A stretch of 64,000 nt of DNA, from the NCBI GenBank assembly GCA_965248925.1, contig CBDFLE010000006.1, forward strand, positions 3,232,001-3,296,000, read 5' to 3'. Both the position numbers and the translations under genes were made by a program. Every line of letters begins with the position of its first letter. Position 1 is the stretch's first letter. The DNA comes from Candidatus Multivoradales bacterium. Lineage in GTDB: Bacteria; Acidobacteriota; Thermoanaerobaculia; Multivoradales; J023. The notes beneath the pieces were generated by a model, which had not been told where the DNA came from, ran no database searches, and saw only the letters and a list, made by a program, of their open reading frames with translations. This document shows positions 1 to 64,000 of this stretch, one piece after another.

Positions 1-401
1 TCATCCAAAGCAGTTTGGCGGGTAGCAGTTGGATGTTCGCGAACTTGCGCATTGCTTTCGCGGTGTTGGTCGGCTCGTGGTTGTGGATTGTTGTCTTGTC
101 CCTGCTGGCCCTATCCTTGTCGGCATGGGTGCGTTGGCGATCGGTGGCGGCGTTCATGTTGCTGGTGGTCTACTTCGGTGGCAGTTTCGTCGCCGTTATG
201 GTCAATCTATTTTTCCGCACTGATTGGGGCGTGCTGGCGGATCTGGCTCGCTCGGCGCGAAGGATCTGGTCCGGCTTGCTGGGTATCGATCCTGGTGCCG
301 GGCCGCCGTTGTGGGCTGGTTGGTTGTCGATGGCGCTGTTGGCTGGATTCTGCCTGTTCCTGCTGAGCCGCAAAGTGCGGGCCTATGAGGTGGTTCGATG
401 A
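1..401 (+). CDS. ABC transporter permease, C-terminal part (5' end outside window)
   Basis: Multi-TM hydrophobic ORF ending KVRAYEVVR; stop overlaps ATG of the ABC ATPase (ATGA). Confidence 0.8.
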
Positions 402-1366
402 GCACGGCCAACGGAGATGCCCCGGTCCAGGACGCGGTGGTGTTTCGCAATGTCTCCAAGTTCTACGGTGAGGTTCTGGGGGTCAACCGGGTCAGCTTGA
501 CTCTGCCCAGCGGCATCACCGGCCTGGTGGGACCGAATGGTTCTGGCAAGACCACCTTGATGAACCTGATGACCGGCTTGTTGCAGCCGACTCAGGGGCG
601 GGTGGAGGTCTTGGGAGTCAGCGCCGAGCAACCTGAGCTGCTGTTCAGCAAGTTAGGCTATTGCTCGCAGTGGGACTCTTTCCCCGCCGGCATGAGCGGC
701 TACCGGTTTATCAACTCCTACTTGCGGGTGCATGGCTATCCGGCGGCCGATGCCGAGGCTCTGACCTGGGCGGTGCTCGAGAAGGTAAAGCTGACCGATG
801 CCGCCAAGCGGCGGGTGGCGGGTTACAGCAAGGGCATGCGGCAGCGGGCCAAGCTGGCTCAAGCCATCAGCCATCAGCCGCGGGTGTTGGTGCTCGATGA
901 ACCGCTCAATGGCCTCGATCCGATGGCTCGGGCCGAGGTCATCGAGATTTTTCAGCAGTTGGCTAGTGAGGGCTGTCACGTGATCATCTCTAGCCATATC
1001 CTGCACGAGGTCGACATGATCTCCGACCAGGTGGTCTTGCTTTCCAGCGGCTACGTGGTGGCAGAGGGAGAGATTCGAGGTGTCCGCACTGAGATGGAGG
1101 ATCATCCGGTGCAGGTCTTGATGCGTTGCGACAAGCCGGCGCTGCTGGCTTCAAAGCTGTTCGAGACCGATCACGTGGCAGAGATCTCGTTACACGACGA
1201 CCGCGGCGGTTTGGTGATTCGTACTCGCGAGGCTGACCGCTTTTATCTGCTACTCAACCAGTTGGTACTCGAGCATCAGATCCGGGTCGAGACCGTCACC
1301 GTTGCCGATGCCGATGTGCAGGCGGTCTATCAGTACCTGATAGGTAACGAAGGAGAAGCACGATGA
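398..1366 (+). CDS. ABC transporter ATP-binding protein
   Basis: Walker A GPNGSGKT, signature YSKGMRQR, Walker B VLVLDEP, H-loop SSHIL. Confidence 0.95.
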
Positions 1367-2235
1367 GTACCGCCCAGGGGCAATCGGCTGCCGCCGAATC
1401 TATGCCCGCACTACGAGCGGAGGGACTGCGGGGTCGTCAGGTGCTTGGCATCTTGCGGCTTGAGATAAAGAAGAACTTGCTCAGTAAGCGAGTTCTTGGG
1501 GTCTATCTGTTGGCTTTCGGGCCTCTGAGTTTGGCGCTATTGCATCTTGCTCTGATGACATTCGGTCTTATCCAAGACCCGGTCACTCCCTCTCAAGCAG
1601 CCTTCGCTTTTGCCCAGCTTTTCGAGTTTTATTTGCGGGTGTCGGTTTTCTTCAGCGCTGCCTTCCTATTCCTCAACCTTTTTCGTTCAGAGGTTCAGGA
1701 ACGTAGCCTGCACTACTATTTGTTGACACCGGTACGGCGCGAGGTACTGGTGGCGGGTAAGTACGTCTCTGCCCTGCTCGCCGGGAGCATGATTTTCGCT
1801 ATCGGCACGGTGTTGACCTATTTGGCGATGCTGATTCCGGGCGGTATCAGCGAGACCCTGCGATATCTATTCCAGGGCCCTGGTTTCGGCCAGCTGCTGA
1901 CCTACATTGGTATTACTACCTTGGCCTGCGCCGGCTACGGAGCGGTTTTTCTGCTGCTCAGCGTGGTGGCGCGGGCACCTCTCTTCATGTCGGTGTTGTT
2001 TTGGGTCTGGGAGGCGCTCAGCTTTGTCCTTCCGCCGTTGCTGAAGAAGCTGACTATTTCGCACTATTTGCAGTCGCTATACCCGATTCCCTTGGATGCG
2101 CGGCTGGTGGCGGTGATGGCCGAGCCCACCCCGGCCTGGTTGTCGGTGCCGATCTTAGTATTCGTGACTGCGACGGCCCTGTTTGTCGCCGGCCTCAAGT
2201 CGCGGCGGATGGAGATCAACTACGGCGGCGACTGA
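1363..2235 (+). CDS. ABC-2 type permease
   Basis: About 6 TM segments; '[17 protein letters not shown]' ABC-2 motif; translationally coupled to the ATPase. Confidence 0.85.
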
Positions 2236-2252
2236 ACCCCGGCAGCGGGTTC

Positions 2253-3002
2253 TCAGCCCGCGTTGGTAGAGCAGAGGTCGAAGTTGGCGAGGAAGCGCTC
2301 GATCGCCGCCGGGTCGGCGGTGGTGCCGCTGAGGTCGGCCTGTTCAGGGCCGGCTTCCAGGACACTGGCTGCTAATTTCTCGAACCAGAGGGTGATGTAG
2401 ACCCGCTGTTGGTCGCATTCGATCGAACTCATGCTGAAGATGCCGTCGCTGCCGTCGTCGTCGTGGTCTAATTCGCCGCGAAAGGCAGCGTAGTTCAGAG
2501 GACGTCCGTCGAGCTCGAAAGTGCCGCGGCGCAAGACTTCACCACCGCGAATACCGAACTCGATTTTCTCCAGCACTTCGGCGTTGTGCAGCTCCCCGGC
2601 GAGGTACTCTGTTAGCTCCCGCCGATCCTTGGCCGAAGCTCGGAGGCTGACGAAGATGAAGGCCCGCTCGCCGAGCCTGAGAGATTCGAGATCGAGGTTG
2701 TTGGCGGGGTCGCCCGCGGCCACCTCGGTAGCTTGCTCGCCGCTCGACAGGATGGTCATGTCCATCAGCCAAGGAACGCTGAGGGTGAAGTGGGCTCGGT
2801 AACCCGGCGGCAGCTCTTCGGTGCCGAGCAGTTGGCGCGCTTTCTCGGCTTGCTTGGCCGGGTCTTCGAGGTCTTCGACCCAGTCTTTCGCGGAATGTAC
2901 AGCAGCAATCCCGCTGAGGATAATGGCTCCTACTACCAGCAGCACCAAGCAGCCGCAGCCGCAGCCGAGATACAGCCACGGGGATTTTTTTACTTCGCTC
3001 AC
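2253..3002 (-). CDS. Hypothetical membrane-anchored protein
   Basis: N-terminal KKSPWLYLGCGCGCL followed by a TM helix and a soluble domain. Confidence 0.75.
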   Translation of the reverse strand: MSEVKKSPWLYLGCGCGCLVLLVVGAIILSGIAAVHSAKDWVEDLEDPAKQAEKARQLLGTEELPPGYRAHFTLSVPWLMDMTILSSGEQATEVAAGDPANNLDLESLRLGERAFIFVSLRASAKDRRELTEYLAGELHNAEVLEKIEFGIRGGEVLRRGTFELDGRPLNYAAFRGELDHDDDGSDGIFSMSSIECDQQRVYITLWFEKLAASVLEAGPEQADLSGTTADPAAIERFLANFDLCSTNAG

Positions 3003-3103
3003 CTTGTTGGGATCTTACGGCATCGTGAGGAGCTAGGTTTGCCCTCGGTGTTGCTCACCATCGCTCGTCGGTTTATCCGGCACTAGCGGCATGATGAGGG
3101 TGG

Positions 3104-5041
3104 CTACATCTTCTCTGGCACCGGCACGCCGAGCAACTCAGTGAGCTCTCCCAGGGCGTTGCGGAAGATCTGGTTGGTGGCTTGACGCACGGCTCGCAGC
3201 TCGGCGTCTTCTGCCTTGAGTATCGGGTGGCGATTGTAGTTGCCGTGGAATTTGCTCGCCAAATCGAGGGCGTGGCGGGCGATCAGTGACAGCTCCAGAC
3301 TGTCGGTGGCGCGTTCGACCACTTCTGGAACCTGAGTCGCTGACAGCACCAGGTCCCACAGATCGTCGCTCCACAGCTCAGCTCGGAGGGCGGCAACCTG
3401 ATCGCTTTCGACTTCCGTTGGCAGACCTGCTGCCGTCACTTTACGGCGAATGTTGCGCTCGCGCACCAGCGAGTACTGCAGGTAAGGGCCGGTTTCGCCT
3501 TCGAAGGCTAGCGCTTGATCAAGGTCGAAGGCAATCACTCGGGTGGTGGTGGCTTTGGCCATGAAGAAGCGCAGCGCGGCGGTGGCGATCTGCTGGCCGA
3601 GCAGGTCGAGTTCCGCTGCATCGAGGTCAGCGTAGCGCTCGGCGACCGCTGCACGGGCCTTGGCTTCGAGCTGGTCGAGCAGGTCGTCGGCCTTGACGCC
3701 GATCCCCTTGCGGCCGGACATTTCGAGCGAGGTCTTGCTATCCTCCTCGGTGTCGTCCAGGTAGCCCAGCAAGCGAGCGGTGGACTTGGACAGCGAGACC
3801 ATCTCGTAGGCGAAGTGGACCGAGCGTTCCGCCTCCTGGTTGTGGCCCAGTGATTCGAGACCGGCGCGGACGATACGCTGCAGGTAGCTCTGCCGCGCGT
3901 CGATCACGTTGATCACCTTTGAGCCGCCACCAAAACTCGGTGGTTCGGCCTCGGGGTTGGCTTCGGAAGTGGTCTGCCACAGTTCTTCGTCGGTCCAGTA
4001 GCGGTAGTGGAAATCGAGCCCCAGGAGGCCAAACTTCCACATCTGGTAAGCGATGTCTTTGCCCACGTAGGTGACCGTGTCGTCGGAGCGGACGATCACC
4101 TTGTCGGGGTCTTCGAGACCCTGGAATTCGGCACTCTCCGCCAGTGGCATCACCCAGCAGCCTTCATTCTTGCCCTCAGCCTCGAGGCGAATGGTGCCTG
4201 AGTGGCGCAGCTTGTCGAAGGCGACGCGGAAGAAGTCGAGCTTGAGAATGTCGCTCTCATGGGTCAGCAGGTCGTAGCCGACACCGAGGCGCGCCATGGT
4301 CGCCAGATGACAATGCACTACTCGCCGGGCCACCAACTGGCCCAATTCGGCCCGCGGACCGGTGCCACTCTCCAGCTGGTGTAGGGTCTGGCGGCGTTTG
4401 TGGCGGCGCTCAGGCTCGGCTTCATACCAGCGACCCACTTCGCTGTAGAGATCCCAGCAGACATAGTCGAAGGGATCTTCGATGGCTGCTACTTGCTGCG
4501 CATCGAGGCGCCGCAGATCGAGGAAGCCGACCACCACGTCGGCCAGTTGGACGCCGGTATCATCAATGTAATTCTGGACTTCAACCGGGTAGCCCTGGCG
4601 GCGCAGGGCGCGGGTAAGGATGTCGCCGAGTACCGCGTTGCGCAGGTGGCCAATATGAGCCGCCTTGTTGGGATTGATATTGGTGTGTTCGACAATCAAC
4701 TTTGGGCATGCGGCCATGTCGCCGGTGGTGGCAAAGAGTTCGCCTTGCAACAAGGCCGCCGCCACCGCGCTGCGGTCCAGAAATAGGTTGAGATAACCGG
4801 CACCTTCGACCCGAATCTCGCGCCCATAAGGTGGCAGCTCGAGGTCCTCGAGGAGTTCGCCAGCGATGTCGCGCGGCTTGCGCTTGAGCAGCCGAGCGAG
4901 GTGTAGCGGGGCGGCCGAGGCGAGGTCGCCGAGCGAGCGCCGGGGCGGCATCTGCACCACCGCCTGATGGTCGATCTGGTACAGCTGATGGATGCGCGCG
5001 GAGAGCGCCTCGGCAAATGCAGTCTTGAACTCTTTCAGCAT
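3104..5041 (-). CDS. argS: Arginine--tRNA ligase
   Basis: EHTNINPNKAAHIGHLRN (HIGH), MSGRKG (KMSKS-like), GETGPYLQY, C-terminal PEKM; start set at ATG 5041. Confidence 0.95.
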   Translation of the reverse strand: MLKEFKTAFAEALSARIHQLYQIDHQAVVQMPPRRSLGDLASAAPLHLARLLKRKPRDIAGELLEDLELPPYGREIRVEGAGYLNLFLDRSAVAAALLQGELFATTGDMAACPKLIVEHTNINPNKAAHIGHLRNAVLGDILTRALRRQGYPVEVQNYIDDTGVQLADVVVGFLDLRRLDAQQVAAIEDPFDYVCWDLYSEVGRWYEAEPERRHKRRQTLHQLESGTGPRAELGQLVARRVVHCHLATMARLGVGYDLLTHESDILKLDFFRVAFDKLRHSGTIRLEAEGKNEGCWVMPLAESAEFQGLEDPDKVIVRSDDTVTYVGKDIAYQMWKFGLLGLDFHYRYWTDEELWQTTSEANPEAEPPSFGGGSKVINVIDARQSYLQRIVRAGLESLGHNQEAERSVHFAYEMVSLSKSTARLLGYLDDTEEDSKTSLEMSGRKGIGVKADDLLDQLEAKARAAVAERYADLDAAELDLLGQQIATAALRFFMAKATTTRVIAFDLDQALAFEGETGPYLQYSLVRERNIRRKVTAAGLPTEVESDQVAALRAELWSDDLWDLVLSATQVPEVVERATDSLELSLIARHALDLASKFHGNYNRHPILKAEDAELRAVRQATNQIFRNALGELTELLGVPVPEKM

Positions 5042-5194
5042 GGCCGAGGGAGTGTACACCATCGTTTGGCAGCGGTTTTCAGTGATTTGTGGCAGCTGAT
5101 TTCTCCCCTCTGCCCATAGCCTGATAAGATTGTCCCCACGCCAACCAGTACATAAACGCGGGGTAGCGCTGTCCGTCAGGAGACTGAGGAGAGA

Positions 5195-5737
5195 ATGGAA
5201 CGGAGAAAACTGTCTATTCAACTGGAAGGGACTCAACTTGAGCTCCTGGAAGGGGATATCACCGAGCTCGACACGGAGGCCATTGTCAATGCGGCCAACG
5301 AGGATTTAGAGCTTGGATCTGGAGTCGCTGGGGCAATTCGCGAAAAAGGCGGCCCGGCGATTCAAGAGGAGTGCAACCGCATCGGCAGCACCGCCGTGGG
5401 TACTGCGGTTATCACCGGCGCTGGCGAACTCAAGGCCAAGCATGTGATCCATGCCGTGGGTCCGCGCATGGGCGAGGGCGACGAGGATCGCAAGCTGGCT
5501 TCTGCCATCCGCTCCTCGTTGGCGGTCGCCGATCGGCACGGCCTGAAATCGATTGCGCTACCGGCCATCTCGACCGGCGTCTACGGCTTTCCGATCGATC
5601 GCTGCGCGCGTATTTTGCTGACCGAGGTCTACCGCTACCTGCAGGGCGGAACCAAGATCGAGCGAGTGGTGGTTTCACTGCTCGACGACGCCACTTTCGA
5701 GATCTTCAAGGGTGAATTGCGCCGCGGTTTCCGCTAG
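5195..5737 (+). CDS. Macro domain (ADP-ribose binding/hydrolase) protein
   Basis: GDIT, AIVNAAN, GSGVAGAI, VIHAVGP, PAISTGVYGFP; RBS GAGGAG. Confidence 0.93.
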   Translation: MERRKLSIQLEGTQLELLEGDITELDTEAIVNAANEDLELGSGVAGAIREKGGPAIQEECNRIGSTAVGTAVITGAGELKAKHVIHAVGPRMGEGDEDRKLASAIRSSLAVADRHGLKSIALPAISTGVYGFPIDRCARILLTEVYRYLQGGTKIERVVVSLLDDATFEIFKGELRRGFR

Positions 5738-5748
5738 TCGGCCGCGGC

Positions 5749-6189
5749 TCAGGCCATCCGCTCAGCGACTTTCTTCAGACCCCGCAGGCTGGCGTGCAGG
5801 CTGAAGCGGGCAGTGTCGTTCTGCCCAATCCAGCCCATGGTCAGGATGGCCAAGCCGGTGAAGACGCCGCGCAGGGTGACCCGGGTGCCCGCGGGTTGGG
5901 CTTGTAAGCGCCACGACCAGGTGCATTGAACCAATGCTGAGCGGTGGGTGAGGCTCAACTCCTTGCCTGTGGTGAGCAGATCGACCTCGGGGTGAAAGGT
6001 CATCTTTCGCTGCCGCGGTTGCACCACCAACTCGAGTTTCGAGCCCTCTTGCAGCTGCCGTTGATCGCCGCTCGAGGCGGTGACGCAATCTGCCCACCAG
6101 GTTTGCCAGATCGAGGGGTTGACCAACAGGCCCCAGATGACCTGCGGCTCGGTGGCGATGGTTGTCGAATGCTGAGCGATGATCGCCAC
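5749..6189 (-). CDS. SRPBCC/polyketide cyclase family protein
   Basis: N-terminal 'TIATEPQVIWGLL...WQTW' and C-terminal 'LRGLKKVAE' typical of SRPBCC. Confidence 0.75.
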   Translation of the reverse strand: MAIIAQHSTTIATEPQVIWGLLVNPSIWQTWWADCVTASSGDQRQLQEGSKLELVVQPRQRKMTFHPEVDLLTTGKELSLTHRSALVQCTWSWRLQAQPAGTRVTLRGVFTGLAILTMGWIGQNDTARFSLHASLRGLKKVAERMA

Positions 6190-6231
6190 TGCTGAACTCC
6201 TTGGCAGGACTTTCTGCGGATTTGCCGAGTC

Positions 6232-6651
6232 TCAGGCCACCAAGTAGGCGCTGACTCGGATCTGCAAGCGGGTGCGTTGAGCGAAGCCGCTGCCGAAGAG
6301 GGAGTAGGCGCTCACCGCTCCCAGAACCGGCAGCACGATCCAACCATCAAAGCACTCACCCGCGCCGTAGGGTGGCACCACCGGCTCGACTTCTGCCAGC
6401 TTTACCCAATGTTCTTCGCTGGGGTCGAACGACCCGCGTAGCTCGACGTAGGCACGATCAAGATCGATGGTGTGTTGGGTAGATGGCAGCCAAATCGACA
6501 TCACGAAGCGGGCTTCGTCATAGGAAGCTGTTTTCAACCGTGCTTCCCCCTGCTGGACTAGCGGATAGTGAAAACTACCCGAGCTGTCGCTGGCGAAGAT
6601 TTCGGGGGTCGCGTCGAAGTGGATCTGGAGCGGCGGCGTTTCGCGGCTCAT
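6232..6651 (-). CDS. Hypothetical protein
   Basis: 139 aa ATG ORF, co-oriented with neighbours; no motif recognised. Confidence 0.6.
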   Translation of the reverse strand: MSRETPPLQIHFDATPEIFASDSSGSFHYPLVQQGEARLKTASYDEARFVMSIWLPSTQHTIDLDRAYVELRGSFDPSEEHWVKLAEVEPVVPPYGAGECFDGWIVLPVLGAVSAYSLFGSGFAQRTRLQIRVSAYLVA

Positions 6652-6742
6652 CGGTCAGTATCTCCTGGGTTCTGCCATCGGCTGCAGAGCCAGCTTGCTC
6701 CAAGCCCTGGGACAGATTGGCGGGCAGCCTATCATCCGCCCC

Positions 6743-7465
6743 TCAGCCTTTCCGCGGCTCCGGTTTCTGGTTCTCAGGCTTAGGGTTGCTAGGTCTGGGG
6801 TTCCACAGTGCGACCTGGTCGAGGGGCTTGCGGTTCAGGTCAGGAACGGTGGCATCGGCGGCCGGGTAGCCTACGGGGAAGAGAATATAGGGTCGTTCGT
6901 TCTTGGGCCGACCAAGGATTACGCGCAAGAAAGCCATCGGGCTCGGGGTGTGGGTCAGGGTGGCGAGGCCCATCTGGTGAATCGCGGCGATGAACAGGCC
7001 GCAAGCCAGGCCGGTGCTCTGGGGCACGTAGTAGTTCTTGCGCTTATCACCCTGCTCATCGAAGCCGTAGAGCTCCTCGAAAGCTACCACGATCCAGGGT
7101 ACGGTCTCGAGGAAGGGTTTGCGCCAGTCGACCCCCAGAGGTCGCAGGGCCTCCAGCCACTCGGCCGGCATGCGTTCGCCGTAGCTCTTTTTTTCCTCGG
7201 CCTCAGCGGCGACGCGGATCTGCCGCTTGATCTGGGGATCGCTCACGGCGACGAATCGCCAAGGTTGACGGTGGGCTCCTGAGGGGGCGGTCGAAGCGGA
7301 TTGGATGGCCAGTTCGATCAACCGCCGAGGCACCGGCTGGTCGCTGAAAAAACGCAAGCTACGCCGCCGATCCATGTCGGCGTAGAAACGCTCGGCACGG
7401 CGCTGCATCTCGGACTCGGCCAGACGCTCTGGCTGGTAGGGGATGTGGGGATACCGAAAGGTCAA
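6743..7465 (-). CDS. Nitroreductase family, iodotyrosine deiodinase (IYD)-like
   Basis: RRSLRFFS, TAPSGAHRQPW, EEKKSY..RM..EW...L....WRKPFLETVP, THTPSPM; TTG start with GGAGAG RBS. Confidence 0.85.
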   Translation of the reverse strand: MTFRYPHIPYQPERLAESEMQRRAERFYADMDRRRSLRFFSDQPVPRRLIELAIQSASTAPSGAHRQPWRFVAVSDPQIKRQIRVAAEAEEKKSYGERMPAEWLEALRPLGVDWRKPFLETVPWIVVAFEELYGFDEQGDKRKNYYVPQSTGLACGLFIAAIHQMGLATLTHTPSPMAFLRVILGRPKNERPYILFPVGYPAADATVPDLNRKPLDQVALWNPRPSNPKPENQKPEPRKG

Positions 7466-7527
7466 AGCGAAGACTCTCCAGCCGGTCGGCGGGGGGTAGC
7501 CAGGGTGTTCGCGAGTCGCGGCCGTAT

Positions 7528-7650
7528 GGGAAACTTCACAAGCTATTGAAAACAAGAGATTCTTGTAGGGGCGCACGGCGTGCGCCCAGTGGCTCGGTTA
7601 TCGAAACCGGGCGCATGTCATGTGCCCCTACACAATCCCTTGAGGCTACT
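7528..7650. repeat. GTAG-type REP doublet (REPIN-like) with AT-rich flank
   Basis: gtaggggcgcacggcgtgcgccc ... gggcgcatgtcatgtgcccctac inverted pair, preceded by aagctattgaaaacaagaga; recurs at 10392. Confidence 0.85.
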
Positions 7651-7678
7651 ATCTTGCGAGCGAGGCGAGCTATGTTCT

Positions 7679-8746
7679 TCAGCCTTCTTGCTTGAGTTCG
7701 TCGTCGATGATCTCGGCGAAGCTCTCGAAGGAGGCGGCGCCGTTGATGAACCGGCCGTTGATGAAGAACGCCGGCGTGCCGCTGACCCCGGCTTCGGAAC
7801 CGGCGCTGAGATCCTCGTTGACGGTCTCGGCATAGGCTCCGCCGTCGAGGCAGGCATCGAACGCGGCGCTATCGACGCCCTCCAGGGCGGCAGCCATCTC
7901 TTTCAGGCTGTCGACGCTCAGGTTGCGCTGGTCAGCGAACATGGCGTCGTGCATCTCCCAGAACTTACCCTGATCGTTGGCGCACAGCGAAGCCTCGCCA
8001 GCCTTGCGGGCGTTGGCGTGCATGGCCAAGGGAAACTGACGGAAGACGATCTGTACTTTGTCGCCGTATTCTTCCTGAACCTTCTTCAAGGTCGGGTTGA
8101 CACGGCCACAGAAGGGGCATTCGAAGTCGGAAAACTCGACAATGGTGATCGGCGCGCCGTCGGGGCCCTTGCTGGGGCCGGTGGAGGCGATCTCGACCCG
8201 GAAGGGCTCCATCAGGTATTCGACCTTGTGGCTCTCTTCCAGCCGCTCGATCCATGACTGCATCGCTTCTGCCGGGCCCTGGTTCTGCAAGTAGGAGCGG
8301 ATTTGGCCTTCCACCTGCTCTTTGGGGCGGCCGATTTGAGCTTTGCGCTCTTCGTAGAAAGCGTCGATGTCGGCGTCGGTGATCGCGGCTACTTTGGAGG
8401 TGACCTCGGTTTCGATCAACTCGTCGCGGCTGATCCCGCGCTTTTTGGCCTCGGCTTCGATCAGCTTGTCCTGCACCTGGCTCTTGACTACGGAGGAGAG
8501 GATTTCATGGCGATCGCGCATAACCTTCATCAGCTGCGCGGCGGCGGCCTCTTCGACCTCCGCTTCAGTGATCGCGATGCCATCGACGGTGGCCAGCGCT
8601 TTGCTCATCGCGCCACCGGCGGCTTCTTGGGCGCTGACGCCCTCTGTGTCGCCGAGCATGTACCAGCCGAGAGCGGCGATGCCGAGGGCAGCAGCTAGCA
8701 GAACCAAGCGTTGCAGGGTGATTTGTCCACTGGATGGGTGACTCAT
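7679..8746 (-). CDS. DsbA/thioredoxin family protein with SurA-like N-terminal region
   Basis: EFSDFECPFC active site, QFPL, GVSGTPAFFING; N-terminal TM/signal. Confidence 0.92.
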   Translation of the reverse strand: MSHPSSGQITLQRLVLLAAALGIAALGWYMLGDTEGVSAQEAAGGAMSKALATVDGIAITEAEVEEAAAAQLMKVMRDRHEILSSVVKSQVQDKLIEAEAKKRGISRDELIETEVTSKVAAITDADIDAFYEERKAQIGRPKEQVEGQIRSYLQNQGPAEAMQSWIERLEESHKVEYLMEPFRVEIASTGPSKGPDGAPITIVEFSDFECPFCGRVNPTLKKVQEEYGDKVQIVFRQFPLAMHANARKAGEASLCANDQGKFWEMHDAMFADQRNLSVDSLKEMAAALEGVDSAAFDACLDGGAYAETVNEDLSAGSEAGVSGTPAFFINGRFINGAASFESFAEIIDDELKQEG

Positions 8747-8909
8747 CGCTTCTATTCTCCGAAAAGGTCGAAACTTCAGGACTCCAGCAGGACGAAAGGC
8801 TGCGAGCCGGAGTTGGGAATTCGAGCAGGCACACAAACGAAGGACAAACTCTATCACAATGACTCTGCCATTCCGCCCTTGCCACACCGCCTCCTGGCGG
8901 TCGGCAATG

Positions 8910-9749
8910 CTATTGGTTGCCAGCCAGGTGGCGACTGACCAGACCGTCGAGAATGCGGCTGTGGCCGATTCCTCGCAGGCGTAGGCGCGGAGCGTTGAGC
9001 AGTTCTTCGGCCAGGGCTAAGAGGCGAGCTCGGCGGTCGCCTTGATGATCTAGATGGCGCGCGCAGCGCACTACCGCGGCGGCGGCGGTTGCCCAAGGAC
9101 GTCGGGCGCGTGGATCTTCCCAGCCAGTGGCCCCGGCCAGCGCCTCGGCGGCGCTCAGCAGATGGATTGCGGCAGAGCCCTCGCGGTGAGCGGCGAGAGC
9201 GGCGGCGAAGTTGTTGGCAATGCTCTCTACGTGTTGCGGGTCCAGCTTCTCGCTGGCGCCGAGAAAAAGATTCAATGAGCGGCTGCGCAAGGTGGGCAGC
9301 AGGTCGAGCTGGGTGGCGGCGAGCAGCAAGAAGTGGCGCGGGGTGCGTTCGGGGGGTTCCTCGAGGAGCTTGAGTAGGGAGTCGGCGGCCTCACCGCTCA
9401 AGGTGCTGGCTTCGGCGACCACAAAGACCTGGCCGCGAGCTTCGAAGGGGGCATTGTAAGCCCGTTTTAGGAAGCGCTTGGTTGCGTCTGCCGAGGTGGT
9501 GGCTCTCAGGTCGCGCAACAGTACATTGAGGTCGGGGTGGAAAGGGCTGTTGGCCTTCTCGGGCCAGGCGACGCGGCGGCAGTGTTGGCATTCGCCGCAG
9601 GGGCGTGCCGGCGGTTCGGCGGCGCACAGCAGGGTCTGGGCCAGCTCGATCGCCTGGCTTTGCCGTTCGCTGGCGGTGCCGCCGTGCAAGATCACCCCAG
9701 GGTAGAGGCGCCCCAGCCGCGCCATCTCGATGGCAGCTGAGCTGCGCAT
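8910..9749 (-). CDS. holB: DNA polymerase III delta-prime subunit (degenerate Walker A)
   Basis: Zn motif C...PCGECQHCR, HPDL, LLKLLEEPP, LLPTLRSR; follows tmk with a TGATG overlap. Confidence 0.8.
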   Translation of the reverse strand: MRSSAAIEMARLGRLYPGVILHGGTASERQSQAIELAQTLLCAAEPPARPCGECQHCRRVAWPEKANSPFHPDLNVLLRDLRATTSADATKRFLKRAYNAPFEARGQVFVVAEASTLSGEAADSLLKLLEEPPERTPRHFLLLAATQLDLLPTLRSRSLNLFLGASEKLDPQHVESIANNFAAALAAHREGSAAIHLLSAAEALAGATGWEDPRARRPWATAAAAVVRCARHLDHQGDRRARLLALAEELLNAPRLRLRGIGHSRILDGLVSRHLAGNQ

Positions 9750-10402
9750 CAGCCAACCCCCAGGAGTTTGCCCAGGATCCCTTCGACCTGGCGCCAAGTT
9801 GCCCGCAAGCTACCGCTCGAATCTACTCGTAAGATGCGCTCTGGCTCGTCGTTGGCCAGTTCCAGGTAGCGATCCCGTACCCGTTCGTAGAAGTCCAGAA
9901 CCTCGGCATCGAGGCGGTCTACCCCGCCTTGGCGGTCGGGCGCGCTGCTGCGCTCCCGAGCCACCGTCAGGGGCAGGTCGAAAAACAGAGTGAAGTCCGG
10001 CTGCCGGCAATCGGTGGCCAGTCGATCGAGTTCTTCGATCCACCGTCGGTCGAGCCCGCGGCCTTGGCCCTGGTAGGCGTGGGTCGAATCGGTAAAGCGA
10101 TCGCAGAGCACATGCTGGCCGGCATCCAGGGCCGGTTCGATGACTTGCAGCAGGTGCTGGCGACGGCTGGCGAACACCATCAGGGCTTCGACCCGGCCGT
10201 CCAGCTCACCCCAACGGTGGTCGAGAAAAAGGGTGCGGATTTCCTTGCCGAGAGGGGTGCCACCGGGTTCGCGGGTGGTGCGAAAGCCCAAATCGTGGGC
10301 TTTCATCCACTCCCCGGCGCGCTGCAGGTGGGTACTCTTACCGCTGCCATCAAGACCTTCAAAGGTAATGAAGCGGCCGGTGTTAGGTCTCGGGAAATTC
10401 AC
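9749..10402 (-). CDS. tmk: Thymidylate kinase
   Basis: FITFEGLDGSGKST, REPGGT, LCDRFTDSTHAYQG. Confidence 0.95.
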   Translation of the reverse strand: MNFPRPNTGRFITFEGLDGSGKSTHLQRAGEWMKAHDLGFRTTREPGGTPLGKEIRTLFLDHRWGELDGRVEALMVFASRRQHLLQVIEPALDAGQHVLCDRFTDSTHAYQGQGRGLDRRWIEELDRLATDCRQPDFTLFFDLPLTVARERSSAPDRQGGVDRLDAEVLDFYERVRDRYLELANDEPERILRVDSSGSLRATWRQVEGILGKLLGVG

Positions 10403-10600
10403 AAGCTATTGAAAACAAGAGACATTCGCAGGGGCGCACGGCGTGCGCCCAGTGGTCCGGTCATCGAAACCGGGCGCATGCCATGCGCCCCTACGCAACC
10501 TCTTGAGGGTACCTGAAAACCAAAATTTTTGTAGGGCGCACGGCGTGCGGCCAGTGGTCCGGTCATCGAAACCGGGCGCATGCCATGCGCCCAGTGGCTC
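10392..10600. repeat. Two tandem copies of the GTAG REP doublet
   Basis: Near-identical to 7528-7650; copies start at about 10428 and 10531. Confidence 0.85.
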
Positions 10601-11525
10601 AGTGATCGAGGCTGGCTAGCTGAACTGGCACTAGGCGCTCGGCTTGGTAGAGCACTGCATCGATGCCCCGTTCGGCGATCAGCTGCTCGATCTTGCGCAC
10701 CAAGCGAGTGCGTCGCTCTAGCAGGGTGCTGATTTGCAGCGGGCTGAGATAAGGCGACAGCCGAATGCGGACTTGGGCCGGCTCTAAGGCGCGCAAAGCG
10801 TTCCAGAACTGCTCGTCACAGATCTGGATGTTGGCGGCCCAGGGCAGTGCAGGAAGGGTCTTGAAGGTGCGAGTGTGGTCGACGTACCACAGCTTGCCCG
10901 AGGCATCGAAGAGCATGTTGCCGGTGTTGCGGTCGAAATTGTAGATCAGACTGTCGAATAGCGCCAATGCCTGCTTCTGTCGGTGCCAGGAGGCAGGTTT
11001 TTTCGGTTGTTGCTGGTTGGCGATACGGCGGCTTTCGGAGGTAGCGTTTTCGACCCACAGCTGGACCGAACCCCGCTTGCCGCCCAGGGTGCGCAAAGTT
11101 GCTGGCGGCACATTGTCGATGCCTAGCATTTGGCTGAGCTCGAAAGCGGCGACTTCGAAGATATAGCTGTCGCGTAGCTCGCGACGCTGCCGTGGCAAGT
11201 TGCGTTGATTGACTTTGTGATCGACAGTGCGAAAAATTGCGTGGGCGGTGATGCCATCGCGCTGCAAAGTCAGCTTGAGTGGTTTGTTGCTGCCGTCGTT
11301 CAGCTGCTTCTGGGTGATGATTTCGGCGTTGGCGAGAAACTCCACCGCCGCAGCGTTGGAGGTGAAGGGCAGCGGCTGGCCGTCGGCGTCGAGCCAGTTG
11401 GGCTGGGCGGCAGCGGTCGCGGCGCTCAGGGTCAAGATCAGGGTCAAGATCAGGCTATTCAGCAGCCAGCGGGCGGCGCTGGTGGTCCGGGTTTTTATCG
11501 TGGTCGAGAAGGCGAGAGAATGCAT
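10599..11525 (-). CDS. Exported atypical kinase-like protein (Fam20C/four-jointed/PI4K-like fold)
   Basis: Signal peptide ending SAATAAA-Q; EVAAFELSQMLGIDNVPP, GSVQLW, FDSLIYNFDRNTGN, VDHTRTF. Confidence 0.7.
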   Translation of the reverse strand: MHSLAFSTTIKTRTTSAARWLLNSLILTLILTLSAATAAAQPNWLDADGQPLPFTSNAAAVEFLANAEIITQKQLNDGSNKPLKLTLQRDGITAHAIFRTVDHKVNQRNLPRQRRELRDSYIFEVAAFELSQMLGIDNVPPATLRTLGGKRGSVQLWVENATSESRRIANQQQPKKPASWHRQKQALALFDSLIYNFDRNTGNMLFDASGKLWYVDHTRTFKTLPALPWAANIQICDEQFWNALRALEPAQVRIRLSPYLSPLQISTLLERRTRLVRKIEQLIAERGIDAVLYQAERLVPVQLASLDH

Positions 11526-11710
11526 GATTCAAATCCCCGTCCAAGGTGTGCAGAAGGTGATTCGGCCGCAGCGGGAGTTGCCTCAGGTGAATCTTGCAGG
11601 GCCGAAAGGTCGCCATCAGCGACGTTCAATAGCTAATACGCTCGGTGCGGCAGGTTGTTCGCAAATCCGGGCAAAAAAAGCTCAAGAAGGTGTTGGCCGG
11701 GATAGCCGGT

Positions 11711-12931
11711 TCACCGACTGGGTTGGCCGGTTTGGACCGCTGTTGGAGGTTCGAGCAGCCTTTGTTCGAGGCCGACGTAGATCGCCGTGAAAGTACCGTG
11801 CTCGATCTCCAGAGCCGCTGGCCGGCCACCGGTGTAGACCGACGACAGCATGCCGGTATCGATCAGGAACACCCCGCCGTCGAAGCGGCTACGGATCGAA
11901 CGAGGGCGTTGCGGCGTGTGCCCCACCACCAGATGGCGGATGCCGAGCGCGTCGAGGATACCCGGCAACTCGCTCAGGCCGTGTTGGTCGCTCCAGCGAG
12001 CGTAGCCGCGAAACCACAGTGGCCCATCAGAGCGCACCGTCAACCATTGGTCGATGTCTAGCAAGTGCTGCCAGCCGCTGGCAGAGTCGGCCATCGGCTG
12101 GCCGCTTTTTAGCGCTGCCCGGGCCGCCGCCACCACCTCGCGCGCTGAGGAGGTGGGCAGTACCCGTTGCTGGTCGAGCAACCAAGCGCGGGCGCGGTCC
12201 CAGAGTTCGATCTCTTCGCGCACCTGGCGGTTGATCCGGTCGATGCCGAGGGCGGCCATCGCCGGATTGAGGCCGCCATGCAAGTAGACCACGTCCCCAA
12301 TTTGCACCGCCGCTGGGTGGCCGCGGATCCAGCGACCTAATCTACCCTCGGGGCCGAGCGCCTCGACGTAGTTGAGCAACCCTGGAGGGTGTTCCTCGAG
12401 ACAGCGGGCTCGGGCCTGCTTTTTCGACGGCACTGCCAAGCCCCGCCGTCGGGCGCTCTGCCGGGCGAGTTCGGGGTATGTTCGGCACACCACGGTGCGG
12501 CGCGCCTCAGAGCGTTCGTCGGCAAGTTCGTCGACGATCTCGGGGGTCACATCCCGCAGTTCGCCGATCAGGTTCAAGACCTCGTGATTGCCCAGTAACA
12601 CGATCACTTCGCCGCCGCTGGCCGGTGCTTGGCGTTGCAGGTCCATCAACAACTGGGCGGCGCGCAGGGCGCGGGCTCCGCGGTCGAGGTAGTCGCCGGT
12701 CTGCACCAGGATGGACTCGCCGCCGACCCATCTTTGGCGTCCATCGATCAAGCCGCTCTGGCGCAAGATGGTGACCAAGCCTTCATAGGCCCCGTGGATG
12801 TCGCCGATCGCCACCACCCGCCGCTCGCTAGGCTGAGACTGGGGCCGGATCGAGGTGCCGGTGGCGGCTCCGCTGTGTGGCAGAAGCAACCCGGCGAAGG
12901 CGGTGACTAGCAGGATCCTAGACCACTGCAC
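11711..12931 (-). CDS. Exported metallophosphoesterase (Shewanella-like PPP phosphatase)
   Basis: GDIHG, GDYLDRG, LLGNHE, HGG, GPLWFR, VVGHTPQ, IDTG; N-terminal signal peptide. Confidence 0.9.
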   Translation of the reverse strand: MQWSRILLVTAFAGLLLPHSGAATGTSIRPQSQPSERRVVAIGDIHGAYEGLVTILRQSGLIDGRQRWVGGESILVQTGDYLDRGARALRAAQLLMDLQRQAPASGGEVIVLLGNHEVLNLIGELRDVTPEIVDELADERSEARRTVVCRTYPELARQSARRRGLAVPSKKQARARCLEEHPPGLLNYVEALGPEGRLGRWIRGHPAAVQIGDVVYLHGGLNPAMAALGIDRINRQVREEIELWDRARAWLLDQQRVLPTSSAREVVAAARAALKSGQPMADSASGWQHLLDIDQWLTVRSDGPLWFRGYARWSDQHGLSELPGILDALGIRHLVVGHTPQRPRSIRSRFDGGVFLIDTGMLSSVYTGGRPAALEIEHGTFTAIYVGLEQRLLEPPTAVQTGQPSR

Positions 12932-13364
12932 GGCGCGTTTCTCCGGCCGCCGAAGCCTGGTCTAGTGAGTCTCCCAACAAGCGTCTGAAGAGAGCCTTGA
13001 CGATCTCGATGTTGTTCGACAGCAGGTCGAAAAAGTCGTCGGCGGAGATCTCCAACAGCACCGCGCCGCGGCTGCTGGCGTGCTCTCGGCGCAGCCTGCC
13101 GCTGAGAATCTCGCGCACGCCGAAGCAGTCGTACGTGGAGGCTTGCCGCTCGGCGCCGGTCTCAGCGCTCAGCGTGACCGCCCCTTCGACGATGCAGTAG
13201 AGGGCCTCTGGAGGATCATTGAGGCGATAGATCGAGGCGCCGGGCGGCAGCCGGCGCTGGTGGGCGATGCCGGCCAAACGCATCACCTGCTCGGCGCTGC
13301 AGAAGGCCAGCAAATCCGCTGACTGCAGATGGATGGCCATCTGAATGTGGGTAAGCTGCGACAT
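12918..13364 (-). CDS. Stand-alone cyclic-nucleotide-binding (Crp-like) domain protein
   Basis: IYRLNDPPEALYCIVEGAV, CFGVREIL, R...ASS; overlaps the phosphatase start by 14 nt. Confidence 0.8.
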   Translation of the reverse strand: MSQLTHIQMAIHLQSADLLAFCSAEQVMRLAGIAHQRRLPPGASIYRLNDPPEALYCIVEGAVTLSAETGAERQASTYDCFGVREILSGRLRREHASSRGAVLLEISADDFFDLLSNNIEIVKALFRRLLGDSLDQASAAGETRRAVV

Positions 13365-13444
13365 TCGAAGTCGCTAGTTTATCAGCCTATCGAAGAGGGC
13401 GAGGGGTGGGGAGATTGGCGGCCGCAGCAGCCCAGCGGCGGCGG

Positions 13445-14110
13445 TTAGCGCCGGGCGGCAGTTGGCAAATAACTCGGCAAGGGTACCTCCGGGTCGAGGT
13501 CGGGAGCTGGCTGGGGTGTGCCGAAAACCAGGTCCAGCGGCAAGACCCCGCTCCAGTAGCCCAGCTGCAGATCCGACGCCTTGTCTTTTGGCGGTCCGCT
13601 GCGGACTTTGGCCGAAGCCTCCTCGATCGGTAATTCCAGCACCGTTGTGGCGGCGATTTCTTGCTCGCTAGCGGGTCGGGAATCGGCGCTCCGTCCGGCC
13701 AGCACGTGCTCTACGAAACCTGTCAGCGCACGGCTTTTCTCCGCCGGGTCGAGCAGCGGCCGGGCGCGTCCGAAGAGCATCACCGAGCGGTAGTTCATCG
13801 AGTGGTGGAATTGCGATCGCGCCAACACCAGGCCGTCGAGCAGGGTGACGGTGATACAGATTTCGATGCCCTCGCCAAGCTCGCGCATCATCCGGCTGGC
13901 GATCGAGCCGTGCAAGATCAGGCGATCCCCAGAGCGACCGTAGGCGGTGGGAATGACGAAAGGCTTGCCGTTGACGACGAAGCCGGCGTGGCACACCAAG
14001 CCCTGATCGAGAATGTCGTAGATCTGCTGGCGCCGATGGCTGCCGCGTCCTGGCTGGCTCCGTGGAGTGGTTCGTTGGGTAATTGGCAGCGAGGCGTTTG
14101 GGGTGCTCAT
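13445..14110 (-). CDS. Pyridoxamine 5'-phosphate oxidase-like flavin-binding protein
   Basis: ILDQGLVCHAGF, LHGS..SRM, DGLVLARSQFHHSMNYRSV, SAKVRSGPP. Confidence 0.88.
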   Translation of the reverse strand: MSTPNASLPITQRTTPRSQPGRGSHRRQQIYDILDQGLVCHAGFVVNGKPFVIPTAYGRSGDRLILHGSIASRMMRELGEGIEICITVTLLDGLVLARSQFHHSMNYRSVMLFGRARPLLDPAEKSRALTGFVEHVLAGRSADSRPASEQEIAATTVLELPIEEASAKVRSGPPKDKASDLQLGYWSGVLPLDLVFGTPQPAPDLDPEVPLPSYLPTAARR

Positions 14111-14131
14111 GGGGGTATCTTCTTCGCTCAA

Positions 14132-14176
14132 TTGGTTCTAGTGAAGATCCAATTCAGCATAAAATGACAGAACCAA
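14132..14176. promoter_or_regulatory. Candidate MocR operator (inverted repeat ttggttct/agaaccaa)
   Basis: 8-bp inverted repeat in the AT-rich divergent intergenic region. Confidence 0.5.
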
Positions 14177-14194
14177 AAAGGAGCCATCGCCACC

Positions 14195-15646
14195 ATGTCT
14201 TGGATCTCTAGCCTCAGTACCGAGCCCCTGCATCGCCAGCTCTACTATTCCCTGCGCCAGGCTATCTTGGCGGGTGGATTCGAACGCGGTTGCCGCCTGC
14301 CGGCGAGTCGGGCGCTGGCCGAAGAGCAGGGAGTGTCGCGCAACGTGGTGCTAGCGGCCTACGATCAATTGCAAGCGGAGGGCTACTTGCAGGCCCGTCA
14401 AGGGGCCGGGACCTTCGTCGCTCCGGTGCTGCCCGAGGAACTCTTGCGGGCGGCCGTCGGCGATTTTGGGCCACCGCCTGGTCGGCCACCGACGCCGCGG
14501 CTGTCGAGCTACGCTCGGCGCGCCTTGGCCGAGGGTATCGTCGAGCCTGAAGGAGCTTCCGCTCCGCCGTGTGATTTTCGCTATGGCGTGCCGGCGGTCG
14601 ATGCTCAGACCTTGGAGGTGTGGCGGCGCTGTGTCGCCCGCCAATCGCGCCGCCCGGATCTAGGCTATGCACCGCCGGCCGGCCATCCGGGTCTCAGGCG
14701 GTCCTTGGCGGCTTATTTGCGTCGCTGCCGCGGTGTTGACTGCCAGCCATCGCAAGTGCTGATCACCAACGGTTCCCAACAGGCTCTCGATTTGGTGGTG
14801 CGGGCGTTGGTCGATCCTGGCGACGTGGTGGCGATCGAAGATCCTTGCTACCTCGGCATTCGCCGGGTGCTCGCTGCTCAGGGCTGTGTTCTACGGCCGG
14901 CGCGGGTGGATGGAAGAGGACTCGATCCCGAGTCCATCGACCCGCGGGCGCGGTTGGTCTACGTCACCCCGTCCCACCAGTTTCCCAGTGGCGCGGTGAT
15001 GCCCGTCGACCGTCGTTTGGCGTTGCTAGATTGGGCGGCGCGAAGCGGCGGCTGGGTTCTAGAGGACGACTACGACAGCGAGTTCCGCTACCGCGGCCGG
15101 CCGCTGGCGGCTTTGCAGGGACTCGATCGGCAGGCGCGAACTCTCTATGTTGGCACCTTTTCGAAAGTACTTTACCCGGCATTGCGGCTCGGCTTCCTGG
15201 TGGTGCCGCCACAGTTGCTGGCGGTTTTCGAGGCGCTCAAGTGGCTGGCCGATCGGCACACCCCGATGCTGCTGCAGGCGGCCCTTGCCGACCTGTTGGA
15301 CCAGGGCCACTACGAGCGCCACTTACGCCGGGCGCGGGCGACTAGCGCGGCGCGGTTGAAGGTGTTGTTGGCGGCCCTTGACCAGCAATTTGGTGAGCGC
15401 ATTGAGATCGAGGGTGCCGATGCCGGGGTACACCTGGTCTTGTGGCTGCGTGATCTGGCGCCGGAGCAGCTGCCCGAGCGCATCGCCAGAGCGCGGCAAG
15501 CCGGACTGGGGATCTACCCGATCGCGCCTTACTACTGGCGGCCCCCCGATCGCGCCGGACTGTTGATCGGCTGGGCTTCCCTCGATGAGCCGACCTTGCG
15601 GGAGGGCGTGGCTCGCCTGGCCGAGGTGCTATCGTCGAGCGGATGA
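14195..15646 (+). CDS. MocR/GntR family regulator with PLP-aminotransferase domain
   Basis: wHTH LPASRALAEEQGVSRNVV, YVTPSHQFPSG, EDDYDSEFRY, GTFSKVL. Confidence 0.93.
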   Translation: MSWISSLSTEPLHRQLYYSLRQAILAGGFERGCRLPASRALAEEQGVSRNVVLAAYDQLQAEGYLQARQGAGTFVAPVLPEELLRAAVGDFGPPPGRPPTPRLSSYARRALAEGIVEPEGASAPPCDFRYGVPAVDAQTLEVWRRCVARQSRRPDLGYAPPAGHPGLRRSLAAYLRRCRGVDCQPSQVLITNGSQQALDLVVRALVDPGDVVAIEDPCYLGIRRVLAAQGCVLRPARVDGRGLDPESIDPRARLVYVTPSHQFPSGAVMPVDRRLALLDWAARSGGWVLEDDYDSEFRYRGRPLAALQGLDRQARTLYVGTFSKVLYPALRLGFLVVPPQLLAVFEALKWLADRHTPMLLQAALADLLDQGHYERHLRRARATSAARLKVLLAALDQQFGERIEIEGADAGVHLVLWLRDLAPEQLPERIARARQAGLGIYPIAPYYWRPPDRAGLLIGWASLDEPTLREGVARLAEVLSSSG

Positions 15647-16107
15647 GCGAAATCAAGAACATCCGTTTCATGCTCCGTTTGGCTTACCAGAGTGACGAAG
15701 CCTGGCATGGCCCGTCCTTGCGCGCAGTGCTCAACGGGGTTGACGCTGGCCAAGCCCAAGCGCGCCCCATCGCTGGGGCTCACTCCATCTTCGAGCTGGT
15801 GCATCACATCACCTTTGAGCGCCAGCGGGTTGCCGCTGCCATTGCCGCCGAGACCTTCGCTGACTGTGTTGTAGACGAAGCAGCATTCCCCGCCGACCCG
15901 ACGGTCGACGAAGATGCTTGGCAAGCAGCTTTGTCCGACCTCGAGGCTAGCCAGAAGCGGCTGATCAAAGAGCTGCGCCGCTTTCCCGACGAGCGTTTGC
16001 AGGAGAAAGTGCCGGGTCGGGACTACAGCTTCTACTTCGTGCTGCACGGCATCCTCCACCACGATATTTACCACACCGGCCAGATCGCGTTGCTGAAGAA
16101 GGGCTGA
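15643..16107 (+). CDS. DinB family protein
   Basis: AWHGPS, HSIFELVHH, HDIYHTGQI. Confidence 0.88.
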   Translation: MSEIKNIRFMLRLAYQSDEAWHGPSLRAVLNGVDAGQAQARPIAGAHSIFELVHHITFERQRVAAAIAAETFADCVVDEAAFPADPTVDEDAWQAALSDLEASQKRLIKELRRFPDERLQEKVPGRDYSFYFVLHGILHHDIYHTGQIALLKKG

Positions 16108-16118
16108 GCAGCGAAACC

Positions 16119-17267
16119 GTGACCACCAGCAAACAGCACCAGCGTCGAGCCTTTCAGGAGCGGAGCCGCGCCTTTGCCCAAGCTGCCGGTGGCGGCGATC
16201 TGCCGCTGATGCGCGCCCTGATCGCTGAAGATCGCCGGGTCTTGATCCCGGACACCTCACTTTTGGAGGGGTGTTTGCGCGGCCAGGTCGAGGCGGTGCG
16301 ACTGATTCTCGACGAGGGCGTGTCGCCAGATCCGCCGCCGGGCAAAGATGGCAACCAGAGCCGTCGGGCGATCACCCGAGTGGTTCGCCGCACCAAGGCG
16401 GTGCGTTGGACGCCGCGTCACCGTGAGGTGCTCGAACTGCTGCTCGAACGAGGCGCCTCGATCCACGCTTTGCCGGGTTGGGACGGCGCTTCCGGGCTTT
16501 CGGCCGCAGCTTCGGCAGCCAATCGTCAGGCAATCGAGGTGCTGCGCCGCCACGATCCGCAGCCGTTGGATCTGTTCGATGCCGCAGCCCTGGCCGATCT
16601 CGGCCGGGTCGAAGAGTTGCTAGCGAAGAGCCCATCGGCGGCCACTGAAGTGTCGACCGGCGGAGCGACCGCGTTGCAATACTGCGCCCACTCGGCGCTC
16701 GGCACCGACAAGGTGACCGACGCGGCGAATTTGATCGCCATTGCCGAGCGCCTGCTCGACCTCGGAGCGCCCCTCGATCCAGTCGAGCTGGGTCCGCAGA
16801 CGACCTACCCGGCGGTCTACCTGGCCTGCTACTCCGGCAATGACGAGGTGGCCGGGGTTCTGCTGCGGCGTGGCGCCGAGCCGGGCTACGTGTTGCTGCG
16901 GGCCTTGGTGGCTGGGCGGTCGAGGGTTCTCGAACAGCTGGCGAAGCGCCGGCCAGAACTCGACCTCGACCTGCCGATGGAGGATCGGCGGCGCAGCCCG
17001 CTGGTGGTCGATATGGTGCGCAGCGGCCAGCTGCGATCGGCTAGATGGTTGGTTGAACAGGGTGCCGATCTGACGGCCAGCGATAGCGAGGGCAGCACCG
17101 CCTTGCATCTTGCGGCCCAGCGGGGCGCGGCAAGCGATTTTCTGACCCTGCTGATCGAGCATAGCGCGCCGCTCGGGGCAGTGGACGCCGCGGGCCGCTC
17201 TCCCCTCGATCTGGCGCTGCGGCGGCGCCAAGGGCCGGCGGTCGAATTGCTCCGGTCTCTGGCCTGA
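16119..17267 (+). CDS. Ankyrin repeat protein
   Basis: GATALQY, GSTALHLAA, GRSPLDLA, LLERGA repeats. Confidence 0.85.
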   Translation: MTTSKQHQRRAFQERSRAFAQAAGGGDLPLMRALIAEDRRVLIPDTSLLEGCLRGQVEAVRLILDEGVSPDPPPGKDGNQSRRAITRVVRRTKAVRWTPRHREVLELLLERGASIHALPGWDGASGLSAAASAANRQAIEVLRRHDPQPLDLFDAAALADLGRVEELLAKSPSAATEVSTGGATALQYCAHSALGTDKVTDAANLIAIAERLLDLGAPLDPVELGPQTTYPAVYLACYSGNDEVAGVLLRRGAEPGYVLLRALVAGRSRVLEQLAKRRPELDLDLPMEDRRRSPLVVDMVRSGQLRSARWLVEQGADLTASDSEGSTALHLAAQRGAASDFLTLLIEHSAPLGAVDAAGRSPLDLALRRRQGPAVELLRSLA

Positions 17268-17273
17268 GATGAT

Positions 17274-20129
17274 CTAGCGGCTCGCGATCCGTTGGAGCAG
17301 CAGGTCGGTGGTCTCGCGCACCATTGGGTCGGGCTCGCCCTCGGCGGCTCGATGGATCAACTCAAACAGCGATTCGTGTTGGCGATCAACAATGAAGTGC
17401 AATGCGGCGGCACTCCACCAGGCGGCGTCGGCGTCGCCCACCGGGCGCTGCCACACCAGGCGTTCCAAGGTCTTGCGCAGCGATTCGGCGCGCAGACTGA
17501 ATTCTCGCTCCGCTCGGCGGTGACGTTCGTGCCGCGGCAGGTCGTCGATCACCGTCAGCACCTGCAGGCGGGCTGCGCCACGCAGCGTATTGTCGAGGTA
17601 CTCCAGGGCATGGCAGCGCAACCTGGGCTGAGCACAGACCAAGGCTTGGTGGGCGGCGCGAATGTCCTTGGGGTCGCCGAGCAGAGCGAGCAGGCCGAAA
17701 AGATTGTCGAAGTGGTCGTTCATGCGGTCGGCGAGGAGTCGTTCGAGCAGATGGGGGCCGGCACTATCAGAGGTTCGCGGCCAGGTCACCACCGGGCCGT
17801 TCAGCGGCAGCTCGCTACCGGAGATCGATTCGAGGTCAAGAAGGCGCCGCAGATAAGAGCGAGCTTCGATCTTGAGTTGCATCTCTAACAACTCGTCGGG
17901 TTGCCCCAGCTCGCCTTTGGGCAGCGCCCCCAGAGCTTCGATCAACTTGCGACGCAGAAATGGATCAGTGGCTGAAAAAGAGCGGCAGAGAGTGTCTGCC
18001 GCCGCCGCGCCGCCGATCTGTGCCACCGTCTTGGGTAGTGCCCGGCGTACCCAAATCTCCTCGTGGCTGTCGTTGAGGAAGTGCTCCAACGCCGGCAGGA
18101 TGGTCGGGCCGTAGGCTACCAGGGCGGCGCGCGAACTGTGTTTTAGCTGCCGCTGGTGCAGATGGGAGGTCAGGATCGGCACGTAGAGGGGATTGCGGGC
18201 GCCCCGCTCGACGCGCTTCGAAACGGCGTCGATAGCAGCCAGCACCACTGTCGGTTCGGCGTCATAGAGAAGTTGCACCAAGCCGGCTTGGACATGTGGA
18301 TCGTCGAGGCTACCCAGGGCGTCGGCTGCCGCCTGGCGGATTCCACTGTTGCCGTCGCCGAGCATCTCGCGGAGGGCTGAATCGGCCAGTTGGCGGCTCA
18401 GCGGATCGGGCTGGCTGGCCAGATAGGCGAGGGCCGCGGCGCGCACTCGTACGTCGCCATCGCGCAGCCGCTCCCGCATCAGGGCGCGAGCATCTTCGGC
18501 GGCCAGGTCGGCGAGGACTTGAGTGGCGGTGGCGCGCACCGTCGGGTCGCCGTCGCCCAGCAGACGTTCGATCAGTGGCAGAGCGTCGCGGCGCTCGGCA
18601 TCGCGTAGCACTAGTAGGGTTCGGCGGCGCACCGCGGGGTCTGGATGGTGCAGCATCAGTGGGGTGACCAACTGGCCGCGACCGTGCGCGGCGAGCAGTT
18701 CCAGGCTGTGCAGCACGCGGCGCGACTCGCTGCTGCCAAGGCCCTCGACCAGCACTTCAAGGGTTGCGGAGTCGGTCAGGTCAAGGTCGGCCGGCCGAGT
18801 TTTGGGAGCTGTTGGCAGGCCCTCGCGAAACAGTTGAACGTAGCGCCGCCGCAGGGGCCCTAGTAGCGCCAACCAAGCAGCGATCCACAGCAGGCTGAGC
18901 CAGGCGGTAGCTTCGATCGACAACCAACCGAAGGTGACAGCGAGCAGTGCGACGGCGGCCGCGCCCTTGGCGAATCGTTGCACAAAGACGTCGATGAACG
19001 CCTTGGCCCGAGCGCGGCCGGCCTCCGGGAGGGGCATGAAGAGCAGCTCTCGGGTTGCTTGATCGAGGGAGTAGCGCAGGCCGTTCTCGGAGATCTTCAG
19101 CCACCACACCGCGGGTAGGACCAGGGTAGGAGCCACCAGCGCGGCGCAGATCAAGAAGATAGTGCCAAGGCCGTTGGATAAAGGCAGAACATAGAGTGCC
19201 AGGCGAACTCCGTGCCGGCGATGCATCAGCCCGGTCAGCAGCAGTTGGCAGAGCAGGGCGGCAATTCCGGTCAGGCTGTAAAGGTTGCCGAAGGCCGCGG
19301 TGCGCTGGTCGAGGTTGCTGGTGCTGGTCTCGATCACCCAGGAGAGTTGTAGATCGATCACCTGTGCGACCATTGTCGCCAGCAGCACCAATCCGGCGAG
19401 TAGCCGCAGATAGGAGGAGTGGCGCAGCAAAGCAAGGCCGCTGCGGGCCTCGGCGAGGCTGTCGCTAGAGGGTTGCGCTGGCGGCGTGGTGGGGCGCTTC
19501 TCGGGCTGGCGAATAGACCAGGCGCACGCCGCCGCGGCCAACAACCAAGCGATGGCGACCCAGAGGGCCGAACGGGTGTCGAGCAGGGCACTGGTCCAGC
19601 GTGCCATTTGACCGCCGACGATGCCGCCCAGAATGCCCCCAGCACCAATTGCCCCGAACAGCCTCCGTGCCTGTCGCGGGTCGAGCAGCAGACCGGCCCA
19701 GCACCACAGCTGGCTGACCAGCAACAGGCCGACGATGGCGATCCACAGGTAGAAAAGCAAGCTAGGCCACTGGCTGTCGAGTCCCAGCGCCCACCAGAAG
19801 AAGACCAGACCGGCGGCCACTCCCAGGCTCGAACCGAGCAGCAGCCGGCGCGGGCCGAAGCTCTCTGGTGAACGTGTGTAGAGTCGTAACAGGGGATAGG
19901 AGCACAGCGCCGCCAAGAGATAGACCCAGGGCAACTGGGCCGCTCCCAGGGAGTCGACAAAAGTAGCTTGACGGACCGACTTGGCGACGTATTGGAAGCT
20001 CAACAAGCAGAAGTGGAGAGCGAAGAGGCGCCACAGCAGACGCCGCTCGTCAGTGCGAACGTCGAGCTTTAGCCAGCCGAGCCAGCCGCTTGATGGATGG
20101 CTGTGGGGCGATGGTTTGGGTGGAGGCAT
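17274..20129 (-). CDS. Npt1/Npt2 (TLC ATP/ADP translocase-like) MFS transporter fused to HEAT repeats
   Basis: About 12 TM; ARRLFGAIGAGGILGG, YSLDQATRELLFMPL, AKAFID; C-terminal HEAT repeats (LLGDGDPTVRATA). Confidence 0.88.
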   Translation of the reverse strand: MPPPKPSPHSHPSSGWLGWLKLDVRTDERRLLWRLFALHFCLLSFQYVAKSVRQATFVDSLGAAQLPWVYLLAALCSYPLLRLYTRSPESFGPRRLLLGSSLGVAAGLVFFWWALGLDSQWPSLLFYLWIAIVGLLLVSQLWCWAGLLLDPRQARRLFGAIGAGGILGGIVGGQMARWTSALLDTRSALWVAIAWLLAAAACAWSIRQPEKRPTTPPAQPSSDSLAEARSGLALLRHSSYLRLLAGLVLLATMVAQVIDLQLSWVIETSTSNLDQRTAAFGNLYSLTGIAALLCQLLLTGLMHRRHGVRLALYVLPLSNGLGTIFLICAALVAPTLVLPAVWWLKISENGLRYSLDQATRELLFMPLPEAGRARAKAFIDVFVQRFAKGAAAVALLAVTFGWLSIEATAWLSLLWIAAWLALLGPLRRRYVQLFREGLPTAPKTRPADLDLTDSATLEVLVEGLGSSESRRVLHSLELLAAHGRGQLVTPLMLHHPDPAVRRRTLLVLRDAERRDALPLIERLLGDGDPTVRATATQVLADLAAEDARALMRERLRDGDVRVRAAALAYLASQPDPLSRQLADSALREMLGDGNSGIRQAAADALGSLDDPHVQAGLVQLLYDAEPTVVLAAIDAVSKRVERGARNPLYVPILTSHLHQRQLKHSSRAALVAYGPTILPALEHFLNDSHEEIWVRRALPKTVAQIGGAAAADTLCRSFSATDPFLRRKLIEALGALPKGELGQPDELLEMQLKIEARSYLRRLLDLESISGSELPLNGPVVTWPRTSDSAGPHLLERLLADRMNDHFDNLFGLLALLGDPKDIRAAHQALVCAQPRLRCHALEYLDNTLRGAARLQVLTVIDDLPRHERHRRAEREFSLRAESLRKTLERLVWQRPVGDADAAWWSAAALHFIVDRQHESLFELIHRAAEGEPDPMVRETTDLLLQRIASR

Positions 20130-20346
20130 TTTCTGCTGCAGCTTATCGAGCCAGGCTGGTTCGGTCGCTGATGGAACTACGCGCCAAGTCGCTCGGCGTT
20201 GCGTCGCATAGGTGGTGGCGAGGTAAAAGGTGACTTTCCGATTCAGGTATCAGTCAACTAGGTTGTCAGGAATTCACCTTTTCGTCAGGTAGCATGGGAC
20301 TCCCTTCCCGGTTAGTCGAGTATGTCGTAGGCAAGGAGAATCGACG

Positions 20347-21279
20347 ATGAGTTTGTTGCTGGAGATTTTTGTTTGTCTACTGATCGCGGCGCTCCTGGGC
20401 GGCATCATCGGCTGGTTGCTGCGCAGTTTGAACGCCCGGCGCCAGGTTGAGGAGACCGAGGCCGAGTGGCAGGAGAGGCTGGGAGTGGTGGAAGAAGAGA
20501 GTCGCTCTTTGCGCACCGAACTCAGCGAGCAGATGGCGCGCAGCAAGTTGCTGGACAGCGATCTCTCCACCGCCGACGAGCGGCTCGCTTCGATCGACGG
20601 AGAGCTAGAGGCGGCGCGAGCCGAGACCGAGCAAGAGAAGCAGCGCTGTAGCGATCACCGAGCCAATCTATCCCAGCTCGAAAGCGAGTGGAAAAGCAAA
20701 CTCGGCAAGCTGACATCAACTCGCGAAGAAGCGGTCACCGAACTCGCCGAGCATGCCGCCCTGCTGGGCAAGTTGCGGGCAGATCTGGCGGATCGGGCGG
20801 GCCTGTTGGAGAGGTTGCGCCAAGAGTTGCGCTCGAAAGACGAAAAGCTCGGCCTGCAATCCGGTCAATTGGTCGAGCTGCGGGCTGATTTGGCGGGAGC
20901 CTCGAGCCAAGACCCCTCCGCGGATGGCGAAGTGGCTCGCTTAAGCTCGGCACTCCAGGCTCGGGAGACTCGCCTCGGTGAGCTTGAGATCGCCTTGGCC
21001 GAGTGCCGCAGACAACATGAGACCGCCGAGATCGAGGTGCCGTTGGCCAAATACGGCCTCACCGCGCCACCGGCCGATGGGATCGATGATCTGAAACGTA
21101 TTCGGGGTATCGGCAAGGTACTAGAGAAGATGCTGCTCGGACTGGGGATCTACAAGTTCCGCCAAATCGCAGCTTGGAATGAGCAGGATATCGAAGTGGT
21201 CTCGGATCGGCTCAACGCCTTCCACGGTCGCATCAGCCGCGATGGCTGGGTCGACCAGGCGCGGCAGTTGATCGACTGA
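20347..21279 (+). CDS. TM + coiled-coil + C-terminal helix-hairpin-helix domain protein
   Basis: RBS AAGGAG; DDLKRIRGIG...LGIYKFRQIAAW...GWVDQA. Confidence 0.8.
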   Translation: MSLLLEIFVCLLIAALLGGIIGWLLRSLNARRQVEETEAEWQERLGVVEEESRSLRTELSEQMARSKLLDSDLSTADERLASIDGELEAARAETEQEKQRCSDHRANLSQLESEWKSKLGKLTSTREEAVTELAEHAALLGKLRADLADRAGLLERLRQELRSKDEKLGLQSGQLVELRADLAGASSQDPSADGEVARLSSALQARETRLGELEIALAECRRQHETAEIEVPLAKYGLTAPPADGIDDLKRIRGIGKVLEKMLLGLGIYKFRQIAAWNEQDIEVVSDRLNAFHGRISRDGWVDQARQLID

Positions 21280-21301
21280 GTCGCGTCTACCTCAGCGGCT
21301 G

Positions 21302-21903
21302 CTAGTGCTCGGCGGCGGGCGGTTCGGCGCGCAGGCGTTTGAGGTTCTCGCTGAGGAGAACCCTGTCGGGCTCCAGTTCGAGTCCCCTCTCTAGGGCTGA
21401 AATGGCCGCCTGCCGGTCGCCCATCAAGAAAGCTACGTTAGAGCGGTACTGCTGCACCAGGGCAAGTTCGGGCGCTTGCCGCTCTGCCTCATCGAGCAAT
21501 CTCTGTGCCTCTGGGGGTGGCCGAAGAGATGGGAGGTCGAATCGGTGCCTTCGATGTAGATCATGCCCAGGTCCGGCTGCTCCGTCCGCCACAGCTCGAG
21601 GCCGATGTCGCGATAGCTGCCGGCGGTGGCGTAGGCCCATTTGAAATGCCCCAGATCGTTCTCGAAATCAAACGGCTGCTCAAACTTTTCGCGGCTGACG
21701 TCGATGAAAGTAGAGAGTTCTTGCCAACTCAGATCGCCGACCGGCGGACCAGCGGGGCGATCCGTTCGATCAGTTCTGGCGGCCAGGTCTTGGCTTCTTG
21801 ATCCGAGCCGCCGGTGAAACCTTCGCCGAAGAGGAAGTGATAGGCGGTATGGTCGCTGACTATCGCGCCTTTGACTTCCTCCGGTGGCCAGGTCGCCCAC
21901 CAA
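21302..21903 (-). pseudogene. Remnant of an AlkP/nucleotide pyrophosphatase-TPR gene
   Basis: WWATWPPEEVKGAIVSD and IYIEGTDSTSHLFGH fragments in different frames, joined abruptly to a TPR tail; no start or signal. Confidence 0.7.
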
Positions 21904-22017
21904 TTTCGCTGCATGTCAGTCACGCTATGTCGAAGTGTGGGGCGGGTCAAGCCCACCCCGGTGGGTCGATGCGATCAATCAGTGGCCAACCGTTGGCCGG
22001 TACCGTCGTCTAAACCC

Positions 22018-22587
22018 ATGATGCGAGACGAAGCCCAACTGATCGAACGTGCCCAGGCGGGCGACCCGAACGCATTTCGCCAGCTGGTGGAGGCACACAG
22101 CCGAGATACCTTTCGCTTGGCTTTTCGCCTCAGGGGTGATCATGCGTTGGCCGACGACATCGTCCAGGACAGTTTCCTCAAGGCCTACCGGGCGCTCGCC
22201 CGTTTCGATGCTCGCAGTCGTTTTGGCACCTGGCTGCACCGCATCACAGCCAACTGCGCCATGGATCAGTCGCGCCGCCGGCAGCGTGAGAAGGCCCGCT
22301 ACCAGCCGCTCGAAGACCCGTCGCAGCACCTCCCAGTTGAAGCCGAGCCCGGGCCCGAGAGGCGTGCTCGCAGCAACGAGATCCAACAGCGGGTGGAGGC
22401 GGCATTGGCCGGGCTCAGTCCGGCGGAGCGTACCGCCTTTGTGCTGCGCCACTACGAGAACCAGTCGATCGCTCAGATCAGCCACACCTTGGGTGCCGGT
22501 GTCAGCGCTACCAAACACGCTGTTTTCAGGGCGGTCAAGAAACTACGCCGTGAACTCGGACCGCTGCGGGAGCAAGGCTATGCATGA
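22018..22587 (+). CDS. ECF sigma-70 factor
   Basis: DIVQDSFLKAY, FGTWLHRITAN, LSPAERTAFVLRH, region 4 HTH. Confidence 0.93.
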   Translation: MMRDEAQLIERAQAGDPNAFRQLVEAHSRDTFRLAFRLRGDHALADDIVQDSFLKAYRALARFDARSRFGTWLHRITANCAMDQSRRRQREKARYQPLEDPSQHLPVEAEPGPERRARSNEIQQRVEAALAGLSPAERTAFVLRHYENQSIAQISHTLGAGVSATKHAVFRAVKKLRRELGPLREQGYA

Positions 22588-23380
22588 GATTTCCGAAGAA
22601 GATCTGATTCTGTACTACTTCGGCGAGGCTGAAGACATGGCAGGCATCGAGCATCGTTTGCGCCAGTCGGGGGCGGATCGGGCGCGTTTTGAGGAATTGC
22701 GTCAGTTGCTCGAAACGACTCGCGAAGTGGCCGTGCCTGAACCGCCGCCGGATTACGGCGAGCATCTGTGGCAGAGGATCCAACCGCGCCTGGCCGAGCT
22801 CGAGCCGCAGCCCTGGTGGCAGGGCCAGCGCCGCCCGCGGCGCACCATCCAGCCCGTAAGGCAGCGCTGGATGGGTCTGGTGGCAGCCGTGGTGGTGGTC
22901 GCCGTGGCAGCTTTCTGGCTCGGTCGCCAGCTGGGCCCGACGCCCCTCGGGACTGAGCCCAGCATGGAGAGCGGTGCCGCTCAGGCTATCTTGGTGGCCG
23001 CACTGGTGGAGCATCTGGAGAGTTCCAGCCGCCTGCTCGTCGAACTAAGTAATAGCGCCGCGGACTTTGGCGGGCGAGATCTTGGGGTCGCCATCGAGCG
23101 CGCCGACGATCTACTGGCCGAAAACCGGCTCTACCGGCTGGCTAGTAGCGATCAGGCCAGCGCCGGCCTAATAACTCTGCTCGATGCTCTCGAACGCCTT
23201 TTGCTCGACCTCCGCCACGCCTCGGCGGTGGATCCAGCGCGGACTCTAGAACACCTCCGCCAGCGTATCGACAGCGAAGACCTACTTTTCAAGCTGCGAG
23301 TGAGCAGCGCCCGATTGAGCCCCTCCACGGTTCGCTTTTCCCAAGGAAAAAAGTCGGCTACATCTAAAGCCGATGTCTAG
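22580..23380 (+). CDS. Putative transmembrane anti-sigma factor
   Basis: MHEISEEDLILYYFGE..H degenerate zf-HC2, single TM, overlaps the sigma stop. Confidence 0.75.
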   Translation: MHEISEEDLILYYFGEAEDMAGIEHRLRQSGADRARFEELRQLLETTREVAVPEPPPDYGEHLWQRIQPRLAELEPQPWWQGQRRPRRTIQPVRQRWMGLVAAVVVVAVAAFWLGRQLGPTPLGTEPSMESGAAQAILVAALVEHLESSSRLLVELSNSAADFGGRDLGVAIERADDLLAENRLYRLASSDQASAGLITLLDALERLLLDLRHASAVDPARTLEHLRQRIDSEDLLFKLRVSSARLSPSTVRFSQGKKSATSKADV

Positions 23381-23396
23381 ATAGGAGATAGGAACG

Positions 23397-24635
23397 ATGA
23401 AAAGAAACTACTCTCAACGCTTTGGGTCGATGATGTCCATCGGCTTAGTCTTGAGCATCTTCGGGCTTGCCCTGCCTATTCTGGCATTGAGTGAAGAAGG
23501 TCTGGCTGCCGATACAGAAGCTCGTTCTGACGACCTCTACCGTGCCGGTCGCGACGCTCTCGAGGCCGGTGAGTGGCAGTCGGCAGTCGGCCTCTTCAGC
23601 AAGGTTGAAGAGAGCGGCAGCCATGCCGACGCGGCGCTTTACTGGATCGCCTATGCGCAACATCAAGGGGGTCGCGAGGAGCAAGCCCTGCGGACTCTCG
23701 ATCGCTTGCGCGAAAAGTCCCCCCAAAGCCGCTGGCTCGACGACGCCGAAGCGTTGGAAGTTGAATTGCGCGGCGTCGGCGAGGGGACAATCGATCCCGA
23801 TATCTTCGACGGCGACGAACTCAAGTTGTTGGCGCTCAACAGCCTGATGCATACCGATTCCGAGCGCGCCCTCGATCTACTCACCGGCATGCTCGAAGGT
23901 GATCATTCGCCGCAGCTCAAGGAACGCGCTCTTTTCGTGCTCAGTCAGAATTCATCGTCTCGGGCGACCAAGCTTTTGGCCCAGATCGCCACCGGCGGTG
24001 TCCATGGTGGGTTGAAAACCCAGGCGGTGCGAATGTTGGGGATCAGCGGCGGCGGTCGCGCGATCGAGCTGTTGCAGCAGATCTATCGCGACACGGCCGA
24101 CCCTGAAGTGCGGCGGGCAGTGCTCGAGAGCTACATGATCGCTGGTGCGGGGAAGGCGCTGGCTGTTGTAGCGCGTAGCGAGAAGAACCTCCAACTACGC
24201 CAACAAGCTATCCGTCTACTCGGTGCGAACGGCGATATGGGCTTGCTGGGTGAGCTCTGGTCCAATGACGCACCGGCGCCGATTCGGCAGTCGATTCTCG
24301 AAGGAATGATGATCGCTGGAGACCACGCTGGCTTGGTCAAGGTTGCTCTTCGCGAGTCCGATCCGGAGCTGCGTCGACACGCGATCGAGCTTCTCGGCGC
24401 GGTCGGAGGCAGTGAAGTCAGCGCTGCTCTGAGCCGCCTCTATCGGCAGAACACCGACCTCGAGACCCGCCGCGCGGTGATGCGGAGTTGGATGATCAGC
24501 GATGATGCCGAATCCCTGGTCAAGGTGGCCCGGAGCGAGCAGGATCCACAGCTGAAGCGCCAGGCGGTCGAGCTTCTGTCGGTGATGGATCAGCCGGAGG
24601 CTCGCGACTATATGTTGGAGCTGCTGGGGCAATGA
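23397..24635 (+). CDS. Exported TPR/HEAT repeat protein
   Basis: Signal peptide; ADAALYWIAYA TPR; repeated 'DPELRRHAIELLG' HEAT units. Confidence 0.85.
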   Translation: MKRNYSQRFGSMMSIGLVLSIFGLALPILALSEEGLAADTEARSDDLYRAGRDALEAGEWQSAVGLFSKVEESGSHADAALYWIAYAQHQGGREEQALRTLDRLREKSPQSRWLDDAEALEVELRGVGEGTIDPDIFDGDELKLLALNSLMHTDSERALDLLTGMLEGDHSPQLKERALFVLSQNSSSRATKLLAQIATGGVHGGLKTQAVRMLGISGGGRAIELLQQIYRDTADPEVRRAVLESYMIAGAGKALAVVARSEKNLQLRQQAIRLLGANGDMGLLGELWSNDAPAPIRQSILEGMMIAGDHAGLVKVALRESDPELRRHAIELLGAVGGSEVSAALSRLYRQNTDLETRRAVMRSWMISDDAESLVKVARSEQDPQLKRQAVELLSVMDQPEARDYMLELLGQ

Positions 24636-24669
24636 GGGGGCACAGACGAAGGCGCGGCGCGTTGATCTA

Positions 24670-25311
24670 GTGCCGGTTGGCCTGATCTTGGTGTTGATCA
24701 TCCTGGCCGCGAGCGCTGCCGCGGAGCCGCCGCCGATAGAGGGCGCAGAGCTTGAGGTGCGGGCGGCGGGCGAGCTAGCGCCCACCTTGGACCGGGCATT
24801 GGCCGCGACTACTGAACCCTATTGGGTTGGCTGGTCGGTGCCGCGACTGGCAGGAACCGACACCATGTGTTGCTTCGACGGTCAACATTGGGGCTGCTCG
24901 CTCGATGGCAAACACCGCGGCCGTTCAACTCTCAGACGCCCCGATCCACCGTTGCACGGCCGGCTGGTGGTGTTGGCGCGGGCAACCGCGGTGGGTGGCA
25001 GTCGCTGGTGGGTGGTTTCCTCGGACTGTCCACTCGCGGGCGCGGGACAGCGAGTGGTGTGGCTCGAGGGCGCCGCGGTGGCCGACAGTGTCGCGACACT
25101 GGCCGCTTTGCTCGCCGATCGGCGGCACCAAGAAGCCTTGCCCGCGCTAGCCTGGCACCCTTCGTCTCGCGTCGATCCGCTACTCGAACAGTTCGCCGCC
25201 GAGGGAGTTACCGAGCGGTTGCGCCGCCAAGCCTTCTTCTGGCTCGGCGAATCCGGCGATCCGCGGGCGCTTGATTTCGTCGCCCAGGTCTTGGCGGTCG
25301 ATGGTCCTTGA
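24670..25311 (+). CDS. Exported HEAT-repeat-containing protein
   Basis: Signal peptide; LRRQAFFWLGESGDPRA. Confidence 0.7.
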   Translation: MPVGLILVLIILAASAAAEPPPIEGAELEVRAAGELAPTLDRALAATTEPYWVGWSVPRLAGTDTMCCFDGQHWGCSLDGKHRGRSTLRRPDPPLHGRLVVLARATAVGGSRWWVVSSDCPLAGAGQRVVWLEGAAVADSVATLAALLADRRHQEALPALAWHPSSRVDPLLEQFAAEGVTERLRRQAFFWLGESGDPRALDFVAQVLAVDGP

Positions 25312-25320
25312 GGGTGAGTC

Positions 25321-26763
25321 TCAGGGACTTCCCACGGAGGCTGTTCTGCTGCTCTCGTGGCCGACCAGGAAGGTGTCGGCTCGGGACAGCTCCTTGGCCA
25401 GGTTCCAGCCTTTCTTGACCGCCGACAGATTGACTTGGCCGGTGGCCAGGGCGGCGCCGAGCTTGAGGTAGGTGCGAGCCTTGCCGCGCATCTGATAGCG
25501 CACCTCCAGGGAGTGGCGCCACAGCTTGGCGTACTCGTCGTAGAACTCCTCAAGGGGCAGCCGAGTGGGTAGTACCGAGTGGACGATGTCGAAGAGTTCC
25601 CAGTCGCGGGTGTTGACCTTGCTTTCGACCTCGCTCCACAGATCGGTGCCGGGCAGGGGGGTGAGCACCGAGAAGCCGCTGTTGTAGGTGCCGTGCAGGC
25701 TGATCCACTCCTTCAGCTTGGTGAAATCGTCGTAACCCCAGTCCGGATCGACGATGAAGTTGCAGGTGAAGCCGACCCCTAGATCTTTCAAGATCTCGAT
25801 CGCCCGGACGTTGTTCGAGGCGCTGTTCTTCTTGTTGACCGAAGCCAGCCCGGCGTCGTCAACTTTCTCGACCCCGAGGAAAATCGCCAGCTCGCCGCAG
25901 TCCTTCCACATCTCGACCAGCTCGGGGAACTTGCAGATGATGTCGGTGCGGGTCTGGACGGTGAAGAACTTGCGCATCCCGGAGGCCTTGATCTGCCGCG
26001 CCATCTCTCTGCCGCGGTTGACGTTCATCCAGAAGATATCGTCGGTGATGAAGACGTTAGGGGCCTCGATGGTGGCCAGCTCGCGCACCACCTGCTCGGG
26101 CGATTTCTCGCGAAAGGTCGACTCGTGGAATTTCCACACCGAGCAGAAATTGCATTTGAACGGGCAGCCGCGGGCGGTTTCCATTAGCGCCAACGGCTTG
26201 CGGAAGTTGATGTAGTAATGCGGCGCGTAGTCGCGAATCAGGTGACGGGCCGGCAACGGCAGCTCATCGAGCTCACGGCGGGCCGGCGCGTGTCCGGTGG
26301 CCACCGGGCCGTCGCTGGTGTTGAGCACCAGGCCGGGAACCTTCGACAGGTCGCGGTCGCCTTCCAGCGCGTCGACCATTGCCGGCATGATCTCCTCGCC
26401 GTCACCGATCGCCAGTGCGTCGACGGCCGCATCGAGGAACCAATGGGGATCTCGCGAGACGTCATGGCCGCCGAGCACCAGCACCGTCTCGGGCAGCCGC
26501 CGCTTGATCGCTCGAGCCAGCTCGCGGGTGCGAAAGCGCTCGGTGGTGAAATTGCACTGCAGCCCCACCAGCTCAGGCTCGAAGGCGACACACTTCTCGA
26601 TTCCGCCCTCCATGCCCTCGAGTCGAAAGTCGAGGATCTGGCAGCTATGTCCATCCGGTTCCAGGGCTCCGGCGACACACTCCAACCCCAGCGGCTCGAC
26701 AAAGGTGATCATCTCCAGGCCGAGAATGCCCGAACTCGGTGGCTTGAGCAGCGAAACGCGCAT
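25321..26763 (-). CDS. Cobalamin-binding radical SAM methyltransferase, HpnR-like
   Basis: EPLGLECVAGAL, VLGGH, RGCPFKCNFC, DDIF, LTPLPGT. Confidence 0.85.
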   Translation of the reverse strand: MRVSLLKPPSSGILGLEMITFVEPLGLECVAGALEPDGHSCQILDFRLEGMEGGIEKCVAFEPELVGLQCNFTTERFRTRELARAIKRRLPETVLVLGGHDVSRDPHWFLDAAVDALAIGDGEEIMPAMVDALEGDRDLSKVPGLVLNTSDGPVATGHAPARRELDELPLPARHLIRDYAPHYYINFRKPLALMETARGCPFKCNFCSVWKFHESTFREKSPEQVVRELATIEAPNVFITDDIFWMNVNRGREMARQIKASGMRKFFTVQTRTDIICKFPELVEMWKDCGELAIFLGVEKVDDAGLASVNKKNSASNNVRAIEILKDLGVGFTCNFIVDPDWGYDDFTKLKEWISLHGTYNSGFSVLTPLPGTDLWSEVESKVNTRDWELFDIVHSVLPTRLPLEEFYDEYAKLWRHSLEVRYQMRGKARTYLKLGAALATGQVNLSAVKKGWNLAKELSRADTFLVGHESSRTASVGSP

Positions 26764-26966
26764 GGGAACTCCTTTTGCGGCCTGCCGTAAGTCGTCCCGA
26801 GGCAGTGCTCGGTCCGGCGGCGCCTACCACGGCACAGCGGCAGAGTCTTGTTGAGTAACGCCAGCAATTAGAGCAAGGTGGGCCAGGGGGCGTCAAGTTG
26901 ATCGGGCGGCCAGATTCCACGGCAGCCGGCAGCTCGTTGCTCATCAAACCTCAGGCGTCGCTGCTC

Positions 26967-29402
26967 TCAGCCGGCCAGAGGCTCGGCAATACCGGTCTTG
27001 TCGACCGACCAAGGTACCCACACCAAGCCCAGGCGGACCACCGCGATGTCGCTTTTTCTGGGGCTCAGCGGCAGGTGCTCTAGCTGGTGCTCGGTGGGCT
27101 GGGTGGTTTGCTGTAGTTCGAAGCTCTTTTCTTGGAATTCGGCTTCCAGGGCTTGGAGCTTTTCCTGGTACTCGCGGACCTGCTCTTCGGCCCGCCTGAC
27201 GTCGTCTTTCTCTTTACCGATGCGGCCAAAGCTGCGCATGCTGGTCGACGCCCGGCCGACGTTGGAGCGGCTGCCCAGTTTGCGGCCGAACATGGCACCG
27301 AGCAGGGTGGAGCCGATCGAGATCATGGTCGACATCTTCTGCTGAGAGTGTTGGGAGCGCTGTACGTCGACTTTGTCCTCTGCTCGGGCTTTCTGGCTCT
27401 CGATCCGCTCTATCTTGGGAGCGTATTGCTTTTGCAACTTGGCCTTGTCCAGGTCGCGCTGCTCGCGGGCCACCTGGGTCAGGCGGATGCGGAAATCGCC
27501 CTCGCTCTCTCCCGGCTTCGACAGGGTCTTCAGTGCTTTGCATTTCCACAGGTTCATCGGCCGGCGGCGATAGAGGTAGCTGATCAGCTCTTTCTTCCAT
27601 GCCGTGTACTGCTTGGCCTTGCCGGCGGCGCTGGGCAGCTCGGCGAAGCTGGCGCTGTTTTCGGGCTCCGGGTCGGTGTCGAATTCCGCTGCATCGAGTG
27701 CGCTGGCGCCCTCCCACGGGTCGAGCACGCTGGTGCTCGACAGCGGTGCCAGGTAGGCGGCCGACTCCCATAGGTCGACCTGGTAGGACATTCGGACATA
27801 GTGCAGCCGGACGGTGCAGGCCAGGGCCGGCCGGTAGACCAAGCGCGAGCCTCCGGGTAGGTGCCTTTGTTGGCTGAGGAAGGCTTCTTCCGCTGCTGCC
27901 GGCACTAAAGGGCGTTTGGCGGGCTCGGGCTCGTTGAGCACGGCCGCGGGGCTGGCGGCTGGAGCTGACTCGGTTGAAGCCGCAGCGGCGATGGTGGCCT
28001 TGCGGTCCTTCATCAGACGTTGGATCTGGCCGCGGGTCAGAGGGCCGCGCAAGTAGGACATCGCCCAGCGAGTGTGCATCACCACCGGGGCGCCTTCATG
28101 GACGTTGTGCAGCATGAAGACCCGGCTGTCGAGTCCCGACAGGATGGCCTCGGTCGAGGAACGGTCGAACCCGCCCTGGGCGGCACCTTCGAGCCCGTCG
28201 AGCACCCGCGCCTTGTCGCGCTCGGTCTGTAGCCGGCCGAGGAACCAGGTGCCGGTGTTCGACAGCGCCTTGTAGTCCAAGTCGACCGGATTCTGGGTGG
28301 CCAGCATGACTCCCAGGCCATAGGCGCGAGCTTGCTTCAAGAGAGTCAGCAGAGGGATCTTCGAGGGTGGGTTGGCGGTCGGTGGCAGGTAGCCGAAGAC
28401 CTCGTCCATGTAGAGCAACGCCCGCAAGCTGGTGGTGCCCGACTGGCCTCGCATCCAAGACACGATCTCGCTGAGCAGCAGGGTGACGAAGAACATCCGC
28501 TCGGCGTCCGACAGGTGGGCGATCGACAGGATGGTCAACCGCGGCTTGCCCTCGGCGGTCCACAGCAAGCGCTGTATGTCCAGCGGCTCGCCTTCCATCC
28601 AGGCGGCGAACCCGGGGGAGGCGAGTAGGTTGTTGAGCAGCAAGGACAGCTTCATGCGGTCGCCGACCGGGTAGAAGGTGTCGAGTTCCAGGATACCGAC
28701 GCGGTTGAAAGGAGGCTGCTGAATCTCGCGGATCAGGTCGGCCAGTTCCAGATCGCGCCCTTCCTGCCAGGCGTGGTGGAGGATGTTGGAGATCAGGATG
28801 TGCTCGCGGCTCTGAATCGGATCGGCGTCGATTCCGAGCAGGGCTAGTAATCCTGAAACCGAACCGAGGATGCGTTCGCGCAGTGCGTCGCTGTCTTCGA
28901 GTACCGCCGCCGACGGCGCACTAAAACTGCTCAGCACCTTGAGCTGCAAGCCAGCGTTCGAGCCCGGGGTGTAGATCGCTACATCGACGGCGTCGCGATA
29001 GCGAGCGATGCGGGCGCCGTCTTGGCCCCACTGACCGAGGCCCTCGCGCCACAGTTCGGCGACGCTATTGGCGTATTGCTCGGGGCTCTGGCCTTTGCGC
29101 GAAGCCTCGCCGTCGTCCACCCAAGGGCGGAAGTCTTCCGGCCGCAGCTCGGGGAAGGCCAGCATGAGATTGCCGAGGTCGCCCTTGGGATCGATGCAGA
29201 TCGCCGGCACGCCGTCGAGGGCGGCCTCTTCCAACAGCGACAGGCAGAGGCCGGTCTTGCCGCTGCCGGTCATGCCGACGCAGACCGCGTGGGTGGTCAG
29301 ATCCTTGGCGTCGTATAACACCAGATCGTCTTCGACCTGACCGGCCCGCGGGTCGAAGGTCTTGCCAAGGTAGAATGCTCCCAGCTTCTCGTAGTTTTCC
29401 AT
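26967..29402 (-). CDS. HerA/FtsK-like ATPase (DUF87/DUF853-type)
   Basis: LTTHAVCVGMTGSGKTG, IDPKGD, LYMDEVFG, KQARAYG, ATQNPVDLDYK; coiled-coil tail. Confidence 0.88.
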   Translation of the reverse strand: MENYEKLGAFYLGKTFDPRAGQVEDDLVLYDAKDLTTHAVCVGMTGSGKTGLCLSLLEEAALDGVPAICIDPKGDLGNLMLAFPELRPEDFRPWVDDGEASRKGQSPEQYANSVAELWREGLGQWGQDGARIARYRDAVDVAIYTPGSNAGLQLKVLSSFSAPSAAVLEDSDALRERILGSVSGLLALLGIDADPIQSREHILISNILHHAWQEGRDLELADLIREIQQPPFNRVGILELDTFYPVGDRMKLSLLLNNLLASPGFAAWMEGEPLDIQRLLWTAEGKPRLTILSIAHLSDAERMFFVTLLLSEIVSWMRGQSGTTSLRALLYMDEVFGYLPPTANPPSKIPLLTLLKQARAYGLGVMLATQNPVDLDYKALSNTGTWFLGRLQTERDKARVLDGLEGAAQGGFDRSSTEAILSGLDSRVFMLHNVHEGAPVVMHTRWAMSYLRGPLTRGQIQRLMKDRKATIAAAASTESAPAASPAAVLNEPEPAKRPLVPAAAEEAFLSQQRHLPGGSRLVYRPALACTVRLHYVRMSYQVDLWESAAYLAPLSSTSVLDPWEGASALDAAEFDTDPEPENSASFAELPSAAGKAKQYTAWKKELISYLYRRRPMNLWKCKALKTLSKPGESEGDFRIRLTQVAREQRDLDKAKLQKQYAPKIERIESQKARAEDKVDVQRSQHSQQKMSTMISIGSTLLGAMFGRKLGSRSNVGRASTSMRSFGRIGKEKDDVRRAEEQVREYQEKLQALEAEFQEKSFELQQTTQPTEHQLEHLPLSPRKSDIAVVRLGLVWVPWSVDKTGIAEPLAG

Positions 29403-29588
29403 CTCCCGCCCCTTGACCAAAATCGTGGCCCGGTGGTGTGTATACGGCGCTCTTGCTGCTTGCTGGCTGAGTTTACCGAGCCGGAAGAGAGGCTTCAAAC
29501 TTATTGCTGCGGGAAACTCTCAAAGCCAGCGTCGGCGAGCGGTTCCAGACAGCATTCGGCACCCCAAGATCGTAGTAGAGGAGAGCCG

Positions 29589-30443
29589 ATGACCCTCGAT
29601 CCAAAGATCCACCAGGCCAACCGGCGGTCCTGGAACGCCGCCACGGGTGCCCACAACAGCCACAAACGCGACCAGGCGGCATTTCTGCGCCAGGGCGGGT
29701 CGACTCTATTTGCCGAAGAACTCGACTTGCTCGGTGAACTCGATGGCAAGAGGCTGGCCCATCTACTGTGTAACTGCGGCCAAGACACCCTCAGCCTGGC
29801 GAGTCAGGGCGCCAAAGCGGTGGGGGTGGACATCAGCGACCAAGCGATCGATTTTGCTCGCAAATTGGCGCGCGACAGTGGGCTCGATGGGACCTTCGTG
29901 CGCTCCGATGTCTATGACTGGCTGGCTGAGACAGCGGCCAGCGGCCAGCGATTCGAGGTCGTTTTCTGCTCCTACGGCGCGCTGGTCTGGTTGTCTGACC
30001 TCGCTGCCTGGGCGCGAGGTGTCGCGGCGATTCTCGAGCCGGATGGGATTTTTGCGACCGTCGAGTTTCACCCCCTTTTACTGATGTTGGAGCAAGACTG
30101 GACGCCGCGCCACCCCTACTTCGGTAGCGCCCAGGCGTTAAGGACCGATGGTGTGCCCGACTACGTTGCCGAGGTTGGCAGCGCCTTGGCTCCCTCCGGT
30201 TGGCAGCCCGGGGTGGTGGATTTTGTTAATCCCCATCCCGACTACACCTTTTCCTGGAGTCTGAGCCAAGTGATCAGCGCCTTGCTGGCTGCGGGGCTCA
30301 CTTTAGAGCGCTTCGAGGAGTATCCCTACAGCAACGGTGGTTACACCCTGCAAGGTATGGCGGCCGACGCCGAGGGTCGTTTCTGGCCGCCGCCGGGACG
30401 GCCGCAATGGCCCTTGATGTACGGCCTGCGGCTGCGGCGTTAG
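29589..30443 (+). CDS. Class I SAM-dependent methyltransferase
   Basis: HLLCNCGQDTLSLA, GVDIS, SYGALVW; RBS GAGGAG. Confidence 0.88.
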   Translation: MTLDPKIHQANRRSWNAATGAHNSHKRDQAAFLRQGGSTLFAEELDLLGELDGKRLAHLLCNCGQDTLSLASQGAKAVGVDISDQAIDFARKLARDSGLDGTFVRSDVYDWLAETAASGQRFEVVFCSYGALVWLSDLAAWARGVAAILEPDGIFATVEFHPLLLMLEQDWTPRHPYFGSAQALRTDGVPDYVAEVGSALAPSGWQPGVVDFVNPHPDYTFSWSLSQVISALLAAGLTLERFEEYPYSNGGYTLQGMAADAEGRFWPPPGRPQWPLMYGLRLRR

Positions 30444-31165
30444 GCGACCTCTGGTGGTTTGCCAAGTAGTGCTAGCAAGTGACTGCGCCACGGCTCCACG
30501 GCGGCCAAGGCCGGGTAGAGTTGATCGACCCACGCCGCCGGCAAGCGGCGTGCGATGTGCGGTAGAAAAGTGAGGCTGCGCACCGGGCCGGCGAGCCGCG
30601 GGAAGAGGGCTGTCAGCTGCTCGCGGGTCAGCGGTCGTACGTCCGGGTTGTGAGGGTTGGCGCGGCGGCTGTCGTAGATCAACACCGCACCGTCCGGGGC
30701 CAGCACCCGCATTGCTTCGGTGGCAACTCGTCGGCGCATGGCGGGGTCGAGGATTGAGCTGAAGACGGTCAGCAGGCTCACCAAATCGAATTTTTCATCG
30801 GGCCAAGGCAGGGCGCTGGCACAGCTCAGGGAGAGGGCGGTCCGTGGCAGGCGTCGGTGGGCGCTGACCAGGGGCTTGGCGCGGAGATCGACTCCTGCTA
30901 GAAGCTCGGGCCTGGCGCCCCACTGCATTAGCTCGAGCAGGAAATGACCGTCGCCGCAGCCGATGTCGAGCACTCGCCGACCGGCCAACGAGGTGCAACC
31001 CCGGCTGGCCAGCAGGCGCCGGCTGAGCCGATAGCGTTCCGCCAAGCGATGGGCATGGGCCTCGTCCTCGTGGCCGAACCAGCTCGCCTCGTCCTCGTCA
31101 CGTTTCTCATATGCCTCCCGGATCCGCTGCCGCTCATGCTGCATTTGCTGGTCGGTCCGGCGCAT
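30440..31165 (-). CDS. Class I SAM-dependent methyltransferase
   Basis: VLDIGCGDG, LPWPDEKFDLV, RVLAPDG. Confidence 0.9.
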   Translation of the reverse strand: MRRTDQQMQHERQRIREAYEKRDEDEASWFGHEDEAHAHRLAERYRLSRRLLASRGCTSLAGRRVLDIGCGDGHFLLELMQWGARPELLAGVDLRAKPLVSAHRRLPRTALSLSCASALPWPDEKFDLVSLLTVFSSILDPAMRRRVATEAMRVLAPDGAVLIYDSRRANPHNPDVRPLTREQLTALFPRLAGPVRSLTFLPHIARRLPAAWVDQLYPALAAVEPWRSHLLALLGKPPEVA

Positions 31166-32316
31166 CAGGGCAACAGCTCGCGGTAGATCTCACTCAATTG
31201 GTGAGCGATCTTGCCGAGTTCGAAGCGTTCGAGAGCGAGCTGCCGGGCTCGCCTGCCGTAGCGCTTGGCGGCCGGCCGATCGCGGAGCAAGTCAACGACT
31301 GCTTGAGCGAGTTGCGACGGCTGCCGAGTGGGTACCAGCAGGCCACTGCGGCGGTTGGCCACGACTTCGCGGCAGCCAACGTGATCGGTGGTGACGATCG
31401 GCAAACCGGCAAAGGCGGCCTCGATCAGGGCGCGGGGAATGCCCTCGCGATAGTAGGACGGGAACACGAAGACGTCAGCCGCCGCCAACAGATCTTCGAT
31501 GTCGTCCCGCGGCCCGAGCCACTCGAGTTGCTGGCCGAGGATTGCGAGGTCCGCGCTATCGAGAGCGTCGAGGGCCTCCTTGTCCTGCCCTCCTGCCCAC
31601 CAGATCCGGCAGTCGGGATGGGCGTCGCGGATTGCTGTTGCCGCGCTCGCCAGATCGAGCGCTCCTTTGGAGCGGATCAAGCGGGCGACCGTCAGCACCA
31701 TCTGCTCACCCGCTGCCAGGCCCAGCTTGCGGCGGGCCTCAGCACGATACTCAGGCCGTTCGGCGAGCCTGGCGAAACGGCTTGCCAAGACCCCGGAGCC
31801 AGCGATCACTCGACATTGTCGCGGCGAGACAATTTTGCGCTCAACGAAGATCTGGCGATCCTCCGCGTTGTAGAACAGGGTCAGTCCGGAGCGGTGGCAG
31901 GCCAGGGTGTGCAGCCGGCGAAAGACCTCCCGACGTTGGCGGATAGACGGGGTGTCGTAGGTGTAGAGGGCGCCCAGGCCGGGCAGCGTACCGATCACTG
32001 CTGGCACTTTGGCGCGCCGTGCCGCCAGCCGGCCCACGACGCAGGGCTTGGTGTCGAAGCAATGCACGATCGCTGGCGCCCAGTGGCTGATCAATGGACT
32101 CAACGCACTCATCGAGCGCCGATCGGCAGGCAGATCGAAGCCGCGCGCCAGGGGATAGTCGAAGTAGGGGTAGCGACCACGAAAGCGCTTCGCCAGACGT
32201 GGCTCGCTGCCGACCGCGGCGAGCTCGAACTGGCTGGCCAGGCAGGTCATCAGCTCCAAGCGCGAGTCGACATCTGGGCCGCCGATCAACATTAGCCTTG
32301 GCTTGACCTGGCTCAT
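31165..32316 (-). CDS. Glycosyltransferase family 4
   Basis: ARLIRSKG, FVFPSYYREGIPRALIEA, GCREVV. Confidence 0.92.
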   Translation of the reverse strand: MSQVKPRLMLIGGPDVDSRLELMTCLASQFELAAVGSEPRLAKRFRGRYPYFDYPLARGFDLPADRRSMSALSPLISHWAPAIVHCFDTKPCVVGRLAARRAKVPAVIGTLPGLGALYTYDTPSIRQRREVFRRLHTLACHRSGLTLFYNAEDRQIFVERKIVSPRQCRVIAGSGVLASRFARLAERPEYRAEARRKLGLAAGEQMVLTVARLIRSKGALDLASAATAIRDAHPDCRIWWAGGQDKEALDALDSADLAILGQQLEWLGPRDDIEDLLAAADVFVFPSYYREGIPRALIEAAFAGLPIVTTDHVGCREVVANRRSGLLVPTRQPSQLAQAVVDLLRDRPAAKRYGRRARQLALERFELGKIAHQLSEIYRELLP

Positions 32317-32329
32317 TGCAGTGGGCTCA

Positions 32330-33220
32330 TCATTGCAGTGGCACGGTGTTAGTCGCCGCAACTCTCGAGTGGCCTAGGCGACGCAGACCGTACAGTTCTA
32401 GCAGCTCGGCCAGGCGCCGCAGGTCTCGTCTTAGCACCCGCGGCTCGCTACGCCATTCGAAGAGCGGGCCAACGCCGCCATACTCCAGCGCTACGGCCCA
32501 GGGCCGGCGCCAGCGGCCGGCGGCGATCGCGCCTAGCGCCAACTCGAGCAACTGCCAGGCGCGTGGGTCCATCGGCATGTGGTCGCGTCGTCGACCCTCG
32601 GCATCGTTGCCCAAGCCGGTGACATGAAGCTCGGCCAGGTGACGGTTGGGGTGGGCGTAGAGATGATCTTCAGCGGCCACTCCGAGTTCCTCGGCGGCCA
32701 GGCGAGAGTGAGCCAGGTCGAGCAGCAGGCCGCAGCCGGTGGTCTCGACCACCGTGCTCAGCAGCAGCGGGTCGGCGGCGACGCGGTCAATCGGATAGTC
32801 GCTGCGGCGTTCCCAAGGGACGTTCTCCACCACCACCGTGGCAGGACCAAAACGCTTGCCGAGCACTTCAATGTCGCTCACCGCTTGGCGCAGGGTGCGT
32901 TCCGTCGCGGTGCCAACGGACTCTCCATCGACTGTCGGTGGCGCCAGATGGGTGTTGACCCAATAGGTCGAGGTGCGCTCTATCCAGTCCGCGGCCGCTG
33001 CGAGGTCGGCGGCTGTTGGCGACCCTTGGCCGGCTTGGAAATCGAAATGAACCATCACCGGCCGCCAGCGCTTGGCGGCGGCGATCAACCCTGGCCAAGG
33101 TGGGCACTTGAACAGATCGATCTCGACCTCGCCGGCTGCCAACAAGCGCTCGGCCTGCGGCGAGTAGTTCACTGCGAGATGCAATGGCGGCGGGGCAGTG
33201 GATGGGTCTGAGGATGACAC
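32330..33220 (-). CDS. DUF692 family multinuclear non-heme iron oxidative enzyme (MNIO)-like
   Basis: NTHL, VENVP, LLLDLAH, ELHVTG, DH, LEY metal-ligand pattern of the DUF692 TIM barrel. Confidence 0.8.
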   Translation of the reverse strand: MSSSDPSTAPPPLHLAVNYSPQAERLLAAGEVEIDLFKCPPWPGLIAAAKRWRPVMVHFDFQAGQGSPTAADLAAAADWIERTSTYWVNTHLAPPTVDGESVGTATERTLRQAVSDIEVLGKRFGPATVVVENVPWERRSDYPIDRVAADPLLLSTVVETTGCGLLLDLAHSRLAAEELGVAAEDHLYAHPNRHLAELHVTGLGNDAEGRRRDHMPMDPRAWQLLELALGAIAAGRWRRPWAVALEYGGVGPLFEWRSEPRVLRRDLRRLAELLELYGLRRLGHSRVAATNTVPLQ

Positions 33221-33496
33221 CGCTCAAGCTTAACCCGGAGATGCTGAGCAAGCTCTTGCCTCGGTCTCCGATGCGCTGAGCCGCATATACCGAGGGCGAC
33301 TGGCGTTTGTCGGGTTGGGCCAGGTTGCCACAATATGGCTACTTGAATGGCTAAATCTGCAATTGGCTAGGTCGTCAGGCCACTTTTAAGGTGAGTCTTA
33401 GTTCAATCTTCTGCGCCATTTGACCTCGGCCAATTTCCCTCCCTTAAGGTCGAGTGAGTTTCGCTATTAACGGCGAGCGTACTCAAGGAGCGCGTG

Positions 33497-33622
33497 ATGA
33501 CCTTCTCTTCCCAGCATCAGCATCAGACCCCCAACCACACCCAAGACCAGACCTTTCCTTTCGCTGAGCCGACTCATCTTCCGGTGGGCCGGCAAGGGAT
33601 GATGGTCGACCCGCTGGCTTGA
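33497..33622 (+). CDS. Small peptide ORF 1 (41 aa), ends RQGMMVDPLA
   Basis: AAGGAG RBS at 33485; MTFSSQHQHQTPNHTQDQTFPFAEPTHLPVGRQGMMVDPLA; below the ORF-track cutoff. Confidence 0.6.
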   Translation: MTFSSQHQHQTPNHTQDQTFPFAEPTHLPVGRQGMMVDPLA

Positions 33623-33707
33623 GACTGGAGGTGAATGTCGGCCCGCAGCCTTGATCTAGCGCCAAATCACTCGCTCTCGCCTGCGTCTGGCTTTCACCCA
33701 GGGGCTT

Positions 33708-35462
33708 CTAGACGCCCGCTGGGTGGCGGGCTGGGTTCTGCAGTCCCTCGGCCGACGAACGAATTCGCCGTAGGAGCCGCAAGCTGACTTGCTCGCTACG
33801 CAACGCCTGTTTCAACAGTGTCAGGCCGACCAAGGCCTGCGGATGAATCTTGAGGGCGTCGAAGAGGGGTACGACCTGGGAAACCATGGCAACCACATCG
33901 GCGCCACGGTTCTCCTTGGCGTAGATGATTGCCAGATCTAGGGAGACCGTAGCGGCCTCGCCGGCCCGACCCAGGTCGAGGAAGCCGTTGCGGACTTCCT
34001 CGTAGAGCGACTCGGCGACCGCCAGCTGGTCACCGCGATCAGCGATGACCGCTTCGACCCACTTAAGATGCAGCAGCATGCCGTGATTGCTGGTTGCAGT
34101 GGCCAAGGCTCGTGCTGGCGATAGCAGTGGGATGGCCTCCTCGAGGCGATCCAGCCGAGCTAGGGTCAGAGCGAGGTTGTGGTACGTGGTCATCTTCAGG
34201 GCGAGATCCTTCTTGGGATCAAGCAAGTTCAAGGCCAGGCGTAAGTCCTGATACACAAGATTCGGATCTTGGTGAAAATGTGCGCGCATTAGGCTGGCTT
34301 GGGCCAGCTTTTGCGGATCGTTGGCCTGCTCAAAGATTGGCAACACCCGATTCATCATCTTCAATGCGTCGGCCGGTCGGTGCTGAAAGAACAACAAACC
34401 CGCCTTGTGCAAGGTCAGCATTGCCTCGGGCAAGGCGCCATGATCCTCCTCCGGTAGGAGCTGGTTGGCACGGGCCAAGGCTCTGGCGGCGCCGCCGAGA
34501 TCCCAGTTGAGCCGGCGAGCGTTGCCGAGAGTCATCCAGGCTTTCATCTCCAGGAGCGCGTGCTGACGAGGGTCCAGGCAGTCCGCCTCAATGGCGCCTA
34601 TCGACTGCAGGGCCAGCTCTGCGTAGTGGATGCCCAGTTGGCGATCTTCGCGGCCGATCTCGACGCTCTTTCGGCGCAGCAGATTGCAAAAACCTGGGCC
34701 TGGCAGTTCGAGCGACTTGCCGACCAGCCGTCGCTGATCGTCCGCTGGGCGCTCGCGCAGCGACTTCCACAAAGCCTCGGCTTGAATCTCCTCCAGGGTG
34801 CATTCATCGAGCTGGTGATTGCCGTGCGAAGTCGGTTGAGTAGACGATTCCTGGGGAGCCAGATCGCTTTTCTCGACGGATTGATGCAAGGCGCTTGGGT
34901 ACAACGTCAGCAGATGCTGAATCAGCGCCTCTGCCTTGTCCAGTCCGAGGGTGCCTTGAACAGCCTTCTTGAGCAGCAATTCGTTACAGGCAATGTGTCG
35001 AGCGATCTGTAAGCGCTCTTCAGGAGTTGGCTCCTGGCTACTGGGTCGGGCATCGGGATTGGCCACCCGGTGTTTGCGGCGGTACGCGGTGGGGCGTAGT
35101 CCCGACCATTGCAGGAATGCTCGGCTGAAGACTTGGATGCCGGAGTAGCCGACCAGCGTACAAACCTGCCAGATCTTGAGATCGGTGTCGCACAGCAGGC
35201 GCGCCGCGGTCTCCATCCGGCAGTCCTTGATGTAGGCGTAGGGCGGCAGTCCGACCGCGGTGTGGAACTGAATCGGCAGAGTGTTGTCCCGCAGCTGACA
35301 GGCGCGTTTGAGCTGCTGAAAATCGAGATCTGGCTCGAACAAGTGGGCCTTGATGTAGGCCAGGATCGGCTGTAGCCGAGGTGGCGCTTGTTCCAGGTCC
35401 TTGCCAATGCGCTCCAGCGTTTTGGTAGCGGCGGTGTCAAACAGACTGTGCTTCTGGTCCAC
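33708..35462 (-). CDS. AraC-type HTH + TPR regulator (copy 1)
   Basis: RMETAARLL..TDLKIWQVCTLVGYSGIQVFSRAF...G.RPTAYR; TPR helices (LGNARRL, YHNLALTL); GTG start with GGAGG. Confidence 0.9.
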   Translation of the reverse strand: MDQKHSLFDTAATKTLERIGKDLEQAPPRLQPILAYIKAHLFEPDLDFQQLKRACQLRDNTLPIQFHTAVGLPPYAYIKDCRMETAARLLCDTDLKIWQVCTLVGYSGIQVFSRAFLQWSGLRPTAYRRKHRVANPDARPSSQEPTPEERLQIARHIACNELLLKKAVQGTLGLDKAEALIQHLLTLYPSALHQSVEKSDLAPQESSTQPTSHGNHQLDECTLEEIQAEALWKSLRERPADDQRRLVGKSLELPGPGFCNLLRRKSVEIGREDRQLGIHYAELALQSIGAIEADCLDPRQHALLEMKAWMTLGNARRLNWDLGGAARALARANQLLPEEDHGALPEAMLTLHKAGLLFFQHRPADALKMMNRVLPIFEQANDPQKLAQASLMRAHFHQDPNLVYQDLRLALNLLDPKKDLALKMTTYHNLALTLARLDRLEEAIPLLSPARALATATSNHGMLLHLKWVEAVIADRGDQLAVAESLYEEVRNGFLDLGRAGEAATVSLDLAIIYAKENRGADVVAMVSQVVPLFDALKIHPQALVGLTLLKQALRSEQVSLRLLRRIRSSAEGLQNPARHPAGV

Positions 35463-35755
35463 GGTTAAACCTCCGAGTCTTACTTTGTTCCTATGATAAT
35501 TATCAGAATCTCTGTCGATCGCGATCGAAGTTTCTTAGATCGGCCCACATTGGGTGAGGGACACCCTGAAGACTCTCTGGAAAGTGCCATTCTGGCATCA
35601 AACATCGTCTCTGTCGAGAGCGAAGGGCAGGCTGATGCCTCGGAATATTTAGGCAAATTTTCTGTGTTTTCCTACCAGGAGCGATTAGGCTCTACCTAGG
35701 CGGTGAGTGCTGTCATGTAGATGGGCGCGACAGTCCGCCAGAAAGGAGCTTTGAG

Positions 35756-35920
35756 ATGTTTACTTTTTTTTGGAAGGGAAGAAGTACGGTGCGTTACTGC
35801 CAGAAGTACTTCCCAAAGGGACCGGGAGGGCTGCCGTCACTGCGGCGAGAGGCGCGACTAAGGGTCAGTCCAGGCATCGACCCATTCGGCTCACAGATTC
35901 CACCGACCCTTGGTGGATGA
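35756..35920 (+). CDS. Small peptide ORF 2 (54 aa), contains RVSPGIDPFG
   Basis: AAAGGAG RBS; MFTFFWKGRSTVRYCQKYFPKGPGGLPSLRREARLRVSPGIDPFGSQIPPTLGG. Confidence 0.6.
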   Translation: MFTFFWKGRSTVRYCQKYFPKGPGGLPSLRREARLRVSPGIDPFGSQIPPTLGG

Positions 35921-36046
35921 TCTAGCATAGGTCCCTGAGAGCCTCGCGCCACTGCTGAGCCGGCGCGGGGCTACATTGATCAAGCGGCTGGGGGATTGGC
36001 CGCCAAGAGTTGAGAACCTGACGATGACAAGGCCATCGCTTCTCTA

Positions 36047-37801
36047 TCAGGTCGTCAAGCCCGGTTCCCACTGCAACCGCACCAGGGTTGCTCGCGATTG
36101 CTCCAGCGACACCGCGGTTACGTTGCGGTTGTCGAGCGCGTTCTGTAGCAGCTTCAAAGCGATCATCGCAGTCTCGCGATGCTGAAGAGCATCGAAGATC
36201 GGAATGATCTCGGTGACCAACCAAGTCACCTCGTTCGAGCGCCCTTGGCGGGCGCAAAGTAGTGCAAGGTCCAGCGTCACCACAGCTGTCAGCTCTGACA
36301 GATCGAGGTCGATGAACCCAGCGCGGGCTTCTCGGAAAAGCTTCTCTGCCTCCTTGAGGTGCCCCAAACCTTGAGCAATCAGTCCTTCTACCCAGACCAG
36401 CTTCAGCGATATTGGTCGAATGCCGAGCTGTTCGCAGCTGACTCGCAGGGATGGCAGCATCGTTGCGGCGTGGGTGAATTCACCCTTCAGCGTCATCAAG
36501 AAAGCCAAACTTTGGTGGACGCTGAGTTTAAGTAGTGGATTGTCCAAGGAATCGACCAACTGACGAGCTTCGAGAAGACACTCTAGCCCGGTCTCGGCCT
36601 GATCCGTCTGCTGCAGAATAGCCGATTTCATTACCAAGATCTGCACCAACAGGGTGTCCAGCTGAATTCGTCGTCCGAGTACCAGCGCTTGGTTGATCAG
36701 CTGCAAAGCCTCTTGATAACGGCTTTGATACCAGCGCAAGGTGGCTTTCATCGCCAGAAACTCAGACACCTCAGGGTGGTCGCCGGCTTCACCTTCAGGC
36801 AGGTAGTGTTCTGCTTTCAAGAAGGCCTTCTCGGCCTGCAAGAAGTCCAGAGCGAGGCGGTGAGCGTTGCCCAGCCTGGACCAGGCGCGCACAGTCAGGG
36901 CTCTACGATCAATCTCGGGATCTTCGCGGTTCAGCAGCTCCAGGCTGAAAAGTGCGAGTTTTGCCAAAGTAACGCCCCGCTGGCGATTGTCCCGGCCGAG
37001 GGCCAGGCTCTTCTGGCACAGGAAGTCAAAAAACGCGGCAGAACTCAGCCGCACCGTGGTGCGCAAATGGATCCGCTGCTCGATCGGGGAAAGGTCGGCG
37101 ATAGACCGCCAGATCTCTTCCGCGCGGAGGGTTTCGATAGTTGGAATCTCAAGCATTAGCCCGTCGGGTATCGCACTGAGGGGCTCCCGGATCATTGGAT
37201 TTGCAGGGGCCGCCGAAGTCTTGCCGGTGGTTTGCCGCCCTCCTGCTTCACAGCGCGGGTAGAGACGATGCAGTTGCCGGATCAAATGATCCGCTTGACC
37301 GGGCTCCAGCTTGCCTTGAACGGCTCGCCGCAGCAATGCACTGGTCGGCGGTGTCGCGCTCCAGGTAGATTTGTCCGTCCCCTCTCTGCCCTGGGCCGAT
37401 TGGTGCAGCTGTTTTCTGCGATAGGCAGTTGGCCGCAAGCCGGACCACTCGAGGAAGGCGCGGCTGAACACCTGAATCCCGGAGTAACCCACCAGCATGC
37501 AGATCTGCCAGACCTTCAGTTCGGTGTCGCGGAGTAGTCGGGCCGCGGTTTCGAGTCGGCAATGCTTAATGTATGTGTAAGGGGGCATGCCGATCTCGCT
37601 ATGAAATTCGATCGGCACTGTATTATCGCGGATCTTGCATGCGATCCTCAGTTGCTGAAAGTCGAGCCCCGGTTCGTAGAGATGGCTCTCGATATAGGAC
37701 AGGATGGGCTTTAGGCGGGGCGGAGCTGTTGCCAGGTCGCGGCGAATGCGATTCAACGTCTCGGCAGCCGCTGGCTCGAATGAGGCGGGTTGTTGGTTCA
37801 C
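36047..37801 (-). CDS. AraC-type HTH + TPR regulator (copy 2)
   Basis: Paralog of 33708-35462, same 584 aa length, near-identical AraC part; GTG start with GGAGGA. Confidence 0.9.
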   Translation of the reverse strand: MNQQPASFEPAAAETLNRIRRDLATAPPRLKPILSYIESHLYEPGLDFQQLRIACKIRDNTVPIEFHSEIGMPPYTYIKHCRLETAARLLRDTELKVWQICMLVGYSGIQVFSRAFLEWSGLRPTAYRRKQLHQSAQGREGTDKSTWSATPPTSALLRRAVQGKLEPGQADHLIRQLHRLYPRCEAGGRQTTGKTSAAPANPMIREPLSAIPDGLMLEIPTIETLRAEEIWRSIADLSPIEQRIHLRTTVRLSSAAFFDFLCQKSLALGRDNRQRGVTLAKLALFSLELLNREDPEIDRRALTVRAWSRLGNAHRLALDFLQAEKAFLKAEHYLPEGEAGDHPEVSEFLAMKATLRWYQSRYQEALQLINQALVLGRRIQLDTLLVQILVMKSAILQQTDQAETGLECLLEARQLVDSLDNPLLKLSVHQSLAFLMTLKGEFTHAATMLPSLRVSCEQLGIRPISLKLVWVEGLIAQGLGHLKEAEKLFREARAGFIDLDLSELTAVVTLDLALLCARQGRSNEVTWLVTEIIPIFDALQHRETAMIALKLLQNALDNRNVTAVSLEQSRATLVRLQWEPGLTT

Positions 37802-37908
37802 TAGCAGTCCTCCCTATATATCGAGTTGAATTCCAGCATGGTAGCAAAGTCTGGCCGATCTGTCCTGTGATTCCCCTAGGTGTTGATGAAGCTCGCTGGC
37901 GGTGAAGT

Positions 37909-40392
37909 TCACTCCTCGCGTAAGACAGTGGTCGGTCGAGCGCCGATGGCGCGAAGGGCGGGTATCAGGCAGCCGAGTAGGGCGGCGGTTAGCAGTACTG
38001 CCGACAGGGCGAGGAAGACTTTCGGATCCCGAGGAGTGATCTCGTGCAGTTGCTTGGAAACGACCTGCGGCAGAATCATGAAACCCAGCAGCCAGCCCAG
38101 AGCCAAGCCGGCCAAGACCACCCGTGCCCCCTGCAGAAGTACCGAATTCAGCAAACTAGTGCGCCGTGCTCCGATGGCCATGCGGATGGCGAACTCGCGG
38201 CGCCGCTGATTGACCGTGTAGGCCAGGACGGCGTAGACCCCGACCACCGCCAACACCAATGCCAACAGGCCGAAGGCGCTCAGCAAGATTGCCGAGGTGC
38301 GCTCTAGCCACAGAGCTTCGTTGACAAAATGGCGCATCGAGTTCAAGTCGGCGAGCGGTACATTGGTGTCGAGTTGCTGCAACTCGCGTCGTACGGCAGG
38401 AAGCAAGAGCGTTGGCTCGGTGTCGGTGCGAATATGCAGCGTCATCAGTTGGGAGTAGTTTTGGGATTCGGGCAAGTAGACAAAGAATTGCGCCGGTTCC
38501 TGGACTTCTCGATAAGAAGCGTCGGCAACTACGCCGACCACCTCCACCGCTGGCTCGTGGGCATAGTCGAAGTGAAAGACTTGGCCGACAGCGCTCCGGT
38601 TTGGCCACAACTGGCGAGCCATGGTGTCGTTGATGATCGCAATCGGCCGATAGTCGGCCGCATAGTGATCTTCGAAGTCGGTACCGGCGAGCAGCTCGAT
38701 TCCGGTGGTGGCGAAGAAACCTCTGCCGACTGAGTTGATGCGGTGGAACGGGCCGAATGGGCTTTCGCTCGCGTCTTCGGCGCCAGTCAAGAAGATATTG
38801 CGTCGCAACGGGCTGCCGCGTAGCAGCCGGTTGGCGGAAAGTGCTACTTGGCGAACGCCAGGTAGTGCTTCCACCCGCGCTACAGCTTGGCGGTAGTAGT
38901 TGCGAGATTGTTCAGGGCTGTAGCCCTGCTCGCCTGGGGTTACGGTGACCACCGCCAGATTGTCAGGCTTGAATCCTAGATCGAGTTGATTGGCCCGTTG
39001 CAGGCTGCGCAAGAACAGGCCCGCGCCGACCAACGCCACCAAGGCCAAGGCAATCTGCGACATGACTAGCAAATTGCGCGGCCGCAACCACCACCGAGGT
39101 GCCCGTCCACGGACCGTCGAGGTGTTTTCTTTGAGGTGCGAGACCAGGTCGGGATTGGCGGCCCTCAAGGCAGGCAAGAGGCCGAAAATGAGGCCGCCGA
39201 CAAAGGTGACGAGTAGCGAGAAAACCATCATCCGGCTTTCAAGCTCCATGCCGGCGGTCTGGCCGGCGAAGGCCGGCGGGCGAAAGCGCCACAGTAGCTG
39301 TAGGCCCCACTGGGCAACTGGCAAGCTGATCAGGCCACCGATCGAGAAAAGCACCATGGTCTCGGTGATCAATTGGGCGGTAATGCGGCCTGGGGTAGCT
39401 CCGACCGCGCGACGGATGGCGACTTCTCTGCCGCGCTCAATACCGCGCACGATGAGCAGATTGGCAATATTCAAGAAGGTGATCAACAAGATTGTCAGCA
39501 CTATCGCCCGGAGAAAATTGACGTACCCCAAGAAGCGAGTGCGGTCGTTGGGGCGGATTGCCGCTTGGGCCAACGGCATGCTGACGATGCCAAGTCCTTC
39601 CATGTCTTTGGGATTTTCGCTCTCTAGTCGCCGCGCCACCGTCATCATTTCTTCGACCGCATGCTGCTGGCTGCGGCCTTCGCGGAGCTTGCCAAAGACC
39701 TTGAACAGGCCGATGCCGGCGACTTCAAAGTAGTCTTTATACGCGCCGATGTCGGGGTACAGCCGAATCGGTAGCCAGAAATCGACCCGGATCCCAACTT
39801 CAGTGCCGTTGAATCCCTGGGGCGCCACGCCGATGACGTCCAGCTGGCGACCGTTGACCATTACCGTGCGGCCGACAACGCTGGGGTCGGCACCGAACAG
39901 GCGGGTCCAGCAGCCGTGGCTCAACACCGTCATGGCAGGCGATTCGTTGGGCTTGTCCTGCTCCGTGGAGTAGAAGTTCCCCAGCGCTGGTCGGATGCCG
40001 AGGGTTGAGAAGTAGTTGCCGCTGGTGAAAGTGCCGACCGCGCGGGCGGAAGTGTCGTTGCCGGTCAGGTTGACCGGGTGCCACTGGAAGAGGACGAGTT
40101 CCTCCACGGTATTGGTGGAGCCATCTCTGAAGTTCTTGTAGTTCTCCCAGGAGAACGGGATGTGGCCCTCGTAGGTTCCCCCGTCGGTGCGCAGAGCGAT
40201 GTAGAACGCCGCCAGCTGCTCGGGGGTCTCGACTTGCAGGGGATTGCTGAAGAGCTTGTGATGAAGAGTGAAAACCGCGGTATTCGCGCCGACACCCAGC
40301 ACCAAGCAGACCAAGATCGCAATAGAGAAGCCCGGCTTCTTCAATAGCAGGCGTAAGCTAAAGCGAATGTCGCTCCAGAGTTGGCGAATCAC
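37909..40392 (-). CDS. MacB/FtsX duplicated ABC permease (ADOP type)
   Basis: DIRFSLRLLLKKPGF, LGVGANTAVF, two 'RE.AIR.A.GA' motifs, C-terminal LREE; GTG start with GGAGGAG. Confidence 0.92.
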   Translation of the reverse strand: MIRQLWSDIRFSLRLLLKKPGFSIAILVCLVLGVGANTAVFTLHHKLFSNPLQVETPEQLAAFYIALRTDGGTYEGHIPFSWENYKNFRDGSTNTVEELVLFQWHPVNLTGNDTSARAVGTFTSGNYFSTLGIRPALGNFYSTEQDKPNESPAMTVLSHGCWTRLFGADPSVVGRTVMVNGRQLDVIGVAPQGFNGTEVGIRVDFWLPIRLYPDIGAYKDYFEVAGIGLFKVFGKLREGRSQQHAVEEMMTVARRLESENPKDMEGLGIVSMPLAQAAIRPNDRTRFLGYVNFLRAIVLTILLITFLNIANLLIVRGIERGREVAIRRAVGATPGRITAQLITETMVLFSIGGLISLPVAQWGLQLLWRFRPPAFAGQTAGMELESRMMVFSLLVTFVGGLIFGLLPALRAANPDLVSHLKENTSTVRGRAPRWWLRPRNLLVMSQIALALVALVGAGLFLRSLQRANQLDLGFKPDNLAVVTVTPGEQGYSPEQSRNYYRQAVARVEALPGVRQVALSANRLLRGSPLRRNIFLTGAEDASESPFGPFHRINSVGRGFFATTGIELLAGTDFEDHYAADYRPIAIINDTMARQLWPNRSAVGQVFHFDYAHEPAVEVVGVVADASYREVQEPAQFFVYLPESQNYSQLMTLHIRTDTEPTLLLPAVRRELQQLDTNVPLADLNSMRHFVNEALWLERTSAILLSAFGLLALVLAVVGVYAVLAYTVNQRRREFAIRMAIGARRTSLLNSVLLQGARVVLAGLALGWLLGFMILPQVVSKQLHEITPRDPKVFLALSAVLLTAALLGCLIPALRAIGARPTTVLREE

Positions 40393-40677
40393 ATCTCCTC
40401 CCGCGGCACGTAGTGGCGGCTGGGGGATGCCAAGGGCTCTTGGCCCCAAGGGCCAATCCCTTTGCAATTGCCACTTTGACGTGCCATGACTGCTTATCTT
40501 ATATCCAGAGTGTGCCAACCGGGGTGGATTGTTTTGCCCCGCTTGCGCATCGAGTTACCAGCCAAAGCCGTAGGACAGGGCGAATAAGGGCGCCGCGACG
40601 CAGATATACTTTCCGCCAGCCCGGCGGCTGGGCTGCCGTGGGCGGCCAGTAAAGCTCCTTCTGCGAGAGGAAAATTG

Positions 40678-42270
40678 ATGGACCGTGTGGATCTATGGCA
40701 CCGCTATCGGCAGTACCTGTGGGCCGATTCTGAACTCGGCTTGCGCCTCGATATCAGCAGAATGCATTTTGCCGCGGACTTTTTCGACCGCCATCGGCAG
40801 CGGGTCGATCGCGCTTTCGTCGCCATGGCAGCGCTAGAGGGCGGGCAGATAGCCAATCCCGACGAAGATCGCCAAGTTGGACACTATTGGCTGCGGAATC
40901 CGCAGTTGGCCCCGAGTGTCGAGATCCGCGCCGCGATCACCGATTCGTTGACCCAGGTGCGGCAGTTCGCTGCCGCGGTTCATCAGGGGCTACTAGCGCC
41001 CTCGACGGGTGCGAAATTCACCGATCTATTGATCATTGGTATCGGTGGTTCCGCCCTCGGGCCGCAGCTCGCCGCTGATGCCTTGGGCGAGCCGGCGGCA
41101 GATCGACTGCATCCCCATTTCTTCGACAACACCGATCCTGACGGCCAAGCGCGGGTGCTCGGCGGCCTTGGCGCGCGTTTGGCGAGCACTTTGGTGTTGG
41201 TGATCTCCAAGTCAGGCGGAACCGCTGAGACCCGCAACGGCATGCTTGCCGCTCGTGCTGCCTGGGCTGCTCGCGGGCTTGAGTTCGCCCGTCAGGCGGT
41301 GGCGGTGACCGGCGCCGGCTCGCGGCTCGATCAGCTGGCCCAAGAGGAGGGGTGGTTGGAGCGTTTCCCGATGTGGGATTGGGTGGGTGGCCGCACCAGC
41401 GAGACTTGCGTCGTCGGCCTGCTGCCGGCGGCTCTGCAAGGTATCGATATAGATGCCCTGCTGGCCGGAGCGGCTGCCTGCGACCAGCGAACCCGAGTGG
41501 CTGATGCGACTCGCAATCCGGCAGCATTGCTCGCTCTAATGTGGTTGCATGCGACCGGTGGTCGCGGCGAGCGCGACATGGTAGTGCTGCCCTACAAGGA
41601 TCGCCTGCTGCTCTTCAGCCGCTATCTCCAGCAGCTGGTCATGGAGTCCTTGGGCAAGGGTACAGATCTGCAGGGCAACTCGGTCGAGCAAGGTATCGCG
41701 GTCTATGGCAACAAGGGTTCGACCGATCAGCATGCCTACGTGCAGCAATTGCGTGAGGGGGTGAACAACTTCTTCGTCACTTTTATCGAAGTGCTCGAAG
41801 AGGGCGGCGAGCCGCTCGAAGTTGAGCCGGGGGTGACCCGTGGGGACTACCTGCGGGGATTCCTCTACGGCACTCGTCAGGCTTTGAGTGACAATGGCAG
41901 AGAGTCGATCACCCTCACCGTCGATCGGGTCGATGCCTACTCCTTGGGAGTGTTGATCGCTTTGTTCGAGCGCGCCGTGGGGCTCTACGCTAGTCTGGTG
42001 GGGATCAACGCATACCACCAGCCGGGAGTCGAAGCGGGTAAGAAGGCAGCCGCCGAGGTGCTCGACTTGCAGTCTCGCGCGGTGGCTCACCTGCGTGCTG
42101 CCAATGCGTCTCTGACTGTCGAGGAGCTGGCCACGGAGCTCGGCGAGACCGACCGCATCGAGACCCTTTTCCAAGTACTCGAAGCGTTGTGCGCCAACCG
42201 TCGTGAGGTCGCATGCGAGCCTGGCAAGACCTCTTTCGATGGCCGCTTCCGGGCCCTGGCTCGTCGGTGA
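40678..42270 (+). CDS. pgi: Glucose-6-phosphate isomerase
   Basis: [45 protein letters not shown]. Confidence 0.96.
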
Positions 42271-42310
42271 GCGACGCTGCCAAATGCAACGACATAATGC
42301 GAGCAGCGGA

Positions 42311-42628
42311 ATGGATGATCTAGAATTTACCCCGACCGAAGAGAAGTTCTTTAAGGCGTGTTACGCCCCCGCGGTGACTCGACGGCGACAGCGGCGGGTT
42401 CTGATGGCGGGTCTCGTGGCTCTTATATCGCCAGCCGTGATCGGATTCCGCTCACAGTCGTGGCCGTGGGTGGCGGGACTCATGATGAGCTACGTGGTCC
42501 TCACTATTTGGGAAAAGAACGCCTATGGGAATGGCGTTCTGGTTTACAAGTCTGTGGTGCGGAAGATCCAGTCGCGCCTAGAAGAGAGTGAAGCTGCGGC
42601 AACACAATCGCAGAGTAAGGCAGACTAG
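42311..42628 (+). CDS. Small two-TM hypothetical protein
   Basis: Two hydrophobic segments; start uncertain (42284 or 42311). Confidence 0.6.
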   Translation: MDDLEFTPTEEKFFKACYAPAVTRRRQRRVLMAGLVALISPAVIGFRSQSWPWVAGLMMSYVVLTIWEKNAYGNGVLVYKSVVRKIQSRLEESEAAATQSQSKAD

Positions 42629-42856
42629 GGTCTTTCCGCCGGCCTTAGCCGAACACCGGCCGCCATGCCGCAGCGCCGCTCTCTCCAGCTAAGTCAAGAG
42701 GAGGTGCCACGGTCTTCTCGGATGGTAGACTTCCGGCTACCCGCCGATTTCATTCGAGGGGTCAAGTTTGTCGATGGAATCCGAGAAGACAGGATCGCCG
42801 CCTGATGCTCCGTACACAACTCTTGACGATAACTCCCGAGCGGGTGGTAGAGCGCC

Positions 42857-42912
42857 AGCCTGGCAACAAGCCACCTTTCGACGGCCGCTACCGGGCCTTG
42901 GTCGACGGTTGA
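42857..42912 (+). repeat. Degenerate duplicate of the pgi 3' end
   Basis: PGNKPPFDGRYRALVDG* versus pgi [16 protein letters not shown] (42218-42270). Confidence 0.7.
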
Positions 42913-42918
42913 TCGAAG

Positions 42919-43746
42919 ATGCGGCTCGGCCCTTTGAAGATTCGCTGGTCAGGCGACGTAGTTGCCGAGCCATCGGTCGAGCCCGCCCCCGCCGCTGCCG
43001 GCACCTTGATCTTTCAATGCAACATCTGCGGCACTGAGCAGCATTGCCGGCTCGGGGAGTTGCGCCGCGACCAGGCCTCGTGCTCGGTCTGCGCTTCGAC
43101 CGGTCGTTGGCGGGCGGTGGTCGACACCCTGACCCGTGAGCTATTCGGACAATCGATCAACCTGCCGGAGCTGCCCTCGCGACCCGACCTGCGCGGCCTC
43201 GGCATCGGCGACTGGCCGGGCTATGCCGAGGTTCTGGCGGCCAAGACCGACTACCGCAACACCTTCTTCGAACGGCAACCGCGGCTCGACATTCACCAGG
43301 TCGACGAAAAGCTCTTCCGGCACTTCGACTATCTGGTGTCGAGCGATGTCTTCGAACACGTCGACCCGCCGATCGAGGCAGCCTTCGCCAACGCCTGCCG
43401 GCTGCTACGCCCGGGCGGGGTCTTCGTGCTCACCGTGCCCTACGGACTCGTCGGTCCGACCCTAGAGCACTTTCCCGACCTTCACGACTACTGCCTGGTC
43501 GAGCGCGCCGGCCGCCAAGTGCTCGAGAATCGCACTCGCCAGGGTGAGCTCCAGATCTTTGAAGAGTTGGTTTTCCACGGTGGCTACGGCAACACTTTGG
43601 AGCTGCGCTGCTTCAGCTTGCCGGCGTTGCGCCAGCAGCTCCTGGAGGTTGGCTTCAGCGAAGTCCAGGTCTACGACCGGCCGGTTTTCGAGCACGGCAT
43701 CTACTGGCCGGAAGGCATGTCGCATCCCTTGGTTGCGCGGCGCTAG
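42919..43746 (+). CDS. Methyltransferase domain protein with N-terminal Zn ribbon
   Basis: CNIC..CSVC; FDYLVSSDVFEHV; RLLRPGGVFVLTVP. Confidence 0.82.
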   Translation: MRLGPLKIRWSGDVVAEPSVEPAPAAAGTLIFQCNICGTEQHCRLGELRRDQASCSVCASTGRWRAVVDTLTRELFGQSINLPELPSRPDLRGLGIGDWPGYAEVLAAKTDYRNTFFERQPRLDIHQVDEKLFRHFDYLVSSDVFEHVDPPIEAAFANACRLLRPGGVFVLTVPYGLVGPTLEHFPDLHDYCLVERAGRQVLENRTRQGELQIFEELVFHGGYGNTLELRCFSLPALRQQLLEVGFSEVQVYDRPVFEHGIYWPEGMSHPLVARR

Positions 43747-44477
43747 GTAAGTGTGACGAGGTGTTTCGTAGCGCTTCTTCCGCCCGCCGCTTTCTCCGCC
43801 GCGGCCGGCGGTCCGATCATCAACACAAACTCACCTTTCAGTGATGGGCGCTTTTCGAGGGTCGCTCGCAGCTCACTCAGGCTGGCGCGTAGCACTTCTT
43901 CGTGCAGCTTGGTGAGTTCGCGGGCCACGGCCGCTGGGCGGTCGCCGAAAATGGCCTCGGCGTCGCTCAGGCTGGCGAGCAGGCGGTGGGGTGATTCGTA
44001 AAACACCAAGGTGTGCGGTAGATCGGCGTAGCGAGCATAGAAGCGCTGCCGCTTGCCGCTCTTGGGTGGCGGAAAACCGGCGAAGGTGAAGGCATGGGTC
44101 GGCAAGCCTGAGACCACCAAGGCGGCAAGCAAGGCCGAGGGCCCCGGAATGGGCTCGATGCGGCAGCCGAGTTCGATGGCGGTCTGCACCAGCGGATAGC
44201 CGGGGTCTGAGAGCAGTGGCGTGCCAGCATCACTGAGCAGGGCTATCGTCGAGCCTTGCTCCAACAGACTCCTCAGCTGTGGCAGGCGGCGGCGTTCGTT
44301 GTGCTCGTGCAACGAAACCAGGCGTTGGCGGATACCCAAGTGGGCCAGCAGCCGGCCGCTGTGGCGAGTGTCTTCGCAGGCCACCAAGTCGGCCTGCTTC
44401 AGGGCCTCTTGGGCACGGGGTGAGATGTCGTCGAGATTGCCGATCGGCGAGCTGACGATTAGGAGCTTTCCAGGCAT
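43743..44477 (-). CDS. rsmI: 16S rRNA (cytidine1402-2'-O)-methyltransferase
   Basis: PIGNLDDIS, ACEDTR, SDAGTP, FYESPHR, ARELTKLHEE. Confidence 0.96.
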   Translation of the reverse strand: MPGKLLIVSSPIGNLDDISPRAQEALKQADLVACEDTRHSGRLLAHLGIRQRLVSLHEHNERRRLPQLRSLLEQGSTIALLSDAGTPLLSDPGYPLVQTAIELGCRIEPIPGPSALLAALVVSGLPTHAFTFAGFPPPKSGKRQRFYARYADLPHTLVFYESPHRLLASLSDAEAIFGDRPAAVARELTKLHEEVLRASLSELRATLEKRPSLKGEFVLMIGPPAAAEKAAGGRSATKHLVTLT

Positions 44478-44509
44478 GGGCGGAGAGGCGGCGATGCTAG
44501 CATGCAAGG

Positions 44510-45217
44510 GTGCGGTGGTTCACACTCATGGTTCTCTCAAGCGCCCTCTGGGTCGGTCTGCCATTGCCTCAGGTGGCTGCTGAGCTAACGCTTCGCGACC
44601 GTATCGTGGCAGTGGTCGATGAAGACCCGATCTACCTTTCGGACATCGAACGGACGCTCAGTCTGAGACTTTTCACAGAGATCGGTGACGAGACACCGCG
44701 CCAGCGTCGCCGCCGGGTTCTCGATTGGCTGATCGAGGTTCGCCTGCGCCAGCACCGGGTCGATCGCTACCGCCTCTCGCCCCTGCCGCCGGAGCGGGTC
44801 GAGCGTTTTTTCGAGCAGCTCAGAAGCGGTTTCGACAGCCCCGAGTCCTTCGCTCTTGCCGTCGAGGAAGGTGGTTTGGACGAGCAAGCGGTGCGGCAGA
44901 TTCTGCTCGGCCTGTTGCGGGTAGAGCAGTACATCGATGAACGGCTGCTGCCGCGGATCTTTGTCGACCTCGACGATATCCGGGCCTACTACGATGGCGA
45001 GCTGACCGCCGAACTCGCTCAGCGTGGTCTCGAGCCAGAGCCGATCGAGGAGGTACGTGAGCGGATTCGTGATCTGCTGCGTGACAAGCGGCTCAACGCC
45101 GAGATCGACGATTGGACTGAGGAGCTGCGTCAAGCGGCGGATATCGAAGACTTTTTTGATCGCCGCTTGGGTGACGATCTGCCGCCGGTCCTGCGCCGGC
45201 TAGAGTCGCCGCGCTGA
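44510..45217 (+). CDS. SurA N-terminal-like exported chaperone
   Basis: Signal peptide; DRIVAVVDEDPI..SD; IEEVRERIRDLL; WTEELRQAADI. Confidence 0.75.
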   Translation: MRWFTLMVLSSALWVGLPLPQVAAELTLRDRIVAVVDEDPIYLSDIERTLSLRLFTEIGDETPRQRRRRVLDWLIEVRLRQHRVDRYRLSPLPPERVERFFEQLRSGFDSPESFALAVEEGGLDEQAVRQILLGLLRVEQYIDERLLPRIFVDLDDIRAYYDGELTAELAQRGLEPEPIEEVRERIRDLLRDKRLNAEIDDWTEELRQAADIEDFFDRRLGDDLPPVLRRLESPR

Positions 45218-45238
45218 GCGCCTAGATTTCGGCGGCGA
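45202..45238 (+). repeat. Left 37-bp direct repeat (attL-like)
   Basis: agagtcgccgcgctgagcgcctagatttCggcggcga; matches 53583-53619 with one mismatch. Confidence 0.9.
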
Positions 45239-45496
45239 AAGTCTGCCGCCTGAGCACGAGGCCTGAACGGCCTGCGGCGGGGATGCTCCGCCGTCTTCGG
45301 CTGTACCGCTTTTGCGCTCGCCTGTAGCCCCTGCCTCGTACTTGAAGACTCTCCTCAAGCACCTCCGCCGCTCACCACTGGTTGGGTACCGCGGGCTCGG
45401 CAACCAGCGAAGCCTCTCTTGCCGCGATAATCGACGGCGTAGGCGGGCATTGGCGGCAATCACGTCCGTGAGTGACCTGCTGCATGGGAGATCTAA

Positions 45497-45568
45497 GTGA
45501 ACGACAGGAAGGACATGAAAGACCGCTCGGCGCTGAACTATGGGGCGTTTATCATCCCAGAAGGATAG
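45497..45568 (+). CDS. Small peptide ORF 3 (23 aa), ends YGAFIIPEG
   Basis: GGGAG RBS + GTG (alternative ATG 45515 with AGGAAGG); MNDRKDMKDRSALNYGAFIIPEG; stop 1 nt from the convergent TPR gene stop. Confidence 0.55.
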   Translation: MNDRKDMKDRSALNYGAFIIPEG

Positions 45569-45569
45569 T

Positions 45570-46894
45570 TCACAGGGATGGGCGGAGACCGAGATGCCGC
45601 CCATCCACAACTTTGGCTCGGATCGAGTCCAACATCTTGAGGGTCATCTTGCCGGACACTGACGCCAGCTGGAGTCGCTTGAGTGCCTCGGCCGTCGCCC
45701 GGTTGGAATCGAGAGAGTCGACGAGGGGGATCGTCTGAGCTGCGGCCCGCACCGCTTGTTCCGTCTTCCCGTCCGTTAGCAGCGTTTCGACTCTATTCAG
45801 AACCAAAAACGCTGAGTCGAATGGGTTGATAGGCGCCAGGATATCGGCACCCTTCTCAAAAAAGGCGGCTGCTTCGGCTCTTTCACCCTTTGCAAGCCAC
45901 CAGCTTCCAATCGCTCCATTGAGCATGCCCATAGAGTACAAGTCTCCGGCCGGCAAGTTCAAAGACACGGTTGTTAGCGCGGACCACGCTTCGTCGATTA
46001 GCCCCTTCTTGATGTAAGCTTTCGCCAACGCGAGATTTGCTGAGGCAGTCAAACGCTTGGGATGAGATCGAAGGCGTGGCAAGACTGACAAGAGCAGCGC
46101 GAGGCCAGAGTCATATTCCTCCGCAAAGAGCATGCCTATTGCTTCGGCGAGATCGAGCCTTGAGTACGCTGAAGCTGGAAGTTCTAGAGATCTCACAGCG
46201 GAGAGGGTCCTTGAGACACTCCCAGACTCATCACAAGTCATCAGCAGGTATATTGATCGGATAGTCAAATCCAACCGTGTCTCGATCTGGAAATCCCTGA
46301 GCACCGAGAAAGCCAACAGTAATGACCGCGCTGCAATGTGCGGTGAGGCGCCAATGCGGCAGCAGGAGCTGAGTACCCCGGTCGCCCGAGAGAAGACTTC
46401 AAGAGCGCCCGGCCCCTGCAGGGTGGGTGCTACATGCAGTGGGCCACTGCCAATGCCTGTCGGGCTGCTGGCCAGGGCTTGCTGTGCCGCAACTCATCGG
46501 CCTCTTTGATCACGCTTAGATGACCAGTGACCGACTCAGCAAAGCCGGTGTCCCCAGGCCGGCTCACTAACCTGTGGGCAACCCCTTTCAAGTCTGAGAT
46601 TTCCGGCGGATCCGACATGCCAGGTGGCAGCAATGCTTCGAGGTAGCCCTCCACGCCTCCGCCCGCGCACCTATTGGCCAGCTCGCTGAAGCTCAGATTG
46701 ATGGTGCCAAGAATCTCCAGTAGTTGCTTGAACGAGGGGTTCATCTTGCCAGCTAGTAGCTTTGGCAAATAGGACCGCGAAACTCCCATTCTGTGCCCAA
46801 GTTCGCGCACGCTGAGCGGATGTCTCCGGATGTGCGCTCTCAGCGCGTCGAGAACTCGTAGATACTCTTCGTTGGCGCGGTTTCCCATGATCAT
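45570..46894 (-). pseudogene. XRE HTH + TPR regulator split by a frameshift near 46430-46494
   Basis: HTH SVRELGHRMGVSRSYLPKLLAG in 46430-46894; TPR frame open from about 46494 to 45570. Confidence 0.7.
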
Positions 46895-47179
46895 CCCTTC
46901 CCAGATGGATAGTTAACCGCACCAGAGTAACTGAAAAAGCCGCTAAATCTCTCTATCTGACCATTTTTCCCGCGCTTTTCTAAAGACTGTCCCCTGTGAG
47001 TCTACTGCTGACCGCAAAAAGTATGACTGAGAGTAGACACTTGACCCTCTCAGGGTATGCCCCAGAGACTTGACGGTATAGCAGGCGGGTACCCAGTGCA
47101 CCGTCAGGGCAAGATTCGCGATTATTGGTCAATTTCACCCACCCTGCCCTAGGCTTCTCCCACCCCAAGTGGAGCCCCG

Positions 47180-47361
47180 ATGACCGACGACCAAATCCAA
47201 GCCGCCTTGAGCCCCCTACGCGGCTGGCGATCACCCCGCGAATCGTCATCGTTGGCCGGCGGCTCAGCGTCCAGATCGGGCCACGACCCCCGGCCAGCCT
47301 GACCCAGCGACATTTCGAATATGCCCACTCCCTCGACCTCCCATGCGGATCCGGCGGATAA
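47180..47361 (+). pseudogene. Internally deleted pterin-carbinolamine dehydratase-like remnant
   Basis: MTDDQIQAALSPLRGW, then a frame switch to ...SLTQRHFEYAHSLD. Confidence 0.45.
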
Positions 47362-47387
47362 ACCCTAAGGCCGCCGGAGCCTTCCCA

Positions 47388-47430
47388 CCTCCGGGCCGGG
47401 CCTCTCTCCCGGCCCGGAGGCTCTTTTTTC
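47388..47430 (+). terminator. Rho-independent terminator
   Basis: 13-bp perfect stem cctccgggccggg/cccggcccggagg, 7-nt loop, then ctctttttt. Confidence 0.8.
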
Positions 47431-47462
47431 ACCAGGTCAAGACACTCACCAGGAGAACAGCA

Positions 47463-47774
47463 ATGAAACCAGAACGCATCCAACTCGGCTTAAAGGGCCT
47501 GGTCCGCTGGCGTCAACCCAGTACCGCGGACCAGGTCATCAGCCGCCAGATCGGCCTCGCCAACTTCACCAGCGCCAGCGACCTGCTGCGCAAGAGCCTA
47601 GTGCTGGCCAAGAGGCTGGAGATGCCGCTCGATCTGCACCTCCAAGGCAGCACCTTGAAAGTGCGCCTGCCCTGTGCTCCCGAAACCGAACTCACCGAGC
47701 GCCACCTCTCCCTGGCCCGCGCCATCGAGAGCCTCGCCGCCGAGGTAGAGCAGCGGGCACCCCGCCATGGATAG
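47463..47774 (+). CDS. PCD/DCoH-fold-like small protein
   Basis: RBS AGGAG; MKPERIQ..L..W...ISRQ..LANF....LTERHLSLARAIE; lacks the catalytic HH. Confidence 0.6.
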   Translation: MKPERIQLGLKGLVRWRQPSTADQVISRQIGLANFTSASDLLRKSLVLAKRLEMPLDLHLQGSTLKVRLPCAPETELTERHLSLARAIESLAAEVEQRAPRHG

Positions 47775-48186
47775 CGGGACAGAGCAGCTAGACGACCTTG
47801 AGCTGCGCGCGCTGTTGCGCCAGGTCGCCTCTCAAGTCACCGGTGCCTCCCTGCGCTTGGAGCATTCCTGGATCGTGGCGCGGGCCAAGCTCCAAGTGAC
47901 CCCCAGGACCTCCACCGGAGACCTTGCCGGCAGCTTCCTGGCGAGCCTCAACCGCTGCTACCTGGAGCCCGCATCCGCCATTCTCTGGTTCGTCGACAAA
48001 GTTCTCGACTCGGGCCGTGGTGGTCAGCGGCAAGCCGAGCAGTTTCTGCGCACCCTGGCCGAGCGACACCCCATCCCAAGGCACGGGCAGCGCCGCTGCG
48101 AAGCCATGGACCAGCTGGCCAACACCCTCACGCAATGTGCCCTCGAAACAGCTCTGGTCGCCAGCCAAGTCAATGACCGCCGGTGA
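47767..48186 (+). CDS. Hypothetical protein
   Basis: ATG overlapping the previous stop; 139 aa, helical. Confidence 0.55.
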   Translation: MDSGTEQLDDLELRALLRQVASQVTGASLRLEHSWIVARAKLQVTPRTSTGDLAGSFLASLNRCYLEPASAILWFVDKVLDSGRGGQRQAEQFLRTLAERHPIPRHGQRRCEAMDQLANTLTQCALETALVASQVNDRR

Positions 48187-48280
48187 GATTTTTCGACGCC
48201 CGTTGTAACGAAGCCATCCCATTTACGCCTATAGATACTGAAGCGACCGAAACCCGTGTCCGCGAAAGGAGCAAACCCCA

Positions 48281-48514
48281 ATGCCGAGCCATCACCTCCC
48301 TCTTGCCCTACCGGTTCTTCTACTCACCGCCCTGCTCACCCTGCCATCCCCAACCCAGGCTCTCGACCTGACCTTCGACAGTCACGCGGCCACCGCCGCC
48401 GGCCTGGCGGCCGACACCCCGGTGGCCGATATCGAGTGCTGGTGGCTATGGGCTGCACCCTCGATCGCGAGGCGTTCACAAGCGCGCACGAAAACACAAC
48501 CCGCTGAACCCTAA
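48281..48514 (+). CDS. Small secreted hypothetical protein
   Basis: RBS AAAGGAG; signal peptide ending TQA-L. Confidence 0.55.
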   Translation: MPSHHLPLALPVLLLTALLTLPSPTQALDLTFDSHAATAAGLAADTPVADIECWWLWAAPSIARRSQARTKTQPAEP

Positions 48515-48655
48515 GGAGGAAACATGAAATGCGCTGACCAGCCTTAGGCGCTCCTTGTAAGTCCGTAGAAAAGCAAGCCGAGATCTGCTAGCGTTTCCCT
48601 CGCTATCTGATTTCGCGCTAGATGGACCGCGATAAACTCCCAATTGGAGGCATGA

Positions 48656-49297
48656 ATGATGAAAGTACTCCCTACCCTGGCCGCGATCCTCGGCCTTCTC
48701 TTCTCCACGATCGCCGCCGCGCAGCAAGTCGCCGGTGAGCTTCCAGATCTTTCGTACAAGTACGATAAGCAAGAAATCCCCAAGCATATTCTTCTGCATC
48801 AGTTCCTTTTCACTCTTCCAGCTTACTTCGAGCAAAAGGAAACATCTGATCTTTTGCTACAGAAGATCAATCTAGAAGATCCCCGAGCGGCTTCGATTCT
48901 CCGCGCCGCAGCCGACAGATATCTAGACATCGTAACCGGCGGTCACCCATTGATCGTGCGTGACATCCAAGAGGATGATGGCTCAACATCGGTCTTGAAA
49001 TATGGTGATTCCAGCGCACCCAAGCCTGTTGAGTTGGCCGGATTGGAGGGAGCCGCCTTGACGCAAGCCAGTCACGAACTCGAGCTAGACCGGGTGCGAC
49101 ACCTGGCTGAGATCTATGCAAGTCTGGCTCAGGATCTAAGGACCATCGGTCTTGACACTCGTGGGATTGATACCTACCTCGACAAAGAACTGCGGCCTAA
49201 TACTACCATGGTCAGCGACAAGCCTTTTCGCGAGGGCAGCTCGGCGTGGGAAATCGCTCAGACATTCGAACTTCATCTAGCGACCCAAGAGCGCTGA
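48656..49297 (+). CDS. Secreted hypothetical protein
   Basis: RBS GGAGG; signal peptide ending AAA-Q. Confidence 0.7.
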   Translation: MMKVLPTLAAILGLLFSTIAAAQQVAGELPDLSYKYDKQEIPKHILLHQFLFTLPAYFEQKETSDLLLQKINLEDPRAASILRAAADRYLDIVTGGHPLIVRDIQEDDGSTSVLKYGDSSAPKPVELAGLEGAALTQASHELELDRVRHLAEIYASLAQDLRTIGLDTRGIDTYLDKELRPNTTMVSDKPFREGSSAWEIAQTFELHLATQER

Positions 49298-49313
49298 GAA
49301 AAGGAGAACATCG

Positions 49314-49733
49314 ATGCATAAATTCCTTCTCATTTCTTTGTTGGTTCTTGCTCTCCCGACTGCCTCTCATTCCATCAGTATTGTTGTCACTGCCCATGCA
49401 GTAGCACCAACCTGCTCCATTGCCGTGAGAGTACAGTTCATCTACAGTGTATTCATCTCAGACGCTGACCCAGTGACATGGGAAAACGAGAGAATTAGGT
49501 GGCAGACCACTCACGACCTGTTCTACTGTGTCCCGCACGTAACCAGAAATATTAGCTTCTGTTGTGTAGGTGGTGGCAACAGTTCGTACCTGAACAACTC
49601 CCACGAGAACGTTCCATGCCCGGTTCGGGCCAGCTGCGAAACATTTGCGACGATTGGAGGTGGGCTGTTGCCGATCATCTCGGACTCTGATTTCAGCAGC
49701 TGCAGAGAACCGTGTTTGGATCCATTTTTCTGA
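49314..49733 (+). CDS. Secreted Cys-rich small protein
   Basis: RBS AAAGGAG; signal peptide; 8 Cys in the mature part. Confidence 0.7.
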   Translation: MHKFLLISLLVLALPTASHSISIVVTAHAVAPTCSIAVRVQFIYSVFISDADPVTWENERIRWQTTHDLFYCVPHVTRNISFCCVGGGNSSYLNNSHENVPCPVRASCETFATIGGGLLPIISDSDFSSCREPCLDPFF

Positions 49734-49789
49734 TTCTCTAGCAGACGCGACGCAAGCGGTCGGGCACTTCTTGCTCGGCCGCTGCCCCC

Positions 49790-49978
49790 GCCAGATGCGA
49801 TACCCACGATGTGCGGGTGACCTAGGTAGGCGACCGGCGGGTGGTGCGCCGGGGAAGGGTGGGCACCTCGGTGGCTGGCAACGGCAGCGTCAACCAAAGC
49901 CAGTTTGACACCGAGGAGATCTACGATGGCTACGGCCGGCTGGTGGGGGTAGCCGAGCCCACCGGTGGCCTGGTGGCC
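49790..49978 (+). repeat. ~190-bp degenerate copy of the internal RHS segment 51438-51628
   Basis: Shared cgccggggaagggtgggcac...ggcaacggcagcgtcaaccaaagccagtttg...gagatctacgatggctacggccg. Confidence 0.85.
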
Positions 49979-52900
49979 TGGGCATACGAGGACTACAAGT
50001 TCTACACCAACGGTGAACCGCTGAGCGGTCCGGGGCGTCCGCGGCTGGAGCTTCAGCTCTCCTCAGGGGTCAGCTCGCGGCGCCTGATCAACACCGATGG
50101 TGGCGAGTTGGGCAAGTGGACCTACACCCAGGTGGTGACCTCGGAGAGTGGCAACCCGCCGGTCGAGTCGATCACCACGGTCCGGGCACCCTCGGGTCAG
50201 CGGACGATCCACTTTTTCTCGACCTATCAGGGGGGCACCACCACGGTCGCCACCGCCAACGAACTCGATCTGGGGCTGCCCTTCACGCCGAAGAACCCGG
50301 TGGGTGAGCGGCGCCTGTCGCAGCGGGTACTCTCTGCCGGCGGCACCGACCTGCGCCGGGTCGAGGTCGGCTATCAGCGCGATGCCGCCGCGCCGCTGGG
50401 TGAGGTGCAGATCCGTGGTCAGCTCAACCCCGCGGCGCGCGATCGTAATCAGAGAATGTTCGTCACCCGCACGATCTACAAGGACGACGGCAACCGGTAC
50501 GCCGAGGACCGCATGTCGGGCTATGACGGCGTCGGCCACTATCGGCGCACGGTGCGCAAGGACAATTTCGACGGGGTGAAGACGCGCAATCAGTTCACCC
50601 GCTACCATCCCGGCGGCATGCCCAACACCGGCCAAGCGTGGATCCTCGGCACCTACACTTACCAGACCACCGTCGACACCGGCGGCGCCACCTTGCGCCG
50701 TGACACCTGCTTCGATTCCGCGACTGGCTTTTTGAAAGTGGAGCGGCTGCGCCAGGCCAACCCCTCGCCAAGTTCGGACGACGTGGTGCGCGCGATGACC
50801 TACGTCCGCGATGCCGCGAGGAAGATCGAAACCGTGGTCGAGCGCCATTTCGGCGGAGATACGGGCGCCGTGGCGGCGCCCGGCGACGTCTGCGCGCTGA
50901 ATCCGGCGCACAACACCAGCCACGTTGCCCTGGAGCACAAGTGGCAGTACGGCTCGGGCCGCTCAAGCCAATACTTGAAACTCGATGGCAGCCGCTTCCC
51001 CTTCTTCGAAGTGCTCCAGACGGTGGACCGGAACACCGGCCTGATCAGTGCGAGCACCGACCGCGCGGCCTTAGTCACCGCTCTCAAGTACGACTTTCTT
51101 GGCCGGCTAACCGAGTCCAAACCCTCCGCCGGCCACGGCGCCTGGACGCTCTACGCCTACACCAACACCTTCAACTCGGCCGGCCCCAAGGTCGAGATCC
51201 GTCAGATCGACCGCGATACCAGCGCCGCGTTGGCCAAGCGCGAGCTACGTTTCGACGGTATCGGCCGGTTGATCTTGGAGCGCCAGCGCCAGCCCGGCGG
51301 GCTGTGGGCCAACCGGGTGACCGCCTACAGCGGCGAAGGCTGGACCCAGAGCGAATCCGAGTGGTACCGCTCCGCGGGCACCGTCCACCGCACTTATTTC
51401 GATCACGATGCCTTTGGCCGGGTGACCAAGATCGTGCCGCCAGACGGCGCTACTCACGATGTGCGAGTAACCTACCTCGGCGACCGGCGGGTGGAGCGCC
51501 GGGGAAGGGTGGGCACTTCAGTAGCTGGCAACGGCAGCGTCAACCAAAGCCAGTTTGCCACCGAAGAGATCTACGATGGCTACGGCCGCCTGGTGCGGGT
51601 ATCCGAGCCCGCGGGCGGCCTGCTGGCGACCTACTTCTACGACTCCGGCGATCGGTTGAAACAGGCTAATCTGAAGGGCGGAAGTACCACCCAGATTCGC
51701 ACCTTCGAGTACGATGGTCGAGGCTTTCTCCTCTCCGAGAATCACCCCGAGGCACAGCAGATCAACTACAGCAACTACGATTCTCGCGGCAAGGCCCGCC
51801 GCCGGGTGCAGGCCGGCGTCGACCTGTCCTACACCTACGATCGGGCCGAGCGCCTGACCTTGGTGCGCGAAGGTTCGGCTGGCAATAGGGTGCTCAAAGA
51901 GCTGACCTACGCCACCACCAACGTGGGCAGCAACCGACGCCGCGGCAAGCTAGAGCGGGCGGTGCGCCACAACTACGTCTTCAGTCCCCTCCTCCCCGGC
52001 AAAGTGCTCGACGCGACCGTCACCGAGACCTACACCTACAAAGGCCGCGACGGCCGGGTCTCGGCCCGCCGCACCCGCGCCGAGGTCAACGGTACGCTGG
52101 TGACCGACTTCAACCAATCGTGGACTTTCGACGGCCTCGGCCAGGTGACCCAGCTGGGCTACCCGCGCTGCTCCGGCATCACCAACTGCCCCAATGTGGC
52201 AGCGCCCTCGCCCAACCGCAGCTTCACCCACGCCCAAGGCTACCTGGTGGCGGTGCCGGGCTACGCCAGTTCGCTGACCTACCATCCAAGCGGTATGATC
52301 GCCAACGTCGTGCATAGCAATGGCCTCACCGATGTTTGGGACGAAGATCTAGGCCGGCCCCGGCCGAGCCGGATCAGTGTCACCGGCACGGTAGCCGCCA
52401 GCTTGGGTGACCATAGTAATGACGGATCCGGAAACCTGGTCCGCCGCCGCTTTGCCGGCGTCTTCGACGATCATTACACCTACGACGGCTTGAACCGAAT
52501 CAAGGTCTTTGAAGACTCCGCCGGCGACCAGGGTTATCAATATGATCAGTTCGGCAATCTAACCGGCATCACCGGGGTCAACGGCCGCACCCTGGCCACC
52601 AATCGAGCCACCAACCGGCTCAGCGGCGCGGTGGTCTATCACGGTCGCGGCAACATCCTCGCCTGGGGCTCGCAGCTATACTCCTACGATGCTTTAGGCA
52701 TGATGAACACCCGCAACTATCCCGAAGACACCTACATCTACACCGCCGGCGAAGAGCGCCTGTGGACCTTCCACTGGCAGGGCTCCTTCGAGAGCCTGGT
52801 CGAGACCTGGACCGTCCGCGATCTCGACGCCAAAGTGCTGTCGATCTTCGAGAATCCCAAAGGCACCAATCCCTGGACCTTTCTCAAGGATTACGTCTAT

Positions 52901-53598
52901 CGCGGCGGCCAGCAGCTGGCACCGACACCGACTTGACGAGCCGCCAGTCGCGACAGCACTTCAGCCTCGACCACTTGGGCAGCGCTCGACTGACCACCGA
53001 TCGTAATGGTACGCCGATCTTCAGCCACAACTACTACCCGTATGGCGAGGAAGTTGGTACCGCTTTTGATTCGGAGCAGCTCAGGCTTACTGGCCATGAG
53101 CGGGACTTTGCTGGCGGGACTTATGATCTCGACTACATGCAAGCTCGACATTGCAGTTCGCAGTTGGGGCGGTTCTTGATTGTTGATCCGGCGGCCTCTT
53201 CCAGAAAGGGCATTCCCCAGAGCTGGAATCGGTTTCTCTACGCTCAGAGTAACCCTCTGAACCTAGTTGATCCGGACGGAGGGAGAGTGAAACAACCCAA
53301 AGACAAACGAAGTCAGAGGGCGATTGAGGCGGTCCGATCTACAACTGACGGGGAGGCCGGATTCCAGATCCCGGAGCGCGCCAGTGATATTTACTCTTTC
53401 TCAAGACGAGACTCTGTTATCTCACCAGTTGACCGAATAAGAGCAAGAACTTTCCAGAAAGTTATCCTTAATAAAACAGGTCACTTTTCTCCAGCATACG
53501 AGGTCCAAGATGGGGTCCTTGTTTGGCTATCTGAAGGTGACATGTTTCTCGATTTTGGAGTGGTGGACAGTGCTGATCAAGCAGAGTCGCCGCGCTGA
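49841..53598 (+). pseudogene. RHS/YD-repeat toxin gene: 5'-truncated, frameshifted near 52920, C-terminus cut at the right repeat
   Basis: YD repeats (YDFLGRL, YDGRG, YDGLNR); core DHLGS, YYPYGE, TGHERD, NPLNLVDPDG in a second frame. Confidence 0.88.
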
Positions 53599-53619
53599 GC
53601 GCCTAGATTTGGGCGGCGA
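53583..53619 (+). repeat. Right 37-bp direct repeat (attR-like)
   Basis: agagtcgccgcgctgagcgcctagatttGggcggcga; includes the decarboxylase stop codon. Confidence 0.9.
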
Positions 53620-55009
53620 TCTCGCGCAGCACTTCCACCGCCAGCAGCACGTCGTCCCGCGTGCAGTCGAACTGCCCCACTTGAAAGCGGATGACGAACT
53701 TCCGGTCGTGGGTTGTTTGGGTGAGGTAGATGCGGCCATCGTCGTTGATGGCGCGTAGTAGGCGTTCGCTGGCGATGTCGGCGTTCTCCCCCGTGGGGGC
53801 GTACTGAAAAGTGAAGAGGGAGAAGCGGCAGTCGGTGATCAGCCGGAAATTGTCGAGAGCAGCGATGGCTTGGGCCGCTTCGCGACTCCACGCTAGATGA
53901 TTGCGGATCCGCTGGCGCAAGCCTTCGAGGCCGTGGGCGCGGAGCAGGAACCACAATTTCAGAGCGCGAAAACGACGGCCCAGGGGCACTGTCCACTCGT
54001 TGTAGTTGATCACCACATCGTCTCGGCCGAGGGTCTTCAAGTAGTCGGGGCGCAGCCCCAGAGTGCGCACCTGTGGGCCAGGGTCGGCGAGAAACTGGAC
54101 CGAGCAATCGAATTGGGCGCCGAGCCATTTGTGGGGATTGAAGACAATGCTATCGGCATCCTCGATGCCGTCCCAGACCTCGCGCAGCTCAGGACAGATC
54201 ATCGCCGATCCGGCCCAAGCCGCGTCGACATGCACGTAAAGATCCTCGGCGCGGGCCACGGCGATCGCCGCCCGCAGTCGGTCTGAAGCTCCGATCGAGG
54301 TGCCGCCGATGCACAGCACCACCCCGGCGGGCACCCGTCCGGCGGCTCGGTCTTCGGCGATCGCTTGCTGCAAGGCGGCTGGGTCGAGGGCCCAATCGTC
54401 ATCGGTCGCCACTTTGACCAGATTCTGCTGGCCGATGCCGGCGATGCGGATGGATTTGTCGATCGAGGAATGGGCCTGGTCCGAGGCATAGATCCGCAGC
54501 GGCGCTTCGCCCGCCAAGCCGGACTCAAGCCCGCGCCAGGCCAGTGCCCGCTCGCGCATGGTCAGCACCGCCGACAGGGTTGCCGAGGTCGCCGTGTCTT
54601 GGATCACGCCGGAGAACCCCGCCGGCAGACCCAGAGCCTGGCGTAGCCAATCGACCATTCGGGTCTCGATCTCGGTCGCCGCTGGAGAGGTCTGCCACAG
54701 CATGCATTGGGCGGCGATGGTATTTGCCAGCTGCTCGGCAATCATCGATACCGGGGCGGCGTTGGCGGCGAAGTAGGCGAAAAACCGAGGGTGTTGCCAG
54801 TGGGTCATGGCGTCGGGCACGATGCGCTCGAAATCAGCGAAGATGGTCTCCATGTCGACCGGCTGCTCCGGGGGCTCGCTGGGTAGCTTGGCGGCGGTGG
54901 CGCCGGGCTCGGTCTGGGCTCGCACCGGTCGGTCGCGCAAGGTCGCCAGGTAGTCCGCGCTCCACTGGGCCGCGCGACGCGCCCACTCGAGGTAATCCTC
55001 TCGCTTCAT
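53603..55009 (-). CDS. PLP-dependent aromatic L-amino acid decarboxylase (group II)
   Basis: THWQHPRFFAYF, SPAATE, AHSS, HVDAAWAG, FNPHKW, LGRRFRALKLW. Confidence 0.93.
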   Translation of the reverse strand: MKREDYLEWARRAAQWSADYLATLRDRPVRAQTEPGATAAKLPSEPPEQPVDMETIFADFERIVPDAMTHWQHPRFFAYFAANAAPVSMIAEQLANTIAAQCMLWQTSPAATEIETRMVDWLRQALGLPAGFSGVIQDTATSATLSAVLTMRERALAWRGLESGLAGEAPLRIYASDQAHSSIDKSIRIAGIGQQNLVKVATDDDWALDPAALQQAIAEDRAAGRVPAGVVLCIGGTSIGASDRLRAAIAVARAEDLYVHVDAAWAGSAMICPELREVWDGIEDADSIVFNPHKWLGAQFDCSVQFLADPGPQVRTLGLRPDYLKTLGRDDVVINYNEWTVPLGRRFRALKLWFLLRAHGLEGLRQRIRNHLAWSREAAQAIAALDNFRLITDCRFSLFTFQYAPTGENADIASERLLRAINDDGRIYLTQTTHDRKFVIRFQVGQFDCTRDDVLLAVEVLREIAAQI

Positions 55010-55019
55010 ACGCTTTAGT

Positions 55020-57392
55020 TTAGCGCCGGCTTTGGGCTGCTGAACCGACGGCGTAGAGGTCGCGGTAGTGGTTGCGGCTGGTCAGCACTTTGGTGAGGTA
55101 GTTGCGGGTTTCCTGGAAGGCCACCTTGGTGAGGTATTCTTCGGGCTCGTTCGACAGGCAATAGCGCTGCCATAGGGCCGCCTGGAGTTCGCCAGCGTTG
55201 TAGGCCGCTATGGCGGGCTCGGTCGAACCAGCGAAAAGCTTGCCGAGTTCAGCGAGGTAGGCGGCGCCGAGGGCGATGGCGACCTCTGGCCGATCGAGAT
55301 CGGCGGGCAGCAGATCGTCGATGCCGATCTTGGGAGCGATCCGCCGTGCCGTCGGGAAAACGAATTGGGTCAGGCCACGGGCGGCGGCGGCGGAGAAAGC
55401 GTTGGGGTCGAAACGGCTCTCTTCGCGAATCACCCCGGCCAGCAGCAGCGGGTCGATGCCGTGACGCTCGGCTTCGCGCAGCAGCGGCAGGCTGTAGCTT
55501 AGCGGGTAGAGCAGCCGCCGGTAGGCGACCGGCATCAGTTGCTGTGGAATGCGTTTGGGAATGCGCTTGGCCAGCACCTCGGCGACGTAGAGCGAGCGGT
55601 GGGTGTTGCCAGCCTGGGCGAGGATCAGACTGCCGGTGTAGGCCAATTCAGGGTCGGCGACCGGGAAGTGGCGCAGTAGCACCGAGGCGCCCTCTTCGAA
55701 AACCCCGAGGGCGAGCAACATCTCTTCGGGCTGCTGCAAGGCCGCCTGCCACAGCGGCCAGCTGGCGGTGGGCCGCAGCTCGAATTTCAAGTAGGGAGCG
55801 AGCTGACGATCCGCGGCTAACAACGCCTCGAGGCGGCGGCGGGTCGCGGCGCCGCGAGGGTGTTCGTCGCCGAGCAGCAACCATGCACGGTAGAGATCCT
55901 CGGCTCGGCTCGAGGCCGCTAGTGCCAAGCCGGAGCGCGCCGCCTGGGCGGCTAGCACCGGTCCTTTCAGGCGGCTGCGCGCGGCTTCGGCGAAGGGGTC
56001 CAGGGGGCGCTGGCGAAGGACTTTCAAATAGCGCTCGACGGCCTCGATCGGCAGACCGGCGGTTTCGGCTCGGCGGCCCTGCCAATAACTCAGCTCCGGG
56101 TCTTTAATTCCCAAGCTAGCGGCCTCGCCGAGCCAGCCGCTAGCTCGATCGGTCCGACCGGTGGCCAAGTCCGAGGTCGCCAGAAAAAGCGCCGCCCGGC
56201 CTTGGGTGCCGCGCCAGCGGCGTTCGCCTAGGGCGGCATAGGCTTGCAATGCTTGATTTTCATTGGCCTGTAGCCATTGCAAGCGCATGAACGACATCAG
56301 CGCCGCGCCGGCCCAGCCGCTGGTCGGGTCGGCCTGGTAGACCAGCTGATACACTGCCCCCGCCTTGGGCCACTGGTCGGCGAGTTCCAGCGAGCGGCCT
56401 TGTTGGTAGAGAGCCTGGGCGCGTCGCCGGGGATCGGCGGTCTTGGCCGCCACCAAGCCGAAAGCGCGGGCCGCGGTCTCGTGGCGCCCTTCCCAGAAGT
56501 GGCTGCGGGCGACCGCGTAGCGACACTCGAAAACCTCGTTTCGAGAGATGTTGTTGGCGCTCGAAAGCTGACCGAGGGTGCGCTGGAGATGGCGCATGGC
56601 ACTGTCGAACTCTCGGTGGCGATAGAAGGCCAGGCCGATCAAGAGATGATCGCGGGCGCTGCCGCCATCGATGCTTAGCGTCTGCAAGCGCTCGGCGGCG
56701 CCACGGGCCACCGGATCACCGCGTTCGGTTTCGAGCAGCTCTTTCAGCAGTTCGCGGGCGCGCTCCGCTTGGTCGCCGCGCAGCGCGCAATCGGCCTGCA
56801 CCAGCTCCAGGCGCCGGCGTTCGGCGACTTTCCAGCCACGGCTTTCCAAATTGCGCAACACCCGGCAATCTCCGCCTTGCTTGAGGGAACGGTGCAGCAG
56901 ATCGACCGAGGGTCTGATCAACACTCGCGGCACTTCGCCGGCCAGCAGAGTGGCGACGAGGCCGGCCGCTACTTCCGGGTGGCCGAGGCGGTCCTGCTCG
57001 ACCGCCAAGCGATAGCGACTGTAGGAACCGAGCTGGGGAGCACTGCTCATAGTGCTGGCGAAGGCTTGCAGAGCTTCGCTGTGGCGCTCCAAGCGCAGCA
57101 GCAGGTGGCCGCGCAAATACTCCAGGCCGAGGCGGCGGGCTTGGTCCGGGTCGCTGCTCAGCCGGGCTTCGACGACCTCCAGAGCGCCGCGGTGATCGCG
57201 CACGATTTGCAGTTCGACCGCCTGGATCCGCAGGTCGAGGTCTTCCGCGGCGCCAAGCTCAACCAGCACCAGGGCGACGGCGCCGGCCACGGCTGTCCAT
57301 CGCCAGTGACGGTGGCTGTGGGGCGGCTGTTGGATGATGGGGCGCATGGTGGCTTTGGCTGTTGGCTCCGCGGCCGCCGCTGCGTGACTCAA
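55020..57392 (-). CDS. Soluble lytic transglycosylase (SLT) with TPR region
   Basis: IREESRF, ARGLTQF, AAYNAG, ETRNY; start uncertain. Confidence 0.9.
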   Translation of the reverse strand: MSHAAAAAEPTAKATMRPIIQQPPHSHRHWRWTAVAGAVALVLVELGAAEDLDLRIQAVELQIVRDHRGALEVVEARLSSDPDQARRLGLEYLRGHLLLRLERHSEALQAFASTMSSAPQLGSYSRYRLAVEQDRLGHPEVAAGLVATLLAGEVPRVLIRPSVDLLHRSLKQGGDCRVLRNLESRGWKVAERRRLELVQADCALRGDQAERARELLKELLETERGDPVARGAAERLQTLSIDGGSARDHLLIGLAFYRHREFDSAMRHLQRTLGQLSSANNISRNEVFECRYAVARSHFWEGRHETAARAFGLVAAKTADPRRRAQALYQQGRSLELADQWPKAGAVYQLVYQADPTSGWAGAALMSFMRLQWLQANENQALQAYAALGERRWRGTQGRAALFLATSDLATGRTDRASGWLGEAASLGIKDPELSYWQGRRAETAGLPIEAVERYLKVLRQRPLDPFAEAARSRLKGPVLAAQAARSGLALAASSRAEDLYRAWLLLGDEHPRGAATRRRLEALLAADRQLAPYLKFELRPTASWPLWQAALQQPEEMLLALGVFEEGASVLLRHFPVADPELAYTGSLILAQAGNTHRSLYVAEVLAKRIPKRIPQQLMPVAYRRLLYPLSYSLPLLREAERHGIDPLLLAGVIREESRFDPNAFSAAAARGLTQFVFPTARRIAPKIGIDDLLPADLDRPEVAIALGAAYLAELGKLFAGSTEPAIAAYNAGELQAALWQRYCLSNEPEEYLTKVAFQETRNYLTKVLTSRNHYRDLYAVGSAAQSRR

Positions 57393-58645
57393 CCTGGCAG
57401 ACGTTCGACCTGGGCACCCAGAGCGTGCAAATTCGATTCCATCGCCTCATAGCCACGGTCGAGGTGGTAGATCCGATCGACCTCGGTGTCGCCGTGGGCC
57501 ACCAGGCCGGCCAACACCAGACTGGCCGAGGCGCGTAGATCGGTGGCCATCACCTTGGCGCCAGAGAGTCTGCTAGAGCCCTTGACGATGGCGTCGGCGC
57601 CCTCGATGTGGATCTCCGCCCCCATGCGATTGAGTTCTGGGACGTGCTGAAAGCGGTTTTCGAACACCGTTTCGCAAATCCGTGACACTCCTTCCGCCTG
57701 GGTCATCAGCGCCATGTACTGGGCTTGCAAGTCTGTGGGGAAGCCAGGATGGGGAGCGGTGGCGGCGTCTCGCGCCTTGATCGGCCCGCGGTGGCGGACG
57801 CGGATGCCATGGGCGTTTACTTCGACCGTCGCGCCGATTTCGCTCAGCAGATCGAGCAGAGGTGCCAGATCGGCGGGCTCGGCGCCGGCCACGGTGACGT
57901 CGCCACGGGTCATTACGGCGCCGATCAAGTAGGTTCCAGTCTGGATCCGATCGGTGCATACGGTATGGCGGGTGCCGTGCAGCTGATCGACTCCCTCAAT
58001 GGTCATGGTGGACTCACCAGCGCCTTTGATTTGGCCACCCATGGCATTCAGGAGTTCGGCCAGATTGACGATCTCCGGCTCGCGGGCGCAATTCTCCAGC
58101 AGCGTCGTGCCGCTGGCCAGGCTGGCGGCCATCATCAAGTTCTCGGTGCCGCCGACAGTCGGCATGGCGAACCGATAGCGGGCGCCGCGCAGTCGTTGGC
58201 AGCGAGCTTCGACATAACCGTGGCTAAGCTCGACTTTGGCGCCGAGGGCCTCCAGCCCGGCTAGGTGTTGGTCGATCGGTCGCACGCCGATGGCGCAGCC
58301 GCCAGGGAGTGAGACCCGCGCCCGGCCGTGGCGGGCGAGCAGCGGCCCGAGCACCAGAACACTAGCGCGCATGGTCTTGACCAGCTCATAGGGGGCCTCG
58401 GGTGGTAGCCCTCTGTCGCTCGGCCGCAGTTCCAGCACGTCGTTCCGGCGTTCGCTGTCGATGCCCAGGTGGGCCAGCAAGCGGCACATGGTGTGGATAT
58501 CTCGGACCTCGGGCACCCGTTCCAAGTGGAGCGAATCGTCGCTGAGCAGGGCGGCGGTCAACACTGGCAGGGCAGCGTTCTTGGCCCCGCTGGCCTCTAG
58601 CGTGCCGGCCAAACGGGCCGGTCCGGTGATGCGTAGTTTCTCCAT
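57389..58645 (-). CDS. murA: UDP-N-acetylglucosamine 1-carboxyvinyltransferase
   Basis: [43 protein letters not shown]. Confidence 0.97.
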
Positions 58646-58846
58646 GGCAGCAGAATCCTCCCGTGGCTTGTTTGCTACTACACCCTGCCGTGTAACCATG
58701 GCCTGGATAAGGCAGAGTGGTGACAAATCGGCAACAGGTGAGATCGATGCGTCAGGGTTCTTGACACCCCTGTCGGCGCGTCGCTATCCTTCCGCCGCGT
58801 TAATAACAGAATTGCCCTGTCACGCGGGGCAACGGGAGAGCCTCTT

Positions 58847-59494
58847 TTGGCGCAGATCTTCCCGCAATGGGTCAACCGGGTGCCGTTGGTCGGCATCGGG
58901 TCTGTAGGAGTGCTGGCGCTGGTGGCGACAGCTGGCATTTGGTATTTCTTTTCGCCTGAGTTCACCGATGTGGGCTACCAGCCGGAGCAGCCGGTGCCCT
59001 ATAGCCATGCCCTGCATGTCGGTGAGTTGGGGTTGGACTGCCGCTATTGCCATTCCAACGTGGAGCGCGCCGCGATTGCCTCGGTGCCGCCCACCCAGGT
59101 GTGCATGAATTGCCACCAGTTGGTGGCGCGCGACAGCGAGAAGTTGGCGGTGATTCGCGATAGCTTCGCCACCGGCAAACCGGTCGAGTGGGTGCGAATC
59201 CACAATGTTCCGGACTATGCCTACTTCGATCACAGCATCCACATTGGTGCCGGCGTGGGCTGCTCGTCCTGCCACGGCGACATCGCCGAGATGGAAGTGG
59301 TGCGGCAGGTCAAACCGCTGAGCATGGGCTGGTGCCTCGACTGCCACCGCGATCCCGCACCCCATCTGCGGCCCCGCGACCAGATCACCAACACCAGCTG
59401 GACGGCACCAAGAGATCAGGCCCAATTTGCCGCCCAAGCGATCGACCAGCAGCAGCTGGCGCCGCCGGAGGATTGCAGCGCATGTCACCGTTGA
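58847..59494 (+). CDS. actA: Pentaheme cytochrome c, alternative complex III subunit A
   Basis: MAQIFP, TM, QPVPYSHALH, five CxxCH (CRYCH, CMNCH, CSSCH, CLDCH, CSACH). Confidence 0.9.
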   Translation: MAQIFPQWVNRVPLVGIGSVGVLALVATAGIWYFFSPEFTDVGYQPEQPVPYSHALHVGELGLDCRYCHSNVERAAIASVPPTQVCMNCHQLVARDSEKLAVIRDSFATGKPVEWVRIHNVPDYAYFDHSIHIGAGVGCSSCHGDIAEMEVVRQVKPLSMGWCLDCHRDPAPHLRPRDQITNTSWTAPRDQAQFAAQAIDQQQLAPPEDCSACHR

Positions 59495-62400
59495 GCGATC
59501 GTGAGCGGCCGGCCGCTCAGCAGCAGAGCAGTCCGGAAGCAATCGCCTCCGGCGCCAGCAAGCACTTCGGCCCGGAGGCGGTCGCCTCTGGCAGCAGCAA
59601 GCACTATTGGCGCAGCCTGGGTCGGCTACTCGATTCACCGGCTACCGATCCTGCCAGCTGGCCTCCCGGACACGAGTTCCCTGAGGGCGCCTCCGAGCCG
59701 CCCGACGCGCTGAGTCGGCGCACCATGCTGGGTCTGATGGGTTCCTCCTTCGCCCTGGCTGGCTTGGCGGCCTGCCGGCGGCCAGTGGAGACCATTGTAC
59801 CTTACGTGCAGGCGCCGGAGACGGTGATCCCAGGCATCGCTCGCCATTTCGCCACCACCCTGACCTCGGGCAATAACGCCGTCGGCGTGGTGGTCGAGAG
59901 TCACGAGGGGAGGCCGACGAAGATCGAGGGCAACGAACTCTACCCGGGATCAGCTGGGGCGGCGGATGCGTGGACTCAAGCCTCGGTGCTGGGGCTCTAC
60001 GATCCGGATCGATCGCGGGTGGTACGCCACCGCGGTGCGGCCCCGGCCGCTGGCGATCACGGTGCGGACAGTCATGGCGCCGACTCCGCGTCGCCCAAGG
60101 ACGATAGTCTGCAGCTGTCGACCTGGCAGGACTTCGAGACTTTTTGGGCCGAGCGAGCGGCTGAGTTCGAGCGCACGGGGGGCGCCGGTTTGGCGGTGCT
60201 GAGCGCTGCCTACTCGTCGCCGACCCTGGCGCGGTTGCGCGGTCGCTTCAGCGCCCGTTTCCCCCAAGCTCTGTGGGTGACCTACGAACCCGCCGGTGAC
60301 GACAACAGTTTTGCCGGGGCCAAACTGGCCACCGGCACCGACGCACGGCCGGTTTATCACCTGGAGCGGGCACGGGTGGTGGTCACCCTCGACGCCGACT
60401 TGCTGGGTACCGAAAGCGGTGCGGTGGGCCACGCCAAAGGTTTCGCCGCCGGGCGGCGGATGGGCAGTCCCGAGGACGAGATGAACCGCCTTTTTGCGGT
60501 CGAAGGCGTCTTGTCGCTGACCGGTTCGATGGCCGATCATCGGCTGCGGCTGAGGAGCAGTCAGATCGGGGGTTTCGCTGCCGCCCTGGCCGCTGCCGTC
60601 GGCGCCGACGTGACGGCGCCGCAGCTCGCTGGTGAGCCGGCGGCGCGGTTGGCAACCATGGCGGCCGACCTGCGCCGCGCTGGCAGCGCCGCACTGGTGG
60701 TGGCCGGTCGTCGGCAGCCACCAGCGGTCCATGCCTGGGCTCTGCTGATCAATCAGACCTTGGGTTCATTGGGCAACACGGTAGAGCTGTTTGGGCTCAA
60801 AGATTCGGCTTATGGGGGTCCATTGGCCCTCGCTCCGCTGGCTACCGCGATGCAGGCTGGTGAGATCGACACGCTGGTGATGCTGGATAGCAATCCAGCT
60901 TACGACGCACCGGCGGATCTCGGTTTTGCCGCGGCGCTCGCAGCGGTTCCCCATGCCGTTCACCTGGGGCTCCATGTTGACGAGACCGCTCGGGCCTGTG
61001 AATGGCAGCTACCGCAGAGTCATTATTTGGAGGCTTGGGGCGACGCGCGCGGGGCCGAGGGCACCCGCTCGGTAGTGCAGCCGTTGATCGCGCCGTTGCA
61101 TGACAGCCGCAGTGCGGTCGAGCTGTTGGCGTTGCTGGCCGGTGAGTCCGAAACCGTGGGCTACACCCTGGTGCGGGCCAGTTGGAGTGAGGCCGGGGTC
61201 GGTGATGTTGCTTGGCGCAAGCTGTTGCACGATGGTCTCGACAGCGCCGCCGGTGGTGCCGCCTTGAGTGCCACGGTCACGGTCGCTGATGGCGCCCTGG
61301 ACGAGACGGTCTCCAGCGCCGGGTTGGAAGTTGATTTCCTGGTCTCCCTCAGCGTGGCTGATGGCCGCTTCGCCAACAACGCCTGGTTGCAAGAGCTGCC
61401 CGATCCGGTGTCCAAACTGGTCTGGGACAACGCCCTCTTCATCAGCCCCGGAACTGCTGCTGAGCAGGATTTGGCAACGGGTGACCGAGTCCGAGTTAGC
61501 CAGGGCGATCTGGCCATCGAGGCGCCGATCTTCGTCCTGCCGGGTCTGGCCGATGGCACCTTGGCGATCGAACTTGGCTTCGGCCGTCAGGCCGCTGGGC
61601 GGGTCGGCGACGGGGTCGGAGTCGATGCTTATGCTCTGCGCACGGTGGCGGCACCGTGGACTGTCGGCGGAGTACAGCTGAAGAAGATCAGCGGCCACCA
61701 AGAATTGGTCCAGACCCAGGAGCACGGCTCGATGGAGGGGCGCCCGCTGGTGCGCGAGAGCACCCTCGATGAATACCGAGCCCATCCCCATTTCGCCAGG
61801 GAGATGGTCGAGAGGCTGCCGCGGTCGCAGCTGTTCCCAGATTTTGACTACAGCGAAGGTCCCCAATGGGGCATGTCGATCGACCTCAACTCCTGCACCG
61901 GTTGCAACGCTTGTGTGGTGGCTTGTCAGGCGGAGAACAACATTCCGGTGGTCGGCCGCGACCAGATCAACCGTGGCCGGGAAATGCACTGGCTGCGGAT
62001 CGACCGCTATTTCGCTGGAGATCTCAGCGATCCCGAGGTGGTGTTCCAGCCGATTCCTTGCATGCACTGCGAGAATGCCCCCTGCGAGCAAGTCTGCCCG
62101 GTGGCCGCCACTGTGCACGATCGCAATGGCATCAACGCGATGGTCTACAACCGCTGTATCGGCACTCGCTACTGTTCGAACAACTGTCCTTATAAAGTGC
62201 GTCGATTCAATTTCTTCAACTACACCAAGGACACCCCCGAGCTGGTCAAGATGGCGATGAATCCGGATGTCTCGGTACGCTCGCGCGGGGTGATGGAGAA
62301 GTGCTCCTACTGCAACCAGCGGATCAATGAGGCGCAGATCGTCGCCAAACGTGCCGGACGGCCGCTGGTCGATGGCGATATCCAGACCGCTTGTCAGCAG

Positions 62401-62574
62401 ACCTGTCCCACCGACGCGATCGTCTTTGGCGATATTCGCGACGCTAACAGCCAGGTGACGGCGCGCAAGGCTCAGGAGCGTGACTACACGGTGCTCGAGG
62501 AACTCAACAATCGGCCGCGCACCACCTACTTGGCCAAGCTGCGCGACCCGAACCCCGATTGGGGCACGGCTTGA
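59482..62574 (+). CDS. actB: ACIII subunit B (molybdopterin-oxidoreductase-like + 4Fe-4S)
   Basis: YWRSL, Tat-like SRRTML..LAAC, GRPTKIEGN, CTGCNAC, CMHCENAPC, CIGTRYC, EKCSYC. Confidence 0.92.
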   Translation: MSPLSDRERPAAQQQSSPEAIASGASKHFGPEAVASGSSKHYWRSLGRLLDSPATDPASWPPGHEFPEGASEPPDALSRRTMLGLMGSSFALAGLAACRRPVETIVPYVQAPETVIPGIARHFATTLTSGNNAVGVVVESHEGRPTKIEGNELYPGSAGAADAWTQASVLGLYDPDRSRVVRHRGAAPAAGDHGADSHGADSASPKDDSLQLSTWQDFETFWAERAAEFERTGGAGLAVLSAAYSSPTLARLRGRFSARFPQALWVTYEPAGDDNSFAGAKLATGTDARPVYHLERARVVVTLDADLLGTESGAVGHAKGFAAGRRMGSPEDEMNRLFAVEGVLSLTGSMADHRLRLRSSQIGGFAAALAAAVGADVTAPQLAGEPAARLATMAADLRRAGSAALVVAGRRQPPAVHAWALLINQTLGSLGNTVELFGLKDSAYGGPLALAPLATAMQAGEIDTLVMLDSNPAYDAPADLGFAAALAAVPHAVHLGLHVDETARACEWQLPQSHYLEAWGDARGAEGTRSVVQPLIAPLHDSRSAVELLALLAGESETVGYTLVRASWSEAGVGDVAWRKLLHDGLDSAAGGAALSATVTVADGALDETVSSAGLEVDFLVSLSVADGRFANNAWLQELPDPVSKLVWDNALFISPGTAAEQDLATGDRVRVSQGDLAIEAPIFVLPGLADGTLAIELGFGRQAAGRVGDGVGVDAYALRTVAAPWTVGGVQLKKISGHQELVQTQEHGSMEGRPLVRESTLDEYRAHPHFAREMVERLPRSQLFPDFDYSEGPQWGMSIDLNSCTGCNACVVACQAENNIPVVGRDQINRGREMHWLRIDRYFAGDLSDPEVVFQPIPCMHCENAPCEQVCPVAATVHDRNGINAMVYNRCIGTRYCSNNCPYKVRRFNFFNYTKDTPELVKMAMNPDVSVRSRGVMEKCSYCNQRINEAQIVAKRAGRPLVDGDIQTACQQTCPTDAIVFGDIRDANSQVTARKAQERDYTVLEELNNRPRTTYLAKLRDPNPDWGTA

Positions 62575-62630
62575 GCAGCTCGCGACGGTCGAACTAGACT
62601 GGCGAACATAGGTTGATCGAGGAAGACTCC

Positions 62631-63218
62631 GTGGTGCGAAAACTGACCCTCAATTTCGTTGTTTTGGCTTTGCTGCTCGGTTCGCTGAGCGGTTGTATGC
62701 GTGGCAGTACGTCTCCACGGGCGCCGATCCATCCGAATCCGAACATGGACCTGCAGCCCAAATATCGGGCGCAGGCGGCCAGCGCCTTCTTCTACGATGG
62801 GGCCACAATGCGACCGCAGGTGGCCCACACCGTGGCCCGTGGCGAATTGCGTGAGGACACCGCATTGTGGGATGGGGTCGATGCCGAGGGTAGTTTCGTG
62901 ACCACCAACCCCTTGCCTGTCGATGCCGAAATCCTGGCCCGCGGTGTCGAGCGGTATCAGATTTACTGCACTCCGTGTCATGGCGACAATGGCAAGGGTC
63001 GGGGAGCGCTTTACGACCGCGCTGGGGTGGAAGCCGGCGACCTTCATGAACCGCGGATTGTCGAAATGCCCGCCGGGCAACTCTTCGATGTGATCACCAA
63101 TGGCGTTGGCCTGATGGCGGGCTATCGCTATCCGATCCCTTCCGAGGACCGCTGGGCGATCATCGCCTATGTGCGGCAGTTGCAGGGTGCGCAGCCGCAG
63201 AGTGAAGGTGGATCCTAG
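62631..63218 (+). CDS. actE: Monoheme cytochrome c lipoprotein, ACIII subunit E
   Basis: Lipobox LSGC, MDLQPKY, TVARG, CTPCH, DRWAIIAYVRQLQ. Confidence 0.88.
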   Translation: MVRKLTLNFVVLALLLGSLSGCMRGSTSPRAPIHPNPNMDLQPKYRAQAASAFFYDGATMRPQVAHTVARGELREDTALWDGVDAEGSFVTTNPLPVDAEILARGVERYQIYCTPCHGDNGKGRGALYDRAGVEAGDLHEPRIVEMPAGQLFDVITNGVGLMAGYRYPIPSEDRWAIIAYVRQLQGAQPQSEGGS

Positions 63219-63263
63219 ATCCGGCTCCCGCGACTTTGGGGAGCCATCAAACGAGGTGAGGAC

Positions 63264-64000
63264 TTGAGCAAGAAGCCGCCGCTGATCCTGGTACTGCTGG
63301 CCGCCGTGTCGCTGGTCGCTGTCGTCGTGGGAATCGGCAAGTTGGCACTCAGCGCCGACCAAAAGCTGTCCTACAAGTCGCCGCTCAAGGAGCGGACGGC
63401 GATCGAAGTGCCGACGCCGCACGAAGTTGCTCAGCAGGAGCAGGCCGAGGCCGAGACCGAGCGCCTTCTGACCCAGTCCTATGAGGAAGACGAATACCGC
63501 GCCTTCCCGGTGATCGGTAGCCGCACCGCGATCTGGGTGGTGGCGCAGCTGCACCTGCTCTTCGCCGCCTTCGTGCTGGCGGTGCCGATTTTCGCCGTCA
63601 TCATCGAGTTCATTGGCTACAAGAACGGCGATCCGCGCTACGACAAGCTGGCCTACGAGTTCACCAAGCTGCTGTCGGTATCGTTTTCCTTCACCGCCAG
63701 TCTTGGGGCGATGCTGCTCTTCATGCTGGTCGCTCTGTACCCGAAGTTGACCGGCTATTTGGGGCACGTGTTCTCGCCGACCTTCCTGCCCTATGTGTTG
63801 TTGTTCTTCGCCGAGGCCGGCTTCCTCTACAGCTACTACTACGGCTGGGGCAAGTTCTCGCCGCGCACTCATCTCTTCCTCGGCGTGATGCTCAACGTCG
63901 TCGGCACCTGCATCATGCTGATCGCCAATGCCTGGCTGACCTTCATGATGACCCCGGCCGGGGTGGCCGAGTCGGGAGCGCTGATCAGCACCTGGGACGC
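63264..64000 (+). CDS. Cytochrome bd ubiquinol oxidase subunit I-like protein (runs off window)
   Basis: Hand translation: WVVAQLHLLFAAFVLAVP..IIE...DPRYDKLA, FFAEAGFLY, IANAWLTFMMTP. Confidence 0.82.
   Translation, partial: MSKKPPLILVLLAAVSLVAVVVGIGKLALSADQKLSYKSPLKERTAIEVPTPHEVAQQEQAEAETERLLTQSYEEDEYRAFPVIGSRTAIWVVAQLHLLFAAFVLAVPIFAVIIEFIGYKNGDPRYDKLAYEFTKLLSVSFSFTASLGAMLLFMLVALYPKLTGYLGHVFSPTFLPYVLLFFAEAGFLYSYYYGWGKFSPRTHLFLGVMLNVVGTCIMLIANAWLTFMMTPAGVAESGALISTWD

Follow-up and report, generated by a model that had tools for sequence, protein, structure and literature searches.

A conserved acidobacterial gene module of a Fam20-like kinase-fold protein, a metallophosphatase, a cNMP-fold protein and an NTT-HEAT transporter

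Our results show that four genes of a Candidatus Multivoradales genome belong to one conserved acidobacterial module. They encode a Fam20-like kinase-fold protein (kinL), a Shewanella-like metallophosphatase (MPE), a cNMP-binding-fold protein and an NTT transporter with a HEAT-repeat tail (NTT-HEAT). The module is marked by genomic linkage, gene fusions and matched presence and absence, by homology and fold, by conservation of the catalytic residues of kinL, and by export-type segments at the N-termini of kinL and MPE. We assign a probability of about 0.5 to the reading that NTT-HEAT exchanges ATP outward and fuels an exported kinase/phosphatase pair. The gene set suggests that ATP-dependent reactions may take place outside the cytoplasm of these acidobacteria. 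Our literature searches found no description of a kinL/MPE/cNMP/NTT-HEAT module.

Gene layout, linkage and co-occurrence

The window is a stretch of 64,000 nt from Candidatus Multivoradales bacterium (Acidobacteriota; GCA_965248925.1, contig CBDFLE010000006.1, positions 3,232,001–3,296,000). A sequence-only reading had described four minus-strand genes here, and all are present as ORFs (Table 1). The same reading was silent on four unrelated genes (13445–17267) inside its span. In the window, a 3.9-kb block that includes three plus-strand genes parts NTT-HEAT from the cNMP-MPE-kinL trio. Because four unrelated genes intervene, the transporter does not share one operon with the other three. Within the trio, the end of the cNMP ORF overlaps the start of MPE by 14 nt. 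Promoter and terminator scans remained at chance level, and kinL may or may not be co-transcribed with MPE.

Table 1. Module genes and intervening genes in the window.
Feature	Position	Strand	Size and evidence
kinL, predicted exported Fam20-like / PI3-PI4-kinase-like protein	10599-11525	-	308 aa; ORF and weak Pfam/NCBIfam matches
Spacer between MPE and kinL	11526-11710	-	185 nt
MPE, predicted exported Shewanella-like PPP-family metallophosphatase	11711-12931	-	406 aa; Metallophos E 4.5e-12 (Pfam)
Stand-alone cNMP-binding-fold protein	12918-13364	-	148 aa; PF00027
PNPOx-like gene	13445-14131	-	Pfam/NCBIfam; outside module
MocR/PdxR	14195-15646	+	Pfam/NCBIfam; outside module
DinB	15643-16107	+	Pfam/NCBIfam; outside module
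Ankyrin-repeat gene	16119-17267	+	Pfam/NCBIfam; outside module
NTT-HEAT transporter	17274-20129	-	951 aa; TLC/NTT domain ~1-430 and HEAT ~430-951

When 185,579 species genomes were scanned with kinL, 431 relatives were confirmed, and the best 80 kinL loci were analysed. Within the flanks examined, MPE was found at 36 of these loci, NTT-HEAT at 31 and both at 29; for the 33 loci whose 10-kb flanks are complete, the numbers were 21, 19 and 19, respectively. All four genes are contiguous in five relatives (L023, L024, L097, L106 and L111), in the first four of which NTT-HEAT directly adjoins the cNMP gene. At least six distinct gene orders hold the set together: NTTHEAT-cNMP-MPE-kinL; MPE-kinL-NTTHEAT; kinL convergent with NTTHEAT-MPE; MPE-cNMP-NTTHEAT with kinL divergent; NTTHEATcNBD-kinL-MPE, with gaps of 40 nt and 23 nt, in the one-contig genome of L111; and NTTHEAT opposite MPE and five tandem kinL copies. 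At these 80 loci, which are from other genomes, none of the seven unrelated window genes occurred, and none of the PNPOx-like, MocR/PdxR, DinB and ankyrin-repeat genes.

Several of the module genes are also fused. Among the kinL-family proteins of at least 560 aa, 42 of 43 are fusions of an N-terminal MPE with a C-terminal kinL behind one N-terminal signal-like segment, and MPE homology is present in 52 of 260 kinL-family proteins. L048, L079 and L111 encode NTT-HEAT fused to a cNBD. When a natural MPE-kinL fusion was modelled with AF2, its domains were well folded (pLDDT 89.2), but the pTM of 0.61 and the low-confidence linker do not point to a joint active site of fixed geometry.

Presence and absence were compared across 301 Acidobacteriota genomes that are at least 90% complete, with overlaps read by hand. 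Related genomes are non-independent samples, and hence significance is overstated by the resulting 2×2 tables, in which 67 genomes had both kinL and an NTT-family match, 4 kinL only, 28 NTT only and 202 neither, while for kinL and MPE the numbers were 64 with both, 7 with kinL only, 1 with MPE only and 229 with neither. An NTT-family match was thus present in 67 of the 71 kinL-positive genomes, and kinL in 64 of the 65 MPE-positive genomes. The other four kinL-positive genomes (G105, G121, G195 and G316) had no NTT match at E ≤ 1e-25. By hand count, listed kinL and NTT matches lay no more than 10 kb apart in only ~24 of the 71 genomes, a lower bound. These two numbers and the 28 NTT-only genomes count against our main reading. 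Co-occurrence and fusion elsewhere had been proposed as a check by the sequence-only reading, and the outcome is strongly positive, with contiguity, several gene orders, fusions and near-coincident presence and absence.

It might be argued that, after the four-gene insertion, the transporter and the trio of the window became independent and lost their joint function. The intervening block would fit such a relic, as would four genomes from the family of the window genome (G009, G013, G016 and G021), which carry NTT-HEAT on contigs other than the trio's. However, among 41 close relatives NTT-HEAT was kept, linked or unlinked, in all 15 kinL-positive genomes, and kinL was absent from all 23 without a strong NTT-HEAT match; in G031 only a weak transporter-domain match was found (E 7e-23). 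Moreover, all four window ORFs are intact and conserved, with 40–55% identity to their orthologues, and joint function is possible without gene adjacency. A relic is extremely improbable in our view.

A Fam20-like kinase-fold protein and its phosphatase partner

Both sequence profile and fold place kinL closest, among solved structures, to the Golgi kinases Fam20A/C/B. A profile of 30 kinL homologues matched FAM20A (E 4e-11), Fam20C (6e-8) and Fam20B (3.8e-6) in the PDB, and all top Foldseek matches of the AF2 model (pLDDT 88.3) were Fam20 structures (E 7e-10, TM 0.61). Against family models, kinL stayed under the cut-off for PI3_PI4_kinase (Pfam; a weak match, E 8.9e-4) and TIGR03843 (NCBIfam; E 5e-18), and the window protein did not reach the Pfam Fam20C model.

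Active-site residues are strongly conserved across 262 kinL domains. The catalytic-loop D198 and the metal-binding, DFG-like D216 are each kept in 261, N203 in 259 and the helix-C E124 in 231, and R199 of the catalytic loop is near-invariant. Position 99, the site of the β3 ATP-binding Lys, carries R in 228 domains, H in 27 and K in 5; the Fam20 motif ALFKPM reads AIFRTV in kinL. In canonical kinases, a Lys-to-Arg change at the ATP-binding site usually abolishes activity.

An alternative explanation might be that kinL is not a kinase but a pseudokinase, a nucleotide sensor or another nucleotide-dependent transferase (e.g., an AMPylase) that controls or targets the attached MPE. The role of the transporter would then be to adjust a nucleotide signal in the periplasm, not to deliver ATP in bulk. 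This would agree with the Arg or His found at the ATP-binding site in 255 of the 262 domains, with the MPE fusion, which suits a regulatory domain, and with the best PDB match, FAM20A, a pseudokinase that binds ATP without catalysis. Kinase folds with other chemistries, such as SelO and SidJ, are also known. Yet, near-invariant D198, R199, N203 and D216 are expected of a working active site, and the catalytic defect of FAM20A sits at another site. Furthermore, kinL has up to seven paralogues per genome, some in tandem arrays, which resembles enzymes with varied substrates and not a single sensor. We consider a non-kinase role distinctly improbable, and kinL may act as a kinase.

Among solved structures, MPE is most closely related to the cold-active Shewanella protein-tyrosine phosphatase (1v73/2z72), which it matches in three stretches with E 1e-29. 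MPE shares the metal-binding motifs of the PPP family, as its translation contains GDIHG, GDYLDRG, GNHE and GHT, and is a predicted phosphatase. It differs from the Shewanella enzyme in two ~60-residue insertions, near 129–187 and 243–300 according to the alignment gaps, and in its frequent fusion to kinL.

Both proteins have N-termini of the export type. In kinL, a basic stretch is followed by a hydrophobic run within a signal-like segment of about residues 1–40, and the 10-residue Kyte-Doolittle maximum is 2.58, compared to 0.46–1.95 in seven cytoplasmic window proteins. A strongly hydrophobic window lies within the first 55 residues of 222 of the 243 M-starting kinL-family proteins. The N-terminus of MPE is hydrophobic as well (Kyte-Doolittle score 2.54), and its orthologues commonly have a hydrophobic segment just ahead of the catalytic GDxHG motif. 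The signal peptides that had been claimed for both proteins were judged here by a hydropathy heuristic and by sequence reading.

The NTT-HEAT transporter and the cNMP protein

The window transporter matched the Pfam models TLC (36.3 bits, cut-off 21), MFS_1 and HEAT_2 (E 1e-26), and the solved plastid NTT1 (9j3j) matched its residues 116–433 (E 8e-10). Its match to the NCBIfam NTP/NDP-exchanger model (40.4 bits) was far under the cut-off of 387. A hydropathy scan gave 11 hydrophobic segments, and the odd-numbered loops were rich in K/R. We infer ATP as the transported substrate and outward exchange as its direction.

Import is an alternative that we consider unlikely. The exported MPE, with kinL as an accessory binding or processing domain, would then act on nucleotides, dinucleoside polyphosphates or organophosphates from outside, and NTT-HEAT would take up the nucleotides so released. 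The module would serve the uptake of nutrients or energy and not phosphorylation. Characterised NTTs are known as nucleotide importers of parasites and plastids, and exported phosphoesterases are common in phosphate scavenging. The PPP family of MPE also includes the Ap4A hydrolase ApaH, whose NCBIfam model NF001204 matched MPE weakly (E 8e-5). Linkage, fusions and co-occurrence fit import and outward supply equally well. However, scavenging leaves the kinase fold without a role, even though at least 259 of 262 domains retain its catalytic Asp, its Asn and its metal-binding Asp. Moreover, MPE is closest, among solved structures, to a protein phosphatase and not to a nucleotidase, no 5'-nucleotidase C-terminal domain or nuclease was conserved among the ORFs read in these loci, and a need to import ATP is not evident for a bacterium that lives freely and has a genome of 8 Mb.

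The combination of an NTT domain with C-terminal HEAT repeats is the same as in the NTT-HEAT and NTT-HEAT-cNBD proteins of Major, Embley and Williams (2017; PMC5381601), where a cNMP-binding domain is encoded immediately downstream of, or fused to, NTT-HEAT. In the part of that paper available to us, the function of NTT-HEAT is called unknown, tuning of ATP uptake is suggested, and no measured substrate is given for any NTT-HEAT protein. That part mentions no exported kinase or phosphatase, whereas here NTT-HEAT and cNMP are tied to two exported enzymes. In the window, the cNMP gene also differs in staying with MPE and kinL, away from the transporter.

The window cNMP protein matched cNMP_binding (PF00027) with 40.8 bits (cut-off 27.5) and has no signal peptide. 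Its orthologues are encoded immediately downstream of NTT-HEAT or fused to it. The canonical phosphate-binding cassette of cNMP domains is G-E...R-[ST]-A. In the alignment, the cassette of this protein is non-canonical and lacks that pattern, which makes control of the system by cAMP or cGMP doubtful.

Complex prediction lends weak support to binding of the cNMP protein to the HEAT tail. Of 80 solved complexes, 58 pass the mark that we used, as do 2 of 110 mismatched pairs. The three runs scored 0.50, 0.50 and 0.45 (best control 0.01), in a range (≤0.60) that holds only 7 of the 80 solved complexes but both passing mismatched pairs. Partner pLDDT was at least 80, and at least 86% of contacts were common to the runs. 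The NTT-HEAT-cNMP fusions had already raised the prior for such a contact.

A proposed outward ATP supply and known systems

In our main reading, the module would span the inner membrane. The HEAT-repeat tail would lie on the cytoplasmic side with the small cNMP-fold protein docked on it, while Sec-exported MPE and kinL, a single polypeptide in many species, would reside outside the cytoplasm. Driven down the cell's own gradients, the exchanger would move cytoplasmic ATP to the periplasm and return ADP, together with phosphate if it acts as characterised class-I NTTs do. With the exported ATP, kinL may phosphorylate an extracytoplasmic substrate, possibly a protein, glycan or lipid, from which MPE would take the phosphate off again. 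The HEAT/cNMP part could gate the ATP supply upon binding a cytoplasmic ligand.

The sequence-only reading had likened such a system to Golgi phosphorylation, and this analogy turns out to be partly homology, since the closest solved relatives of kinL are Fam20 kinases. By profile (4e-11 to 3.8e-6) and fold, kinL is homologous to the metazoan secretory-pathway kinases Fam20C/A/B and shares with them the catalytic Asp, the metal-binding Asp and the Glu of helix C. Its N-terminal signal likewise points to a compartment topologically outside the cytosol. Lumenal Golgi/ER kinases rely on ATP import by a dedicated ATP/ADP exchanger, and kinL, for its part, is linked across genomes to a nucleotide transporter. 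In contrast to Fam20, kinL is bacterial, is shorter when mature (~270 residues versus ~400 or more), has Arg in place of the ATP-binding Lys and comes with a dedicated phosphatase partner, to which it is often fused. The transporters differ as well, as the ER exchanger is of the SLC35 type, to which NTT/TLC proteins are unrelated.

CotH and the Legionella FAM20/CotH-group kinases are bacterial atypical kinases that have been grouped with Fam20 in the literature (PMC12189002, PMC9758233). CotH structures appeared neither among the 10 PDB sequence matches of kinL at E ≤ 1 nor in the Foldseek list down to rank 50. CotH acts outside the cytoplasm of the cell being modified, as proposed for kinL. 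The setting differs, as CotH is active in the ATP-containing mother cell and the Legionella kinases are active in host cytosol, so that neither needs a transporter.

Genes of the region and their products

The sequence-only reading had named four minus-strand genes within 10599-20129, encoding an exported kinase-like protein (kinL), an exported Shewanella-like metallophosphatase (MPE), a stand-alone cNMP-binding-fold protein (cNMP protein) and a TLC/NTT-type transporter with a HEAT-repeat tail (NTT-HEAT). Open reading frames and Pfam and NCBIfam searches confirm all four at these places, but the span holds eight genes rather than four. The cNMP stop and the MPE start overlap by 14 nt, and a 185-nt spacer separates MPE from kinL. 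Between the cNMP gene and NTT-HEAT lie an unrelated PNPOx-like gene (-), a MocR/PdxR regulator (+), a DinB-family gene (+) and an ankyrin-repeat gene (+), with the cNMP gene displaced 3.9 kb from the transporter; hence, the module formed by the four genes is not one operon in the window. The intervening block looks inserted. Its regulator scored 425 bits with the PdxR model (cut-off 320). A promoter and terminator scan of 10300-20500 returned chance-level counts (2 vs. 1.3 expected; 9 vs. 7.1 expected) and is uninformative on operon structure. Four listed sequencing records, all from one study, contain the stretch, and an RNA record was not among them.

Features of the window and the matches that characterize them
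Feature	Position	Strand	Description
kinL	10599-11525	-	308 aa; PI3_PI4_kinase E 8.9e-4, TIGR03843/SCO1664 5e-18, both under cut-off
MPE	11711-12931	-	406 aa; Metallophos PF00149 47.2 bits, E 4.5e-12
cNMP protein	12918-13364	-	148 aa; PF00027 40.8 bits vs. cut-off 27.5
Divergent gene pair	13445-15646	-/+	PNPOx-like gene (Pyridox_ox_2, E 6e-42) and MocR/PdxR GntR-aminotransferase regulator
NTT-HEAT	17274-20129	-	951 aa; TLC 36.3 bits vs. cut-off 21; HEAT_2 93.3 bits
310-aa protein	20347-21279	+	N-terminal membrane segment, long coiled coil; divergent from NTT-HEAT
Putative sigma and anti-sigma-like genes	21871-24635	+	looks like an ECF-type sigma factor, then an anti-sigma-like protein, then a 412-aa signal-peptide protein (from translations)
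Change in composition	46000-54000		GC skew goes negative; GC 0.567 at 48-50 kb vs. ~0.62-0.66 elsewhere

Export was judged by a hydropathy heuristic (10-residue window, mean KD of at least 2.0, first 55 residues). The N-terminus of kinL has basic residues and then an extended hydrophobic stretch whose last residues are AAA-Q, that of MPE a short basic and hydrophobic segment, and the two proteins scored 2.58 and 2.54, respectively, vs. 0.46-1.95 in seven cytoplasmic proteins of the window. Such a hydrophobic window is present in 222 of the 243 kinL-family proteins that start with M, most exceptions being visibly truncated calls. In the MPE orthologues whose N-termini were read, a hydrophobic segment commonly lies immediately ahead of the catalytic motif, GDxHG. 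The cNMP protein is without a signal-like segment.

Among solved structures, MPE is closest to the Shewanella cold-active protein-tyrosine phosphatase (1v73/2z72, E 1.2e-29), and the MPE translation carries the PPP motifs GDIHG, GDYLDRG and GNHE. Gaps in the alignment with this solved phosphatase mark two insertions of ~60 residues in MPE (~129-187 and 243-300). They are modelled as helices in an MPE-kinL fusion, and may form a substrate-selecting cap.

NTT-HEAT matches the solved plastid NTT1 (9j3j, E 8e-10), and consists of a TLC/MFS transporter domain followed by ~520 residues of HEAT repeats; its score with NCBIfam TIGR00769 is 40.4 vs. a cut-off of 387. A crude hydropathy scan gave 11 hydrophobic segments and probably missed a twelfth helix in the 342-380 region. 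Odd-numbered loops are K/R-rich and the start of the tail is Arg-rich, a distribution of charges consistent with the N-terminus and the HEAT domain both lying in the cytoplasm.

The canonical phosphate-binding cassette of cNMP domains reads G-E ... R-[ST]-A. In 14 orthologues of the cNMP protein the cassette reads FG-x-x-[ED]-IL, followed by a variable basic residue and an Ala 2-3 residues later, and the fixed R-[ST]-A was not found in these 14 sequences. The C-terminal helix of the orthologues is very conserved (DDFFDLLSNNIEIVKALFR). Three runs of complex prediction for the cNMP protein with the HEAT tail gave scores of 0.50, 0.50 and 0.45 (best control 0.01), with a partner pLDDT of at least 80 and agreement between runs in at least 86% of contacts. 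Of 80 solved complexes, 58 reach the mark applied, as do 2 of 110 mismatches; only 7 of the 80 complexes, but both of these mismatches, do so with a score of 0.60 or lower. The prediction tool rates such a result as weak support for binding of the cNMP protein to the HEAT tail. Such binding was already likely, because fusions of the two exist: in three kinL loci of other genomes (L048, L079 and L111) a single polypeptide combines NTT-HEAT with the cNMP domain, which fits the NTT-HEAT-cNBD architectures in excerpts of Major et al. 2017 (PMC5381601), cNBD being the fused cNMP domain. The same excerpts describe NTT-HEAT with an adjacent or fused cNBD, giving its function as unknown (PMC5381601). 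Members of the NTT-HEAT clade also occur in cyanobacteria, Chlamydiae and oomycetes.

kinL as a relative of Fam20 kinases

Among the matches listed, all kinL homologues are annotated as 'hypothetical protein' and come from Acidobacteriota, Thermoanaerobaculia and Holophagales MAGs, and the 30 nearest clusters in the ESM Atlas are all 'hypothetical protein' from Acidobacteriota. A profile of 30 kinL homologues matched, in the PDB, FAM20A (4e-11), Fam20C of zebrafish (6e-8) and human (7e-8), the Fam20B xylosylkinase (3.8e-6) and C. elegans Fam20 (7e-4), with PI4KII-alpha behind all of these (0.0097). When the AF2 model of kinL (pLDDT 88.3, pTM 0.81) was searched with Foldseek, ranks 1-23 were all Fam20 structures (E 7e-10, TM ~0.6), and PI4KII and PI3Ks came after them. 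CotH structures were absent from the PDB sequence matches and from the Foldseek list, which extended to rank 50.

At E <= 0.01, Pfam searches with 30 members of the kinL family matched PI3_PI4_kinase in 19, FAM198 in 8, HipA_2 in 6 and Fam20C in 2. The window kinL reached the gathering score of no Pfam family, and did not match PF06702 (Fam20C) at E <= 0.01. Pfam Fam20C also had no match anywhere in the window's own genome, but this blank is uninformative, since 14 control genomes were likewise blank. One family member, a kinL-kinL double protein (P0121), does reach PF06702 (29.4 bits vs. cut-off 26.8). Because the profile and the fold match Fam20 but no Pfam gathering score is reached, kinL is placed as a distant homologue of the Fam20 group, outside the curated Pfam family. 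Membership in the actinobacterial SCO1664 family was considered as well and rejected, in view of a score of 65 bits vs. a cut-off of 172, the signal peptide and a different gene context.

In excerpts of a 2021 Fam20 review, a bacterial homologue is not shown (PMC7948968). Excerpts of a Legionella kinome survey call FAM20 eukaryote- or Metazoa-specific, and group CotH and some Legionella families with FAM20 (PMC9758233), and excerpts of a 2025 review mention CotH alone as Fam20-like (PMC12189002).

The HMM alignment places kinL 'FDRNxGN' on Fam20 'MDRHHYE' in the catalytic loop, 'IDHTRSF' on 'LDNGRGF' at the metal-binding Asp, 'FEVAAYE' on 'AEIAAFH' in helix C and 'AIFRTV' on 'ALFKPM' in β3. 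Across 262 domains, the catalytic-loop residues D198 and N203 are conserved as Asp in 261 and Asn in 259, respectively, the metal-binding D216 as Asp in 261, and D119 as Asp in all 262; the helix-C residue E124 is Glu in 231 and Gln in 20. Position 99, where Fam20 has its β3 Lys, is Arg in 228 domains, His in 27 and Lys in only 5. The site is strongly constrained, yet at the position of the ATP-binding Lys it does not follow the pattern of kinases. A role of kinL other than that of a kinase could accommodate this departure, but would leave the near-invariance of the other catalytic and metal-binding positions to be explained, and we consider it distinctly unlikely.

When 1.84 billion cluster representatives were searched with a profile, 6942 relatives of kinL appeared at E <= 1e-3, of which 3089 remained at E <= 1e-10 and 994 at E <= 1e-30. 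Among the best 150 relatives, 43 are at least 560 aa long; phmmer identified 42 of these as fusions of an N-terminal MPE with a C-terminal kinL, and the other one as a kinL-kinL tandem. Pfam confirmed Metallophos in 5 of 5 long proteins with an N-terminal extension that were tested. MPE homology extends to 52 of 260 kinL-family proteins, and those of intermediate length look like fusions with truncated gene calls. Each MPE-kinL fusion has one signal-like segment at its N-terminus, so that both domains would be predicted to exit the cytoplasm together. One natural fusion (P0122) was modelled with AF2 from an alignment of 41 (pLDDT 89.2, pTM 0.61). Its linker residues 393-398 fall below pLDDT 50 and its two domains are not confidently packed, so the model gives no ground for claiming a joint active site.

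The kinL gene is also often multiplied, with as many as seven matches in a single genome (G117, G129, G249, G267). Five tandem copies adjoin MPE in one locus (L121, 9419-13881), another locus has kinL at 161-1975 and 10603-11403 (L122), and one protein combines MPE-kinL-kinL (P0187). This multiplication suggests a varied set of substrates.

Linkage and co-occurrence of the module genes

A gene-neighbourhood survey for co-occurrence or fusion, proposed in the sequence-only reading, found that the module genes do co-occur and fuse elsewhere. A scan of 185,579 species, with one genome per species, yielded 431 confirmed kinL relatives. In the best 80 of these loci, MPE is present in 36, NTT-HEAT in 31 and both in 29; where the full 10-kb flanks are available (33 of the 80), the counts are 21, 19 and 19. 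As a control for synteny, holB, tmk, PNPOx, MocR, DinB, Ank and the 310-aa gene were found in 0 of the same 80 loci. The grouping of the module genes is more than chance.

At least six gene orders retain the module together: NTTHEAT-cNMP-MPE-kinL; MPE-kinL-NTTHEAT; kinL convergent with NTTHEAT-MPE; MPE-cNMP-NTTHEAT with kinL divergent; NTTHEATcNBD-kinL-MPE with gaps of 40 nt and 23 nt (L111, from a one-contig genome); and NTTHEAT opposite MPE and the five tandem kinL copies (L121). The first gene order is contiguous and on one strand in L023 and L024. One-contig genomes such as G145, G274 and G330 carry the compact operon. In L025, from another family of the same taxonomic order, two NTT-HEAT genes and a cNMP gene precede two kinL genes, a third kinL lies upstream, and an MPE match was not found in the stretch. 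The cNMP gene is directly downstream of NTT-HEAT in L023, L024, L025, L097, L106 and L118. Single-linkage clustering of ~5,256 ORFs from 99 loci revealed no fifth conserved partner, such as a candidate substrate gene; fusions joined all module genes into one cluster, and the next clusters were shadow ORFs or far from the module.

Several loci and genomes (L114, G238, G204, G282, G166, G196, G229, G322 and G265) contain side-by-side divergent NTT-HEAT genes, one of them long (open frames of ~1250-2250 aa) and the other ~920-1000 aa. The long member probably carries cNBD domains.

Of 41 related genomes, 15 contain kinL and 17 have a strong NTT-HEAT match (E 3.6e-132 or better), these 17 including all 15 with kinL; the two NTT-HEAT genomes without a kinL match are 78% and 85% complete. 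In one genome (G031), the transporter part alone was matched, and weakly (E 7e-23). The 18 kinL stretches of these relatives include cNMP in 6, MPE in 5 and NTT-HEAT in 3.

kinL is widespread in the phylum, with matches in 71 of 301 Acidobacteriota genomes that are each at least 90% complete; an NTT-family match occurs in 95 and the MPE type in 65. Overlaps were counted by hand from three tables, and carry no P-value because the sampled genomes are related and not independent. Both kinL and an NTT-family match occur in 67 genomes, kinL only in 4, NTT only in 28 (including G087, flagged as unpublished and used for no other result) and neither in 202, where some NTT-family matches span the transporter part only. 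For kinL and MPE, the corresponding numbers are 64, 7, 1 (MPE only) and 229. The four kinL-positive genomes in which no NTT match was found (G105, G121, G195 and G316; two candidates scored per genome) have same-genus genomes in the sample that do match.

Most genomes keep the module genes unlinked. By hand count from the matches listed, at least 24 of the 71 genomes with kinL have a kinL match within 10 kb of an NTT match, and at least 27 of the 65 with the MPE type have an MPE match at such a distance. One might suppose that the link between the module genes has been lost in this particular genome. The block between cNMP and NTT-HEAT could be read in that way; we regard such a loss as highly improbable.

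Proposed cycle, alternatives and neighbouring features

The periplasm is generally regarded as ATP-free, and known envelope phosphorylations use other donors or occur at the cytoplasmic face. In the mechanism preferred here, NTT-HEAT would bring ATP into the periplasm and take up ADP in return, kinL would use the ATP to phosphorylate an extracytoplasmic target, and MPE would reset that target; we give this reading, which is drawn from sequence, a probability of about one half. The HEAT/cNBD part would gate the exchanger from the cytoplasm. Class-I NTTs also return phosphate along with ADP, and this would leave the loop balanced in mass. We prefer this mechanism because it is the simplest one that uses every part of the module. 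By analogy with Fam20C, Fam20B or PI4KII, kinL may act on a protein, a glycan or a lipid, respectively.

The main points against this reading are the Lys-to-Arg change in kinL, the non-canonical cNMP pocket, the mostly unlinked genes, and the fact that the literature searched, including the excerpts of PMC5381601, contained no functional study of transport by an NTT-HEAT member. Import or scavenging by the module is a rival reading that we consider unlikely.

A stronger version of the export reading, which we put forward tentatively, is that a true ATP-driven periplasmic phosphorylation cycle operates in many Acidobacteriota, and that the kinL family is a prokaryotic sister, possibly the source, of the metazoan Fam20/FAM198 kinases. 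The exchanger would then recover ADP plus phosphate, the kinL targets would be envelope or secreted molecules, and the fused or adjacent Shewanella-like phosphatase would close the cycle. If true, this would overturn, for these bacteria, the textbook view of a periplasm without ATP-dependent enzymology.

All parts of the module come from known protein families; the combination and its implications are new, and the mechanism is inferred. The four-part module had no description in the articles searched on periplasmic kinases and periplasmic ATP, a search that covered main texts. The genetic tie between transporter, kinase and phosphatase makes ATP-energised extracytoplasmic chemistry in bacteria directly testable, gives the NTT-HEAT clade its first functional context, and identifies a large bacterial family with Fam20 kinases as its nearest solved relatives.

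Beyond the transporter, the C-terminal ~70 residues of the 310-aa protein match the C-terminal extensions of the NuoE, L21 and phasin PhaH models (NF009040, E 1e-21). The putative sigma and anti-sigma-like genes are followed, still in 21871-24635, by a 412-aa signal-peptide protein whose translation looks repeat-rich, possibly HEAT/TPR-like. Further downstream, the change in skew and GC content could reflect a strand switch or foreign DNA.
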